Shown here: piece by piece, positions 1 to 35,977 of the stretch | Layout: each line of letters begins with the position of its first letter | Position numbering within the stretch: position 1 is the stretch's first letter | Source of the DNA: Nanobdellota archaeon | GTDB taxonomy: Archaea; Nanobdellota; Nanobdellia; Pacearchaeales; GW2011-AR1 | Reading direction: 5' to 3' | Length of the DNA stretch: 35,977 nt | NCBI GenBank assembly: GCA_038045305.1 | Contig: JBBSYJ010000006.1 | Span: forward strand, 1-35,977 | Position numbers and translations under genes: made by a program | The notes under the pieces: generated by a model | Database searches by the model: none | What the model saw: only the letters and a program-made list of their open reading frames with translations | What the model was told of the DNA's origin: nothing

Positions 1-155
1 GTCGCTCTTGCATCATATTTATTTAATAATTTTAACAATTTATCCAGCCCATTTAACGACACGTTATACATTTCATCTTCAGATATCTTCTGTCCATATT
101 CTTTTGGCAGGTCAAACTCTTCCAAGTCAAAAGTCAAGAAAATTTTATCTTTCAT
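1..155 (-). CDS. Partial CDS (N-terminus only, runs off the left edge); possibly a polysaccharide deacetylase-like protein
   Basis: Not in the ORF track. A minus-strand ATG at 155-153 overlaps the stop of the upstream GT2 (ATGAAAGATAA). The hand translation MKDKIFLTFDLEEFDLPKEYGQKISEDEMYNVSLNGLDKLLKLLNKYDARA stays open to position 1. The LTFDxEEF start resembles N-termini of CE4-type deacetylases, from recollection only. Confidence 0.35.
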   Translation of the reverse strand, partial: MKDKIFLTFDLEEFDLPKEYGQKISEDEMYNVSLNGLDKLLKLLNKYDARA

Positions 156-876
156 ATTTCTTAGCCAATTCAGAATATTTAATTTTTAGCAAACTGAAAA
201 ACATTACAATTGAATCCTTTATTATATTTACCGTCGATGAATTGTATGTCTCTGGACGTGAAACGATAATAGGCATCTCCTTTATTTTAAAATTGTATTT
301 TAAAGACAGGAAAATTAATTCCGTGTCAAATGCAAATCTTTTTATCCTTTGCTGCGCAAAGAGTTTTCTTGCTGCAGAACTCCTAAATCCTTTTATTCCG
401 GCTTGAGTATCAAGATAAGGATGATTTAATAAAATTCGTGATATTTTATTATAGACAATTCCGGGAATCTGGCGGTTCAATTTTATTCTGCGCCTATTTT
501 CTTCTTTGGCAAAAGTTCTGGAACCTAAAACAACATCATATCTTTCCAGATATTTGATAAGATCATGTAAATAATCCAAAGAATAAGCCAAATCACTGTC
601 CATAAAGCATATATAATTTCCTTTAGCCATCTCCACCCCTTTTTTTACAGCGTATCCTTTTCCTTTATTTTGGTTGTAAGATATAAGTTTTATATTTTTA
701 GTTTTTGGGAAGATTAAATGGCTGTGTAAGATTCTTAAAGAATTGTCTGTAGAACCATCGTTGACGAAGATAAATTCAAAATTAGGAAACTTCTTAGAGA
801 ATTCCTTTACTTCTTCAATTGTACCTATTAAAGTCCGGCTTCCGTTGTACACTGGCAAGATAACTGAAACTACCAT
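145..876 (-). CDS. Glycosyltransferase family 2 (soluble, Dpm1-like)
   Basis: N-terminal VILPVYNG, then FIFVNDGSTDNS, and a DxD-type MDSDL motif. 243 aa with no obvious TM segment. Confidence 0.85.
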   Translation of the reverse strand: MVVSVILPVYNGSRTLIGTIEEVKEFSKKFPNFEFIFVNDGSTDNSLRILHSHLIFPKTKNIKLISYNQNKGKGYAVKKGVEMAKGNYICFMDSDLAYSLDYLHDLIKYLERYDVVLGSRTFAKEENRRRIKLNRQIPGIVYNKISRILLNHPYLDTQAGIKGFRSSAARKLFAQQRIKRFAFDTELIFLSLKYNFKIKEMPIIVSRPETYNSSTVNIIKDSIVMFFSLLKIKYSELAKKYER

Positions 877-956
877 GTATTTTCAGAGAAATTAAGGATT
901 TTAAAGATATAGTATGCCAGAGAAAACTATAAAAGTCAAGCCCTAAGATTAATTAA

Positions 957-2006
957 ATGACACAAAAGAATCCCTTGGTTGAAGTTATAATTTTGACACA
1001 TAACAACAAAAAGATATTGAATGACTGCTTGAATTCATTGAAAAAAACGCAGTATAAAAACCTAAAAGTAACTATTGTGGACCAAGATTCTAGTGATGGA
1101 ACTTCTGAGTTGATTAAGAAAAATTACCCAAAGTTTAATGTTTTTAGAAACAAGATAAATGAAAGTTTTTCCGCGGCAAATAATAAAATTCTTAAGAGTT
1201 CCAAAGCAAAATACTGCATTCTGTTAAATGACGACACAACACAAGAACCAAACTGGATTAATGAACTTGTCAAAGTTGCAGAAGCGGATGAAAAGATTGC
1301 TGTATTGCAACCAAAGATTTTAAGCATGAAAAATAAAAAAATGTTTGAGCATGCAGGAGCTGGTGGGGGATTTATTGATATTTTTGGATATGAATTTTGC
1401 AGAGGAAGAATTTTCTCAGAAATTGAAGAGGACAAAGGCCAATATGATAATATAAAAGAGGTCTTTTGGGTTTGCGGTGTTGCATTATTTATAAGAAGAA
1501 AGGTCTTGGATGAAGTTGGATATTTGGATGAGGACTTTGGTTCTTATTTCGAAGAGACTGATTTAAGTTGGAGGATAAACTCTGCTAAATATTTGCAAAA
1601 ATATATTCCAAGATCAATTGTTTATCATATTGGAAGCGCAACATGGGGAAACAAGAAGAATTCAGCAACAAAAGAGTATCTTCTTCATAGAAACAGTTGG
1701 TTTGTTCTGGGAAAGAACTATTCTAGGAAAAACTGGTTTTGGATTTTGCCTTCGAAATTATTATTAGAAATGATAACAATTTTTGCTTTTCTCTTTACAA
1801 ATCCAAAAAAATCATATGCTTCATTAAAAGGTTTTATTTGGTTTATATTTAATATAGGAAAGATAAACAAAGGCAATAAGAAAACTGAAGACCTTAAGAA
1901 AATAAGCGACATAGAGTTAATGCAAAAGATGGTAAAAACAAGTGTCGCGCTTCAGTATTTCATCTCAGGTAAGAAATATTTCAAAGAATATGAAAAATTT
2001 TTATAA
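957..2006 (+). CDS. Glycosyltransferase family 2 with a C-terminal membrane segment
   Basis: VIILTHNN, VDQDSSDGT and LLNDDT motifs. A hydrophobic helix (LLLEMITIFAFLF) lies near the C-terminus. Confidence 0.85.
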   Translation: MTQKNPLVEVIILTHNNKKILNDCLNSLKKTQYKNLKVTIVDQDSSDGTSELIKKNYPKFNVFRNKINESFSAANNKILKSSKAKYCILLNDDTTQEPNWINELVKVAEADEKIAVLQPKILSMKNKKMFEHAGAGGGFIDIFGYEFCRGRIFSEIEEDKGQYDNIKEVFWVCGVALFIRRKVLDEVGYLDEDFGSYFEETDLSWRINSAKYLQKYIPRSIVYHIGSATWGNKKNSATKEYLLHRNSWFVLGKNYSRKNWFWILPSKLLLEMITIFAFLFTNPKKSYASLKGFIWFIFNIGKINKGNKKTEDLKKISDIELMQKMVKTSVALQYFISGKKYFKEYEKFL

Positions 2007-2010
2007 ATTA

Positions 2011-3519
2011 CTATTTTTTAAATTGATAAATAATTACTGATGGCTGTGTTTTTTGCGTGTCAAAGAACGTTGCATAAACAGGATTTAAGTCATTTTGAAT
2101 TTTTGGGAGGTAATTCTTAATATAATCATTATGCCAATTGTAGGCCGACCAAAATAAATAATCAGCATCTGGAGTGTAATTAGACGGAATTGACGTTGGG
2201 GGGTAATCGACTGCAACCAAATTTGGAGCGTAATAAATAATATAAGGAGATGACGTTTCTCCAATAATTCGTGAGCCATTTGGCAGATTAGTATTCATCC
2301 ATAAAGAGGCCTGCTTTATATCATAGTACGACTGCGCTTTATCTTTTATTATCGCGTCACCATAAGTGTAATTATAATAAGCGCCAGCCAAAAGCAAAAC
2401 AGAAACTACCAAAATCGCAGATATTTTATAGTTCTTCTGCAAGAACGACGCTATTTTTTCTATTGCTATTGCAGGGAAAACAACGATTGAAAGAACTGCT
2501 ATAAACAAATACCTATCTTCAGCCGCCTTTATTAAAAAGATGAAAAATGCTAAAGTAAATATTAATAACAAAGATAAAAATAAGTCGGATTTTAACATTT
2601 TATCTTTATTTATTAAGTCATAGCCAACAAATAATCTTAATAGAACAATTAAAATGCCAGCGACGAATAAAATTAAAAAGGGCCATTGCAGTATGTGCGG
2701 CAAAAATCCTAAAGTATAATATGCAAAGGATGTCTTCTCACCAGCACTCTGAGCGTAGTTTTCTGCAGCAGGAAATAAACTCCCAGATGTGAAAAAATTA
2801 AATGTAAACAAAATTATTATAGGAATCATACCAATAATTCCACCAATCCAAAATTTCTTATTTTTTAAGAAAGATAATTTCTGCGTGAATAATAAAAAGG
2901 CAATATAGACGAATCCTATTAATCCAACAGGGTATCTTATTAAGATTGCAATTGATAAGGAAAATATTGAAAGAGCGAATGGCTTTAACTTTAGGTCCTC
3001 TCCTGCCTTAAAAAAGAAATAAATGCTTAGAAGCGCGAAGAAGGGTGCCGGAACGTCGGTCAACATTCTCATTGAATAAAATATATGAAGCCACGAAACG
3101 GCTAGAATAGCTGAGGCAATTAAAGCAATCTTCTTGTTGTACATTTTCTCACCGATAAGATAAACCATCAAAATAGAAAGAAATGAAGGTATAAATTCAA
3201 ATACAAATTTTGATGCCGGCTCTTCAAATCCAATTTTCATTAAGGCAGCCCAAAGAAATGGAACTATAGGAGGCCTTATCATTATTTCTCCGACGAGAAT
3301 CGGCATTTGACTGTAAGCAAACCCGGAAAGGATATTCTTTGCAAGAGTTCCGTAAATTAACTCATCCCACCACAATGCCTGGTCTTTTGTAATAGTAAAA
3401 TAATAAAGTCGGACTAAAAATGCAAAAACAAGTATGGCTATCAATCCCAAATTATATTTATCACTTAGCCAATTATAGACCTTTGATTCTCTTTTTTCCA
3501 GATTCTCTTCCATGTCCAT
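2011..3519 (-). CDS. GT-C fold polyprenyl-phosphate-sugar dependent glycosyltransferase (ArnT/PMT-like, GT39/GT83 type)
   Basis: 502 aa with more than 10 predicted TM helices. WWDELIY (DE-x-x-Y) sits in the first loop, as in ArnT/PMT enzymes. The soluble C-terminal domain is about 120 aa. Confidence 0.75.
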   Translation of the reverse strand: MDMEENLEKRESKVYNWLSDKYNLGLIAILVFAFLVRLYYFTITKDQALWWDELIYGTLAKNILSGFAYSQMPILVGEIMIRPPIVPFLWAALMKIGFEEPASKFVFEFIPSFLSILMVYLIGEKMYNKKIALIASAILAVSWLHIFYSMRMLTDVPAPFFALLSIYFFFKAGEDLKLKPFALSIFSLSIAILIRYPVGLIGFVYIAFLLFTQKLSFLKNKKFWIGGIIGMIPIIILFTFNFFTSGSLFPAAENYAQSAGEKTSFAYYTLGFLPHILQWPFLILFVAGILIVLLRLFVGYDLINKDKMLKSDLFLSLLLIFTLAFFIFLIKAAEDRYLFIAVLSIVVFPAIAIEKIASFLQKNYKISAILVVSVLLLAGAYYNYTYGDAIIKDKAQSYYDIKQASLWMNTNLPNGSRIIGETSSPYIIYYAPNLVAVDYPPTSIPSNYTPDADYLFWSAYNWHNDYIKNYLPKIQNDLNPVYATFFDTQKTQPSVIIYQFKK

Positions 3520-3549
3520 AAAAATTCATGTTTAGAAGGTTTTTAACTT

Positions 3550-5325
3550 TTACTTCAAAGTAGATTGTCTTGGAGTTGAAAGCTCGTGCGGTCTATCATC
3601 TTTAGAAGTTGAATAAAGAACATTATCATACAAATGATGGCGAGTGGCATCTGCAAGAACATTTGGCAAATATCCTTTTCTTCGACCGTATTCCAAAAAT
3701 CTTTGGGCGGCTAAGTCCCCTTTTGGAAGAGAACCAAAATAAGGAGCTAAGTTTCCTATAATTGTTTTTTCTTGCTCACTATTTGAAATAGTCCCATTTA
3801 AAGAATGAATATAATCTATTTGTGTTAACATCTCGTTAGCTGCACCATTATTAGGGAGATTTCTTAAGTGAGCAAGAGTCATTTCACTTAATTTCTCGTT
3901 GGTAAATACTGGTTGAGTTAAATAATTACGAGCTAAAATATGCCCTTCAGGAATAAGAGCAAAAAGATTAAACTTTCTTCTTAATTCTGCATTCTGGTCT
4001 CTGTATCTTTCTAATTCATCTTGAGGAAGCCAAATTGAAGGATCATCTTTCAAAAGTTTGGCTCTTCTTGGACCCATCCACTCTTTCATAAATCGCAAAA
4101 CAGATCTGTCGAAAAAGCTGTCTTTAATATCACTATTATCACTTTGATAAAAACCAAATTCTTCACAGATATTATAAATTTTTGTTCCAAGATAAGGAAC
4201 TAAAGTAGAAGCCCATGCCATTGTTGGACCTCCAGTAACCCTTCTTAGACGAATGTTGTACTCTAACATTTCCAAATCAGCATCAAGATTCATGGAAGTA
4301 ATGTTTGAAGTTATTCCCCAAGGCAATCCGGTTATTTGCTCTGTTCTAACTTTTAACCCTAATTTCATTAATTTCTCCATACCATCAAAGACCACTTCGT
4401 CGTCCATATGTCTATCAAGAATTTTTTTCCTCATTTCAGGATCTGCTGCTTCTATAGCGTGAGTCGCGCCAGAGGCCCCAGCTTTCTTAATTAAATCCAA
4501 ACGTTTGTCACTTTTTGTCATCTCCCATCTCATTTGATAATGGAAAGGAATTCCAACTTGCTCGGGCCAGGTCTCTGAAAATTGATCTAAAAAGCCACCA
4601 ACTTTATCATCAAATCCAAAAACGTCATCTTGGAAATATATTGTTTCTGCAGGCCATCTTTCATTAATTTCTCTACCCTCCCTTAAGATACTGTCTAAAT
4701 TTCTTATGTTTTGAGGGAATAATCTTTCACCCATGCCTTGTTTTATAAATGCTGCAGCTACTTCTGGAGAGATTTTTAATTCTTTTAAAGTGCTGCTGTT
4801 ATAACAATAAGTGCAACCATAGGGACAACCAGTCATAGTTATCATACTTTTTATTTTGCTTTTTGCATGCTCTGGATAGTCCGAATAAAATGTCTCTCTA
4901 TCAGGAAAAGGAAATGTCTCTAATTCTGTAAGAGGCATGATTCCAGGTTTTGCTTGTCCTCTTAAAATTTTTCTAAATGAATTAAAACCCTCACTCATAA
5001 CAACAAAGTCTGCAGATCCTAAAGATTCTTCTGGAAAATAAGTCGGATGATAACCACCAACGATAGTTTGAATACTTGGAAAATCTTGTTTTAATCTTTT
5101 AAAAGCTTCATGTAACTTCCGATCATTTCCAGTGTAAACTGTAAATCCAACAACATCTGGCTTAAAAGCTTTAACAAACTTAAAAAAAGGTTCGTAATCG
5201 TGATCTTTAACAAGGATATATTCTCTATCCCATCCTTCGTCACGTGCTAAACCCCCAAGATGTAACAAACCTAAAGGTTCAATTGCTGAATAAGCTGCCC
5301 CCAATGCTACTCTTTTTTTTGCCAT
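3550..5325 (-). CDS. B12-binding-domain radical SAM protein
   Basis: The N-terminal region is Rossmann-like and cobalamin-domain-like (DVVGFTVYTGN...TIVGGYHPT). It is followed by the CxxxCxxC cluster motif GCPYGCTYCYN. 591 aa. It looks GC-richer than its neighbours by eye. Confidence 0.8.
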   Translation of the reverse strand: MAKKRVALGAAYSAIEPLGLLHLGGLARDEGWDREYILVKDHDYEPFFKFVKAFKPDVVGFTVYTGNDRKLHEAFKRLKQDFPSIQTIVGGYHPTYFPEESLGSADFVVMSEGFNSFRKILRGQAKPGIMPLTELETFPFPDRETFYSDYPEHAKSKIKSMITMTGCPYGCTYCYNSSTLKELKISPEVAAAFIKQGMGERLFPQNIRNLDSILREGREINERWPAETIYFQDDVFGFDDKVGGFLDQFSETWPEQVGIPFHYQMRWEMTKSDKRLDLIKKAGASGATHAIEAADPEMRKKILDRHMDDEVVFDGMEKLMKLGLKVRTEQITGLPWGITSNITSMNLDADLEMLEYNIRLRRVTGGPTMAWASTLVPYLGTKIYNICEEFGFYQSDNSDIKDSFFDRSVLRFMKEWMGPRRAKLLKDDPSIWLPQDELERYRDQNAELRRKFNLFALIPEGHILARNYLTQPVFTNEKLSEMTLAHLRNLPNNGAANEMLTQIDYIHSLNGTISNSEQEKTIIGNLAPYFGSLPKGDLAAQRFLEYGRRKGYLPNVLADATRHHLYDNVLYSTSKDDRPHELSTPRQSTLK

Positions 5326-5376
5326 CTTTTGTATTAATTTAATATGAATATTTTATAATTTTAATCAATAAAATAA

Positions 5377-5994
5377 TTAGTCAATATTAACATCCAAAGC
5401 TCTTAAATCAATTTGCAATTTTGTGAAATTTTCATATAAAATACCATTAATTCCCACTTCACAAGCTCTTTGAGTATTATTAAGAAAATCATCTATAAAA
5501 ACCGTTTCTCTTGGGCGCGAACCAAGTTCATCTAATATTTTTCCAAAAAATTGGTATTGTGGTTTTGCCATCCCCATTTCTACAGAAACAAAATTATAAT
5601 CAAACAATTCATGATACCCTCTTCTTGAGCTTAATTTATAAATTTCTTTTTCGGTATTTGTCGCAGCTGCAACTTTATAATCATTAGTCCTTAATCTTTC
5701 TATTAACTCAAGAATTTCAGGATTCATTTTTAAGGAAGTTTTATCATAGAGTTCTAAATGTTTTGCAACAACATCTTCAGGACTGATTCCAGTTATAGAA
5801 AGTCGTGCCAAAGACATTTCATAGTAGTCCCGTAAAGAAAGTTCTCCTCTGTGGACTCTTTGAGATAAATCGCCAGTTCTGGAAGATAATTCATGACTTG
5901 TTTTTCCTAGAAATTCTGCAACTCCTGAATTGATTGTATCTCTTGCTTCTGGAACAAGGACGCCCCCTAAATCAAAGACCACACTTTTTATCAT
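5377..5994 (-). CDS. HAD-superfamily phosphatase (subfamily IA, YihX-like DLGGV variant)
   Basis: Motif I VVFDLGGVLV, motif II AAATNT, motif IV FIDDF. Confidence 0.75.
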   Translation of the reverse strand: MIKSVVFDLGGVLVPEARDTINSGVAEFLGKTSHELSSRTGDLSQRVHRGELSLRDYYEMSLARLSITGISPEDVVAKHLELYDKTSLKMNPEILELIERLRTNDYKVAAATNTEKEIYKLSSRRGYHELFDYNFVSVEMGMAKPQYQFFGKILDELGSRPRETVFIDDFLNNTQRACEVGINGILYENFTKLQIDLRALDVNID

Positions 5995-6081
5995 AAAGAT
6001 TAATGATTATTCATCTATTATAAAGATTTTGCTACAAAAGTATAAGGTTACAAAAACCTCTCTAAATTTAACTAAAAATAA

Positions 6082-6744
6082 ATGGTAAAGGCGTTTATTT
6101 TCGACATGGATGGGGTATTAGTTAATTCTGAGAAGATAAAGGCTGATACTTGGAAAGTGGTATTAGTAAAATATGGGGTTTTAAATGGGGATGAGTGGTA
6201 TGAAAAGAAAATTGGTACCCCTGGAAAAGTCCTGGCACAAAAAGCCATAGAAGAATTTTCTTTGCCTATTGGATTCGAAGAACTTTTTCATGAAAAACAC
6301 GCAGCATATTTAGAAAGATTAAAACAAAGCTCAGTACCGATTGAATCAACAATAAACTTTTTAAAATCTATTCCAAAAGAGAAATTTAAAATTGCTATAA
6401 GTTCATCTATGAATAGGTCTGCAATTGAAAGTCAGATGACATTTCTAGGTTTATATGAACTTTTTGATGCTGTTACTTCAGGTTTAGATGAAGTTGAAAA
6501 AGACAAGCCCCATCCAGATATTTATCTTCTTTCAGCAAAAAAACTTAACACCCCTTTTGAAGAATGCATAGTTATAGAAGACAGTTCTTTAGGAGTAGAA
6601 TCAGCAAAAAGGGCTGGGATGAAATGTATAGGATTTATTAGTCCTTGCAGCGGAAATCAAGATTTATCAAAAGCTGATTTAGTTATTAATAATCTTAATA
6701 TTATCCATTTTGAAAGATTAATCAGTTTCTTAAACACTCTTTAA
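6082..6744 (+). CDS. HAD-superfamily hydrolase, beta-phosphoglucomutase/sugar-phosphatase-like
   Basis: FIFDMDGVLVNSE (DxDG), ISSSMNR, KPHPDIYL and VIEDSSLGVESAKRAGM motifs. Confidence 0.8.
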   Translation: MVKAFIFDMDGVLVNSEKIKADTWKVVLVKYGVLNGDEWYEKKIGTPGKVLAQKAIEEFSLPIGFEELFHEKHAAYLERLKQSSVPIESTINFLKSIPKEKFKIAISSSMNRSAIESQMTFLGLYELFDAVTSGLDEVEKDKPHPDIYLLSAKKLNTPFEECIVIEDSSLGVESAKRAGMKCIGFISPCSGNQDLSKADLVINNLNIIHFERLISFLNTL

Positions 6745-7618
6745 TCGCATCATAAACCTCATCAACTGAAACTGCAGATTGCGCTTCAGGAATATTTTGC
6801 CTTGAGAACATATACTTTCCAATTAAAGGACTGACAATCTTTTTCATTCGGCCGTAATCGTAAATTTCATTTGGAGGGGTGCAGTTGAAAATTGTTACAA
6901 GATTCTTTTTCAATCCAAGAGCAAGATGCATTCCTAAAGTATCACCGCAAACAATTAATTCGCAGCCGTTGATATCATCAATATGTTCTTTTATCGTCGG
7001 TTTCATTCCTAAAGAGATCACTTCATAACCATCACTCTGCAAACGCTTTTTAAGTTCAGGATACCCAGCCCAGTATTTGTTTGGCCATTTACTTTCTGTT
7101 ACATCAATTAATCCAATAGTTCCACGAACTTGTTCTTCCGAAAGCGGCTTAATTCCAAGATCATATTCCTGAGACGACCACTTATGCCCGAGCATTTCAG
7201 TCCAAATTTGAGGGACGGACTTCTGGTTTTGCATTTTAATTTTATCCGCCTCTTCTTTTGAGTAACGCCTACTTATGAAAGACATGTCAAGCCAGTAATC
7301 ACATTCTGAAGTGTAATCAACTTTATCGCTGCCGTCGAGAAAATGTCCAATGAGTTTTTTTGTTTTTATTCCTTTAAGGTATTCAAGCGGAGCGCGCTCT
7401 TCGTCCAAACTTAAAATCAAATCAAATTCATGTTGTTTTAATAATTCCTTATCATCTTCATTTTCAAAAATGTAGACCTTCTTTATTTTTTTAGAATTTA
7501 AAATATCTTTTGCAGCTTTGCTTGTTAACCAATGAATTTCACCATTTAATTCTGAAAGAAGAACAGTCGTTCTTACGACGTCTCCTAAGGCCCCTAGTTT
7601 TGAGATCAGAGTTTTCAT
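6722..7618 (-). CDS. Glycosyltransferase family 9-like (short heptosyltransferase-like protein)
   Basis: N-terminal KLGALGDVVRTTVLL and C-terminal CGDTLGMHLALGL, as in the GT9 GD..x and DxGxxHLA signatures. The 3' end overlaps the convergent HAD gene by 23 nt. Confidence 0.7.
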   Translation of the reverse strand: MKTLISKLGALGDVVRTTVLLSELNGEIHWLTSKAAKDILNSKKIKKVYIFENEDDKELLKQHEFDLILSLDEERAPLEYLKGIKTKKLIGHFLDGSDKVDYTSECDYWLDMSFISRRYSKEEADKIKMQNQKSVPQIWTEMLGHKWSSQEYDLGIKPLSEEQVRGTIGLIDVTESKWPNKYWAGYPELKKRLQSDGYEVISLGMKPTIKEHIDDINGCELIVCGDTLGMHLALGLKKNLVTIFNCTPPNEIYDYGRMKKIVSPLIGKYMFSRQNIPEAQSAVSVDEVYDAIKECLRN

Positions 7619-8328
7619 ATATTATCCCCCTCAAATTGTTCTGCTGAATCTTGTGGAATAAATCCTAATTGTTTTTCTAGAAAAGACAAATCTACTAGGC
7701 CGTTTTTATTTGCTGAACTGCAAGGAATGTTGACAAAGCCATTATAATTTAAACTTGCTTTTATTATTCCAGCTATATCTCTTTTACTGAGCCAATGAGA
7801 ATAATCAATAGGTTGGGAATTTGGGAAATTACATGGTTTGTCATTTTCATTTACAGAACCTAGGCGCAAATTCACAACAGAGATTTTATATTTTTTATGA
7901 TAATCTCTTCCTATTTCTTCAGATAAAAGTTTTAGTAAACCGTAATCATTTGCTGATGTCGTGGGAGTTTCTTCTGAAATCTTCTCCTTCGAATCAAAAA
8001 TTTCTTGCCAAGGATAAACATTTAAAGAACTTGCATAAATTATTCTTTTTACTTTATTCCGGACCGCAGCTTCGTAAACATTTCGTGTTCCTGTTAAATT
8101 TGGGTTAATTAAACTTATCCAATTAATATAATTTCTAACATCTGCAGCAAGATGTATTACTGTTTCAATATTTTTGAAATAGGGGAAGATTTCATGCAAA
8201 TCACATATATCTGCTTGTACAACCCCGTCACCTTTTTCTTGATCAAGTAGAACTAAATTGTGTTCTCTAAGATTTTCTTTTAAAATCCTCCCAATAGTCC
8301 CTTCAGATCCAGTAATTAAAGTTTTCAT
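7615..8328 (-). CDS. NAD-dependent epimerase/dehydratase family SDR (short form)
   Basis: TGSEGTIGRIL glycine-rich loop, ASS...YGLLK (S...YxxxK) catalytic pattern. ATGA overlaps with both neighbours indicate an operon. Confidence 0.75.
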   Translation of the reverse strand: MKTLITGSEGTIGRILKENLREHNLVLLDQEKGDGVVQADICDLHEIFPYFKNIETVIHLAADVRNYINWISLINPNLTGTRNVYEAAVRNKVKRIIYASSLNVYPWQEIFDSKEKISEETPTTSANDYGLLKLLSEEIGRDYHKKYKISVVNLRLGSVNENDKPCNFPNSQPIDYSHWLSKRDIAGIIKASLNYNGFVNIPCSSANKNGLVDLSFLEKQLGFIPQDSAEQFEGDNI

Positions 8329-9215
8329 TTTGTGCTTTTAGGTGTCTTCCATGCATCAGTGTGGAATTTTTTTGCAACCTTAACATGATATATTGAAAGT
8401 CCCCATATGTAAAGTTTTACAGGAAATAAAATGAAAGTCCAAATTATTTCTTTGAAATTCTTAGGATAGAGAAATGCCCTATAAGATTCAAATAATTCAT
8501 TTTTGAAGGTCTTTGTTTTTGGGTAGTCCTTTAAATTGATATATTTTGACATTTGCGCATGCGCTTTTGTTGTTCTTTTTTTCTGGTCAATAAAATCATG
8601 TAAATTTTTAGGGTAAGAAACGTAGACAATTGCATTCGGAGCGTATCCAATTTTGTAGCTCTTTTTCATAAAATAATAAGGAACTATTGCATCTTCAGGA
8701 ACATCTAAAGGAAAGTTCTTTACAACGTGATTTCTGAAAGCCCATAAATATCCAGAGCATTCTAAAAATTGCCCTTTCTTGAAACGCTTTAAACGCGCTT
8801 GGTGCGCCCCTGCATCACATAAAAGATGAGACCAATAACCTAACATTGTCTTACGCGAATCACTTGAAACAACACGCCCGGTTGCACATCCAATTTTAGG
8901 ATCTTTAAACAAATCAACTAAATATTTTATAGAATTTTCCTTGACAAAAATATCTCCATCGGAAAGAACCAAAATATCTCCTTTAACTTTGCTAAATAAT
9001 AAATTAAGAGCAAACATTTTCCCTTTTCCAGGATCTTGAAAAGTTTTTACTATTTTATTTTTCTTAGTGTAACTTTTTGCTACATCTAATGTCTCTTTAT
9101 CTGGAGCAGAGACAATTATTTCGTATTTTTCTTTTAGATCTTGATTTAGGAAGCCCTCAATTGCTTTCCCAATTGTTTTTGGCTCTTTGAAAGAGGTTAT
9201 TATAACTGAGATCAT
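8325..9215 (-). CDS. Glycosyltransferase family 2 (C-terminal TM helix)
   Basis: ISVIITSFKEP and VLSDGDIFV (DxD-like) motifs. Hydrophobic C-terminal IIWTFILFPVKLYIWGLSIY. Confidence 0.8.
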   Translation of the reverse strand: MISVIITSFKEPKTIGKAIEGFLNQDLKEKYEIIVSAPDKETLDVAKSYTKKNKIVKTFQDPGKGKMFALNLLFSKVKGDILVLSDGDIFVKENSIKYLVDLFKDPKIGCATGRVVSSDSRKTMLGYWSHLLCDAGAHQARLKRFKKGQFLECSGYLWAFRNHVVKNFPLDVPEDAIVPYYFMKKSYKIGYAPNAIVYVSYPKNLHDFIDQKKRTTKAHAQMSKYINLKDYPKTKTFKNELFESYRAFLYPKNFKEIIWTFILFPVKLYIWGLSIYHVKVAKKFHTDAWKTPKSTK

Positions 9216-10364
9216 TTACTTATGGCTTAATAGGGTTTTATAAAGATTTATGGTCCTCTTGGAAATTATATCCCAATTATATTTCTTCGATTTTTCAATA
9301 TTATTTTTGGAGATTTTACTTCGCAATTTAGCGTCGTCAAGAAGCTGAATTATTCTGGATTTGTATTTTTCATTTTCTCCGTAATCAACTAGAAATCCGT
9401 TTTCGGGCTCGGACATTTCATAAGGCACGCCGTTCACAGGAGAAGCAACAATTGGAAGACCGGAAGCCATGGCTTCGAATAAAGTTAAAGGAAGACCTTC
9501 CCTATATGAAGGAAGAACAAAAATGTCGGCGGACTGGTACATTTGTGCAACTTCTTTCCTATCACGCGTTTCACTCATTAAGATTATTTTCTTCTCTTTA
9601 CCTATTAATTTTTTCACGGTTTCGCGCATTCCTTCATCTGGACCACGAATTACAAAAATTACATCTTTCTTATCCTTTAATATCAATTTTGCTATTTCAA
9701 CAAATTTGTCAGGGCCTTTTGTAACGTTCAACCTACCAAAATAAAGGACTAATTTTCCATTAATTTTATTTTTCTTTTTGAAATTGTTTGGTTTTATCTT
9801 TTTAAAGAATATTTCTGCCATACCGTTAGGAATAACTTCTATCTTTTCTTCAGAGCCGCCGTACTTCTTTATGAAATCAATTTCCCAAGGGGTTATTGCA
9901 ATTATTTTATTTGTTAATTTTAATGCGAGTCGAGAAAAGATATTATAACTTACAAGAATTCCGAGACGACCTGCAAAAGAACGATGAGCATCAGACCAAG
10001 GGCAATGAGTTGTATGAACATGGGGGATTCTTTTTATTTTTGCGGCTAAAGCAGCCAGAACAAAATGAACATGGCCAAAAACATGTGAATGAATTATATC
10101 AAATTCATTTTCTAAAAGTTTTGTAAAGACAGATGGAAAGATAACTGCAAAATTTGCAACTTGAATGAGATATTTGCAACGATGCACATAAACGCCATCT
10201 ATAATTTCCTCAAGTACTGGAATGTGGCCTTTCTTGTCCCAGTCGGACGTGAAAACGTGAACTTCATGGCCTTCTTTAACTTGTCTTTCAGCTAATTCAC
10301 GAACAACTTGACCTACCCCTCCAATTGTCGGAAAATATTCTGACGAAACATGGGCGATTTTCAT
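9216..10364 (-). CDS. Glycosyltransferase family 4 (GT-B, group 1)
   Basis: MKIAHVSSEYFPTIGGVG start and the EX7E region REGLPLTLFEAMASGLPIV. Confidence 0.85.
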   Translation of the reverse strand: MKIAHVSSEYFPTIGGVGQVVRELAERQVKEGHEVHVFTSDWDKKGHIPVLEEIIDGVYVHRCKYLIQVANFAVIFPSVFTKLLENEFDIIHSHVFGHVHFVLAALAAKIKRIPHVHTTHCPWSDAHRSFAGRLGILVSYNIFSRLALKLTNKIIAITPWEIDFIKKYGGSEEKIEVIPNGMAEIFFKKIKPNNFKKKNKINGKLVLYFGRLNVTKGPDKFVEIAKLILKDKKDVIFVIRGPDEGMRETVKKLIGKEKKIILMSETRDRKEVAQMYQSADIFVLPSYREGLPLTLFEAMASGLPIVASPVNGVPYEMSEPENGFLVDYGENEKYKSRIIQLLDDAKLRSKISKNNIEKSKKYNWDIISKRTINLYKTLLSHK

Positions 10365-10395
10365 TTAATTAATGGAAAATGGAGGTTTATATAGA

Positions 10396-11409
10396 TTATT
10401 TTAGCAAAGATAAATAGGCCTTTACCATCTTTTTTTCGTCAAAATTCTTTAGTGCTGCCTTTCTTGAATTATTTCTAAAAAGCTTATTATTTAGAATTTT
10501 ATTTACAACTTCTAAATTAATTTCATTTGACACAATACCACAATTATTTTCTTCTACAAAGTCCGAGAGACCCATTAAGTCCTCGCATATAATTGCACAG
10601 CCGGACGACATTGCTTCAACTGCGCTTAAAGGCATATCAGGTCTGTCTGAGTAAAGTAAAGGCATAATTTTTCCTTGTGACGCAATTTTGGAAAGTTCTT
10701 TTTCAGACAAGGGTTTTGAAATTACTTTTACATTTTTAAGTTTTAATTTTAATATTTCTTCTGAAGATTTATCGCTACGACTGACAATTATTGCGTTAAG
10801 GCCTTTATTTTTTCTAAGAAAATCCAAAATCTTATCTATTCCTCTCAAATGAAAGTCGTTAGGATTGTAGGGGATGCTAAAAATTATAAAATCTATATTT
10901 TTCTTTTCTGCTGGTTTGAAAAGGCCTAAATCAACTCCAGGATAAATTAATCTTACTTCTTTTTTTGGGAAAGAACTTAAAGTAAATTCATACATTTTCT
11001 TACTCTGGCAGATTATTACATCACAATGTTTTAATGATGAATAATTCTTATCATAACCAGATATGATTGTAAAATATATTTTAAATTTCAACAACTTTAA
11101 GTAATTTAAGATAAGATTATGATAAATATTATTTACTGTCCAAAACATTAAGATTTTATCGTAGCCCTTAAGACGAAAGTAAATAAAATAAAAAGGCAGT
11201 AAGATTGACTGGACAATAAGACGAAAAAATCTTATAGGTATTATTCTTGGGATAATAGTCATTTCAGGATTAGAAGCAAGAGATTTAACATTTTGTATTG
11301 AAAGAACTTTAGAATCAAGAAAACTCTTTGATAATTTTCTTACTGTTTTTGAGGCCAACTCTGTAGGGGAATTATGCAAATCGGTGCCGAAAAATAATAC
11401 TTTATCCAT
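10396..11409 (-). CDS. GT-B glycosyltransferase (GT4-like)
   Basis: C-terminal MPLSAVEAMSSGCAIIC motif. The ORF extends to 11469, but that leaves only 12 nt to the divergent gene. The internal start MDKVLFFGTDL (ATG at 11409) matches typical GT4 N-termini, so the shorter model is preferred. Confidence 0.65.
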   Translation of the reverse strand: MDKVLFFGTDLHNSPTELASKTVRKLSKSFLDSKVLSIQNVKSLASNPEMTIIPRIIPIRFFRLIVQSILLPFYFIYFRLKGYDKILMFWTVNNIYHNLILNYLKLLKFKIYFTIISGYDKNYSSLKHCDVIICQSKKMYEFTLSSFPKKEVRLIYPGVDLGLFKPAEKKNIDFIIFSIPYNPNDFHLRGIDKILDFLRKNKGLNAIIVSRSDKSSEEILKLKLKNVKVISKPLSEKELSKIASQGKIMPLLYSDRPDMPLSAVEAMSSGCAIICEDLMGLSDFVEENNCGIVSNEINLEVVNKILNNKLFRNNSRKAALKNFDEKKMVKAYLSLLK

Positions 11410-11481
11410 TACTTTCCTAAAAATCTTAGTTATTAAAACCTTATGGGATAAGCTTAAAAAAGTTGCCAAGTAACTTATTTT

Positions 11482-12351
11482 ATGGAAAACTCTCTTGAAA
11501 GATTATTCATTAATTTTGATAAAAACAAAGTTGATTTTTGTATTTTAAGAAAATATCAGGAATTGCCAAGTAAGACAAACGGGGATGTCGACATTCTTAT
11601 TAATAAAGAAAATTTTACAGAGGCCTTAAAAATTGTAAATGGTGAAAGTTTTGTTTTTTATCCTTATACTGAACCGCATTATTTCTTCTTTAAACATGAT
11701 ATTAACCTTGGATTAGTTACACTTGATTTAACAAAAGGTGAAATGCTCTCAAAAGAGAAATTCAAAGATTTTTATGTTCCAAAAGATGGACAAGATATAA
11801 GGATAAAGAAAGGTTTTTTATCAAAATTAAAAACAAATTTAAGACGAAAGATACATTATTTTTTTAATGGAAAATTAATTTGCTTTATAGGGCCTGATGG
11901 AAGTGGAAAAAGCACTTATGCGCGAAAAGTTTTGCATGAAATAGAAAGTTACCCCTTGAAAAAAGAACTTATTTATTTTGGAACGCGACGAAGCGGCAAG
12001 ATTATTCGTATCTTTGATTTATTTTTCAAAGTTTGCAAAGTTTATTTAAACAAATTTTTAGGACGGCTAACTTTAACTGACAGGTATATTTATTTAACAT
12101 TCAGGAAAAGACCCTTCTTAAATAATTTAATTAGAATCTTGGTACCAAGACCAAACAAAATTTATCTGCTTGAAGCAAAACCAGAAACAATAAGAAAAAG
12201 AAAAAAGGAGTTAAGTATTGAAGAGATAAAAAGGTTATATGATCATTACTCCAAGATTAAGGGGGTTACTAAAGTAAATAATGAAGACAAATTAGACAAG
12301 AATATTAATGGAATAGTTAATGAAATACTATTGCTATATAATAAAGAATAA
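11482..12351 (+). CDS. Fusion-like protein: N-terminal nucleotidyltransferase-fold module plus C-terminal P-loop (thymidylate-kinase-like) module
   Basis: N-terminal CILRKYQELP...NGDVDILI resembles the GxDxDxL signature of pol-beta-type or uncharacterised nucleotidyltransferases. The Walker A motif is FIGPDGSGKST, followed by a DRY motif. Confidence 0.55.
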   Translation: MENSLERLFINFDKNKVDFCILRKYQELPSKTNGDVDILINKENFTEALKIVNGESFVFYPYTEPHYFFFKHDINLGLVTLDLTKGEMLSKEKFKDFYVPKDGQDIRIKKGFLSKLKTNLRRKIHYFFNGKLICFIGPDGSGKSTYARKVLHEIESYPLKKELIYFGTRRSGKIIRIFDLFFKVCKVYLNKFLGRLTLTDRYIYLTFRKRPFLNNLIRILVPRPNKIYLLEAKPETIRKRKKELSIEEIKRLYDHYSKIKGVTKVNNEDKLDKNINGIVNEILLLYNKE

Positions 12352-12469
12352 AAAGTTTAATTTTGAAAGAATATCATGCTGCTGTAGTTTAATTAAAACA
12401 CTTGCTTAGTTTGCAAGAGATGTTGGTGAAAACCCTTCCGGTGGCTCCAATATAACTATTAAAGTAAAA

Positions 12470-13120
12470 ATGAAAGATATAAACGCAACAATAATCATAA
12501 ATCTTAAAGGTAAAAGTGAAGACGAACTTTACAAAGCAGTTGAATACTCTAGAAGAAAGAATATCCAAAAGGCAATAAGGAGCGGAATAACTTATGAGCA
12601 AAAACACAATACAGAAATTCTAAAAGAATGTTATAAAATAAATTCTAAAGTTCTAATTGAAGGTGGAACGCACCCAAAAAAATATGAGGATTGGATAAGA
12701 TTTATTGAGCCAGACAAAAATCCGTTTTTTGTTGTTAAATTTAAAGAGAAGATTATAGGATGTTTTGCTATAAAAGAAATCACACGAAGATTTTATGGGG
12801 AAAATTCTGATGAAAAAGGAATAAGGCCAACGATTTTTGCAAATGAAAAAGAATACAACGACTTTCGTCCGAACGATTTAATGTATTGGGCTACGATTCT
12901 TTATGGATTAAAAAATAATTACAATTTTGTTGATCTTGGGGGATGGCAGATAAACCCTCGCGGACATCTTGTTGGAGTGAACAGCTTCAAAGAAAAATGG
13001 GGTGGAGAAATCTTTTATTATTATTCCGATTATCCTGTTTTAAGGGCCTTGGGAAGAAAGTTAATAAGAAAGTCAGGTTTTTTATGGAAGTTGAACGCTA
13101 AAATTAAGAAGAAAAGTTAG
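12470..13120 (+). CDS. FemAB-like / GNAT-fold acyltransferase (single-domain, half-size)
   Basis: RRKNIQKAIRSGITYE, DLMYWATILYGLKNNYNFVDLGG and SFKEKWGG match the C-terminal half of FemAB-family enzymes. Only 216 aa, with an in-frame stop 63 nt upstream of the ATG. Confidence 0.6.
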   Translation: MKDINATIIINLKGKSEDELYKAVEYSRRKNIQKAIRSGITYEQKHNTEILKECYKINSKVLIEGGTHPKKYEDWIRFIEPDKNPFFVVKFKEKIIGCFAIKEITRRFYGENSDEKGIRPTIFANEKEYNDFRPNDLMYWATILYGLKNNYNFVDLGGWQINPRGHLVGVNSFKEKWGGEIFYYYSDYPVLRALGRKLIRKSGFLWKLNAKIKKKS

Positions 13121-14145
13121 TTAATATCTTTTATATGTGCACGGATATTAGCAATTACTTCTTGCGCGCTTATTTCTTGCATACATTTTGAGACGTCTGA
13201 CTGTGTGTAGTCATTAAAAATACAACCGGACGCGTCTCCTTCTCTTCCAGATTTATAAAAAGGAATAGAAAATCTTTTTTGCGCATCTTCAAGACACGAA
13301 TAACCTACTGCGCCGCATGGCTCTGCTAAAGGACATTTATATTTTCTTCTAGAAAGAACTCTATTGCTAGAATATGCTATGACACTAGGATGTGTGCTTC
13401 CTAAAATAAGTAAGACCTTTCCTTTTGAGGGATTAACTCCTTTAATTTCATAATCTGGAGTTCCTTGCAAGACCGCGTTCGCTAAATGAGTTGGGCCCGT
13501 ATCAACACCAACAATCTGGTCTGAAGCATATAATATTGCAGCGGTCTCTCTTAAAGGAAGATTATCAGAAAGGTAAACTGCATTTGGAATATTTTTTATG
13601 TTTGCTGTTGGAAGAAAAAGTGGAATTGCAAAGGCGGAAATTTCTGAGACAAGATCTTCAATTGTTTTCTTGAGCAAATTTCTATTTTTTGTTGTAGCAA
13701 ACAAAGGTAATGCAACTATTGGTTTATCAGTTGAAATTGATTTTAGAAGATTTCTTGCTTTAATGACTTCATTCTTTGTCAATAAAACTTTAACATCTTC
13801 TTTTGATGAATGAACAGACAATCCATAATAATAATTCAAAGCATAACCCATCCACTCACTTAAATGGGCTATTTCTGGTTTTTCTTTTCCAGAAAATTCG
13901 GACGGCATAGGATTAGAATTTGGATTGAAATCCCAATAGCGGGAAATATCTAGAAATTCATTTTCTTTTAAATTAATTAAATTATTATCTAACAACTCCA
14001 AATTCATTCCTTCAAATAATGGAAAGATAAATGGTTTTGCTAAAATAGATGGCTCAAATCCCAGATCTCTTAATGGTTTGATTAATGAAGAGATACAAAC
14101 CGTGTCACCAATTGCATTATTTGATTTTAAAATTACCCTTTTCAC
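13117..14145 (-). CDS. Glycosyltransferase family 9-like with a Cys-rich C-terminal extension
   Basis: NNAIGDTVCISSLIKPL and VGVDTGPTHLANAV are GT9 signatures. The track ORF reaches ATG 14187, but its first 14 codons read through a TATA-like AT tract (ATATAAATATTTATATAATAATAA). The GTG at 14145 is preferred. The C-terminal ~70 aa carry 5 Cys. Confidence 0.7.
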   Translation of the reverse strand: MKRVILKSNNAIGDTVCISSLIKPLRDLGFEPSILAKPFIFPLFEGMNLELLDNNLINLKENEFLDISRYWDFNPNSNPMPSEFSGKEKPEIAHLSEWMGYALNYYYGLSVHSSKEDVKVLLTKNEVIKARNLLKSISTDKPIVALPLFATTKNRNLLKKTIEDLVSEISAFAIPLFLPTANIKNIPNAVYLSDNLPLRETAAILYASDQIVGVDTGPTHLANAVLQGTPDYEIKGVNPSKGKVLLILGSTHPSVIAYSSNRVLSRRKYKCPLAEPCGAVGYSCLEDAQKRFSIPFYKSGREGDASGCIFNDYTQSDVSKCMQEISAQEVIANIRAHIKDIN

Positions 14146-14219
14146 AAAGTTCAGAAAAATTATTATTATATAAATATTTATATGCAAAAAGTTAAAAATG
14201 GGAGACGTTAATTAAGTAA

Positions 14220-15182
14220 ATGAAGCCGAAGAAGATATTAGTAATAAAGAACGATCATATAGGAGATATGATTCTTACAACTGGGGTCTTCAGAGAGTTG
14301 AAGAAAGAATATCCAAAGGCAAAGATAACTGTTGTGGCCTCTAATGCAAATAAGTCAATGTTAGAAAGTAATCCTTATATTAATGAAGTAATTGTTGTGG
14401 ATCATGGTAAAAAATTCTTGAAAAATTGGAAGAATTACTCTCAACTTAAGAAGAGAATAAGAGATGAAAAGTACGACGTTGCAATTGACTTAAGGGGGGA
14501 CTTTTTAAATATATTTTTCTTAATGTACTTGACTGGAATAAAAAAAAGATTGGGATTCTATAAAAGCAATTGGTCAAAAATGCTTCTGAATTTCGGCAAA
14601 AAAAGGGATATAGAAAAACATGAAATAAAAAATATGTTTGAAGTTGTAAATGAAGGACTTGGAATAAAAAGGAAAAATATAAAGCCGGAAATCTTCGTGA
14701 GTGAGAAAGATAAAAAAGAATTAGTAGAATATATAGCAAAGAATAAACTTGATAAATTTGTATGCGTATGCCCTGATGCAAGCCATCCACTTCGGCTTTT
14801 GCCTTTGGAAGAATTTGACAAAATTATAAAATATATCAAAGAAAATTATCCACAATACAAAATATTAGTGATTGGAGTAAGCGACAGAGTTGACAAACTT
14901 GTGCAAGACAATCCAGGGACGATCTCATTAAAATTTGCAAACCTTAAAATGCTTTATTTATTATTCCAAAAAAGTGCCGTTGTATTTAGTTTAGATACTG
15001 GGACTACGCCATTGTCATGGGCAGGAAATTCTAATTTGATAAATATATTGTTAAAATTTAGCGTTCCTTACAGAGAACATTTAAAACCATTAGGTAAAAA
15101 TGCTATCGTCGTTTGGGAAAAGGACGAGCCTTTGAAAGCAGAAGACATAATTAAAGAACTGCCAAGATTCTTGCAAAAGTAA
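14220..15182 (+). CDS. Glycosyltransferase family 9-like
   Basis: KILVIKNDHIGDMILTTGVFRELKKEYP is a typical GT9 N-terminus. The C-terminal VFSLDTGTTPLSWAG is a variant of DxGxxHLA. It is divergent from the previous GT9. Confidence 0.7.
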   Translation: MKPKKILVIKNDHIGDMILTTGVFRELKKEYPKAKITVVASNANKSMLESNPYINEVIVVDHGKKFLKNWKNYSQLKKRIRDEKYDVAIDLRGDFLNIFFLMYLTGIKKRLGFYKSNWSKMLLNFGKKRDIEKHEIKNMFEVVNEGLGIKRKNIKPEIFVSEKDKKELVEYIAKNKLDKFVCVCPDASHPLRLLPLEEFDKIIKYIKENYPQYKILVIGVSDRVDKLVQDNPGTISLKFANLKMLYLLFQKSAVVFSLDTGTTPLSWAGNSNLINILLKFSVPYREHLKPLGKNAIVVWEKDEPLKAEDIIKELPRFLQK

Positions 15183-15225
15183 ATACTACAGAAAACTTAA
15201 TAAATCCTTTTTATAAACCCATTTT

Positions 15226-15618
15226 ATGGAAATGCCTTTATCAGAATTGATTGATAAGTTAAGCATTGTAAAACTTAAAATAGAAAGAGTAGGAGAACCG
15301 CAATTGCAAAAAGAGTATGAAGCATATTTAGAAGCAATTGAAGAGTTTGAAAAGAAAGGTGTAAATGTCAGAAAGGAATGGTTGGAAGAATTGTATAACA
15401 TAAACAAACAGTGTTGGGATTTAGAGTGGGAAGCACGAAAGATAACAGCTTCGGCAAATATATGGGAAGAAGCAGAGAAATTTGGTCTTGCAGAACTTGG
15501 AAGAAGGGCATTAATAATTGGGGATTTAATGAAAAGAAGATCTGATGTTAAAAGTGATATTGCACGCGAAAGTAAAATTGGTTTCGAAGATAAAAAGATA
15601 AATCACGTTGGAAATTAG
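15226..15618 (+). CDS. Small helical protein of unknown function, paralog A
   Basis: 130 aa. Clear paralog of 19807..20175: shared [11 protein letters not shown] / MEIPLSELIDR, NxxxWDL and ES.xGFxDxKxN blocks. The charged heptad-like composition suggests a helical bundle. Confidence 0.7.
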
Positions 15619-17981
15619 ATCTCTTTTGTTTTTATCTCTCCGTGCTCAAAATAAACTACTTCAGGATAAGGTAATGGAAAAATAAATCTCCCTCCTTGAA
15701 TTAAAAATTCCTTTTCACGTTCAATAAATCCGGACTTAAAATGCCATGGCAAAACAAGATAATAGTGTGGATGAGCTTTTCTTGAGTCATCTTCGGAGAT
15801 TATAGGTATGTCGGTTCCAGGGGTTTTTTTACCCCATTTAAATTCATTTCGTTCTGCTGCTGCCTCGCAAATGTTTTTATCAATTCCCAAATATTGGATT
15901 AAAACATTTCCTTTAGTTGAAGCACCGTATAAATGAATTTTCTTATGATTAAGTTTTTCCGTTATCAAGAAATCTTTTAATTTTATCTTTATAACTTCTA
16001 CACGCTTTACAAATTCTGAGTATGGTTTTCTTGTATGAAGCTCGAGATTCCTTTCATATTCTCTTACTTTTTGCACGTCAGAGTTAATATTTCTATTATT
16101 TGAGTCATGACAAATATAAAGACGAAAACTTCCGCCGTTAACGTCGTTAAAAGAAATATCAAAGACCTTTAATCCAACTTTAGAAAGCATCCATTCAATT
16201 TGCTTTAAAGAATAATATTCCAAATGTTCTTGACAAATTGTATCAAAAGAATTTATCTCAAGCATTCGTGGCATGTAACTTTGCTCGCAAATCCAAATTC
16301 CATCCTGGTGCAAAACATCCTTAACTTGTTTAACAAACTCCATCGGCTCGTCAAGATCATAGAACATTGCTATTGAGGTAATAATCTTTGCTTTCTTGTT
16401 TGGGTGAATTGATTTAAATTTATCAGAACTGAAAAAATCAACAATTAATTTTATATTTTCAGGATAGTAATTCTCATATTTCTTGCTTGTAGGGTCTATT
16501 CCAATCTTTTCAAGATTTGGATTTTTATAGGCCTTAAGCAAAACACCGTCGCTGCTTCCAATATCAAGGGCTACGTCGCCTTCATTTATCTCAACAAGTT
16601 TTTCAGTAGTGTTTGCCATTTCAGTCAAATGATTCACCATTGAATTATTAAGACCAGAACGATAACCATAGGTATCTCCATACATTTCTTTTAAGTCAGC
16701 TGTATGTTTTAACTGCACTAAACCACAAGCGGAAGAATCCTCAGAATCATCACACTTTATTAATTCTAAAGGAACTTTCATCGGCTCTTCTTCAATTACA
16801 GATGGAAATCTGCCAGACAAATACTGGTTTCCTAAATTCATAAGAGAAATTAAATTTCTGTTTCCACATATGCGACATTTATCTATAGTTCTTATTTTGA
16901 ACGACTCTTCATTAAACCCTTTTTGTTTTAAATATAACTCTCTTTCAGCCAACATCAAATCATGCTCGGCCATTATTCTTACTAACTCTTTGAACCTAAC
17001 TTTTGCTTCCCAACCCAATTCATGTTTTATCTTTGAAGGATCGGCCAGTAAAATATCAACTTCTGCTGGGCGAAAATAAAGAGGATTTATGTCGATGACA
17101 ACATTTCCTTTTTCATCAAGATATTTTTCATTTATACCAGACATTCCATTTGACTTTATATTCAATCCAAGAACTCGGGCTGTCTCTTCCAAAAATTCCC
17201 TTACAGTATGTTTCTCTCCAGTTCCTACGACATAATCAGACGGACTTTCTTGCTGAAGCATTAACCACATTGCTTCAACATACTCTTTTGCATAACCCCA
17301 ATCTCTTTCAGCATCTAGATTTCCTAAAGATAATTTCTTCTGCAGACCTAATTTAATCCTTGCAAGAGAAATAGTTATTTTTCTAGTCACGAAGGACTCG
17401 CCTCGCCTTTCTGATTCATGGTTAAATAAAATTCCATTGCAAGCAAAAATTCCATATGCCTCCCGCGCGCCAATTGTTTCCCAGTAAGAAAAGACCTTTG
17501 CACGCGCGTATGGACTTCTAGGATAAAAAGGGGTTTTTTCACTTTGAGGAATCTCAACAACTTTACCAAACATTTCTGAAGAACTTGCTTGATAGAATTT
17601 TGCTTTGGGACAGAATTTTCTCATTGCTTCTAAAATTCTCAAAGTTCCTAAAGCAACAATGTTTGAAGTACTTTCGGGAATATCAAAACTAATTCTTACA
17701 TGGCTTTGTGCTCCAAGATTGTAAATTTCATCCGGCTGGACGGTGCGTATAATTTCTTCAATTGATGAAGAATCAGTCAAATCGCCGTAATGCAAATAGA
17801 AATTTTTTTTAGGAGTGTCTGAAGTGTAAGTTCCTTCTTCTTGAATATGAACTATTCTTTCTCTATTAAAAGTACTTGTCCTTCTTATAACGCCGTGAAC
17901 TTCATAGCCCTTAGACAACAAAAAGTCCGCAAGGTAAGAACCATCCTGTCCAGTAATCCCGGTAATTATTGCCCTTTTCAT
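15615..17981 (-). CDS. gmd: Fusion of GDP-mannose 4,6-dehydratase (N-terminal) to an NDP-hexose C-methyltransferase (C-terminal)
   Basis: aa 1-~350 carry [41 protein letters not shown] and [21 protein letters not shown], the GMD hallmarks. From aa ~369 come [25 protein letters not shown] (Zn-ribbon), [10 protein letters not shown] (SAM site) and the C-terminal domain of TylCIII-type C-methyltransferases. It is a single 788-aa ORF. Confidence 0.85.
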
Positions 17982-18066
17982 AAAAACCCTTCGTTAAAAA
18001 TAGTTTATAAAAATATATGTATAATTTGGTAATTAATAACTTAAAGGAATATAGAAATAGACTTAA

Positions 18067-18720
18067 TTAAATTCTCATTTCTAAGGCCTTCATTGCCAAA
18101 TCTGAACCATCAAGTAAATAAGGATCTTTAGCAGCATGTTCTGCCCTAAACGATTCCCAATATTCTTTTGGTGTAATTATGCTTGGATTTTTATGTTCAT
18201 GATTAAGAGCTATTTCAGAACCTTCATTGGCTTCCGCATAAAATACATCTGACGTAGAATAACATCCCCTATTGTTATAACCCTTTCCTCCAGAATTTCT
18301 AACATCAGTGGGACTTATTGAATATATAGCTGCACTTGCATGCATTAAATAAAGAATGTTTTCTTGATTTAAATCCAAACCACTCTCTCCTTTTGTTTTT
18401 TTTATTAAAGATTTAAGGGGATGAAGACCTGCATCCATTCCTCCTCCAATTGGCCATAAAAGGCCCTTACATGGTTCTTCTAATCTTACTACATACAATA
18501 GACCAGGCATCCCTTTTTCATCATTTAATTTTATATAAACATCATGACAGGCCCTAATACATTTTTGCTGAAGTTCTCCAAATACTTGGTCATCAAGAAA
18601 TGTAAATCCTTTTGGCCTTAATACAGATATATCTACTTCACTTCCACTAGGATCCTGAGAATATACTCTAAGAGGAGGCAACCCTAATTTTCTTTGAATT
18701 TCTTGAAATGTATTTACCAT
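18067..18720 (-). CDS. Hypothetical protein, Nudix-fold-like with a degenerate Nudix box
   Basis: LLYVVRLEEPCKGLLWPIGGGMDAGLHPLKSLIKKTKGESGL aligns by eye to the Nudix pattern (LL.v.R...kG.W..PGG...GE....a.REl.EE.Gl). Most catalytic Glu positions are replaced. It looks slightly GC-richer than its neighbours. Confidence 0.4.
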   Translation of the reverse strand: MVNTFQEIQRKLGLPPLRVYSQDPSGSEVDISVLRPKGFTFLDDQVFGELQQKCIRACHDVYIKLNDEKGMPGLLYVVRLEEPCKGLLWPIGGGMDAGLHPLKSLIKKTKGESGLDLNQENILYLMHASAAIYSISPTDVRNSGGKGYNNRGCYSTSDVFYAEANEGSEIALNHEHKNPSIITPKEYWESFRAEHAAKDPYLLDGSDLAMKALEMRI

Positions 18721-18760
18721 AAAAAGTCATAAAAAAGTTTCTTTAAAAAAATTGTTATCT

Positions 18761-19735
18761 TCACTTATTAATATCAAATTCAACCATTTCTTTAATAATT
18801 TCAGGGAAAGAATAATGCGGTCTCCAACCAATTGATTTTAATTTAGAATTATTTCCTTTTATTACTCTGTCGTCCGGGCGGAAGAATTCAGGATTTACTT
18901 CTACAAGAAGTTTTCCGTTTTTGTCATAACCTTTTTCATTTACCCCTTCTCCTTTCCAATAGATATTCATTCCCACATATTTAAAGGCCAGATCTACAAA
19001 GTCCCTTACTGTATGATCCTCACCAAGAGAAATTACATAATCAGAAGAACTTGGTTGCTGCATTATTTGATATATAGCGTTTGCGGTGTCTTTCGCATGA
19101 ATCCAGTCTCTTTGTGAGTTTAAATTACCTAAAGATAATTTCTCCAACTTTCCTTTCTTTATCTTTACAACACTATCAGTTATCTTTTTAGTTACAAATG
19201 CATCCCCTCTCTTTGACGACTCTGAATTAAAGATTATGCCATTACAAGAAAAAAGACCTTGCATTTCTCTAGAATATTTTATAAATTGAAACGCAGCCAA
19301 TTTTGCAATAGCATAAGGATTTTTTGGATCAAAGGCCGTATTTTCATCGACAACTCCAGACATGTTTCCGTAAAACTCAGCAGAGCCGGCTTGGAATATT
19401 TTTATCTTTGGATTTAACCTTCTGACAACTTCGCATATTTTTATTACTGGAAGCAAATTTACTTTCATAGTATATTCTGGTTCATTGATTGAAACCCGTG
19501 CATTTGATAAAGCAGCTAAATTATAAATTTCGTCGGGAGAAGAAATAGCAATTGCTTTTTCCAAAGAGTTTAAATCCTCTAAGTCGCCAAACAAAGGCTC
19601 AACTTTATCAACTAATCTCTCTTCTTTGCCTTTTCTTACAAACCCAAAAACATTATAGCCATTTTCAATAAGTATTTCAGATAGATAACTTCCTATTTGT
19701 CCGCTTGCTCCTGTTACTAATGCTGTTTTAGGCAT
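18761..19735 (-). CDS. GDP-mannose 4,6-dehydratase-family SDR paralog (dehydratase or 4-keto reductase)
   Basis: VTGASGQIGSYLSEILIENGYNVFGFVR, GSAEFYG, YAIAK, GIIFNSESSKRGDAFVTKKIT. It follows the GMD lineage, but NHES is changed to NSES. 324 aa. Confidence 0.75.
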   Translation of the reverse strand: MPKTALVTGASGQIGSYLSEILIENGYNVFGFVRKGKEERLVDKVEPLFGDLEDLNSLEKAIAISSPDEIYNLAALSNARVSINEPEYTMKVNLLPVIKICEVVRRLNPKIKIFQAGSAEFYGNMSGVVDENTAFDPKNPYAIAKLAAFQFIKYSREMQGLFSCNGIIFNSESSKRGDAFVTKKITDSVVKIKKGKLEKLSLGNLNSQRDWIHAKDTANAIYQIMQQPSSSDYVISLGEDHTVRDFVDLAFKYVGMNIYWKGEGVNEKGYDKNGKLLVEVNPEFFRPDDRVIKGNNSKLKSIGWRPHYSFPEIIKEMVEFDINK

Positions 19736-19806
19736 AAAGATAGGATTTTTTTATTGTTTATATAGATTTCTGCAAAAACTTTTAAAGGGTTAAACTATGG
19801 AAATTC

Positions 19807-20175
19807 ATGGAAATACCTTTGTCAGAATTAATAGATAGAATGACTGTTTTAAGAATAAAAGTCCAGAACACTGAAAATCCTAATGTTAAAAAAGAGCTAG
19901 ATCTTGTAGAAGAGGCATTAAGAAATTTTGAAATGAAAAAAGGAAAAATAGACAAGAATCTCATAAATAACTTACAAATAATCAATCAAGAGCTTTGGGA
20001 TTTGGTGGCTGAATTAAGCGATGCCAAAAAAGAAAATAAAAGTTTAGAAGAAATTGGACGAATTTACATAAGGCAGCATATAGCAAACAAAAAAAGAATT
20101 CAAATAAAAAATAAAATTGCGGAAGAAAGCGGCTCAGGATTTAAAGATATTAAAGTCAATTCTAACTTCAATTAA
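19807..20175 (+). CDS. Small helical protein of unknown function, paralog B
   Basis: 122 aa paralog of 15226..15618. The first ~30 nt of the two genes are also about 85% identical at the DNA level. Confidence 0.7.
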   Translation: MEIPLSELIDRMTVLRIKVQNTENPNVKKELDLVEEALRNFEMKKGKIDKNLINNLQIINQELWDLVAELSDAKKENKSLEEIGRIYIRQHIANKKRIQIKNKIAEESGSGFKDIKVNSNFN

Positions 20176-20176
20176 A

Positions 20177-20884
20177 ATGAGCAAGGAAGATTTTAATCCT
20201 ACACTTAAGAGTTCTCTTAAGAAAAAAGGGTCTATAAAATTCGCTTTAGATGGGATAAAGTTGGTATTTGAATATATTTATTACATTCTCTTTAAATGGA
20301 GGAAATTTCATTTAAACGACGCAACTTACAATTATTTTTATTATCCTTATAATGCCACATGGAGAAATGAAAGAGAAGTTGAAGTTCCAATAGTTTGGAA
20401 TGAAGTAAAAAAATGTGAACCAGAAAAGGTCTTGGAAATTGGGAATGTTTTGTCGCATTATTTCAATGTAAAGCATGACATTCTTGATAAATATGAAAAA
20501 CTTCCCAGAATAATCAATGAAGATGCTACAAATTTCAAGACAGATAAAAGATATGACTTGATTGTAGCAATATCTACATTTGAACATGTTGGATGGGATG
20601 AAAGTCCAAAAGAACCAACAAAAATAATAAAGACTATTGAAAACCTAAAGAAACTTCTATCTAAGAATGGGAAAATTATTTTTACAATTCCAGCAGATTA
20701 TAATCCAGAACTTGATAAACTCATAAAAAAAGGGAAAATAAGATTAAATGAGGTTTATTTTATGAAACGTATTTCAAAAGATAATAAATGGATCCAGATA
20801 GAAGAAAAAGACATAGAAGGAATAAAATTTGAAAGCCCTTTTCCTAGAGCGAATGGATTAATTATTGGTTTTATTAATAAATGA
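20177..20884 (+). CDS. Class I SAM-dependent methyltransferase-like protein
   Basis: The track ORF starts at 20117 and overlaps the previous gene. The ATG at 20177, 1 nt after the upstream stop, gives MSKEDF... NEREVEVP, VLEIGNVLS and DLIVAISTFEHVG resemble methyltransferase motifs I and post-II. Confidence 0.6.
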   Translation: MSKEDFNPTLKSSLKKKGSIKFALDGIKLVFEYIYYILFKWRKFHLNDATYNYFYYPYNATWRNEREVEVPIVWNEVKKCEPEKVLEIGNVLSHYFNVKHDILDKYEKLPRIINEDATNFKTDKRYDLIVAISTFEHVGWDESPKEPTKIIKTIENLKKLLSKNGKIIFTIPADYNPELDKLIKKGKIRLNEVYFMKRISKDNKWIQIEEKDIEGIKFESPFPRANGLIIGFINK

Positions 20885-22429
20885 ATTTGACATCTTATTT
20901 TTTATAGTTCTCAAAATTAAAAGATCATTTTTGTCAAGCGATTTGGTTAATAAAATCATTACAAAATAAATTAACAAAAATAGCAAACCCAATAAGACTA
21001 AAGAAAAGAAGTTTATTGGAATTAAATTTCTTAAGTATAACAACACGCCACCAGCAACAAATGCGGAGAATAAAACCCCAAACATTTTTCTCTTTAAAGG
21101 CAAAAATCCTAAATAATGATAGGTTTGCGCAAAGGTCAAAATGCTATAAATAGTATAGGCAATTGTTGTGGCTATTGCTGCTCCGATAATTCCTTCAGAA
21201 TTATCTAGTGAAAATATAACCGGCTTTGGAATTAATATAAAATTAAGAACTGCATCTATAACAAGCGCTATTAAGATATTAACAAATCGTATCTTTGATT
21301 TTTTTATCATTCCAAGAAGATTCAGACCTATTTCGGACTGGGCATAAAAGAAAAATCCTATTGAAAGGATAGATAAAGCATAGCCCCCTGAAATGAATTT
21401 AGCCCCAAATAAAATATTTAACATCGCTTTAGGAAAGAAAATTGTAAAGAATAACAAAGGCAAGTTTAAAATAAATATCCATTTTCCTACTTGCTTACTC
21501 AAATCTTTTATTAAATTATGATTATTCTTTGAATACTCTTTATTTATTATAGGGAAGAAAAGTTGGACGAACAAGAAAGATGCAAGAGTTAAAGTCGTTG
21601 CAATAGGCAGTGCAGAATCATAAACCCCGACATTTGACGCATTTTTCAAATAACCTAATGAGAAAATATCAACCCAACCAAGCAAAGAAGAGACGAACGC
21701 GGCAAACATTAAAGGGATTGAGTAAGATAATAACTCTTTGCTAATACCTTCATAGTCTGAGGACTTATTAGTTAAATTAGTAAAATATTTAATTGCATAT
21801 TTTCTGCACAAATAATACGAACTAATTAACAATAATAAATATCCGATCACAACTGAAAACCCAATTGAAGAGGAATTAAATCCTAAGAAGATTAAGGTTA
21901 CTAAAGCAATTACTCTTATTAATGGATTAAAAATGTTAATTAAGAAAGAATATTCCGAAACCTTTTCAAATGCCTTCATTGTTCCTAATAAAATTTGGGA
22001 AATTGCAAAAAGCGGGACAGTAATGCTAAATATTTGCAAAAATAAAGTTAAATTATTATTATGAAAGATTCTAGTTGCTAGCTCTCCTGCAGAAAGATAC
22101 ATAATAACTCCAAAAAAGAGACTCAAAAGAACTGTTAACAACAATGCAAATGTAAAGATCTTTTTAATCTTTAAAAAGTCATTTTTCCCTCGGTAAAAAG
22201 AGATATAACGTATTACCCCTTCTCCAAGTCCTACAAGTGAGAAGATAACAAACCACCCAGAGACCATAAAAGAAATTGAGAATAAGCCATAAGTATCCGG
22301 GCCAAAATGTCGTGCAATTATTACTCTGAAAACATAGCTCAATAAACTGGAAAAGATTAATCCAATTAATACAATTATAGAACTACGGGCCAGAAATTTC
22401 AAATTTTTATTAAGTTCTTCATTCTCCAT
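20858..22429 (-). CDS. wzx: Wzx-type oligo/polysaccharide flippase (MOP superfamily)
   Basis: 523 aa with about 14 TM helices. The layout is typical of polysaccharide biosynthesis protein families. The 3' end overlaps the convergent gene by 27 nt. Confidence 0.75.
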   Translation of the reverse strand: MENEELNKNLKFLARSSIIVLIGLIFSSLLSYVFRVIIARHFGPDTYGLFSISFMVSGWFVIFSLVGLGEGVIRYISFYRGKNDFLKIKKIFTFALLLTVLLSLFFGVIMYLSAGELATRIFHNNNLTLFLQIFSITVPLFAISQILLGTMKAFEKVSEYSFLINIFNPLIRVIALVTLIFLGFNSSSIGFSVVIGYLLLLISSYYLCRKYAIKYFTNLTNKSSDYEGISKELLSYSIPLMFAAFVSSLLGWVDIFSLGYLKNASNVGVYDSALPIATTLTLASFLFVQLFFPIINKEYSKNNHNLIKDLSKQVGKWIFILNLPLLFFTIFFPKAMLNILFGAKFISGGYALSILSIGFFFYAQSEIGLNLLGMIKKSKIRFVNILIALVIDAVLNFILIPKPVIFSLDNSEGIIGAAIATTIAYTIYSILTFAQTYHYLGFLPLKRKMFGVLFSAFVAGGVLLYLRNLIPINFFSLVLLGLLFLLIYFVMILLTKSLDKNDLLILRTIKNKMSNSFINKTNN

Positions 22430-22453
22430 ACAATCAAGGGATAAATTTAGTAT

Positions 22454-23188
22454 TTAATCTTTTTTGGAATGATTTTGAGCCACAATAAAGATACTTACTC
22501 CAAAAGGAAAATTCAAATATTTTAGTAAGATATTCTCAAAGAATAAAAGTTTCGTCAATAAAAAGTTTATTATTTTCGGTGTTTTAGCTAAATTGGCTTT
22601 TTTTGAATTTGGTTTTATTAGTTTTTGTGTAAAACGAACCAAAGTTATGGGCACAAAGAGAAAGAAATTCCAATAAGATAATTTTAAGATCTTCCAATCA
22701 TAGAATAGTCTTGAAAAGGATTTTTTATCATATCTTTGATAATGATGATTTATCTCATCGTGACTGCTCCATAGGAAATTAAATGCCGGGCAGAAACAAA
22801 TTAATAATCCGCCATCTTTAAGCAAGGACTTCCAGTTTTTTGCTGCGGCATTTCTATCTTTTATATGTTCAAGCACGTCAGACGCTATAAGAATGTCAAA
22901 TTTCTTTTTAAGTTTTATTTTTTGCGCATCCATAAAAGAGCATGGGATGTTCTTTTCTTTACATATCTCTATTGCGTCTTTACTTATATCAATACCAAAA
23001 ACGTTAGAGTAATCTTCTTTATTTAATTCCTCAATTAAATCACCGCCTGAACACCCAATATCAAGAATTTCTGAGGTCTTGGGTATTTTGTAAATATCAA
23101 AAATTTTTAAGATCATATCACGCCTTGCAACAAACCACCAATGATCTTTTTCAAGGGAGTGATACTTCGCCTCAAATGATTTATCCAT
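22454..23188 (-). CDS. Class I SAM-dependent methyltransferase with a C-terminal hydrophobic tail
   Basis: ILDIGCSGGDLIEEL (motif I) and FDILIASDVLEHI (motif II/III). The C-terminus has WNFFLFVPITLV and FGVSIFIV segments. Confidence 0.8.
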   Translation of the reverse strand: MDKSFEAKYHSLEKDHWWFVARRDMILKIFDIYKIPKTSEILDIGCSGGDLIEELNKEDYSNVFGIDISKDAIEICKEKNIPCSFMDAQKIKLKKKFDILIASDVLEHIKDRNAAAKNWKSLLKDGGLLICFCPAFNFLWSSHDEINHHYQRYDKKSFSRLFYDWKILKLSYWNFFLFVPITLVRFTQKLIKPNSKKANLAKTPKIINFLLTKLLFFENILLKYLNFPFGVSIFIVAQNHSKKD

Positions 23189-24656
23189 TTATCTTTCTCC
23201 AAACATAAAGCCCCTCATATTTTTTATATAATTCAAAATTGGAATATCTAAAATCATCACCAAATGTTATGGCATAATTCACATTATTTAAATTTTCATG
23301 CAAATTATTCCCGTCAATCCCTCCGGCAAACCATATTAAACGCCTTTCATTTATATTTGGAATTGGTTCAAATTTCTTAGATAATATCTTAGAATTGTTT
23401 TCTAAAAATAATTGATAGTCCTGTATGCTTATGAATTCATTAATTCCACTACCCCAATAAATATGTGCTAATTTCCGGTAATCATCATCCAAGTTGCCGA
23501 CAATAAAGGACTCATTCTTAAAATCAACTGCAATTTTGTCCAAATCAGAGGATATAATAGATTCTCGGCTAATTGACGATAAATTTGGATTTTCTGGATT
23601 TTGTAATATGTAAGTTATGTCTCTCCCATCCAAAGTGTTTGGATGGTAATAAAATTGTACTACATATGGAAAGATGAAGATTAAAGATATTACTAATGAA
23701 AATATAATCTGTTTCTTCATTCTTTTTTGATCAATATATTTTATACCAGTTAACAAAAGTATAGGAAAAATAGAAAACACATACCTTACTTGAGGATTTA
23801 TAAAAATTAATAAAAGACATAAAGTGAGAAATATAATTGTTTTTTTATTTTGCTTCAGATTTTCAATAGAGTAATTCTTCCAATAGTATAAAGGTATGGA
23901 AACCAAAATTAACAATAACAATATTATTTTATTAAATAATCCTCCAGCGTAGGAGGTACCTCTACCAAATAAAAAGGCGTTCGCCAAAGTACCAAGGAAA
24001 CTCTTCATAATACTGAAAAGTGCAAAATTAAAAAGATATTGATCAAGTAAAAGTCTCGGCATAATCCCTACAAATATAGCTAAAGACAACAGGGTAAAGT
24101 GGCTGAATTTCTTATTATACATAAATACAAAGGCCATGAACAACCCAAAAAAGATAATTGTGTCCCAAAAGATATAAGATAACCCTAAAGAAATTCCGGC
24201 AAAGGATAAACAATACATATCATTGTTTGTATCATATTTTTTTATAAAAAACCAAGCCCATAAAAGGAAAAAGGAGGAGATGATTATAGGAGTAATCCAA
24301 GGGGATATATACCAAACAGCTGGTGCAACAAGAGATAATAAGATAATTCTTTTGTCTTTGCCGCTTATAAAATACATTGATAAGAGGATTAAGAATATAA
24401 AAATTAAGTTTACAATTTTGAATGCAAAATAATTATTTAGTAAGCCAACTAAAGGGGACATAATAAATCCATAAAAATAAGAGTGCGAGCTTCTTATTCC
24501 TGCGTTATAATCCCCTGAAAAGTATTTTGCGACATCAGAATAATCCCCTATGTCTGTGTATCCATAAAATGAGGTTAAAATTGTTACAATTACCAATAAA
24601 ATTGAAAGTAAAATGATCGCATTCTTGTAAGTTAAGTTAAATTTCCACTCTTTCAT
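23181..24656 (-). CDS. Polytopic membrane protein; candidate GT-C-like glycosyltransferase or Wzy-like polymerase
   Basis: 491 aa with about 11 TM helices. An acidic first loop (YTDIGDYSD) is followed by a ~150-aa soluble C-terminal domain. No diagnostic motif was recognised. Confidence 0.35.
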   Translation of the reverse strand: MKEWKFNLTYKNAIILLSILLVIVTILTSFYGYTDIGDYSDVAKYFSGDYNAGIRSSHSYFYGFIMSPLVGLLNNYFAFKIVNLIFIFLILLSMYFISGKDKRIILLSLVAPAVWYISPWITPIIISSFFLLWAWFFIKKYDTNNDMYCLSFAGISLGLSYIFWDTIIFFGLFMAFVFMYNKKFSHFTLLSLAIFVGIMPRLLLDQYLFNFALFSIMKSFLGTLANAFLFGRGTSYAGGLFNKIILLLLILVSIPLYYWKNYSIENLKQNKKTIIFLTLCLLLIFINPQVRYVFSIFPILLLTGIKYIDQKRMKKQIIFSLVISLIFIFPYVVQFYYHPNTLDGRDITYILQNPENPNLSSISRESIISSDLDKIAVDFKNESFIVGNLDDDYRKLAHIYWGSGINEFISIQDYQLFLENNSKILSKKFEPIPNINERRLIWFAGGIDGNNLHENLNNVNYAITFGDDFRYSNFELYKKYEGLYVWRKING

Positions 24657-26511
24657 TTTCTATGTAAATTTTGTACCATATCTGGAAAATCAACAAAGTC
24701 CAGAGCTGTCTTGAATAATACAAAGGGGACTTTTTGAAATTCGAATTTATTTCTTTTATGTATTTATAATTGAATATCCCTTGTTTTTTAAGGTATTCCT
24801 CAGATAAAAGAGTATGACGCAAGGGCATTAAGTCCTTTGCTATCCATTTTTCTATAGGAACAAAAAAGTATTGCTTTTTTCTATCTTTTGTTTGCTTAGG
24901 AATTAGGCCTTTGAACGTTTCTCTCAAGATGTACTTATCTTTGACAAAGTTCTTTATCTTTAGTTTTTGATCTATCTTGGCTGCTAGCTCCACGAGACGG
25001 TAATCTAGAAATGGAACACGCCCTTCAATTGCAGAGGCCATAGTCATTTTGTCAATTTTCATAAGCAAATCCTCAACCATTGGATTTTTAAAATCAAGTT
25101 CTTCCGTGGAATTAATTATATCTTCTTTATTCAGAATTTTCTTCTCTTCATGTACTTGTGGGATCAATAATTCTTTCTTTTCCTTTTCATCAAATATAGA
25201 AATCTGGGCAGAATATTGCTCAAAGGGATTGTTTGAAAGAATAAATCTTTCCAGACGTTCTTTTCCTTTTTTTCCCAATGAAGAGCTATATTTGAATCTT
25301 TTATTAAGAATAGAATTTGGAATTAATCTAAATAAATTTAGAGCAAATTTTCTAATAAATAAAGGAGTTTTTGAAAGGATTTTGGAATGAAAATTCAGAA
25401 ATTTGTAATGCGCATAGCCGCCAAATATTTCATCAGATCCCTCACCAGTTAAAATGACTGTGCAATACTTTTTTGCATATTTGGACAAAAAATAGATTGG
25501 TATTAAAGTAGGGTCTGCAATCGGTTCATCAGAATGATAAACAATATCTGGAAGTTTTTTTATAGAGGACTCATCTATTAAAAGCTCGTGGTGATCTGTA
25601 TCTAGCTTCTTTGCCAGAAAACGCGCCTCATTTGTCTCTGAATATTTTTGTTCTTTAAAACCGACAGAGAATGTTTTAACTTTTTGTGGTGAGAACTTTT
25701 TCATTAATGAAACAATAATCCCAGAATCTACACCTCCTGAAAGATAAGCCCCATAAGGAACATCACTCATAAGGCGACCCTTTACAGAATCGTTTAATAA
25801 ATCTTGTATTTTCTTAGATAAATAATTTTCAGATGATATCTTTGAGGAAAAAGAAATGTCCCAGTATTTCTTTAATGAGTAAGACTTACTTGTTAAATCA
25901 TAAATTAATAAACTTCCGGGAGGAAGTTTTTTTATTCCTTTAATAAAAGACTCATCTGTTGTATTTGCCCTAAATGTGAGGTATGTATCTAAAGCAGAAA
26001 GATTAACCTCTTTTTTTATTCCTTTGTATAAAAGCAAGCTTTTTATTTCAGAAGCAAAGATAAATTTTGAATCATACGAAAAATAGTAAAGCGGCTTTAT
26101 TCCAACTCTGTCGCGAGCCAAGATAAGTTTCTTATTTTTTACATCGTAAATGCACAAGGCAAACATTCCTTGTAATTGATTAACAAAGTCCAGGCCTTTT
26201 TCTTCATATAAATGCAAGATTATTTCTGTATCTGTATTTGACTTAAATTTATGCTTCTGTTTAAGGTTATTTTTTATTTCCTTATAATTATATATCTCCC
26301 CATTAAATATTATCCAAAGAGTTTTGTCTTCGTTTGACATTGGTTGAATGCCTGATTTTGATAAATCAAGAATAGATAATCTATTATGACCTAAAGAAAC
26401 AGACCTATCCAGGAAAGTTGAAGTCGCGTCAGGGCCCCGGTGTTTAATTTTTTGTAAACAACTTTTTAGTAATTTCTTATCATTCCAGTTAAACCCGATT
26501 ATTCCACACAT
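24637..26511 (-). CDS. asnB: Asparagine synthase (glutamine-hydrolysing) family amidotransferase
   Basis: N-terminal nucleophile MCGIIGF, and the PP-loop YLSGGVDSG. 624 aa. Confidence 0.9.
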   Translation of the reverse strand: MCGIIGFNWNDKKLLKSCLQKIKHRGPDATSTFLDRSVSLGHNRLSILDLSKSGIQPMSNEDKTLWIIFNGEIYNYKEIKNNLKQKHKFKSNTDTEIILHLYEEKGLDFVNQLQGMFALCIYDVKNKKLILARDRVGIKPLYYFSYDSKFIFASEIKSLLLYKGIKKEVNLSALDTYLTFRANTTDESFIKGIKKLPPGSLLIYDLTSKSYSLKKYWDISFSSKISSENYLSKKIQDLLNDSVKGRLMSDVPYGAYLSGGVDSGIIVSLMKKFSPQKVKTFSVGFKEQKYSETNEARFLAKKLDTDHHELLIDESSIKKLPDIVYHSDEPIADPTLIPIYFLSKYAKKYCTVILTGEGSDEIFGGYAHYKFLNFHSKILSKTPLFIRKFALNLFRLIPNSILNKRFKYSSSLGKKGKERLERFILSNNPFEQYSAQISIFDEKEKKELLIPQVHEEKKILNKEDIINSTEELDFKNPMVEDLLMKIDKMTMASAIEGRVPFLDYRLVELAAKIDQKLKIKNFVKDKYILRETFKGLIPKQTKDRKKQYFFVPIEKWIAKDLMPLRHTLLSEEYLKKQGIFNYKYIKEINSNFKKSPLYYSRQLWTLLIFQIWYKIYIENERVEI

Positions 26512-26512
26512 T

Positions 26513-27454
26513 TTAATTATAAATCTCTTTTATAGAATATATTTTCTCATCTCGGAAATAAGTTCTAGAAGTTATCTCAAACAAAAATCCGAATATAATT
26601 GTAATCAGCCCAGTAATTCCAAGCATTGATGCAAGAGCAAGCAAAGGACCGAAAGCTAATTCTTTAATTAAATAGGCCTTTACTATTTGTTCTATCACAA
26701 TTATAGCGGCTAAGATCCATTGATAAATTCCTAATCGACCAAACAAGTGCAACGGCCTATTTGAAAAAGAAGACCAGTATTTTAAGAACATCAAATCCAA
26801 AATTCCGTTCAATCCTCTGTTAAATTTATATTTTGTTTTTCCAAATTTCCTTTGCCTATGATTAACTTTTATTTCTCCAATTTTGTAACCCTTAATATAA
26901 AGATAAGCAGTAATATATCTATGGAGTTCACCAAAAAGTTCCAAGTCCTTTAAACACTCCTTTTTGTAAATTTTAAGAGCACACCCATAATCATGCAAAT
27001 AGTCCCCAATTAAATTTTGCCTTAAATTATTCATGATTCTTGAGGATAAACGTTTTCCTAAAGAGTCGTGTCTTTTATAACGCCAACCGGAAACAACATC
27101 ATAACCTTGTTTTATCTTTTCAATGAGGCGCCCTATATCTTTAGGGTCATTTTGCAAATCTCCATCCATTGTTACAATAAGATCCCCTGAAGAATTATCA
27201 AAGCCGGCCTTCAGAGCAGCCGTCTGGCCAAAATTACGCCTTAAATTAATCCCTTTGAGTTTTTTATCCACTTTTGAAAGTTGCTCTAAAATTTCTTTAG
27301 TTTTATCTTTTGAACCGTCATTTACAAAGATTATTTCATAAGAAGAAATGGTTTTTTTGTTTGCTAATCTTTTTAGTTCTTCCGATAATTCTGAGTAAAG
27401 CGGCCCTACATTTTCAGATTCGTTGTAAATTGGAATGATAACAGATAGTTTCAT
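26513..27454 (-). CDS. Polyprenyl-phosphate glycosyltransferase (GT2, GtrB/Dpm1/ArnC-like)
   Basis: LSVIIPIYNESENV, FVNDGSKDKT, MDGDLQNDP and two C-terminal TM helices, the GtrB architecture. Confidence 0.85.
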   Translation of the reverse strand: MKLSVIIPIYNESENVGPLYSELSEELKRLANKKTISSYEIIFVNDGSKDKTKEILEQLSKVDKKLKGINLRRNFGQTAALKAGFDNSSGDLIVTMDGDLQNDPKDIGRLIEKIKQGYDVVSGWRYKRHDSLGKRLSSRIMNNLRQNLIGDYLHDYGCALKIYKKECLKDLELFGELHRYITAYLYIKGYKIGEIKVNHRQRKFGKTKYKFNRGLNGILDLMFLKYWSSFSNRPLHLFGRLGIYQWILAAIIVIEQIVKAYLIKELAFGPLLALASMLGITGLITIIFGFLFEITSRTYFRDEKIYSIKEIYN

Positions 27455-27505
27455 AAAAAAACGTTAAATTCAAGGTTTAAGAAGATTTGTATATTCGGGG
27501 GAAAA

Positions 27506-27877
27506 TTAGGAAAAAGTGAATTTCTTATTCATAAAAAAATTCCAAATAAGAACTATAAATGCAGCCAAAACTCTCGCAAGAATATAATTAATTCCGACGA
27601 ACTCGACAAAAAAGTACATTAAAGCAAGAGTCCAGATTAACCCCCCAACCCCTATAATCAAAAAAAGCAAATAATTTTTTGCATAACTCTCTTTTCTGTC
27701 ATAAAAAACCCAATTTTTAATAACAAGATAATTTGCCAAAGAAATTAAAGTAAATGAGATTGTAGTAGAAATTAGGTAGTAAATCCCTAAAAAAGAAGTC
27801 AAGAACCATATAAACAAAACATCAAGCAAAGTTGCAATTCCAGAACTGAAGGTGTATTTTATAAGTTTAATCATCAA
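27506..27877 (-). CDS. GtrA-family membrane protein
   Basis: 123 aa with 4 TM helices and the repeated N..xxKxWVF / NFFMNKKFTF signature. Confidence 0.8.
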   Translation of the reverse strand: MMIKLIKYTFSSGIATLLDVLFIWFLTSFLGIYYLISTTISFTLISLANYLVIKNWVFYDRKESYAKNYLLFLIIGVGGLIWTLALMYFFVEFVGINYILARVLAAFIVLIWNFFMNKKFTFS

Positions 27878-28334
27878 TGAACTCCATCTTTCTAAACTTT
27901 AAAAAATCATATATTGAAGATATTTTATCATAACGATCATAATGATAATCATGCTCATGAAGATAATCTAAAATATGATGGAAAAATAATCCATAAAATA
28001 CAAATAAAAAATATTTGGATAAGAATAATCCAAGTAAAAGAAAAATTGACATAAATTCAACCCCGTGAAGAAACCACCACCCAGTATAAGCATTATTTCT
28101 TCGTTCAGAATTTAGTTCAAATAATTTCTTCTTGGCTACAGGAAACCATTTTTTTACTTTAAAAAAATTAAATTGTTTCTTTTTTATTGCAATATATAAA
28201 TAATGGTCCACGTCAATCAACACTGATGAAGCAATTACAATTATCATTCCAGAAATACCAAAATAATTCGACCAAATGGAAAAAAGTAAAACCCCAAACA
28301 AAATTCCCAAAAACAAATGTTGCGACGGATACAT
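27867..28334 (-). CDS. Small His-rich membrane protein (possibly DUF457/YdjM-like metal-dependent hydrolase)
   Basis: 155 aa with 4 TM helices. Conserved-looking IDVDHYLY and FHHILDYLHEHD patches. Confidence 0.35.
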   Translation of the reverse strand: MYPSQHLFLGILFGVLLFSIWSNYFGISGMIIVIASSVLIDVDHYLYIAIKKKQFNFFKVKKWFPVAKKKLFELNSERRNNAYTGWWFLHGVEFMSIFLLLGLFLSKYFLFVFYGLFFHHILDYLHEHDYHYDRYDKISSIYDFLKFRKMEFIDD

Positions 28335-29864
28335 TTATTCCTCTATTGATTTAACCATATCTGTAAATGCAGGACGAGTAATTAAGATCCCTATAGTAAT
28401 TCCAATTAAAGTTGTAACTGCGAAACCTTTAAGCAATCCTGCTCCTGCCCAAAGCAAAGGAAGCAAAGAAACTAATGCAGTAAAGTAAGCTCCAATAATT
28501 ATTACAAATGCGCGCCTCAATCTTTCTTTGACACTTATTTCATGATATTTCCTGGATTCGTCAAGAATAATTATTTGCTGGTCTATTCCTGTTCCTATCG
28601 TCGCTAAAATTCCTGCTATTCCAAGAAGGTCAAGATTCCAACTTATAAGCGCTGCGACACCTAGAATAATAATTATTTCAGAAACAACAGTAATCAAAAG
28701 AACTATCACTTCATTAATTTTTTTATATCTTATACCAACAACAATTGCAACGCCTATTAAAGAAAAAAATCCTGCAAATAAAATTGATTTAACAAAGTCT
28801 GAACCTAATGTAGGGGAGATTGTATCAAGTTTTGCTACTTGTAATTTAAAAGGTAAACTTCCTGTAATTAAAATTGTTTGTAATTTATTCATATTTGCCT
28901 GCGCGGCTTTTATTGCTTCTTCATTTGTCGTACCGCTTCCAGAACCAGTAATTGAAATCTGTGTAGTAACACGACCTCTAAGATCTTGGCTTATTCTCAA
29001 ACTATCAACCAATTGTCCATCCAAATAAAGATCTAATGGCTGAGACAAATAATTCCCTGATGAATCGCCCGGAACAACTGACAAGTTTTGAGTAAGTGCA
29101 CCCTGCCTTTCTGCTGCCACCGGACTTAAGTATAATGCAAACTGGAAATTACAATAATAAACTCCAGATGCATCCTGTGAACAAGAGGTTATTCCTGCTT
29201 CCTGCCCTGAACGCGCAACAGAAGTAATATCTTTCTTACCTCCAATAAAAACAGTATCATTTCCTATTTTTGCTTCAAAGTTTCCTTGTTGAGAAATTAA
29301 ATCATTTAAATCAGAAGGTGTTGCTCCGGCAATTTCAATTAAAATAAAATGATTGTTTGATAAATCTGAGACAGGAGAAATACGCACATCAGAAATTCCA
29401 AAAGTATTAAACCTATTTTCAAGTATAGAAACTAAATCTGATGTTTCTTGGGTAGTTAAAGTGTGATTTTCTCCTTGAACTAAAGCCCTTGCACCTCCTG
29501 AAAGATCCAATCCAGTTTTCAAATTTGTAGATGGGATATTTGAGACTGTAATTTCTGGGGGTTGTGAAAGGAATAAAACAAATTCTCCCTCGTCTGTTTG
29601 GATATCAACCTTTACAGGATCATTTCCTACAAATGTTTTATTTACAATATCAGAAAAATCATCCAATGACTCTATTTTATTGCCATTTATTTCTGTTATT
29701 ATCTGGCCTTGGCGCAAGCTCTGATTAAATACTGTGGAATTTTTTTCTACAGAATTAATTACAACGCCAGATTCAAGAAATTTTGGTGGAATTCCAAATA
29801 TAGCTATTAAAGAAAAGATTACAACAATTATTAATAACCAAATTTTCCAGCCAAGTTTAGCCAT
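28335..29864 (-). CDS. secD: Protein-export membrane protein SecD
   Basis: N-terminal TM helix, a large periplasmic-type domain with LKTGLDLSGGARAL, and a C-terminal 5-TM bundle. It lies directly downstream of SecF with an 8-nt overlap. Confidence 0.85.
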   Translation of the reverse strand: MAKLGWKIWLLIIVVIFSLIAIFGIPPKFLESGVVINSVEKNSTVFNQSLRQGQIITEINGNKIESLDDFSDIVNKTFVGNDPVKVDIQTDEGEFVLFLSQPPEITVSNIPSTNLKTGLDLSGGARALVQGENHTLTTQETSDLVSILENRFNTFGISDVRISPVSDLSNNHFILIEIAGATPSDLNDLISQQGNFEAKIGNDTVFIGGKKDITSVARSGQEAGITSCSQDASGVYYCNFQFALYLSPVAAERQGALTQNLSVVPGDSSGNYLSQPLDLYLDGQLVDSLRISQDLRGRVTTQISITGSGSGTTNEEAIKAAQANMNKLQTILITGSLPFKLQVAKLDTISPTLGSDFVKSILFAGFFSLIGVAIVVGIRYKKINEVIVLLITVVSEIIIILGVAALISWNLDLLGIAGILATIGTGIDQQIIILDESRKYHEISVKERLRRAFVIIIGAYFTALVSLLPLLWAGAGLLKGFAVTTLIGITIGILITRPAFTDMVKSIEE

Positions 29865-30786
29865 TATGAACTCCTTTAGGGTTTTCCATCCTGGATTCCC
29901 CTCCTTCTTTTTTTATTACATACCATTTAAGTAAAGAAACATTTGTCACCCATGTGTTAAATATATCAAATAACAATCCAATTGTTAAGACCGTAAAAAT
30001 CTGTGTTAAGACTATTGAAGTTGATTTTACAATGAATAAAGAAACTAAAACAGAAACTAATGCAGTCAGAGTCATTGTGATTCCTGTTTTGAAAGAGCTC
30101 CAAATTTTATCATTTATATTTCCCGCTCTTTTTAGAACACGATTTGTAAGCAAAATATCTGTATCAACAGAGTAACCAATCAACATTAAAAATGCAACAA
30201 TTCCTGCGGAGGACATTTCTATTTTTAAGAAATCAACTACTGCAAGTGTCATTAAAATATCTGCTGCTGCAGAAATAACAACAGCGCTTGATGGAACAAA
30301 AGATCTGAATAAAATAAAAATAACTATACTCATAAGTAAAAAAGCAACCAGAACCGCAAGGATAAGTTGTTCATAAAATGAACTGGAAAGAGAAGCACCT
30401 GTAAATTCAAAGCTGCTATTATCAGTAGTTAATTTGTAACCAAGGTAAGATTCCAAAACTGAACGTGTGACGTCGGAATCAGATTTTGTCTGGATTATAG
30501 TCCCAATTTGCTGACCAGTAGTTAAATCAGATATCTCATGAATACTTACTGAGTCCAGTTTAGATTGAAGGTCGTTAGTTAGTTTAATAGGATCAAGGGC
30601 TTTTGGAATAGTTACAGAAGTACCCCCTGTTAAGGAAATATCTTTTATTAAAAAGTCGCCAGTTTGATTGTAAAAATAACCTATGTAAACTATTGACGTG
30701 ATAAATAAAAGTATGGATATTAACAAAGACAACTTGTAATAATTGTCATGAAACTTCCCAAATTTTGTTTTTTTGTTTTCTTCCAT
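29857..30786 (-). CDS. secF: Protein-export membrane protein SecF
   Basis: 309 aa with 6 TM helices and the SecF-type GYSVDTDILL motif. Paired with SecD. Confidence 0.85.
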   Translation of the reverse strand: MEENKKTKFGKFHDNYYKLSLLISILLFITSIVYIGYFYNQTGDFLIKDISLTGGTSVTIPKALDPIKLTNDLQSKLDSVSIHEISDLTTGQQIGTIIQTKSDSDVTRSVLESYLGYKLTTDNSSFEFTGASLSSSFYEQLILAVLVAFLLMSIVIFILFRSFVPSSAVVISAAADILMTLAVVDFLKIEMSSAGIVAFLMLIGYSVDTDILLTNRVLKRAGNINDKIWSSFKTGITMTLTALVSVLVSLFIVKSTSIVLTQIFTVLTIGLLFDIFNTWVTNVSLLKWYVIKKEGGESRMENPKGVHNG

Positions 30787-30807
30787 TTTTACTTATATCC
30801 TTGACCA

Positions 30808-30879
30808 TGCGCGGACCGGGATTCGAACCCGGATCTCCTGCTTGGAAGGCAGAAAGTCTAGCCATTGACCTATCCACGC
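30808..30879 (-). tRNA. tRNA-Gly (anticodon UCC)
   Basis: Hand fold of the reverse complement: GCGTGGA-TA-GGTC-AATGGCTA-GACT-T-TCTGC-CTTCCAA-GCAGG-AGAT-CCGGG-TTCGAAT-CCCGG-TCCGCGC-A. It forms a 72-nt cloverleaf with no encoded CCA. Confidence 0.85.
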
Positions 30880-31712
30880 GGCATTAAATTAAGGTAATTT
30901 TGATGTTTTTTTAAATGTTTGGAGTTTGCAGGTTTTATTAAATTGAAGAATTTTTCTATATCTGCTTTTTTATAGATAGAGATTTTGTTCGTCCCTTTTG
31001 ATATATTGAAGCCAGAATAAACTAAAGCATTTTTTACTTCCTCTAGAAATTTAAGATCTCCACTACTTATTTCTATAACAGGGTCTTTTTTCCTTCTTAG
31101 ATAAAAAGTACCATCTGTATCAAATAATCCCTTTAGATAAGAGATTAAAAATCCCTTAGAAATAAAAACTTGCTTAGGAATTTTTAGCTTTCCGAGTTTT
31201 TTTCCTTTTGGTAGTCCATAGATGTTAACCAAAATATCTGAAACTCCTTTTGAATAAACTCTTAATTTGATTCTATTAGGTTCTATAAAAAGAGTAAAAT
31301 TTGTGTTAAACTTCTTTTCAAAGAGTATTTTTAAGTATTCAAAATAATCCTTTTCTTTAGAATTCCCCACAACACATACTTCATATTTAAATTTGGAAAG
31401 ATGACCATCTCCATTTAAGATTCCAAGTATTTCGGCGAGCTTTTTATCCATTTTAGGCGGAAGAATTTCTTTTTGAACAAATCTTGTTTTGGTAATTCTT
31501 TCATACTCTTTTATTCTTACTCCTGCAATATCTTGTATTTTTAAGAAAATATTTTCAGGGATAGAAAATCTTCCAGAAAGATAATGAAGAAACATCGCTC
31601 TGCTTACATTAAAATCAAGATAAATCTTTCTCCATGATTTATTCATTTTAACTTTTAATGCATTGAATAATCTCTTCCTTTCATTATCTTTTAATTTGAT
31701 AAAAATAGGCAT
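30870..31712 (-). CDS. Free-standing double-motif LAGLIDADG protein with an N-terminal HTH-like extension
   Basis: Two dodecapeptide motifs, LAEILGILNGDGHL and LKGLFDTDGTF. About 90 aa of N-terminal extension. The last ~3 codons overlap the 5' end of tRNA-Gly. Confidence 0.8.
   Translation of the reverse strand: MPIFIKLKDNERKRLFNALKVKMNKSWRKIYLDFNVSRAMFLHYLSGRFSIPENIFLKIQDIAGVRIKEYERITKTRFVQKEILPPKMDKKLAEILGILNGDGHLSKFKYEVCVVGNSKEKDYFEYLKILFEKKFNTNFTLFIEPNRIKLRVYSKGVSDILVNIYGLPKGKKLGKLKIPKQVFISKGFLISYLKGLFDTDGTFYLRRKKDPVIEISSGDLKFLEEVKNALVYSGFNISKGTNKISIYKKADIEKFFNLIKPANSKHLKKHQNYLNLMPRG
30906..30915 (-). promoter_or_regulatory. TATA-like box upstream of tRNA-Gly
   Basis: Minus-strand TTTAAAAAAA lies 27-36 nt upstream of the tRNA 5' end, inside the 3' end of the LAGLIDADG ORF. 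Confidence 0.4.
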
Positions 31713-31789
31713 TCAATAAGGTATAACTAAAAGATTATAAATATTACTATCTCGTACTACCCGTTAGACCATATCATAATAAATCCAAA

Positions 31790-31886
31790 CGCCCCCGGCA
31801 GGATTTGAACCTGCGACCTACGCCTTTATCAAACTTGCCTTGATTGTTAGGACGGCGCCACTCTATCCGGGCTGAGCTACAGGGGC
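31790..31886 (-). tRNA. Intron-containing tRNA, probably tRNA-Arg (CCU)
   Basis: Reverse complement: GCCCCTG-TA-GCTC-AGCCCGGATA-GAGT-G-GCGCC-[29 nt]-GGCGT-AGGTC-GCAGG-TTCAAAT-CCTGC-CGGGGGC-G. The 29 nt between the anticodon stem halves are a 7-nt loop plus a 22-nt insert. Canonical 37/38 placement gives the loop GUCCUAA (anticodon CCU). CCA (Trp) is not excluded. Confidence 0.65.
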
Positions 31887-31889
31887 ATA

Positions 31890-31973
31890 TGCGGAAGACA
31901 GGGATCGAACCTGCGCAGGCACTAAGCCACAAGAGCCTTAATCTTGCCTATTTGACCACTCTAGCACTCCCGC
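31890..31973 (-). tRNA. Type II tRNA-Leu with apparent anticodon AAG
   Basis: Reverse complement: GCGGGAG-TG-CTAGAGTGGTCAAATAG-G-CAAGA-TTAAGGC-TCTTG-[15-nt variable arm with GGC/GCC stem]-GCAGG-TTCGATC-CCTGT-CTTCCGC-A. 84 nt, lying 3 nt upstream of the next tRNA. Confidence 0.75.
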
Positions 31974-32723
31974 ATAAATAGAGTAAGGAGATAATTCATT
32001 TTTAAGTATTCTCTTTCTTATTGTAATAGAAGTATTTGGCGGGCAAAAACCAGTTTTTTCCCAGATATTATATTTTGTGAGGTGTTTAGGATTTTTAGAT
32101 CCTATCTCTTGCATCCATTTTTTTACTTGTATGCCTCCAGAAATCTTAACTGTATACGAAGATTTGTTGTTGGTATTAGAGGGTTTTCTTTCTGAGATAA
32201 GACATTTAAAGTTAAGTGACTTTAAAGAAAGATAAATTTCTTCAATTAATTTTTTAGAGGTACAAGATAAATAAATTCTTATTTGAGTATGATATTTATT
32301 GTTTTTGATAGAATAATTTCTTTGACAAGATATACTCCCATCAGTATCAAAAAATCCCCTTAAAAATCGGATAAGATATTTATTATTATTTTTAATCCAT
32401 TTTGGAATTGAAAGTTCTTTTTTAATCCCACTTGGTATTCCTAGAAAATTCAATGGCTTTTCTATATTTACACTTTCTACTGAAAGACCATAAAAATTCA
32501 TTTTTTTATTAAATACCCTCCCAACCTCTCGCGAAAAAATTGGTAGCATTATTTCTCTATTAAATAAAGGAATAATATATGAGTCATAATGTTCTTTATC
32601 CTCCAATAAATTTCCTCTTAGTTGGAATTTAACCCTCTTAGAATTACTCCTATAAGTTAAACCTCCATCTCCAAAACTTAATCCTACTAATTCTGCAGTA
32701 TTTTCATTCCTTATTATTATCAC
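31938..32723 (-). CDS. Free-standing double-motif LAGLIDADG protein
   Basis: Motifs LVGLSFGDGGL and LRGFFDTDGSI. It starts at GTG with an in-frame stop immediately upstream. The last 12 codons (AGVLEWSNRQD) are the translated 5' third of tRNA-Leu, and the stop TAA lies in the anticodon loop. Confidence 0.75.
   Translation of the reverse strand: MIIIRNENTAELVGLSFGDGGLTYRSNSKRVKFQLRGNLLEDKEHYDSYIIPLFNREIMLPIFSREVGRVFNKKMNFYGLSVESVNIEKPLNFLGIPSGIKKELSIPKWIKNNNKYLIRFLRGFFDTDGSISCQRNYSIKNNKYHTQIRIYLSCTSKKLIEEIYLSLKSLNFKCLISERKPSNTNNKSSYTVKISGGIQVKKWMQEIGSKNPKHLTKYNIWEKTGFCPPNTSITIRKRILKNELSPYSIYAGVLEWSNRQD
31998..32005 (-). promoter_or_regulatory. TATA-like box upstream of tRNA-Leu
   Basis: Minus-strand TTAAAAAT lies 25-32 nt upstream of the tRNA 5' end, embedded in the LAGLIDADG coding sequence. 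Confidence 0.4.
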
Positions 32724-32792
32724 CTATTTCAAGAGGTAAGTGAAATATTAAATTGTTTCAATAATTCCAGAATAGTAAACAAAAAACAAAAG

Positions 32793-32800
32793 TTTAAAAA
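32793..32800 (+). promoter_or_regulatory. TATA-like box upstream of 5S rRNA
   Basis: TTTAAAAA lies about 22-30 nt upstream of the inferred 5S 5' end. Confidence 0.4.
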
Positions 32801-32821
32801 CTACTATTTATCTCAAATATT

Positions 32822-32933
<112 letters not shown>

Positions 32934-32934
32934 A

Positions 32935-32944
32935 CTTTTCTTTT
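32935..32944 (+). terminator. Oligo-T tract after 5S rRNA
   Basis: TTTTCTTTTT lies immediately 3' of the 5S closing helix. Archaeal RNAP terminates at such T-runs. Confidence 0.4.
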
Positions 32945-32981
32945 TATCAAAATTTTTAAAGTACTTTTAATTATAATTAAA

Positions 32982-33977
32982 ATGGAAAGAGGGGGAAAGT
33001 TAAGCGTAGAGTTTATTGTTATAGCACTCATTCTTGCCTTTTTAATATATTTCTTTTTAGGAGTTAGTTATGTTACTCTTTCTAATATGTATAAAATTGC
33101 AATAGCTTTATTATTTCTGGGAATTTTTTATATAACAAGAAGAAGAAATATTTATGAATTTACATTATCTGCTTTGACTGGTGCTACAATTTTTATTTCT
33201 CTTGAAATAAGTTTTGATTTGGGAATTTGGATAAATTTATCGCTATCATTAGTTTCAATTGCAATAAGTTGTTATTCTTATGAAAAGATTAAATTCAAAG
33301 ACAAATATGCTTTAATATTATTTATTTTATATATAATTGTCTGGGGTATTCTTGCTTTTAATGTTAGTTACAGAGATGACTGGATTATGGAAAATTATCT
33401 GACTGTTCCTTTTGTAATATTTATTTTAGTTTCATACAGATGGTTTAAACTTTCAAATATTTCATATAGCTTAATTTTTGTTTATATGACTTTACATATA
33501 ATAGGAAGTCATTATACTTATTCTGAAGTTCCTTTCGGTTTTTGGATGCAAAACTTTTTGGATTTAACCCGAAATCATTATGATAGAATAGTGCACTTTT
33601 CATTCGGGCTGCTTCTAGCTTATCCTTTGAGGGAATTGTTTGTAAGAATTTCAAATGTAAAAGGATTTTGGGGCCTTTATATTCCTATAGAATTTGTTTT
33701 GGCATTTAGCGCAATTTATGAAATAATAGAATGGGCAGTTGCAGTGATTTACGGGGGAGATTTGGGAATTGCTTATTTGGGAACGCAAGGGGATATATGG
33801 GATGCGCAGAAAGACATGGCCCTAGCTGGACTTGGGGCTTTATTTGCAATGATTATCACTTTCTTGATAATAATTTATTATAATTCAAGAAAATTCTTCA
33901 TAGAACTTGGAAAAAGTTTCAAAGTTAAGCAAAAAAGCATACTTGGTGAAAGAATTATTTCTAAATACAAAAGATAA
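32982..33977 (+). CDS. DUF2238/YjdF-like inner membrane protein with an extra N-terminal 4-TM extension
   Basis: The C-terminal ~210 aa carry YRDDWIMENYLT, HIIGSHYTYSEVPFG, RNHYDRIVHFSFG and GTQGDIWDAQKDM, which I recognise as the DUF2238 pattern. Confidence 0.6.
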   Translation: MERGGKLSVEFIVIALILAFLIYFFLGVSYVTLSNMYKIAIALLFLGIFYITRRRNIYEFTLSALTGATIFISLEISFDLGIWINLSLSLVSIAISCYSYEKIKFKDKYALILFILYIIVWGILAFNVSYRDDWIMENYLTVPFVIFILVSYRWFKLSNISYSLIFVYMTLHIIGSHYTYSEVPFGFWMQNFLDLTRNHYDRIVHFSFGLLLAYPLRELFVRISNVKGFWGLYIPIEFVLAFSAIYEIIEWAVAVIYGGDLGIAYLGTQGDIWDAQKDMALAGLGALFAMIITFLIIIYYNSRKFFIELGKSFKVKQKSILGERIISKYKR

Positions 33978-34013
33978 ACTTAAATTTTTAAAGTGATTTT
34001 GACCTAAGTAATT

Positions 34014-34292
34014 ATGGTAAAAAAAAGAGTTTCTAAAAACGAAGCAAAAATAAAGATGGATGAATTCTTTTCAGAGATTGATAATAAAAGTTCAAACGAA
34101 GTTAAAAAAATAAAGAAGCTTGTAATGTCGGCGAACATTCCTTTAAAAGAAAAAAGAAAATTATTTTGCAAGAAATGCCTAAAGCCATATAAAAATCCAA
34201 AGATAAGAATAAAAAGAGGGATGAAAGTTATTATTTGCCCGAGTTGTGGTTTTATGTCTCACTGGAAATTAAGAAAGTTGAATGGGGATTAA
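34014..34292 (+). CDS. RNase P protein component 4 (Rpp21/Rpr2-type zinc ribbon), short form
   Basis: 92 aa, basic, with a C-terminal FCKKC...(17)...CPSCG four-Cys ribbon preceded by a helical region. Confidence 0.55.
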   Translation: MVKKRVSKNEAKIKMDEFFSEIDNKSSNEVKKIKKLVMSANIPLKEKRKLFCKKCLKPYKNPKIRIKRGMKVIICPSCGFMSHWKLRKLNGD

Positions 34293-34513
34293 TTTTTCTT
34301 TTGGAATAAACTCCAGATGATATAGATGATTAAGCCAGTGAGTATACTGAAAAAAATAGTTTTTATATCTAAAGACGATCCGATAAGAGGATAACATCTT
34401 TCAGGGCCCCCTGCAAATTCCAAACAGGCTTTTGGTAAAGAGAGAATATAATCTGCAACAATAAAAACTAAAACAGATACAACACTCTTCCACAATGTAG
34501 GTTTAAAATCCAT
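34289..34513 (-). CDS. Small two-TM membrane protein, unknown function
   Basis: 74 aa with two hydrophobic helices flanking CLEFAGGPERC. Its stop overlaps the Rpp21 stop (TTAA). Confidence 0.4.
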   Translation of the reverse strand: MDFKPTLWKSVVSVLVFIVADYILSLPKACLEFAGGPERCYPLIGSSLDIKTIFFSILTGLIIYIIWSLFQKKN

Positions 34514-34555
34514 AATATGTTAACATGATAGTTAATTAAAAATCTATCTATGACT

Positions 34556-34753
34556 TCAACTCTTTTTGAACTTACCAGTTAATTCAATTAAGTCAGTCTG
34601 TCCTATGAAAACCGCCCTGCAACAATAACGTTCAAGACCAAGTTCATCTAGAACTTTTTTTGCTGACTCGCCATTTGCTGTCCTTTTTTTGAATTCTTCC
34701 CAAAGGTGACCAACTGGCTTTCCGCATGAGAAACATCTAACTGGAATTATCAT
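34556..34753 (-). CDS. rpoN: DNA-directed RNA polymerase subunit N (Rpb10 homolog)
   Basis: MIIPVRCFSCGKPVGHLWEEF...RYCCR is the canonical Rpo10 zinc-bundle signature. 65 aa. Confidence 0.9.
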   Translation of the reverse strand: MIIPVRCFSCGKPVGHLWEEFKKRTANGESAKKVLDELGLERYCCRAVFIGQTDLIELTGKFKKS

Positions 34754-34827
34754 AATAATATTGCTATTTAATGGTTTTTAAAACTTATGTTAACAAAGCT
34801 TAAATATAATTAAACGCAATAAGAATT

Positions 34828-35552
34828 ATGGCAAAGGTAATAATTGAATTAAAAGACGTTGCAAAATATTATCAAATGGGAGAGAGTGTTGTAAAAGCAC
34901 TTGACCATATCAATATAAAAATTGAGCAAGGAGATTTTGTTGCGATAATGGGGCCTTCTGGTTCAGGAAAATCAACAAGCATGAATCTTACTGGAAGTTT
35001 GGACTACGCATCTGAAGGAAAAATTTATCTTGATGGAGTAAATATAGAAGATCTTGATGAGTCAGAACTTGCGCAAATCCGGGGTAAGAAAATTGGATTC
35101 ATTTTTCAACAATTTAATTTGATACATAATCTAACAGCAAAAGAAAATGTTATGCTCCCATGCTTTTTCAAAACGTCCATGAAGAAAAACGGGAAGAACG
35201 AGCTGAAGAACTTCTTAAATTAGTTGAACTTGGGGATAGAATGGACCATTATCCTAATCAACTTTCAGGAGGACAACAGCAAAGAGTTGCGATTGCGCGC
35301 TCTTTGGCCAATGACCCGGAAGTAATTCTTGCAGATGAGCCAACTGGAAACCTTGATTCAAGAACTGGAGAAATTGTCCTAGAATTTTTAGGAAAATTAA
35401 ACAAAGAAGGAAAGACAATAATTATGGTTACTCATGATCCTGAAGTTCCAAGAGAATATGCAAGAACAATTTATTCCATAAAAGACGGGAAAATTGAAAA
35501 GGTTGAAAAAAGAATTGGGAAAAATAAATGGAAAAAAGTTTCCCATAAATAA
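34828..35552 (+). pseudogene. ABC transporter ATP-binding protein (MacB/LolD-type), interrupted by a single frameshift near 35158-35162
   Basis: ORF 34828..35223 carries Walker A GPSGSGKST and the Q-loop up to ENVMLP. ORF 35160..35552, in the -1 frame, continues with ...[40 protein letters not shown] and VTHD. Joined at CTCCC-A-TGC, the spacing from P to RA matches intact homologs. Confidence 0.8.
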
Positions 35553-35578
35553 AAAATGTTTTCATAATTATGATTAAA

Positions 35579-35977
35579 GAATATTTTAATTTGTCTTGGA
35601 AAGGCCTAAAACACAGAGGGTTGAGAAGCTGGCTGACAATGTTAGGAATTTTTATAGGAATCGCTGCAGTTGTTGCTTTAATTTCTTTGGGAAGTGGATT
35701 GAGAACTGCAATAACAGGACAGTTTAATGCGCTTTCTGTTGACAAATTAACGGTGCAAAATAAGGGTTCTGGTTTCGGACCTCCAGGAAGCGCAGTAGCC
35801 CAAAAATTAAATGACCATGATGTTAAAATTATTGAAAGTGTAAGTGGAGTTGAAATTGTCGTGCCGCGTTTAGTAAGGGTTGCAAAAGTAGAATATAATA
35901 AAGTATCTTCTTTTTTTTATGTTGTAGATCTTCCAGATAACAGTAAAAAGGCTGATTTTGTTTATGATTCGTTTAAT
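35579..35977 (+). CDS. ABC transporter permease (MacB/FtsX family), partial, runs off the right edge
   Basis: Not in the ORF track because the end is open. ATG at 35579. The sequence is MIKEYFNLSWKGLKHRGLRSWLTMLGIFIGIAAVVALISLG..., a typical MacB_PCD N-terminus with the first TM helix followed by a periplasmic domain. Confidence 0.75.

Follow-up and report, generated by a model that had tools for sequence, protein, structure and literature searches.

A nanoarchaeal gene set centred on a GMD–C-methyltransferase fusion and its possible role in making a methyl-branched 6-deoxy sugar

TylC3, TcaB9, KijD1 and MtmC are 3-C-methyltransferases of dTDP-sugars from actinomycete antibiotic pathways, and they share a three-part architecture (a Cys4 zinc subdomain, a SAM domain and a C-terminal domain). 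C-5 methyltransferases, such as NovU, also belong to the TylC3-type family. Other described systems begin with GDP-mannose. In the GDP-D-rhamnose pathway, a GMD is followed by Rmd, a second SDR of the GMD superfamily; bifunctional GMDs serve in Pseudomonas aeruginosa and Aneurinibacillus thermoaerophilus. For the virenose (6-deoxy-3-C-methyl-gulose) of Coxiella burnetii, a GDP route was proposed in 2011-2012, in which gmd and the TylCIII-like C-methyltransferase CBU_0691 are followed by an epimerase/reductase (PMC3204966, PMC3539893).

In this report, we analyse a 35,977-nucleotide stretch of DNA (“the window”) from a groundwater nanoarchaeon (Nanoarchaeota, DPANN). Positions 15226-20884 hold six ORFs, A to F, within a large surface-glycan cluster. 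The initial annotation spoke of seven adjacent genes, although its own list also comes to six; each component that it named lies where it had been placed. The genes around the set encode glycosyltransferases and a flippase. The gene that directly precedes A, in the same orientation, encodes a GT9-family glycosyltransferase (14220..15182, + strand; PF01075, 57.9 bits, cutoff 22); the gene of a Wzx/MATE-type polysaccharide flippase (20858..22429, - strand; PF01943, 90.2 bits) is syntenic in a related locus, L083. The transcription units of A and E are separate from that of D-C-B. The window has no NTP_transferase or GDP-mannose pyrophosphorylase gene, as had been noted before; this absence counts against the reading that we prefer. 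The earlier description of the module as self-contained does not hold: its GDP-mannose is supplied from outside the window.

Our main reading, to which we give a probability of about 60%, is that the set serves both the synthesis and the use of a nucleotide sugar: by a GDP pathway, it would yield a methyl-branched 6-deoxy sugar for a surface glycan. The previously suggested route from GDP-mannose to a C-methylated 6-deoxyhexose is retained as the most economical one. The GMD domain of B would convert GDP-D-mannose to GDP-4-keto-6-deoxy-D-mannose, and the TylC3/TcaB9-type domain of the same protein would use SAM to methylate a carbon adjacent to the 4-keto group, most likely C-3; the fusion would allow the labile keto-sugar to be handed straight to the second active site. 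The 4-keto reduction, at the expense of NAD(P)H, would then be the task of D, a paralog of GMD whose cofactor site has been remodelled; its product, an evalose- or virenose-class GDP-6-deoxy-3-C-methyl-hexose, might receive an O-methyl group from F. Transfer of the modified sugar onto a lipid-linked glycan would probably be the work of the GT9 glycosyltransferase, and export that of the Wzx-type flippase. The substrates, the position and stereochemistry of methylation, the reductase activity of D and the roles of C, A, E and F are what we infer in this scheme.

Domain identities, the conservation of catalytic residues, paralogy and recurrent gene association are established. Protein B (788 aa; 15615..17981, - strand) is, as initially annotated, a true fusion of a GMD and a SAM-dependent sugar C-methyltransferase of the TylC3/TcaB9/MtmC type; its 788-codon ORF is uninterrupted and is identical in three independent assemblies (Logan, ENA and NCBI). 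The GMD domain (approximately residues 1-350; 16932..17981, - strand) scores 500.9 bits on TIGR01472 (gmd; residues 2-343) against a cutoff of 415, matches GMDs in the PDB with E values of 1e-128 to 1e-119, and keeps the catalytic S-x-E, Y and K residues. The C-methyltransferase domain (approximately residues 364-776; 15654..16892, - strand) comprises a zinc-binding subdomain, a SAM-binding domain and a C-terminal domain. Residues 369-771 match Methyltransf_13, Methyltransf_23 and Methyltransf_14, the first and last of these above their cutoffs; the scores on PF08421 and PF08484 are 49.3 bits (cutoff 31.3) and 155.6 bits (cutoff 23.5), respectively. The best solved relatives, MtmC (4rv9, E 6e-53), TcaB9 and KijD1, align with this half over their full length, placing it in the sugar C-methyltransferase family as had been supposed.

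B has much in common with the antibiotic enzymes, with which its full-length alignments have E values of 6e-53 to 3e-29. Cys369, Cys372, Cys410 and Cys419, the Cys4 zinc site, are invariant in 28 fusions, and Glu585 and His586 align with Glu224 and His225 of TcaB9, the Glu-His dyad common to both groups. Unlike those enzymes, B’s domain would serve a cell-surface glycan, and it is joined to a GDP-specific dehydratase; therefore, its substrate is presumably GDP-4-keto-6-deoxymannose, with the 2-OH and 3-OH still present. In the GMD-linked clade, B included, the sugar pocket differs from that of TcaB9 at two residues, with Tyr in place of His181 and Cys in place of Tyr222. This counts against the main reading, as does the fact that our literature searches found no assay of a GDP-linked enzyme from this C-methyltransferase family.

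Protein D (324 aa; 18761..19735, - strand), the proposed 4-ketoreductase, is a diverged paralog of the GMD half of B (40% identity, E 6e-90). It scores 319.8 bits on PF16363 and 304.4 bits on TIGR01472, the latter under the cutoff of 415. Its match to the GMD 2z1m (E 4e-81) is far stronger than that to the Rmd 2pk3 (E 1e-24); by sequence, D is not an Rmd. Of about 105 positions that are nearly invariant in GMDs, about 45 are altered in D, the GQDG cofactor motif and NHES among them, and its L083 ortholog (489 bits) shows the same departures. Glu135, Tyr157 and Lys161 (of the S-x-E, Tyr and Lys set) are kept, as are most of the sugar-contacting residues of GMD. With the dehydratase Glu retained and a sequence that is GMD-like rather than Rmd-like, D could be a second dehydratase, contrary to the main reading. 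In favor of a reductase, a passage of PMC3539893 cites GMDs that reduce their own product.

Protein C (217 aa; 18067..18720, - strand) has no Pfam match. Its earlier description as Nudix-like is right, but this is seen only via homologs and a structure model. It is homologous (E 6e-9 to 5e-30) to Nudix proteins that adjoin the fusion in L083, L084 and L086 and that score above the PF00293 cutoff; a Nudix homolog adjoins the fusion in L056 as well. In a Foldseek search, the AF2 model of C (pLDDT 89.2) had its highest TM-scores (0.74-0.76) with GDPMH (2i8t and 1rya). GDPMH is also the top PDB match of the family profile (E 4.6e-13), making the E. coli GDP-mannose mannosyl hydrolase (Gmm/NudD/WcaH) the best solved relative. 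Common to C and this enzyme are the Nudix fold, a reduced Nudix box with one Glu of REUXEE, and a gene linked to gmd; the E. coli gene adjoins gmd-fcl in the colanic acid cluster. Asp22, Arg37, Glu70 and His124 of GDPMH align with invariant residues of the C family. The family differs from the E. coli enzyme in its rarity (78 representatives among 1.84 billion proteins), in invariants of its own (Cys58-His59, Trp89, a GTD motif and LHPY) and in the absence of Tyr103. The window’s C also lacks the equivalent of Arg52 (Gly94) and has an insertion of about 10 residues modelled with low confidence; the loss of Arg52 and Tyr103 counts against the main reading. C is a relative of a sugar-nucleotide hydrolase and not an obvious biosynthetic step, contrary to the route first drawn. 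It probably hydrolyses a GDP-sugar, for pool control or for the removal of off-pathway intermediates.

A (130 aa; 15226..15618, + strand) and E (122 aa; 19807..20175, + strand, directly upstream of F) are paralogous five-helix proteins (34% identity, E 7e-21), representing an A-type of about 131 aa and an E-type of about 118-125 aa. A (AF2 pLDDT 91.4) has no fold match in the PDB (best E 1.2) and no Pfam match above threshold. Among 43 A/E family members, 33 match DUF6165 (PF19662) and 20 match DUF4254 (PF14063) at E<=0.01, weakly and over nearly the full length; A, a distant member of this group, and E fall under the thresholds (13-15 bits vs 27). These two Pfam families have no known function, and we found no functional literature on them. 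E-type orthologs occur in L083, L084, L091, L092 and L093. A and E form a conserved accessory pair that is closely tied to the set and to which no enzymatic role can be assigned; single helical genes in clusters that have no C-methyltransferase (L088-L090) count against the main reading. The two diverged paralog pairs, GMD (B/D) and helical (A/E), are real. The initial annotation’s picture of a module built from duplicated parts holds as far as this paralogy goes, but the pairs did not arise by local duplication; their members belong to old orthologous groups, each conserved in its own right.

The ORF of F spans 20117-20884 (+ strand), and the gene-caller start, ATG 20177, gives a protein of 235 aa (20177..20884). 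L083 and L091 encode orthologs (350 and 244 bits, respectively); F has no NCBIfam match and no PDB sequence match. It reaches 23.6 bits on Methyltransf_23 (cutoff 27) and misses every methyltransferase threshold, which counts against the main reading and leaves of its former label, “methyltransferase-like”, a weak resemblance. From its sequence, F is weakly class I methyltransferase-like and possibly a sugar O-methyltransferase.

The neighbourhood is conserved in relatives. Seven related loci or contigs besides the window, two of them retrieved by the helical protein alone, combine a C-methyltransferase, a GMD, a 4-keto-processing enzyme, the helical pair and a GT9. In L083, L084, L091, L092, L093 and the P0005 contig, the helical proteins have a GT9 ortholog or family member as neighbour. 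A 4-keto-processing enzyme adjoins the C-methyltransferase in most relatives, be it a GMD-like SDR (L092 and L093; the D ortholog in L083), another SDR (280 aa, L091) or a DegT aminotransferase (L084, L086 and the P0005 contig). The absence of the Nudix gene from L091, L092 and L093 counts against the main reading. More widely, the best 120 relatives include 52 GMD-CMT fusions and 33 in the reverse order (85 in both orders together), along with one Nudix-CMT-GMD triple fusion (P0066). DPANN and CPR metagenomes commonly contain the fusion. Numerous genomes of bacteria and archaea, Nocardia and Spirulina strains among them, have an unfused gmd-C-methyltransferase cassette, to which a second GMD-like SDR is often added; in the bacterial cassette, this SDR is also of the GMD clade. 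Of 80 genome loci, 36 have a GMD at most 4 kb from the C-methyltransferase, and 48 have a 4-keto-processing enzyme near it.

It is conceivable, if unlikely, that B finishes the sugar alone, its C-methyltransferase domain also reducing the 4-keto group with NADPH, and that D is an ordinary or specialised dehydratase for a second GDP-sugar branch (GDP-D-rhamnose, another GDP-hexose or a GDP-heptose). MtmC (4rv9), the closest solved relative of that domain, has 4-ketoreductase activity according to a passage of PMC3539893; therefore, D may be unneeded for reduction. D also keeps the catalytic and most sugar-contacting residues of GMD, finds its best matches among true GMDs, and is labelled GDP-mannose 4,6-dehydratase by NCBI. 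Yet it falls under the gmd equivalog threshold (304 vs 415), its many departures from the consensus recur in L083, and the window encodes no Fcl-like protein or other downstream enzyme for a second branch. Further, the slot beside the C-methyltransferase is taken in relatives by a reductase-type SDR or an aminotransferase, which indicates a 4-keto-processing slot.

We likewise doubt that the same chemistry takes place at another position, C-5 methylation of the NovU kind giving a 5-C-methyl (gem-dimethyl) 6-deoxyhexose. The 4-keto group is flanked by both C-3 and C-5, the presence of C-5 enzymes in the family counts for this reading and against the main one, and the replacement of His181 and Tyr222 in the sugar pocket suits such a change; on the other hand, all of the solved relatives that match are C-3 enzymes, and virenose, the sole proposed GDP-linked precedent, is 3-C-methyl. 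Less likely again is that the six genes are not one pathway, with only B, perhaps with D, making a sugar, and A, E, C and F lying nearby without being related to it, in a large glycan cluster that has been shuffled. That helical genes also occur singly, that several related loci and 79 of the 80 genome loci have no Nudix gene, that F is present in three loci only, and that A and E are transcribed apart from D-C-B would all fit such a view. Against it, every locus with an A-type and E-type pair also had a C-methyltransferase and a GMD, even the two retrieved via the helical protein; the triple fusion P0066 exists; and the GT9-A and E-F adjacencies are kept in L083.

The initial annotation was aware of no described GDP-linked, archaeal version of such a pathway. 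The Coxiella proposal precedes it, however, and the cassettes are found in archaeal genomes too. Every enzyme family involved is known, and the novelty here is modest. Compared with the GDP-D-rhamnose pathway, which likewise pairs a GMD with a second GMD-superfamily SDR on GDP-mannose, the nanoarchaeal set would have D in the place of Rmd and a C-methylation step inserted between dehydration and reduction. With the Coxiella route, itself an in-silico proposal, the set of this DPANN archaeon would share its logic: dehydration of GDP-mannose, C-methylation by a TylC3-family enzyme, and reduction at C-4, with a product destined for a surface glycan. The dehydratase and methyltransferase are encoded by separate genes in Coxiella, whereas they are a single polypeptide in the nanoarchaeon; and where a GMER/Fcl-type enzyme is proposed to carry out the reduction in Coxiella, this task would fall to a GMD paralog, D, in the nanoarchaeon.

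At 15226-20884 we find six ORFs, where the initial annotation had counted seven genes. D, C and B form a single minus-strand unit. A (15226-15618) lies on the plus strand downstream of a GT9 glycosyltransferase gene (14220-15182, plus strand) and is convergent with B, which it overlaps by 4 nt. On the plus strand, E and F make up a unit divergent from D, and the ATG of F, at 20177, is two bases past the stop of E. B (15615-17981; 788 aa) is a true fusion of a GDP-mannose 4,6-dehydratase (GMD) and a sugar C-methyltransferase, as had been claimed for it. Residues 2-343 scored 500.9 bits on the TIGR01472 gmd equivalog (cutoff 415), and residues 369-771 of the same ORF match the Pfam models Methyltransf_13, Methyltransf_23 and Methyltransf_14; the scores of the C-methyltransferase half on PF08421 and PF08484 were 49.3 bits (cutoff 31.3) and 155.6 bits (cutoff 23.5). 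Further, the C-terminal half, when compared with sugar C-methyltransferase families, aligned along its entire length with three solved sugar 3-C-methyltransferases, MtmC (E 6e-53), TcaB9 and KijD1.

The catalytic residues of E. coli GMD (Thr133, Glu135, Tyr157 and Lys161) follow the pattern Ser/Thr-x-Glu, Tyr, Lys; in an alignment to an E. coli GMD sequence, the corresponding motif is SSE...Y...K in B and SAE...Y...K in its paralog D. In the methyltransferase half, the zinc-site residues Cys369, Cys372, Cys410 and Cys419 are invariant across 28 fusion proteins. Glu224-His225 of TcaB9, its active-site dyad, aligns with Glu585-His586 of B, and His586 is likewise invariant among the 28 fusions. 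His181 and Tyr222, sugar-pocket residues of TcaB9, are both retained in MtmC; they are replaced in B by Tyr541 and Cys583, and Tyr/Cys is also the consensus of the GMD-linked clade. The fusion is invisible in the public record because the NCBI entry for B (MEK6894942.1, “class I SAM-dependent methyltransferase”) covers just the C-terminal 426 aa of this 788-codon ORF. We found no NCBI protein record of its own for the GMD half on this contig, and a sister MAG (Q7S56 locus tags) has the same annotation split, with a 446-aa protein.

Fusion of GMD to a C-methyltransferase is not rare. Among the 120 best relatives of B, 52 join the two domains as GMD-CMT and 33 in the opposite order, CMT-GMD; a single protein, from Nanoarchaeota, is a triple fusion, Nudix-CMT-GMD. 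Where a source is named, it is Nanoarchaeota, Patescibacteria or WWE3. Because both domain orders occur, the fusions must represent independent events, and such events argue strongly that GMD and the C-methyltransferase would work sequentially on one substrate. Other fusions were observed as well. GMD::DegT aminotransferase fusions and tandem GMD::GMD proteins are also among the metagenomic relatives of B (GMD fused to other tailoring enzymes: P0060, P0069, P0078, P0107, P0116, P0117 and P0119; P0039 and others). The GMD::DegT proteins look like single-polypeptide GDP-perosamine synthesis, and these lineages seem, as a general habit, to join GMD to the enzyme that acts next. The related DPANN locus L084 encodes a 576-aa C-methyltransferase fused to a dTDP_sugar_isom (RmlC-like) domain (2899-4629), and in L086 a 770-aa non-GMD SDR::C-methyltransferase fusion (6708-9020) adjoins the GMD::C-methyltransferase fusion.

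A scan of one genome per species identified at least 595 loci that encode a relative. In the best 80 of these, a true GMD lies within 4 kb of the C-methyltransferase at 36 loci, a second, lower-scoring GMD-family SDR at 39, a DegT aminotransferase at 11, and either a second SDR or DegT at 48. A cassette of gmd, C-methyltransferase and a second GMD-like SDR is present in Verrucomicrobiota, Polyangiaceae, Methanoregula and cultured Nocardia, with related arrangements in Planctomycetes, Mesorhizobium and Spirulina. The cultured carriers include Mesorhizobium sp. ORS3359 and Spirulina subsalsa FACHB-351. In one bacterial cassette, the second SDR is of the GMD clade and not Rmd-like. The recurrence of this arrangement means that a duplicated GMD around a C-methyltransferase is a general design, not a peculiarity of the window. 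The neighborhood is conserved in close relatives (L083, L084, L091 and others), but conservation of all six genes was rejected across the 80 genome loci, in which only the core of gmd, C-methyltransferase and SDR/DegT is kept.

The independent fusions in both orders, together with a three-gene cassette that recurs both in DPANN and CPR lineages and in cultured Nocardia, Spirulina and Mesorhizobium, are strong genomic evidence that a GDP-linked C-methylation route exists and is widespread. We assign a probability of about 0.6 to the proposed core pathway from GDP-mannose to a C-methyl 6-deoxy sugar, and the conserved gene set, drawn from known enzyme families, probably functions as one unit. 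The window encodes no nucleotidyltransferase, in keeping with the earlier statement that a GDP-mannose pyrophosphorylase is absent; an NTP_transferase gene is present in L083.

Seven related loci and contigs illustrate how the set varies. The window combines the fusion with D, the Nudix-fold protein C, the helical proteins A and E, a GT9 gene and F. L083, whose fusion is 73% identical to B, has an ortholog of D, a 174-aa Nudix protein, the helical pair, GT9 and an F homolog. In L084 the fusion is accompanied by DegT, a 185-aa Nudix protein, the helical pair and GT9, with no F homolog. L086 has its two fusions, DegT and a 187-aa Nudix protein; it has no helical pair or F homolog, and no GT9 was seen. 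L091 combines the fusion with a 280-aa SDR, the helical pair, GT9 and an F homolog, and has no Nudix gene, and the contig of P0005, a relative of B, carries the fusion, DegT, the helical pair and GT9. L092 and L093, which were retrieved with the A-type helical protein as the sole query, each have an unfused C-methyltransferase, two adjacent GMD-family genes (one being the GMD-like partner), the helical pair and GT9, with neither Nudix gene nor F homolog.

The slot adjacent to the C-methyltransferase is thus occupied sometimes by a reductase-type SDR and sometimes by an aminotransferase, and this is the main argument that D (18761-19735; 324 aa) resolves the 4-keto group. D and the GMD half of B are the paralogs that they had been said to be (40% identical, E 6e-90). 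D matches the GMD Pfam model strongly and scored 304.4 bits on TIGR01472, below the cutoff of 415. It could itself be a dehydratase, a role with which its sequence, taken alone, is compatible: the Ser-x-Glu, Tyr and Lys of GMD and most substrate contacts are retained. D also departs from the GMD consensus at ~45 of ~105 near-invariant positions, and its changes, which it shares with the L083 ortholog, include GQDG to GQIG in the cofactor motif, NHES to NSES and QSHV to LSNA. We favor a role for D as a reductase rather than a dehydratase, given the gene context and the reductase side-activity of some GMDs, as cited in PMC3539893. Such a reductase would not be a member of the Rmd family by homology, as D is clearly of the GMD clade (E 1.4e-24 and 4e-12 against the solved Rmd structures 2pk3 and 6x3b, versus 4e-81 against GMDs). 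Nor is D supported as an ortholog of the second domain of the GMD-GMD tandem proteins, both domains of which are nearer to B. Recent local duplication as the source of the paralog pairs was also rejected, with GMD and D, and the A and E types, each kept separately in relatives.

C (18067-18720; 217 aa) had been described as Nudix-like. This holds for its fold and its homologs, but C itself has no Pfam match, PF00293 included; its homologs in L083, L084 and L086 scored 24.9-28.8 bits on that model (cutoff 21.1). An AF2 model of C (pLDDT 89.2) has the Nudix fold, with 461 PDB matches at E<=0.001; all 50 of the 50 matches listed are Nudix-fold proteins, and the highest TM-scores (0.74-0.76) are to E. 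coli GDP-mannose mannosyl hydrolase (GDPMH). The canonical Nudix box, GX5EX7REUXEEXGU, is reduced in C to Gly93, Glu112, Gly114 and Leu115. The same reduced pattern is present in GDPMH, and the “degenerate” box of C is of the GDPMH type. The C family is small: an exhaustive HMMER search of 1.84 billion proteins yielded only 78 representatives. C alone returned nothing in a word-indexed homolog search and only a chance match among PDB sequences; the top PDB matches of the family profile (A3) are GDPMH structures, nearly full-length (2i8t, E 4.6e-13; 1rya, E 1.8e-12).

The catalytic residues of GDPMH are Asp22, Arg37, Arg52, Arg65, Glu70, Tyr103 and His124. Asp22, Arg37, Glu70 and His124 align with residues that are invariant in the C family (Asp60, Arg79, Glu112 and His176 in C), and the spacing from the conserved Nudix-box Gly to Glu70 is equal in the two proteins. 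Arg65 is replaced by Lys107 and Arg52 by Gly94, at which the family consensus is Arg. In contrast to GDPMH, the C family does not conserve Tyr103 and has Cys-His-Asp, Trp, GTD and LHPY motifs of its own. In E. coli, gmm adjoins gmd-fcl, which makes the pairing of gmd with a Nudix gene a classical one. The default reading of C is that of a hydrolase that keeps GDP-sugars under control or cleans them up; the family could also hydrolyze, or even epimerize, the methylated GDP-keto-sugar via its Cys-His-Asp motif. Two members are themselves fusions, P0171 (308 aa) with a cupin domain and P0123 (353 aa) with a second Nudix domain, and the cupin fusion hints at a link to sugar isomerase/epimerase chemistry.

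The helical proteins A (130 aa) and E (19807-20175; 122 aa) are a paralog pair, as previously noted (34% identical, E 7e-21). Their family comprises 227 or more proteins (E<=0.001), all annotated as hypothetical, in subtypes of ~122 and ~131 aa. On DUF6165/DUF4254, A and E scored 13.6 and 14.6 bits, below the Pfam gathering threshold of 27; at E<=0.01, 33 of the 43 family members tested match DUF6165 and 20 match DUF4254, domains for which literature searches gave no functional information. The model of A (pLDDT 91.4) shows a bundle of five helices and has no significant neighbor among PDB folds (best E 1.2), and we abandoned the idea of a helical enzyme fold of a known kind, such as MazG; the family profile found nothing meaningful among PDB sequences. 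The conserved polar residues Asp10, Lys18, Glu30, Asn60, Trp64, Arg105 and Lys109 are suggestive of a specific site for binding or catalysis. Wherever the pair was seen, a C-methyltransferase and GMD accompany it. Single 122-aa members are present in other glycan clusters as well and, in one case, outside a glycan context. GT9 neighbors the A-type gene in the window, L083, L084 and the P0005 contig; in the window and L083, the E-type gene immediately precedes F. Our guess is that the pair is a heterodimeric accessory, and it could be a partner or specificity factor of the GT9 transferase. That the pair and the GDPMH-like Nudix family are working parts of a GDP-linked branched-sugar system, and not bystanders, we regard as rather unlikely.

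F (20177-20884; 235 aa) resembles a methyltransferase, as the initial annotation had it, only in sub-threshold matches to Methyltransf_23 (23.6 bits, cutoff 27) and Methyltransf_12 (20.7 bits, cutoff 30). Its motif I reads LEIGNV; the combination of an intact glycine-rich motif I with an above-cutoff Pfam methyltransferase match is absent, and F had no match among PDB sequences.

The gene set (NCBI locus tags AABX48_00280 to 00310) is embedded in a large glycan cluster with three GT9 and several GT2 and GT4 genes, a PMT_2 (ArnT-like) protein, a B12-radical SAM protein, a Wzx-type flippase (20858-22429, minus strand), a methyltransferase, an AsnB-like amidotransferase and GtrA. The amidotransferase (24637-26511, minus strand) and a 491-aa multi-pass membrane protein without a Pfam match (23181-24656, minus strand) keep their synteny with the gene set in L083, and they may modify or polymerize the same glycan. 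The B12-binding radical SAM gene is at 3550-5325 (minus strand); two such genes flank the fusion in L084 (6295-7686 and 14107-15474), and P0091, a relative of B, is a B12-radical-SAM::GMD fusion. These proteins could point to a second, radical type of GDP-sugar methylation. A 237-aa ORF between GT9 and GT2 genes (7615-8328, minus strand) aligns to no more than the N-terminal two-thirds of the NAD-dependent epimerase/dehydratase fold and may be a truncated SDR or pseudogene. An ABC-transporter ATPase domain (34828-35552, plus strand) is divided between overlapping ORFs (34828-35223 and 35160-35552), which looks like a frameshift, pseudogene or assembly error.

The window corresponds to an entire contig (35,977 bp) of a Nanoarchaeota (DPANN) MAG, and identical sequence is contained in Hainich groundwater assemblies (ENA Hain_H32_02um, Logan ERR3858126). 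An archaeal origin fits its GC content of ~31%, its lone 5S rRNA gene, and a 97-nt tRNA (31790-31886) that, being detected by Rfam and missed by ARAGORN, is probably intron-containing. A small RNA cluster (30808-32935) holds this tRNA, tRNA-Gly (30808-30879), tRNA-Leu (31889-31974) and the stand-alone 5S rRNA (32821-32935); two LAGLIDADG_3-domain ORFs (30870-31712 and 31938-32723) abut or overlap its tRNA genes. Rfam called a further tRNA amid the glycan cluster (12378-12446, plus strand; 37 bits) that is absent from the ARAGORN output.

These findings bear on the cell-surface composition of ultra-small archaea and on the testing of the virenose pathway, and B and its relatives are compact single-polypeptide candidates for in vitro tests of the chemistry. 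They also tie two orphan protein families, the helical and the C-type Nudix proteins, to a defined biochemical context. Proof that these are working parts would provide the first function for two uncharacterized families and, if that reading is true, would establish a surface-sugar pathway of a new type in archaea and CPR.

To our knowledge, nearly all C-methyl-branched sugars described so far come from dTDP-linked antibiotic pathways. The initial annotation was not aware of a described GDP-linked, archaeal version; a GDP route to the 3-C-methyl sugar virenose has been proposed for Coxiella, with gmd, the TylCIII-like CBU_0691 and an epimerase/reductase (PMC3204966, PMC3539893); that proposal is an in-silico model only. 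Our literature searches for a biochemically characterized GDP-sugar C-methyltransferase returned only this in-silico proposal, and virenose is the sole GDP-linked C-methyl case in the literature searched here. On this comparison, the gene set is a variant built from known families and not a new category. What distinguishes it is that it is fused, GDP-linked, and accompanied by an unexplained helical pair and a GDPMH-like partner.

Follow-up and report, generated by a model that had tools for sequence, protein, structure and literature searches.

Locus and domain map of the fusion gene

The window (the whole stretch of DNA that was analysed, 35,977 nucleotides) is filled with GT2, GT4 and GT9 glycosyltransferases, a PMT_2 transferase, a Wzx-like flippase and GtrA, and is a large glycan-assembly locus. 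On its minus strand lies one ORF that joins a GDP-mannose 4,6-dehydratase (GMD) to a sugar C-methyltransferase (MT). The gene, its domains and its neighbours are the following.

15226..15618 (+): small helical DUF6165-like protein, 130 aa; convergent with the fusion gene, with a 4-nt overlap at the 3' end
15615..17981 (-): whole GMD-MT fusion gene, 788 aa, from the ORF list; ATG start, no internal stop, stop codon at 15615-15617
15669..16142 (-): C-terminal (nucleotide-sugar-binding) domain of the MT, aa 614-771; Pfam PF08484 (Methyltransf_14)
16164..16619 (-): SAM-binding Rossmann core, aa 455-606; Pfam PF13489 (Methyltransf_23), residues mapped against TcaB9 and MtmC; holds motif I (D473-G479), D496, Asp542, Cys583 and the E585-H586 dyad
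16680..16877 (-): zinc-binding subdomain of the MT, aa 369-434; Pfam PF08421 (Methyltransf_13)
16887..16931 (-): interdomain linker, aa ~351-365, ~15 residues, located by a pLDDT dip to ~61
16932..17981 (-): GMD domain, aa 1-350; Pfam PF16363, NCBIfam TIGR01472, PDB GMD matches and Foldseek
18067..18720 (-): divergent NUDIX-like protein, 217 aa, accessory gene of the module; directly upstream of the fusion in the same orientation
18761..19735 (-): GMD-like SDR paralogue, 324 aa, candidate C-4 ketoreductase (inferred role)
19807..20175 (+): second DUF6165-like protein, 122 aa, a paralogue of the 130-aa one; divergent from the SDR gene

Pfam, NCBIfam and sequence motifs confirm the single-polypeptide fusion that the first-pass annotation had described, with both halves complete in the 788-aa ORF; the minus strand had not been given there. 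The junction, which it had placed at nt 16880-16920, agrees with our boundary at aa ~350-368 (nt ~16880-16934). With E-values of 1e-45 to 1e-136 and full-length coverage of the profiles, the two domains lie far beyond chance.

In the N-terminal half, the GDP_Man_Dehyd domain (PF16363) spans aa 5-337 (E 2.5e-136), and the gmd equivalog model TIGR01472 (EC 4.2.1.47) scores 500.9 bits (cutoff 415) over profile positions 1-340 of 342. GMDs from the PDB were matched at E 1e-125. The catalytic motifs claimed at first reading, and with them the Rossmann GxxGxxG motif, are intact in the sequence and in an alignment of 47 fused homologues: G8/G11/G14, S133-S134-S135-E136, Y158xxxK162 and N187-H188-E189-S190. 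The catalytic set (G8/G11/G14, S134, E136, Y158, K162, N187-S190) is invariant in these homologues save at residues 134 (37 Ser, 10 Thr) and 190 (Ser in 44). When the AlphaFold model was searched with Foldseek, this half superposed on 5uzh, 6gpj, 1t2a and 2z1m with a target TM of 0.95-0.96 and an rmsd of 1.5-2.1 Å; the structural matches include human, Naegleria and Aquifex enzymes. It is 50-58% identical over the full length to canonical GMDs (E. coli 1DB3, human 1T2A/6GPJ, A. aeolicus 2Z1M) and keeps every catalytic residue. The difference from them, which usually form a dimer or tetramer, is the 430-residue C-terminal methyltransferase.

Both halves of the AlphaFold monomer are confident (mean pLDDT 91.2). 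The pTM is 0.57 with a linker pLDDT of ~61; the mutual orientation of the two domains carries no confidence and no interface is reported. Among the 47 fused homologues the linker varies from ~0 to 60 residues and its sequence is not conserved.

The fusion, the NUDIX-like gene and the GMD-like SDR gene form a probable operon. The 217-aa NUDIX-like protein has no Pfam match of its own. In the syntenic locus L005 its homologue (E 4e-11) is the weak-NUDIX gene. The fusion shares its locus with a NUDIX-like gene in L005, L087, L088 and L089; in L087 and L089 the two are direct neighbours. In P0066 a NUDIX domain is fused to an MT and a GMD-like SDR. The 130-aa DUF6165-like protein likewise has no Pfam match by itself. 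Its homologue in P0128 (E 8e-12) is a DUF6165 extension, fused there to an MT of the same type as ours (DC-type, below). Its 122-aa paralogue shares 34% identity with it (E 7e-21) and matches the P0128 C-terminus at E 1e-8. In L005 the DUF6165-like pair likewise brackets the module, and in L087 it is found upstream of the fusion. We rejected these proteins as general MT partners, since they are confined to the clade of the window, one Synechococcus locus and one fusion.

The 324-aa SDR is 40% identical to the GMD domain of the fusion, lacks a loop of ~17 residues and scores 304 bits with the gmd model, under the cutoff of 415. An Rmd-type reductase was considered and rejected, as GMDs match the protein much better (E 4e-81) than the solved Rmd does (E 1e-24). 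In P0049, P0062 and P0124 an SDR is fused C-terminally to the MT, and these SDR halves are 43-46% identical to the 324-aa protein. The 324-aa protein retains the dehydratase Glu in its S-A-E motif, and a role as a second dehydratase in place of a reductase is therefore conceivable.

Recurrence and origin of the fusion

The fusion is not unique to the window; public databases already contain further examples of this recurrent architecture. Both domains are carried by 83 of the 120 best database clusters, and fused orthologues are 41-73% identical over ~98% of the length. In public databases the fused homologues are annotated only as 'GDP-mannose 4,6-dehydratase', which overlooks half of the protein. 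The taxonomy of the fused forms was read from a few source names (Patescibacteria, WWE3, Nanoarchaeota) and from sample names; the homologue P0016, for example, lies on a contig of assembly GCA_018825365.1 and is annotated by NCBI as 'Patescibacteria group bacterium'. The host of the window's fusion was taken to be, probably, a groundwater bacterium of the Patescibacteria (CPR).

We considered that an adjacent gmd and C-methyltransferase gene had been merged by a missed stop or a frameshift near nt 16880-16930. Such genes are adjacent and nearly overlapping in some genomes (e.g. L020 and L021), the junction DNA contains short A-runs, and an ABC ATPase in the same window (34828-35552) is apparently split by a frameshift. 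Against a merger, the identical 788-aa ORF occurs in independently assembled contigs, those of 'Hain_H32_02um' in ENA and, separately, those that Logan assembled from ERR3858126. Dozens of orthologues (41-73% identity), which come from different samples, are also single ORFs despite differing linker length and sequence. An artefact therefore has next to no probability left and is effectively refuted. The GMD-MT fusion is a real, recurrent and so far undescribed variant of known enzymes.

Judged from the sequences, the fusion arose at least three times: as GMD→MT with a DC-type MT, as in the window; as GMD→MT with a classical HY-type MT (8 proteins); and as MT→GMD with a true GMD. The last was called with the NCBIfam gmd model (cutoff 415) in P0014 (474.7 bits) and P0026 (466.9 bits). 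The same check led us to reject the idea that all 'MT-SDR' proteins are MT→GMD fusions, as the rest carry sub-threshold GMD-like SDRs. A neighbour-joining tree of the MT domains placed the fused forms in at least 10 scattered clades with no bootstrap support, and the independence of the events rests instead on the three architectures.

The methyltransferase half and its subfamily

The first-pass annotation described a complete C-methyltransferase with a SAM-binding core, and this was borne out by the motif D473-I-G-S-S-D-G479 and by three Pfam domains above their gathering scores: PF08421 (49.3 bits, cutoff 31.3, E 5.5e-13), PF13489 (39.9 bits, cutoff 27) and PF08484 (155.6 bits, cutoff 23.5, E 1.3e-45). 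Among PDB entries the MT half matches MtmC best (4rv9; E 6e-53, MtmC residues 8-416), and TcaB9 (3ndi) was matched at E 1e-32 over residues 14-411. The CxxC zinc ribbon noted at aa 369 is also present: C369-x2-C372 pairs with C410-x8-C419, and all four Cys are invariant in the 47 fused homologues. TcaB9 and MtmC have their own Cys pairs at the aligned positions, but the second pair here has 6 extra residues between its members.

The dTDP-hexose C-3 methyltransferases TcaB9, KijD1, MtmC and TylCIII (3NDI, 5T64, 4RV9) share with the MT of the window the zinc ribbon with its four Cys, the SAM Rossmann core, the C-terminal domain, the Tyr438/Tyr440 region and the Glu-His dyad, and the model superposes on MtmC, TcaB9 and KijD1 with a target TM of 0.92-0.94 (Foldseek). 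However, the identity is 21-29%, the second Cys pair is CxxC there and C-x8-C here, and their context is that of dTDP-sugars, whereas our MT is fused and genomically linked to a GDP-sugar enzyme.

In the MT alignment, E585 (TcaB9 E224) is kept in 224 of 230 sequences, H586 (TcaB9 H225) in all 230, and Y438 and Y440, in the region of TcaB9 Tyr76, in 225-226 of 230. The catalytic roles assumed for the Glu-His and tyrosine residues follow the PDB titles of TcaB9 mutant entries. At the positions of TcaB9 His181 and Tyr222, which MtmC also has, the window's MT carries Asp542 and Cys583, and 207 of 228 homologues have this Asp/Cys combination. His/Tyr was found only in the two reference sequences and 8 fused proteins of the alignment. 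His181 and Tyr222 are reportedly among the residues targeted in the TcaB9 work of Holden's group, and their replacement means that the chemistry or the regiochemistry of the MT may differ. The earlier label 'TylCIII-type' thus stands for membership in the TylCIII/TcaB9/MtmC superfamily with its three domains, but the enzyme is not a typical member; by its sequence it belongs to a large, distinct and uncharacterised DC-type subfamily. We rejected Asp/Cys versus His/Tyr as a simple rule for GDP versus dTDP specificity, as the 8 His/Tyr-type MTs are fused to true GMDs as well.

Standalone DC-type MTs are very widespread and occur in at least 597 species genomes; Nitrobacter and Methanoregula have them, and cultivable carriers include Nitrobacter sp., Mesorhizobium, Paraburkholderia and Synechococcus CS-1325. 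In 28 of 80 species genomes examined, a GMD at least 47% identical lies within 8 kb of one. At least 26 of the 80 have a true GMD there, made up of 8 of 10 borderline cases that scored above the gmd cutoff and 18 stronger ones counted on identity; by a rough estimate, the chance expectation is below 1%. In some genomes the GMD directly adjoins the MT, in either order. Sub-threshold GMD-like SDRs abut standalone MTs in ~35 of 80 genomes, as estimated from the neighbourhood listing.

Because of the fusions and of the true GMDs near standalone MTs, GDP-4-keto-6-deoxymannose, the GMD product, is the likely substrate of the MT. This earlier suggestion has gained strong comparative support, as the pair has been fused independently in both orders and is often adjacent when separate. 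Fusion and gene neighbourhood together point to a GDP-linked rather than a dTDP-linked substrate.

Proposed route to a C-methylated deoxysugar

We consider the protein to be, probably, a bifunctional sugar-nucleotide enzyme in which the GMD acts before the C-methyltransferase, with the 4-keto group reduced later and the sugar passed into a surface glycan. In the initial step, the GMD domain, which family membership identifies with high confidence as orthodox and NADP-dependent, would convert GDP-mannose to GDP-4-keto-6-deoxy-D-mannose. No GDP-mannose pyrophosphorylase is encoded in the window, so GDP-mannose must come from elsewhere. The C-terminal domain would then act as an NDP-hexose C-methyltransferase that contains zinc and depends on SAM. 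If it works as TcaB9 does, its conserved Glu585-His586 dyad would take the proton alpha to the 4-keto group, and the enolate would attack the methyl of SAM to give GDP-4-keto-6-deoxy-C-methyl-hexose. The methylation site is most likely C-3, with C-5 as the alternative.

The 4-keto group would finally be reduced, most plausibly by the 324-aa GMD-like SDR of the same probable operon, and the resulting GDP-6-deoxy-C-methyl-hexose would be used by the surrounding glycosyltransferases and the flippase. This step is backed by the sub-threshold GMD-like SDRs that abut or fuse to the MT. In other loci a DegT aminotransferase takes the place of the SDR after the MT, and its step also needs a 4-keto product. 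The fusion itself probably arose by the joining of adjacent genes, and it ensures that two consecutive enzymes are co-expressed 1:1 and stay close together. Substrate channelling, which the first-pass annotation took to be implied by the fusion, would be a further possibility. Among the points against the bifunctional scheme is that the AlphaFold model has no confident interdomain interface.

The same pathway could run in a non-consecutive way, with the MT acting on a later intermediate (after 3,5-epimerisation, 3-deoxygenation or amination) or at C-5 instead of C-3. The substrate of TcaB9 is a 3-amino sugar, and NovU and some other relatives in the MT family are C-5 methyltransferases. The Asp542/Cys583 replacements speak for this possibility, as do related loci in which DegT aminotransferases occur or, in L087, an RmlC-like epimerase domain is joined to an MT. 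However, the minimal recurrent module is GMD, MT and SDR with no other tailoring enzyme, neither DegT nor a cupin epimerase was found within the window, and domain order equals pathway order in two of the three fusion types (GMD→MT and MT→reductase-like SDR), and we regard a non-consecutive order or C-5 methylation as unlikely. Even less probable is a fusion that completes the pathway alone, with an MT that is also a 4-ketoreductase, as is reported for MtmC, its closest solved relative, or a GMD that is a bifunctional dehydratase/4-reductase, as some GMDs are described to be, and with the 324-aa SDR otherwise employed. In its favour, no PDB entry matches the MT half better than MtmC, and PMC3539893 mentions a bifunctional GMD as well as 4-ketoreductase activity in the S. 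argillaceus enzyme. Against it, the identity to MtmC is just ~29%. In the genome of P0016 no SDR adjoins the fusion, which fits this arrangement and means that the reductase assignment is not universal. Yet in most loci GMD-like SDRs or aminotransferases follow or fuse to the MT, and they would be redundant if C-4 were already reduced.

Returning to the consecutive GMD and MT steps, C-methyl branched deoxysugars are known mainly from the dTDP pathways of actinomycete antibiotics. To our knowledge, a GDP-based route has so far just been proposed in silico, for the virenose of Coxiella. In C. burnetii, the proposed route employs the GMD CBU_0689 and the TylCIII-like C-methyltransferase CBU_0691, in a pathway that is in silico only (PMC3539893); in a 2026 preprint GDP-4-keto-6-deoxy-D-mannose is merely 'thought to' be an intermediate of virenose synthesis. 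Both routes would lead from GDP-mannose to GDP-4-keto-6-deoxymannose, then to C-methylation by a TylCIII-family enzyme and to reduction at C-4. The Coxiella enzymes are encoded by separate genes, whereas here they form one polypeptide, and the window's MT comes from a different (DC-type) subfamily.

The repeated independent fusion of a true GMD and this MT is Rosetta-stone evidence that a GDP route exists and is widespread, and the fusion protein offers a single-protein reagent for testing it. It also gives a very large unannotated MT subfamily a testable substrate, and it suggests that CPR bacteria and DPANN archaea have C-methylated 6-deoxyhexoses in their surface glycans, which are poorly known. 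More tentatively, and at somewhat less than even chances, DC-type MTs, fused or standalone, may be a GDP-sugar-specific clade that makes a C-branched 6-deoxyhexose (evalose- or virenose-like, or a 4-amino derivative), the fused form handing the labile 4-keto intermediate directly to the MT. If true, such sugars would occur in the surface glycans of hundreds of bacterial and archaeal species, CPR and DPANN included.

Known fused sugar-nucleotide tailoring enzymes include E. coli ArnA and the plant RHM UDP-rhamnose synthases, which resemble the protein described here in that a single chain combines steps of one nucleotide-sugar pathway that are consecutive or otherwise related. We found no description of the GMD dehydratase and C-methyltransferase pair in the searchable literature. 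Other fusions were seen among the homologues from uncultured organisms: GMD with a DegT aminotransferase, radical-SAM with GMD, MT with DegT and GT2 with MT.

A recurrent dehydratase-methyltransferase fusion

The fusion joins a GDP-mannose 4,6-dehydratase (GMD) to a sugar C-methyltransferase (MT) in one polypeptide, laid out as follows.

15615..17981, minus strand: fusion gene, 2,367 nt, 788 aa, ATG start (ORF list)
aa 5-337: GDP_Man_Dehyd (Pfam, E 2.5e-136)
aa 369-434: Methyltransf_13 zinc domain (Pfam)
aa 455-606: class-I SAM methyltransferase core (Pfam)
aa 614-771: Methyltransf_14, C-methyltransferase C-terminal domain (Pfam, E 1.3e-45)

The first-pass annotation had read this sequence accurately: the extent, the 788-aa length and the domains stood, and only the minus strand had gone unstated. 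The GMD, claimed to be complete, carries S133-S134-S135-E136, Y158xxxK162 and N187-H188-E189-S190, and scores 500.9 bits with the NCBIfam GMD equivalog model (curated cutoff 415; model positions 1-340 of 342). The claimed C369xxC372 and SAM-binding core were found as well, the latter with the SAM motif DIGSSDG at 473-479, and the junction, placed at nt 16880-16920, falls at aa ~350-368, or nt ~16880-16934. By these motif and profile matches, both domains were shown to be complete, with the catalytic residues of their families.

A search for the same architecture, proposed in the first-pass annotation, covered 5.8 billion proteins, and the fusion recurs. When each half was searched separately by BLAST, both domains were present in 83 of the 120 best clusters. 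Full-length fused relatives from NCBI, JGI, ENA and Logan are 41-73% identical over ~98% of the query. The same 788-aa protein is encoded, without a single difference, on independently assembled contigs (ENA 'Hain_H32_02um...' and the Logan assembly of ERR3858126); the sample of the identical contig was 0.2-um groundwater. A frameshift or missed stop peculiar to this assembly is excluded by these identical independent ORFs and by the 83 fused clusters, and also because, across 47 aligned GMD→MT proteins (N- to C-terminal order), both domains are conserved but the linker is not, its length ranging from ~0 to 60 residues. The fusion is thus shown to be real and recurrent.

An AlphaFold2 model built with the 47-sequence alignment had a mean pLDDT of 91.2 and a pTM of 0.57, with the linker pLDDT dropping to ~61. 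This means two well-folded predicted domains, with no confident prediction of their mutual orientation. In Foldseek comparisons with the PDB, the N-terminal half matched GMD crystal structures at a target TM of 0.95-0.96 (rmsd 1.5-2.1 A) and the C-terminal half matched MtmC, TcaB9 and KijD1 (target TM 0.92-0.94), and in the model both domains are shown to adopt the expected folds. No PDB structure found by Foldseek spans both halves (query TM <=0.50). The substrate channelling that the first-pass annotation read from the fusion stays a hypothesis.

The methyltransferase subfamily and its coupling to GMD

A C-terminal half from a non-sugar methyltransferase family would have refuted the first-pass annotation. 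The METHYLTRANSFERASE half instead aligned over its full length with the sugar enzymes MtmC (4rv9, E 6e-53), TcaB9 (3ndi, E 1e-32) and KijD1 (5t64). We mapped onto it the mechanistic mutation targets of TcaB9 named in PDB entry titles (Y76, H181, Y222, E224 and H225). The Glu-His pair is kept as E585-H586, and all 230 sequences have H586. Y438 and Y440 preserve the tyrosines, and the four zinc cysteines are invariant. In contrast, TcaB9 His181/Tyr222 are replaced by Asp542/Cys583. Because 207 of the 228 aligned homologues, fused and standalone alike, carry this DC signature, we assign the MT half by sequence to a separate subfamily of the TylCIII/TcaB9 superfamily. The His/Tyr form occurs in that alignment only in two reference enzymes and one group of eight fused proteins. 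The DC-type subfamily comprises 2,126 clusters at 50% identity (E <=1e-30), and species-representative genomes carry it at 597 or more loci.

By sequence comparison, fusions of the GMD and MT domains arose independently on at least three occasions.

Types of fusion, with domains in N- to C-terminal order
GMD→MT, DC-type MT: roughly 40 proteins, window protein included
GMD→MT, His/Tyr-type MT: P0035, P0037, P0038, P0041, P0044, P0046, P0080, P0081
MT→GMD, true GMD: P0014 (474.7 bits), P0026 (466.9 bits); gmd cutoff 415

We then looked at the gene neighbourhoods of the best 80 species genomes with a standalone DC-type MT, out of the at least 597 loci. Among them are Methanoregula, Methanoperedens, Nitrobacter, Mesorhizobium, Paraburkholderia, Prochlorococcus, Synechococcus, Lachnospiraceae, Verrucomicrobia, Patescibacteria and Saccharibacteria. 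In 28 of the 80, the MT has a GMD within 8 kb that shares at least 47% identity with the window GMD. Eight of the ten weakest of these matches passed the gmd cutoff, so a true GMD is near the MT in at least 26 genomes, taking the 18 stronger, unscanned matches as passing. The chance expectation would be below 1%, a rough guess rather than a computed figure, which assumes a usually single-copy gene and a genome of several megabases. In several genomes the two genes stand side by side, as GMD→MT at L020, L021 and L037 and as MT→GMD at L022, L032, L045 and L079. Adjacency in both orders shows an obvious path, by which neighbouring genes would have fused.

Taken together, independent fusions and gene neighbourhood show that the two predicted activities are linked, and they support GDP-4-keto-6-deoxymannose as the probable substrate of the DC-type subfamily. 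A similar GMD-then-MT logic, with a TylCIII-type C-methyltransferase, was proposed in silico for Coxiella burnetii virenose, with separate genes there versus one polypeptide here (PMC3539893). According to a 2026 preprint, GDP-4-keto-6-deoxy-D-mannose is only 'thought to' be an intermediate of virenose synthesis. Each half of the fusion belongs to a well-known family, and fused proteins in databases are unnamed or plain 'GDP-mannose 4,6-dehydratase'. The literature searched, with most subscription journals outside its coverage, yielded no description of the fused enzyme, no characterised GDP-sugar C-methyltransferase and no biochemical characterisation of any DC-type member. The fusion is neither unique nor categorically new; it is a new variant, undescribed in the literature searched, in which two known enzyme types are combined. 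It is of value chiefly for comparison: it makes a strong Rosetta-stone case for a GDP-linked pathway to branched sugars and gives a very large uncharacterised methyltransferase subfamily a testable substrate.

Several related arrangements were seen. GCA_053534515.1 carries two GMD-MT fusion genes (L088:3708-6020 and L088:7001-9421) ~1 kb apart with one gene between them. In addition to its own GMD-MT fusion, GCA_053534215.1 encodes a 576-aa protein with C-methyltransferase domains and an RmlC-like dTDP_sugar_isom domain (L087:1-1629). Metagenomic proteins include GMD+DegT fusions (P0060, P0069, P0078, P0116, P0117) as well as MT+DegT (P0151), GT2+MT (P0152), MT+GT15 (P0131) and MT with a second MT (P0129), which suggests a general tendency of these organisms to fuse nucleotide-sugar tailoring steps. 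The locus that encodes P0026 (L089:1-654 and neighbours) also has genes for a flippase, an STT3/AglB-type oligosaccharyltransferase and an initiating transferase of the GT4 family (Glycos_transf_4), an archaeal-type N-glycosylation context.

Neighbouring genes and the proposed pathway

Two genes lie upstream of the fusion on the same strand, with gaps of 86 and 40 nt.

18067..18720, minus strand: 217-aa divergent NUDIX-like protein, Nudix box partly degenerate (homology, E 4e-11)
18761..19735, minus strand: 324-aa GMD paralogue (SDR), 40% identical to the fusion GMD domain

The 217-aa protein had no Pfam match; a homologue (E 4e-11) is the product of a weak-NUDIX gene that sits in the syntenic locus encoding P0002, a fusion orthologue with 73% identity. 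A NUDIX-like gene was present in the fusion locus of all relatives inspected (L005, L087, L088, L089), and in L087 and L089 it directly neighbours the fusion. P0066 from a Nanoarchaeota genome combines NUDIX, MT and GMD-like parts in one 1,102-aa protein. The gene is reminiscent of E. coli gmm/wcaH, which adjoins gmd.

The 324-aa SDR is without a loop of ~17 residues, falls under the gmd cutoff (304 bits) and retains the S-x-E, Y and K residues. Solved Rmd reductases are far more distant from it than GMDs are. An estimated 35 or so of the 80 genomes, as listed, have such a sub-cutoff SDR directly adjoining a standalone MT, and SDRs of this kind also stand C-terminal to the MT in many fused proteins. 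In P0049, P0062 and P0124 the SDR half shares 43-46% identity with the 324-aa SDR versus 33-37% with the window GMD. We regard the 324-aa SDR as a candidate C-4 ketoreductase, with its retained residues and its closeness to GMDs counting against that role. Other loci have a DegT-type aminotransferase after the MT in place of the SDR. Since a reductase-like SDR and DegT both require a 4-keto substrate, this fits a C-methyltransferase that modifies what the GMD makes.

In the proposed pathway, the GMD domain would dehydrate GDP-mannose to GDP-4-keto-6-deoxymannose. The E585-H586 dyad would make an enolate beside the 4-keto group, which SAM would then methylate. By analogy with all solved relatives, the methyl group would probably go to C-3, with C-5 a chemical possibility. 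C-4 would then be reduced by the 324-aa SDR, and the final sugar would feed the surrounding glycosyltransferases.

Two small helical ORFs, paralogues with 34% identity, bracket the probable SDR/NUDIX-like/fusion operon.

15226-15618, plus strand: 130-aa ORF, homologous to the P0128 DUF6165 extension (E 8e-12)
19807-20175, plus strand: 122-aa ORF, homologous to the same extension (E 1e-8)

Singly, neither had a Pfam match; P0128 is a DC-type C-methyltransferase with the DUF6165 extension fused to it. Loci L005 and L087 have the pair too, and Synechococcus (L067) has one copy close to its MT. These DUF6165-like proteins are possibly an accessory of the methyltransferase.

The rest of the window

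The remainder of the window (G+C ~31%) is, as annotated by homology, a glycan-assembly locus. It encodes GT2, GT4 and GT9 glycosyltransferases, a PMT_2-type transferase, a Wzx-type flippase, GtrA, asparagine synthase, SAM methyltransferases and a B12-binding radical-SAM enzyme; a FemAB-like gene and SecDF are also present. The B12-binding radical-SAM enzyme (3550-5325, minus strand) recurs in glycan loci with the fusion (L003:4348-5952, L087:3295-4686, L087:11107-12474). Such a gene lies directly upstream of the fusion encoding P0016, a fused homologue listed at NCBI under 'Patescibacteria group bacterium' and carried on a 460-kb contig of GCA_018825365.1, and P0091 is a radical-SAM+GMD fusion. 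The enzyme may add a further methyl group by radical chemistry or modify the sugar in some other way. The low G+C, the groundwater sample, the FemAB-like gene, SecDF and the label of P0016 make a CPR bacterium a likely host.

A single ABC-transporter ATPase domain runs across two overlapping ORFs that differ in frame (34828-35223 and 35160-35552, both plus strand; ABC_tran profile positions 1-80 and 76-136), which points to a frameshift, whether from a pseudogene or from a sequencing error. In the region 30808-32935, two LAGLIDADG-domain ORFs alternate with tRNA genes; the list below opens with a tRNA match outside that region.

12378-12446: tRNA match (Rfam; not called by ARAGORN)
30808-30879: tRNA-Gly
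30870-31712, minus strand: LAGLIDADG-domain ORF
31790-31886: tRNA match (Rfam; not called by ARAGORN)
31889-31974: tRNA-Leu
31938-32723, minus strand: LAGLIDADG-domain ORF
32821-32935: lone 5S rRNA

Follow-up and report, generated by a model that had tools for sequence, protein, structure and literature searches.

Two paralogous small helical proteins of a DPANN archaeon: a conserved pair of the DUF6165/DUF4254 superfamily in a glycan gene neighbourhood

Introduction

DPM2 and DPM3 are small helical subunits, non-catalytic and separately encoded, which stabilise the GT2 enzyme DPM1. In asymmetric enzyme/pseudoenzyme dimers, paralogous subunits lose complementary residues of the site, so that a single composite site survives. 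DUF4254 and DUF6165 are two of the conserved, widespread protein families that lack an assigned function. The sole function-related mention found in the literature on these two families is an entry in a table: in a survey of Flavobacteria, DUF4254 is listed as linked to RfaF, an enzyme of the LPS core, beside which it is reported in 50/50 of the genomes tabulated (PMC9425974). Literature searches by Pfam and InterPro accession return only Plasmodium gene identifiers. Genomic association with glycosyltransferase genes is the only functional lead for the DUF6165/DUF4254 superfamily.

The window, that is, the whole stretch of 35,977 nucleotides analysed here, comes from a DPANN (Nanoarchaeota) archaeon and encodes two related small proteins, copy A and copy B. 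They would be like DPM2 and DPM3 only in the helper role proposed for them; DPM2 and DPM3 are membrane proteins, whereas copies A and B have no hydrophobic segment, and there is no kinship in sequence or fold. To the enzyme/pseudoenzyme dimers they appear similar in the complementary loss of residues and in the existence of tandem-fused versions, a pattern that for A and B is read from alignments only.

The two genes and their surroundings

Both open reading frames described in an earlier note on this DNA are present (Table 1) and are paralogous as it had claimed, with 43/126 identities in BLASTP (~34-35%, E 7e-21). In comparison with a sister genome of the same genus, dN/dS is 0.099 for copy A and 0.068 for copy B (dS 0.46 and 0.70, respectively), indicating purifying selection. 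This and the size of the family rule out spurious open reading frames, and copies A and B are genuine genes under selection. They are the only family members in the window's genome (727 kb, 85% complete). The best database match to copy A, at 92% identity, comes from a Nanoarchaeota MAG and is annotated as a hypothetical protein. The two copies differ in charge, the pI being 5.3 (acidic) for copy A and 8.8 (basic) for copy B. Export or a membrane location of the two proteins is ruled out by the absence of a hydrophobic segment from either.

Table 1. Positions of copies A and B, of genes in the window and of features at other loci
Locus	Feature	Position	Strand	Remarks
Window	B12-binding radical-SAM enzyme	3550..5325	-	
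Window	GT9 (LPS-heptosyltransferase-family) gene	6722..7618		
Window	GT2	8325..9215	-	46-64% identical orthologue of the GT2 divergent from the single-copy member in other DPANN
Window	GT4	9216..10364	-	50-54% identical orthologue of the GT4 beside the single-copy member
Window	Open reading frame of the glycan island	11482..12351	+	289 aa; no Pfam match at E≤1e-3
Window	Second, divergent GT9-like gene	13117..14187	-	weak Pfam match, 21.9 bits (cut-off 22)
Window	GT9-family glycosyltransferase	14220..15182	+	PF01075, E 1.2e-15; 43 bp upstream of copy A
Window	Copy A	15226..15618	+	130 aa; A-type member of the DUF6165/DUF4254-related family
Window	GMD::TylCIII-type C-methyltransferase fusion	15615..17981	-	788 aa; GDP-mannose 4,6-dehydratase; convergent with copy A
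Window	217-aa protein	18067..18720	-	no Pfam match
Window	Second GMD-family short-chain dehydrogenase	18761..19735	-	divergent from copy B, 71 bp apart
Window	Copy B	19807..20175	+	122 aa; B-type member of the DUF6165/DUF4254-related family
Window	Methyltransferase-like protein	20177..20884	+	235 aa from ATG 20177; starts 1 nt past the stop of copy B
Window	Open reading frame of the glycan island	23181..24656	-	491 aa; no Pfam match at E≤1e-3
L037	A-type gene	2153..2545		
L037	B-type gene	2546..2911		starts 1 nt after the end of A
L038	B-type gene	1937..2293		followed by the A-type gene; coupled
L004	B12-binding radical-SAM enzymes	5230..6621, 13042..14409		
L008	B12-binding radical-SAM enzyme	5968..7503		
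L014	B12-binding radical-SAM enzyme	2025..3854		
L040	B12-binding radical-SAM enzyme	3..1127		
L006	Carbamoyltransferase (Carbam_trans_N/C)	8680..11799		split by a LAGLIDADG-domain intein
L007	Carbamoyltransferase (Carbam_trans_N/C)	4246..7365		split by a LAGLIDADG-domain intein
L017	Conserved protein after the family member	444..1310		263-288 aa in the three loci
L022	Conserved protein after the family member	4403..5254		
L023	Conserved protein after the family member	4371..5162		

The neighbours that the earlier note had given to the two copies, a GT9 gene, the GMD fusion, the GMD paralogue and a methyltransferase, are all confirmed (Table 1). Orthologues of the GT9 gene upstream of copy A lie beside A-type genes at four other loci (L004, L037, L038 and L039). 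The stops of copy A and the GMD::C-methyltransferase fusion overlap by 4 nt (15615..15618), which leaves no space for an intervening terminator. At the other end of the GMD block, the region between copy B and the divergent dehydrogenase gene is AT-rich and contains TATA-like sequences. The methyltransferase-like gene downstream of copy B has an orthologue with 52% identity that adjoins the A/B pair in L037. The 217-aa protein within the block is 30% identical to a weak-NUDIX protein encoded after the GMD::C-methyltransferase in L004, and 30% identity is also found with the protein encoded next to the A-type copy in L041. It is thus a recurrent component of the GDP-deoxyhexose module and may resemble a GDP-sugar hydrolase.

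Several further genes belong to the same surroundings. In the window the GT2 and GT4 genes abut, and their orthologues flank an antisense single-copy member of the family in four or more other DPANN genomes, the GT4 lying directly downstream of that member in L016, L024, L026 and L027. Either the single-copy member has been lost from the gap, or it has been replaced by the A/B pair ~5 kb away. The window has three genes of the GT9 (LPS-heptosyltransferase) family, and the finding of GT9 in 18/41 related DPANN genomes makes this family common in the lineage, though the lineage is without LPS. Two open reading frames of the glycan island have no Pfam match. B12-binding radical-SAM enzymes recur at many loci a few genes from the family member, sometimes adjoining it, a recurrence that hints at additional C-methylation of the glycan or at other radical reactions on it.

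Membership in the DUF6165/DUF4254 superfamily

A word-indexed search yields 21 homologues of the two proteins, and the profile made from them, run against 1.84 billion cluster representatives, detects at least 1,593 of them at E≤1e-3, of which 388 reach E≤1e-10, free-standing copies being the commonest form. Homologues and a conserved neighbourhood exist beyond this genome, and the concern of the earlier note that the two proteins might have neither falls away.

Neither copy reaches the gathering cut-off of 27 bits for DUF6165 (PF19662) or DUF4254 (PF14063). The DUF6165 model gives copy A a score of 13.6 bits (E 0.057); for copy B the score is 14.6 bits (E 0.028), with residues 2-111 of the protein aligned to model positions 4-108. 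With the DUF4254 model, copy A reaches 13.6 bits in an alignment confined to residues 7-30 (24 residues), and no match is found for copy B or in a six-frame search of the window's genome. Searches of NCBIfam and PHROGs give only chance-level matches. Close relatives do reach the two models. P0017 and P0018, 50-52% identical to copy A, match PF14063, and P0020 (39%) matches PF19662; altogether, 9/21 close relatives match DUF6165 and 9/21 match DUF4254. Among the wider members, 23/137 match DUF6165 (best 2.1e-8) and 21/137 match DUF4254 (best 3.3e-7) at E≤1e-3, while about two-thirds of the DPANN/CPR clade is outside the reach of the DUF6165 model. Since the window proteins are below threshold and their relatives reach both models, they are assigned to a sister group of DUF6165 and DUF4254 that links the two families and that their models mostly miss.

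Copies A and B thus belong to the DUF6165/DUF4254 superfamily by transitive homology and by context: intermediates connect them to both families, and association with glycosyltransferase genes is found for them as well. The resemblance to DUF4254-type proteins that the earlier note had suggested holds at the level of the superfamily, through these relatives, but not for the window proteins themselves, which stay below the cut-off. As in DUF6165, the proteins of the family are all-helical and of ~120-135 aa, and copies A and B match along most of the DUF6165 model, although a differentiated A/B pair is not described for DUF6165. The match to DUF4254 covers the helix-1 motif with the invariant Asp, and the tabulated link of DUF4254 to RfaF, a GT9 heptosyltransferase, in Flavobacteria (PMC9425974) parallels the GT9 gene beside copy A.

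Conserved residues and predicted fold

The three blocks that the earlier note had seen to be shared are all present in both copies: an N-terminal block, which is MEIPLSELIDR in copy B; a central N60-x3-W64-D-L, found in both; and a C-terminal block, which is ESGSGFKDIKVN in copy B. They contain the most conserved positions of the family, as judged from 137 single-domain representatives with ≤~50% identity. In this set D10 is invariant (100%), I14, L17, K18, N60, W64, G92, R105, K109, N110 and K124 are conserved at ≥90%, and E30, E67, R71, R94, R99, N102 and H127 at 75-90%.

The AlphaFold2 model of copy A, made with 21 sequences, is a four-helix bundle (pLDDT 91.5, pTM 0.82) with helices at 5-21, 25-43, 50-74, 79-86 and 88-116, followed by the conserved C-terminal tail in a non-helical form. 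A Foldseek search of the PDB with the monomer and tandem models gives no match at E≤0.001 (best E 1.1, TM <0.45), and a sequence search of the PDB with the family profiles A1 and A2 gives chance matches only, E 0.29 or worse. The null result of Foldseek leaves MazG-like, HEPN, chorismate-mutase-like and similar known bundles unsupported. No relative with a solved structure emerges, and the sole fold matches come from predicted viral structures: in BFVD, Foldseek finds six giant-virus multidomain proteins with a probability of 1.00 and a TM of 0.65-0.68, including a "Glycosyltransferase" of Pithovirus LCPAC304 and a GNAT-family acetyltransferase of Mimivirus.

Two known helical folds can be rejected by their motifs as well. 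MazG-like NTP pyrophosphatases have a four-helix fold with paired metal-binding motifs, E-x-x-E and E-x-x-D. The acidic residues D10, E30, E67 and E90 of the present family are not spaced in this way, no MazG, dUTPase or HisE structure is among the Foldseek matches in the PDB, and there is no Pfam match. HEPN proteins are recognised by their fold and by an R-x(4-6)-H motif. This motif is absent, R105-x3-K109-N110 and K124-x2-H127 being found instead, and HEPN is matched neither in Pfam nor by Foldseek in the PDB.

Genomic context and fusions across the family

The neighbours of family members were compared at 21 loci from species-representative genomes, by clustering them and scanning the cluster representatives; all of these loci belong to DPANN (Woesearchaeota, Pacearchaeota, Nanoarchaeota) or to CPR/unclassified bacteria. 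In 11/21 loci the gene upstream of the family member, and divergent from it, belongs to one GT2 family of ~290 aa; one GT4 family occurs 15 times, in eight cases directly downstream of the family member. A single-copy member in DPANN usually lies between GT2 and GT4. Other recurrent neighbours are genes for PMT_2, methyltransferase, B12-radical-SAM, PfkB kinase and sulfotransferase. At five loci (L001-3, L022 and L023) the member lies beside a DRG-type GTPase gene with no glycan genes nearby, and such housekeeping contexts account for about one-fifth of the single-copy members. A conserved protein of 263-288 aa is encoded after the family member in L017, L022 and L023, in such contexts beside a DRG-like GTPase; it has no Pfam match and carries a class-I methyltransferase-like 'VIDLGAG' motif. 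In the DPANN glycan loci L006 and L007, the gene three positions downstream of the helical family member encodes a carbamoyltransferase split by an intein (Table 1).

Among the best 150 of the at least 1,593 representatives, the family domain is fused to NTP_transferase, GT2 (n=2), GT4 and HAD phosphatase domains, and also to FkbM methyltransferase, class-I methyltransferase, an 8xMP membrane protein and N6_N4 methylase. These partners have unrelated folds, and no single protein-protein interface would explain all of them.

The family is rare and scattered: with the window's own genome counted in each case, it is found in 3/41 related genomes and in 4/301 of a phylum-wide sample. GT9 is found in 18/41 related genomes, 15 of which have GT9 without the family. 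GT9 is thus rejected as an obligate partner, and there is no general requirement for the family among these enzymes. Co-occurrence with GT9 or GMD genes, which the earlier note proposed to examine, is borne out in part: GT9 and GMD occur at all five A/B contigs described below, but most GT9-containing genomes lack the family, and GT9 as a general partner gives way to GT2 and GT4, the usual neighbours in DPANN. The breadth of the partners, which comprise GT2, GT4, GT9, nucleotide-sugar enzymes and giant-virus proteins, points to general glycan assembly, not to a role specific to GT9. From its encoding beside, or in fusion with, such glycosyltransferases and nucleotide-sugar enzymes, we infer that the family works in glycan assembly.

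Two subfamilies that occur together

Copies A and B fall into separate clades, one of 16 A-type representatives sharing a 9-residue insert after R71 and the other of ~10 B-type representatives, as seen in quick IQ-TREE and FastTree trees with modest support; that of the B clade is weak (FastTree 0.43). The nearest relative of copy B is P0068 (68% identical). A recent local duplication is rejected by the tree and by the separate orthologues of each copy. Contigs of ≥8 kb that carry an A-type gene (the window, the sister genome, L004, L037 and L038) also carry a B-type gene in 5/5 cases, and all five have GT9, GMD and a TylCIII-type C-methyltransferase, either fused or split. On three A-type contigs of 1.4-2 kb no B-type gene is visible, these contigs being too small to show one. 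The 2-kb contig L039 repeats the order of the window, namely GT9, A and a convergent GMD::C-methyltransferase.

The two genes are adjacent in three of the five contigs. In L037 they follow each other almost without a gap (Table 1). In L038 the order is reversed, and the A-type gene likely starts at the Met aligned with the N-terminus of the family, ~2 nt past the stop of B. In L004 the two are convergent and 70 bp apart. In the window, in contrast, copies A and B are in separate transcription units 4.2 kb apart. Since A and B are adjacent elsewhere, the likeliest reading of the window is that such a pair has been split, with one gene left at each end of the GMD block; the abutment on this block, to which the earlier note drew attention, is real in the window but is not a conserved feature, A and B lying together in L037, L038 and L004. 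Two old subfamilies, represented here by copy A and copy B, each contribute one member to a conserved A/B pair.

Complementary residue loss and tandem forms

In single-copy members R21, E67, R71, R94, A95, R99, N102 and H127 are conserved at 70-100%. The A clade keeps R21 (81%), R71 (100%), R94 (75%) and H127 (88%), with Met at N102 in 88% and with Gly as the commonest residue at R99 (44%). The B clade keeps N102 (100%), with R21 replaced by Asn (70%), R94 by Ile (90%) and A95 by Tyr (100%); in this clade E67 and R71 are not conserved and the chain stops before H127. Both clades retain D10, K18, N60, W64, G92, R105, K109, N110, G119-F120 and K124. The window proteins follow their clades. Copy A has the 9-residue insert after R71 and retains R21, E67, R71, R94 and H127, with R99→G, N102→M and N110→S. 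Copy B retains N102 and N110, with R21→N, E67→V, R71→S, R94→I, A95→Y, R99→H and H127→S, the last at a position before which the chain of most B-clade members stops. The complementary losses suggest a two-subunit complex, in which N102 of one subunit probably acts with R21, R94 and the C-terminal tail of the other.

Some CPR bacteria encode two copies of the domain in one chain. Single-domain sequences aligned to a tandem protein all fell on its C-half, and the comparison of the halves is made in alignment A4, which consists of nine true tandem homologues. In the N-half the equivalent of N102 is invariant, and R21, W64, R94 and the tail are lost; in the C-half R21, W64, E67, R71, R99 and the tail are invariant, and the position of N102 varies. 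In this alignment the CPR tandem fusions independently mirror the A/B asymmetry. AlphaFold2 predicts the tandem protein of L032 to be one compact body (pLDDT 91.3, pTM 0.86) with short strands at 2-4 and 127-132, which are the two N-terminal "ME-x-P/S-L" segments. In the model these two strands probably pair with each other, and such pairing would account for the strong conservation of the N-terminus. Tandem fusions, one of which is confidently folded as a single body, are evidence for a dimeric unit.

A possible composite site and its alternatives

At a probability of about 0.5, we propose that A and B form a heterodimer with one intact composite site at the interface, acting as a helper of glycan assembly. 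The working unit would be a dimer of four-helix bundles. In the homodimer of a single-copy member, the conserved polar residues D10, K18, R21, N60, W64, E67, R71, R94, R99, N102, R105, K109 and N110 would form two equivalent sites between the subunits, with the C-terminal GF..K..H tail as a further part of each. At the A/B loci the homodimer would have turned into a heterodimer with a single intact site, to which A would give R21, E67, R71, R94 and the H127 tail, and B would give N102. An Arg/Lys-rich site with an Asn, a Trp and an invariant Asp, found with glycosyltransferases of three folds, a nucleotidyltransferase, a phosphatase and methyltransferases, would point to an anionic sugar as the ligand, which may be a nucleotide-sugar, its NDP product or an acceptor that is phosphorylated or lipid-linked. 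Through this site, the pair would help or regulate the GT9 encoded at the same locus, along with the tailoring enzymes of the GDP-6-deoxy-C-methylhexose. We infer that A and B associate, what ligand the pair would bind and how it would affect glycosyltransferases, and the composite site is deduced from sequence patterns. More tentatively, the family may be a new class of dimeric glycosyltransferase cofactors or a new small enzyme, in either case with a fold that the PDB lacks and with a range from the Bacteroidota LPS core to DPANN, CPR and giant viruses; the A/B pairs and the CPR tandems would then be its obligate asymmetric form, in which a single ligand site gates the GT9 that transfers the C-methylated 6-deoxyhexose.

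The strongest rival, although an unlikely one, is that the family is itself a small new enzyme for a step in nucleotide-sugar or glycan tailoring. It would suit the invariance of D10 and the near-invariance of K18, N60, W64, R105, K109, N110 and K124 over the 137 representatives, and the one-good-site asymmetry is typical of enzyme/pseudoenzyme dimers; the domain is also fused to enzymes of consecutive pathway steps (nucleotidyltransferase, HAD phosphatase, glycosyltransferases, methyltransferases), as pathway enzymes commonly are. However, no catalytic motif or cofactor site is recognised, the PDB holds neither a fold relative nor a sequence match, and no one pathway surrounds the family throughout (GT2/GT4 loci, GT9 with GDP-deoxyhexose, Bacteroidota LPS core), so that no single missing reaction is apparent.

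It is quite unlikely that the two copies are independent helpers, each a non-interacting homodimer, A serving the GT9 and B the downstream methyltransferase. The arrangement in the window would favour this, where A follows the GT9 by 43 bp and translational coupling links B to the methyltransferase-like gene in another transcription unit 4.2 kb away, as would the fusion of the family to both glycosyltransferases and methyltransferases elsewhere and the presence of an orthologue of this methyltransferase gene near the pair in L037. Against it, A and B lie directly together at other loci, being adjacent or coupled in two (L037, L038) and convergent in a third (L004). Moreover, the residue losses are complementary and not parallel, the same asymmetry appears in single-chain tandem forms, and B alone lacks five of the positions at which single-copy members show 70-95% conservation.

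It is improbable that the family is a passive module for oligomerisation or scaffolding, in the form of a helical bundle without a ligand site. The all-helical bundle, the dimer evidence from the tandem forms (pTM 0.86) and the fusion to enzymes of unrelated folds would all be compatible with it, but a scaffold rarely keeps an invariant Asp and near-invariant Lys, Asn, Trp and Arg over such divergence, and the commonest form of the family is a free-standing copy without a docking partner domain. A transcriptional regulator of the adjacent glycan genes is very improbable: its divergent arrangement over short AT-rich intergenic regions (~50 bp to GT2 elsewhere, 71 bp here), a small helical protein that is basic in copy B and a chance-level profile match on sigma-70 (E 0.33) are outweighed by the lack of a match to helix-turn-helix or other DNA-binding families, by covalent fusions to glycosyltransferases, a nucleotidyltransferase and a phosphatase, by the occurrence of the domain inside giant-virus multidomain proteins, one of them named a glycosyltransferase, and by the acidity of copy A.

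Implications

New here for a superfamily without an assigned function are the DPANN/CPR clade, its partnership with GT2 and GT4 and the giant-virus domains, and also the conserved A/B pair with complementary residue loss, which is mirrored by the tandem fusions. Were the family to act as a cofactor for glycosyltransferases in general, or as a new enzyme, this would be relevant to the biosynthesis of LPS and surface glycans and to the reconstitution of these pathways in vitro.

Follow-up and report, generated by a model that had tools for sequence, protein, structure and literature searches.

Two LAGLIDADG endonuclease genes joined to tRNA genes in a Nanobdellota archaeon: probable tRNA-linked homing cassettes

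Organization of the locus

The DNA analyzed here (the window, 35,977 nucleotides in its whole length) comes from a groundwater DPANN archaeon of the Nanobdellota with a genome of 727 kb. Read along the minus strand, the gene LAGLIDADG-2 is followed by tRNA-Leu(AAG), tRNA-Arg(CCT) with a 22-nt intron, LAGLIDADG-1 and tRNA-Gly(TCC). This order had been claimed in an earlier note on the same DNA and is borne out by ORF calls, ARAGORN and Rfam. The two programs put tRNA-Leu at 31890..31973 and the intron-bearing tRNA at 31790..31886, one base inside the limits listed below at either end. The features are as follows.

32745..32752, minus strand: TATA-like box TTTAATAT, putative promoter of LAGLIDADG-2, proposed from sequence and position only
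31938..32723, minus strand: LAGLIDADG-2, 261 aa, GTG start; PF14528, E 1.4e-10
31998..32006, minus strand: TATA-like box CTTAAAAAT of tRNA-Leu, inside the end of LAGLIDADG-2; at the positional TATA peak
31889..31974, minus strand: tRNA-Leu(AAG), complete; ARAGORN, Rfam 48 bits
31789..31887, minus strand: tRNA-Arg(CCT), 22-nt intron at 37/38; Rfam 48 bits, ARAGORN with introns
31754..31775, minus strand: decayed 5' remnant (D-arm) of a tRNA-Gly, GATATGGTCTAACGGGTAGTAC; match to resident-type tRNA-Gly
31735..31741, minus strand: TTTATAA, putative promoter of the LAGLIDADG-1 cassette; position conserved across the LAGLIDADG-1 family
30870..31712, minus strand: LAGLIDADG-1, 280 aa, ATG start; PF14528, E 1.3e-10
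30906..30915, minus strand: TATA-like box TTTAAAAAAA of tRNA-Gly, inside the end of LAGLIDADG-1; at the positional TATA peak
30808..30879, minus strand: tRNA-Gly(TCC), complete and intron-less; ARAGORN, Rfam 66 bits

Both ORFs end inside the downstream tRNA gene. The overlaps of 36 nt (LAGLIDADG-2 with tRNA-Leu) and 10 nt (LAGLIDADG-1 with tRNA-Gly) given in the earlier note were confirmed, the former being 36 nt by the Rfam 5' end and 37 nt, one base more, by ARAGORN. The final 12 codons of LAGLIDADG-2 are tRNA-Leu sequence and its TAA stop codon corresponds to U33-A34-A35, while the last three codons of LAGLIDADG-1 together with its stop are tRNA-Gly sequence. Among relatives the ORF tails inside the tRNA are read in different frames, which marks them as read-through; no conserved peptide is encoded there.

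TATA-like words start 36 nt upstream of tRNA-Gly and 33 nt upstream of tRNA-Leu, within the ORF ends. The TTTAAAAAAA box falls in the codons for ..KHLKK.., a block that is invariant in the alignment of the LAGLIDADG-1 family, and the CTTAAAAAT box overlaps the LAGLIDADG-2 codons for ..ILKNE... Such words peak at -35..-31 in a set of 35 endonuclease-linked tRNAs as well as in 25 other tRNAs of the genome, in agreement with the earlier view that the 3' ends of the ORFs contain the apparent tRNA TATA boxes. A lineage without RNase P, with leaderless tRNAs and the promoter spacing as the target, was also considered and was ruled out by the presence of RNase P RNA (138 bits). The endonuclease genes appear to have promoters of their own: TTTAATAT, which is kept in the same-genus genome G002 (locus L015), starts 29 nt ahead of the LAGLIDADG-2 GTG, and TTTATAA starts 29 nt ahead of the LAGLIDADG-1 ATG. 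Each would serve a leaderless mRNA.

As had been argued from the completeness of the tRNAs, the ORFs are neither intron- nor intein-encoded, since the tRNA genes are contiguous downstream of each ORF and the ORFs of 261 and 280 aa have no host extein. The LAGLIDADG ORF is the sole gene of each unit of about 0.9 kb, and no recombinase or integrase ORF was found between the flanking genes of either unit.

Nature of the encoded proteins

Each protein matches PF14528 (LAGLIDADG_3) with 41.8 bits against a cut-off of 22.5 (E about 1e-10), and the two share 25% identity across 220 residues (E 6e-9), so that the description of them as diverged paralogs holds. Both have two LAGLIDADG motifs with the acidic residue retained (GDG, TDG), LAEILGILNGDG and YLKGLFDTDG in LAGLIDADG-1 (31401..31439 and 31107..31139) and TAELVGLSFGDG and FLRGFFDTDG in LAGLIDADG-2 (32661..32699 and 32334..32366). 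All 87 proteins compared have the catalytic Asp of motif 1; conservation of motif 2 in part reflects the search pattern by which they were collected. The AlphaFold model of LAGLIDADG-1 (pLDDT 94.5) has the tandem alpha-beta-beta-alpha-beta-beta-alpha fold, and Foldseek matched it with probability 1.00 to I-Tsp061I (TM 0.72 on target), I-DmoI and intein endonucleases. By motifs and profile, both proteins are assigned to the single-chain LAGLIDADG endonuclease superfamily. Both ORFs are intact and cleavage activity is predicted.

An HTH-like N-terminal extension had been described for one of the two proteins. An extension of 88 residues is indeed found in LAGLIDADG-1 and not in LAGLIDADG-2; its HTH character is plausible from the AlphaFold model, in which it forms a short strand and four helices, and a Pfam search of these residues gave no match.

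The bacterial transcription factor WhiA shares the LAGLIDADG fold and has an extra helical DNA-binding-like domain. Homologues of our proteins are automatically named WhiA in some databases and a WhiA structure is among the fold matches, both in favor of the alternative that they are domesticated WhiA-like proteins that bind tRNA promoters and aid or regulate the adjacent tRNA, the linkage being functional and not selfish. The location of the tRNA promoter within the endonuclease gene fits this as well. However, WhiA has lost the catalytic residues and has a C-terminal HTH, whereas both Asp residues are retained here, acidic residues being kept in all 87 proteins; there is no C-terminal HTH, and the extension, if any, is N-terminal.

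Association of LAGLIDADG genes with tRNA genes

Seven of the ten free-standing LAGLIDADG genes in the 727-kb genome adjoin a co-oriented tRNA. Among all 545 ORFs of at least 150 aa, seven end near the start of a co-oriented tRNA (ORF end within -60..+45 nt of it), and LAGLIDADG genes account for five of these seven. The adjacency is not due to chance. It recurs in relatives, in DPANN archaea as well as CPR bacteria, with a co-oriented tRNA starting -55..+45 nt from the stop codon at 36 or more of 80 loci. There is also a convergent variant, confirmed by Infernal, in which the ORF end meets the 3' end of the tRNA; at one such locus (L069) it has left a 3'-end tRNA remnant. In a tree of 87 endonucleases, the tRNA labels require 28 changes compared with 55.7 in shuffles (none of 200 shuffles was as low), and there are separate clades for Leu-AAG/GAG, Leu-CAA, Leu-TAA, Arg and His. 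The class is widespread and apparently undescribed in print; a literature search on tRNA-linked LAGLIDADG genes in archaea, DPANN and CPR, with most subscription journals outside its reach, found nothing relevant.

Free-standing endonucleases might simply pile up in safe, well-transcribed spots beside tRNA genes, in which case the tRNA would not be the target and the overlaps would reflect compaction. The genomes are extremely compact, and in the Leu(AAG) clade and at most of the 80 mixed loci a tRNA remnant is undetectable, both as this explanation would have it. It does not account for clades that are isoacceptor-specific across phyla, for the 3'-end remnant of the convergent variant at L069, or for the replaced tRNA alleles and regularly placed remnants described below, and we find it improbable.

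Sites without the endonuclease genes

All genomes compared are metagenome bins. LAGLIDADG_3 matches range from 0 to 23 per genome, with 23 here, one in each same-genus genome and none in 7 of the 21 genomes. The endonuclease genes are present at some and absent from other orthologous loci of close relatives. LAGLIDADG-1 is missing from the syntenic Arg-Gly-SecF site of three relatives (L015, L016 and L066), and relative to them homology is broken from the spacer to nt 36 of tRNA-Gly. The linked tRNA-Gly allele differs from the resident allele of these relatives in the acceptor (GCGTGGA, resident GCGCTGG) and in the D-loop (GGCTAG, resident GGTAG). The 5' half and intron of the neighboring tRNA-Arg(CCT) differ from the intron-less orthologue of L015. 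LAGLIDADG-1 is a recent, strain-specific arrival. In its family, 178 sequences pass E 1e-5 and at least 120 homologues share 44-65% identity with it; the order endonuclease, tRNA-Gly(TCC), SecF recurs there. Many members of the family come from Hainich samples (ERZ1292623-643).

The sister genome G002, whose flanks at the compared sites are 83-93% identical, lacks another five of the cassettes found here. At tRNA-Gln, the remnant upstream of the endonuclease is the G002 allele over nt 1-27, and the linked copy differs from that allele in its 5' part but not in its 3' part; at tRNA-His, a resident-like remnant lies beside a foreign linked 5' part. The entire tRNA-Leu(CAA) has been replaced relative to G002, and tRNA-Arg(TCT) has been both replaced and inverted, which is unexpected under simple homology-guided homing. 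The Leu(CAA) and Leu(TAA) cassette junctions of our genome contain N-masked stretches. Linked alleles differ in the D-arm, and the tRNA allele is replaced wherever a cassette is present. Compared with the sister genome, an intron was gained by the linked Arg(TCT) and lost by the linked Gly(TCC).

The second pair has a different history. An orthologue of LAGLIDADG-2 in G002/L015 is 90% identical, LAGLIDADG-2 falls in the Leu(AAG/GAG) clade, and the pair with tRNA-Leu(AAG) is found in at least five genomes (63-90% identity) in two distinct neighborhoods. No tRNA-Leu remnant was found upstream of LAGLIDADG-2 or of the other members of its clade. The LAGLIDADG-2 and tRNA-Leu(AAG) pair is the older one; it has been passed on vertically in the genus and no longer shows a remnant. 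The dN/dS between the two orthologues is 0.11, indicating purifying selection as strong as on SecF and SecD; selection of this strength fits continued homing and, equally, a host function. One might suppose that the cassette brings with it the unusual A34 anticodon of tRNA-Leu(AAG), but four relatives have an endonuclease-less tRNA-Leu(AAG), which rules this out.

The conservation of this pair, with its low dN/dS, speaks in favor of domestication. Nevertheless, the genomes G001, G003, G004 and G010 have the same tRNAs, tRNA-Leu(AAG) included, behind normal promoters with no endonuclease gene (the single LAGLIDADG gene of G001 adjoins tRNA-Ser), and the Gly site of L015, L016 and L066 is likewise without one. 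That a third of the 21 relatives lack any LAGLIDADG_3 match, and that arrival of the gene coincides with replacement of the tRNA allele and with remnants, also speak against it. Domesticated DNA-binding proteins, the second possibility raised in the earlier note, are thus unsupported as an overall account, since these tRNAs are expressed in sister genomes that lack the gene. We regard a domesticated role as unlikely, although LAGLIDADG-2, conserved under purifying selection, may have one.

tRNA remnants upstream of the endonuclease genes

A dead 5' piece of tRNA-Gly (nt 1 to about 25) was found at 41 of 50 distinct LAGLIDADG-1 family loci. These remnants end at tRNA nt 24-26, at a fixed distance of 38-41 nt before the ATG, and resemble other tRNA-Gly alleles more than their own linked tRNA (score 16.6 vs 9.1). 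In contrast, the 5' end of the linked tRNA itself was duplicated upstream at only 4 of 46 mixed loci (p <= 0.015), and such a copy was rejected as a general feature. As the remnant resembles the resident and not the linked allele, that test was unsuited and was repeated family by family.

In the window, the remnant at 31754..31775 matches the D-arm that tRNA-Gly has in L015 (TGGTCTAACGG-TAG), where no endonuclease gene is linked to it. By itself it is short and borderline against shuffles, and it draws its weight from the family comparison; the spacer aligns throughout with the remnant, TTTATAA and leader of a family member, L122 (score 25).

Proposed mechanism and relation to known systems

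From the sequences, we think it likely that the stretch holds two independent tRNA-linked selfish homing-endonuclease cassettes that invade and rebuild tRNA genes. Each cassette is made up of a putative TATA box of its own, placed about 29 nt upstream of the start codon, a single-chain LAGLIDADG gene, an apparent tRNA promoter contained in the final codons of that gene, and the tRNA gene, inside which the stop codon is met. The presumed target of the enzyme is the allele of its own tRNA gene that lacks the cassette. LAGLIDADG-1 would cut tRNA-Gly(TCC) near the boundary of D-stem and anticodon-stem (about nt 22-29), and repair of the break would copy the cassette from a carrier chromosome. The cassette would bring a promoter and a fresh 5' part of the tRNA, at some loci the whole tRNA, so that an intact downstream tRNA is rebuilt without an intron or intein. 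Left behind upstream, the former promoter and the old tRNA from nt 1 to about 25 would then decay. The linked allele, altered at the presumed site (by D-loop insertions, for example), would be immune.

The earlier note had offered homing endonucleases that target tRNA-upstream regions. The homing part of this proposal is well supported by the optional presence of the genes in close relatives, their recurrence beside tRNAs across phyla, the retained catalytic residues and the clades that follow the tRNA. An upstream target is probably wrong for LAGLIDADG-1, for which the nt 1 to about 25 remnants upstream and the replaced alleles downstream suggest insertion inside the body of the tRNA gene.

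The best matches in sequence and fold are the archaeal rRNA-intron endonucleases I-DmoI and I-Tsp061I and intein endonuclease domains, such as those of PI-PfuI and TliVMA, which are likewise single-chain with two LAGLIDADG motifs and the catalytic Asp in both. Their host genes are healed by splicing, whereas here healing would come from the cassette promoter and a duplicate tRNA segment. The free-standing GIY-YIG homing endonuclease SegB of phage T4 lies in a tRNA gene cluster, recognizes a conserved tRNA-gene motif and favors inheritance of itself and the neighboring tRNA genes (PMC2330249). Unlike the cassettes, SegB belongs to another nuclease family and a phage genome, is not fused to one particular tRNA, and has neither a tRNA remnant nor an embedded tRNA promoter.

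The same footprint is left by tRNA-targeting integrative elements. At the tRNA-Thr locus of Caldiarchaeum there is a tRNA fragment, an element and a rebuilt intact tRNA, with the element gene adjacent on the same strand, and the element has been tied to intron gain at position 24/25 (PMC3293823); homing endonucleases are unmentioned in that paper. Integrase elements of the SSV and pNOB8 types share this order of fragment, element and rebuilt tRNA, but they have a site-specific recombinase and att sites and measure kilobases to tens of kilobases, whereas the cassettes have a LAGLIDADG gene only, in about 0.9 kb. Could the cassettes be fossils, derived from tRNA-intron endonucleases or from tRNA-targeting integrase elements by intron loss or att recombination and now immobile? 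The shared footprint is in line with such an origin, as is a Micrarchaeota locus (L050) where a homologue lies between the 5' and 3' parts of one tRNA with a 10-bp closing helix. In the window, however, the tRNAs are contiguous and whole, neither unit contains or adjoins an integrase gene, and a burst of seven cassettes here against one per congener argues for recent activity. At L050 the acceptor, D and T arms are visible besides the helix, but a normal anticodon loop is not derivable and Rfam gave no match to the tRNA. We therefore hold a fossil origin to be very improbable.

Implications

To our knowledge, homing endonucleases are thought to persist in essential genes only by means of self-splicing introns or inteins. 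If tRNA-linked homing is correct, this large family follows a third route, in which a promoter and an extra segment of the invaded gene travel with the endonuclease and restore that gene after insertion. Such homing would also explain why tRNA alleles, introns and fragments differ so much between near-identical DPANN genomes, and would connect the fragmentation of tRNA genes in archaea, so far unexplained, with selfish nucleases. Dozens of natural single-chain meganucleases are predicted in the family, and the remnants indicate roughly what they target; members of the family should be annotated as mobile elements and not as 'WhiA regulators' or hypothetical proteins.

A broader and more doubtful possibility is that such cassettes are a main driving force behind the turnover of tRNA genes in small-genome archaea and in CPR bacteria. 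If they are, cuts near nt 25 (elsewhere in other clades) and rebuilding from foreign pieces would produce mosaic tRNA genes, leave 5' or 3' tRNA fragments stranded and cause introns to be gained or lost, and D-loop length variants would be driven as immunity alleles. The process would then provide a concrete mechanism for how archaeal tRNA genes came to be split, permuted or oddly interrupted, which has long been debated, and a route for the transfer of tRNA genes between archaea and bacteria.

Gene organization

The genome bin that holds the window comprises 727 kb in 82 contigs, with 33% G+C. ORF and tRNA calls bore out the minus-strand gene order read earlier from the sequence alone (LAGLIDADG-2, tRNA-Leu, intron-containing tRNA-Arg, LAGLIDADG-1, tRNA-Gly), with the following features.

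Features of the tRNA-linked endonuclease locus
32821..32935, plus strand (opposite to the cassettes): 5S rRNA gene
32745..32752, minus strand: TATA-like box upstream of LAGLIDADG-2
31938..32723, minus strand: LAGLIDADG-2, 261 aa, passes the Pfam LAGLIDADG_3 threshold
31889..31974, minus strand: tRNA-Leu(AAG)
31789..31887, minus strand: tRNA-Arg(CCT) with a 22-nt intron
76-nt spacer between tRNA-Arg(CCT) and LAGLIDADG-1, containing the next two features
31754..31775, minus strand: decayed tRNA-Gly D-arm remnant
31735..31741, minus strand: TTTATAA, upstream of LAGLIDADG-1
30870..31712, minus strand: LAGLIDADG-1, 280 aa, passes the Pfam LAGLIDADG_3 threshold
30808..30879, minus strand: tRNA-Gly(TCC), then secF and secD

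The endonuclease frames end inside the tRNA genes that follow, and the overlaps of 36 nt (LAGLIDADG-2/tRNA-Leu) and 10 nt (LAGLIDADG-1/tRNA-Gly) are the values given in the earlier note. The two proteins, described there as diverged paralogs, are 25% identical, and each has two LAGLIDADG motifs with a catalytic Asp in each. A check of the catalytic acidic residues in 87 proteins found the motif-1 Asp in 87/87 and a motif-2 Asp or Glu in 87/87, though motif 2 belonged to the search pattern. For LAGLIDADG-1, the structure predicted by AlphaFold (pLDDT 94.5) resembles those of intein endonuclease domains, I-Tsp061I and I-DmoI, and a profile search of PDB sequences is in accord with these fold matches.

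TATA-like words reach a maximum 35-31 nt upstream of the tRNA, both for 35 endonuclease-linked tRNAs and for 25 other tRNAs of this genome, so the tRNA promoter is at its normal place. That position falls within the coding end of the endonuclease, where the earlier note had seen apparent tRNA TATA boxes. The ORF residues encoded by the tRNA vary with reading frame among relatives and so represent read-through, not a peptide under conservation. The genome also encodes RNase P RNA.

The tRNA-Leu of the window (31889..31974) and those at four other loci (L199, L200, L201, L207) have the anticodon AAG; such A34 anticodons are unusual in archaea. A tRNA-Leu(AAG) without an endonuclease was found in four relatives of the family, and ARAGORN calls at related DPANN loci include Val-AAC, Thr-AGT, Ser-AGA and Arg-ACG, which hints at eukaryote-like A34/inosine decoding in the lineage. 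Elsewhere in the window, Rfam weakly matches a tRNA at 12378..12446 (37 bits), between glycan-island genes and without a corresponding ARAGORN call.

Recurrence of the arrangement

Ten of the 23 LAGLIDADG_3 matches in the genome fall in free-standing frames (240-396 aa) and the others in long intein-like frames. Five of the ten free-standing genes end -37 to +28 nt from the start of a co-oriented tRNA. A sixth (contig C41) is followed after 37 nt by a partly N-masked tRNA-Leu(TAA), and a seventh (C15) enters the 5' end of a tRNA truncated where the contig stops. Only 7 of 545 ORFs of at least 150 aa in this genome are so placed at a co-oriented tRNA, five of them LAGLIDADG genes; the adjacency is not due to chance.

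Recurrence in related genomes was surveyed by a pattern search with one genome per prokaryote species, which gave 80 loci from Woese-, Pace-, Nano-, Aenigm-, Micr-, Iain- and Altiarchaeota and from CPR bacteria. The adjacency recurs across these archaea and bacteria: a co-oriented tRNA starts within -55 to +45 nt of the stop in at least 36 of the 80. In a His-linked group the endonuclease frame reads through the tRNA, and in several further loci a convergent tRNA, confirmed by Infernal, meets the ORF end with its 3' end. In a maximum-likelihood tree of the 87 proteins, clades track tRNA identity down to the isoacceptor (Leu-AAG/GAG, Leu-CAA, Leu-TAA, Arg, His). The tRNA labels require 28 changes versus 55.7 in shuffles, a statistic that measures clustering rather than independent events since kin have labels in common.

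Several other loci were observed in these surveys. In this genome, a 354-aa ORF (C76:2205-3269; L209:206-1267) overlaps an intron-containing tRNA-Trp(CCA) by 16 nt. It had no LAGLIDADG match in the domain search and matches winged-HTH and PD-(D/E)XK nuclease domains weakly, and it may represent a second nuclease family with the same layout. In L091, from a bin labelled Dojkabacteria, a His-linked endonuclease is nested within a Pacearchaeota/Nanoarchaeota clade (branch length 0.1), and the tRNA-His 5' end (GGCGGTTGTCGTATAACGG) is nearly identical to the truncated linked tRNA at C15:1-40; this reflects either cassette transfer between domains or mis-binning. In the Micrarchaeota locus L050 (3894-4748), tRNA sequence flanks a LAGLIDADG homologue on both sides, with acceptor and D arm in the 5' part and T arm and acceptor in the 3' part, and the ORF is closed by a 10-bp helix (GCGCAGAAGC/GCTTCTGCGC). 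An Rfam search of these tRNA parts gave no match and a normal anticodon loop was not derivable; the locus could be an intron-borne relative.

Optional presence and the tRNA-Gly remnant

No LAGLIDADG_3 match was found in 7 of 20 relatives, and the two same-genus genomes have one apiece. In the sister genome G002 it is the LAGLIDADG-2 orthologue (locus L015), and in G001 a different gene, on tRNA-Ser(TGA). The comparison with alleles lacking the insert, proposed in the earlier note, could be made at the syntenic Leu-Arg-Gly-secF-secD locus, where LAGLIDADG-1 is absent from all three relatives compared: L015 has an unrelated ORF of 174 aa at the site, L016 has no LAGLIDADG gene there, and in L066 the Arg-Gly spacer is 117 nt.

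LAGLIDADG-1 itself has at least 120 full-length homologues with 44-65% identity (178 pass E 1e-5), with no characterised member among those found. The three inspected all have the order endonuclease, tRNA-Gly(TCC), secF, secD, and in a metagenome scan of 80 further loci tRNA-Gly(TCC) comes next in at least 50. Among the 50 distinct loci with sufficient upstream sequence, 41 have a stranded 5' remnant of tRNA-Gly, which ends at tRNA nt 24-26, 38-41 nt upstream of the ATG, often behind its own TATA box, and is followed by a conserved TTTATAA. The remnants are far more similar to other tRNA-Gly alleles than to their own linked tRNA (mean score 16.6 vs 9.1). The window remnant (31754..31775) is borderline against shuffles when taken singly; the window spacer aligns with the conserved left end of the family (score 25 to L122).

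Replacement of tRNA alleles

All sequences compared are from metagenome bins, and two junctions of this genome are N-masked. Flanking DNA of G002 is 83-93% identical, and G002 therefore served as the source of empty alleles. At tRNA-Gln (C71), a segment 25 nt ahead of the endonuclease start matches nt 1-27 of the G002 tRNA-Gln save for an AAA insertion; in the intact tRNA downstream, the 5' part departs from that of G002 at three points (G7, C9 and an additional D-loop T), and the 3' part is identical. At tRNA-His (C15), the linked tRNA has a foreign 5' part, and about 45 nt separate the ATG from an upstream resident-like remnant (TAGTTCAACGATAG). All stems of tRNA-Leu(CAA) (C72) differ from G002. 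At tRNA-Arg(TCT) (C60), the resident, which in G002 is intron-less and oppositely oriented, is swapped for an endonuclease gene and a co-oriented tRNA with an intron, and this inverted replacement means that simple homing does not cover every event.

In the window, homology to L015 (89%) stops at the tRNA-Leu 3' end, returns briefly in the tRNA-Arg 3' part and lastingly from tRNA-Gly nt 37. Compared with each of the three relatives that have no cassette, the window's tRNA-Gly has a different D-loop and a different acceptor stem, where the changes are compensatory; it is also without the intron found in L015.

The tRNA-Arg(CCT) of the window, with no endonuclease gene abutting it, differs from its intron-less L015 orthologue in the 5' half (D-arm, anticodon stem) and the 22-nt intron, with T-arm and acceptor 3' strand conserved. 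This pattern suggests a mosaic tRNA, which an earlier conversion may have produced. At the tRNA-Gln locus of G002 (last 260 nt of L103, the same as the L105 end), the intact tRNA is immediately preceded by a 15-nt repeat of its own 5' end (AGCCCTATAGTATAG) and a 55-nt insert able to form a hairpin; both contigs terminate there, and the two features may have been left by a cassette since lost. The genome of the window has two distinct tRNA-His(GTG) genes, one complete on a 3.4-kb contig (C35:1653-1724) and the other endonuclease-linked and severed by the contig end (C15). Neither is close to the G002 resident allele, and the pair could reflect cassette-made duplication or bin contamination. Runs of N fall exactly on the endonuclease 5' junction at C72:4626-4727 and within the linked tRNA-Leu(TAA) at C41 ~2700-2790; these breaks in assembly or masking fall together with cassette borders.

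Relation to known elements and proposed mechanism

SegB of phage T4, like the endonucleases described here, is free-standing; it belongs to the GIY-YIG family, recognises a tRNA-gene motif and spreads itself together with neighbouring tRNA genes (PMC2330249). Integrase elements leave a pattern of fragment, element and rebuilt tRNA, and were proposed as a cause of tRNA disruption in a study of Caldiarchaeum tRNA-Thr, in which homing endonucleases are not mentioned (PMC3293823). No description of tRNA-linked LAGLIDADG cassettes was found in the literature searched, the coverage of which was incomplete.

Seven frames of 683-1669 aa with LAGLIDADG_3 matches (C57, C40, C46, C20, C21, C68, C80), presumably inteins in housekeeping genes, are a heavy selfish-endonuclease load for a 727-kb genome.

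LAGLIDADG-2 fits the cassette class by clade and anatomy. It is, however, conserved and without a remnant, and for this gene a role beneficial to the host may be considered; its dN/dS against the G002 orthologue is 0.11, and secF, secD and a membrane-protein gene give 0.09-0.11.

The best-supported reading is that of a selfish cassette that invades a specific tRNA gene and then rebuilds it, and it draws on the observed anatomy, recurrence, optional presence, allele replacement and remnants. The cassette would enter one specific tRNA gene: the empty allele would be cleaved near tRNA nt 22-29 and the cassette copied in by break repair. The tRNA would be rebuilt from the cassette-borne promoter and 5' segment, or from a whole cassette-borne tRNA, with the 5' part of the old tRNA staying behind and the linked allele presumably immune to cleavage.
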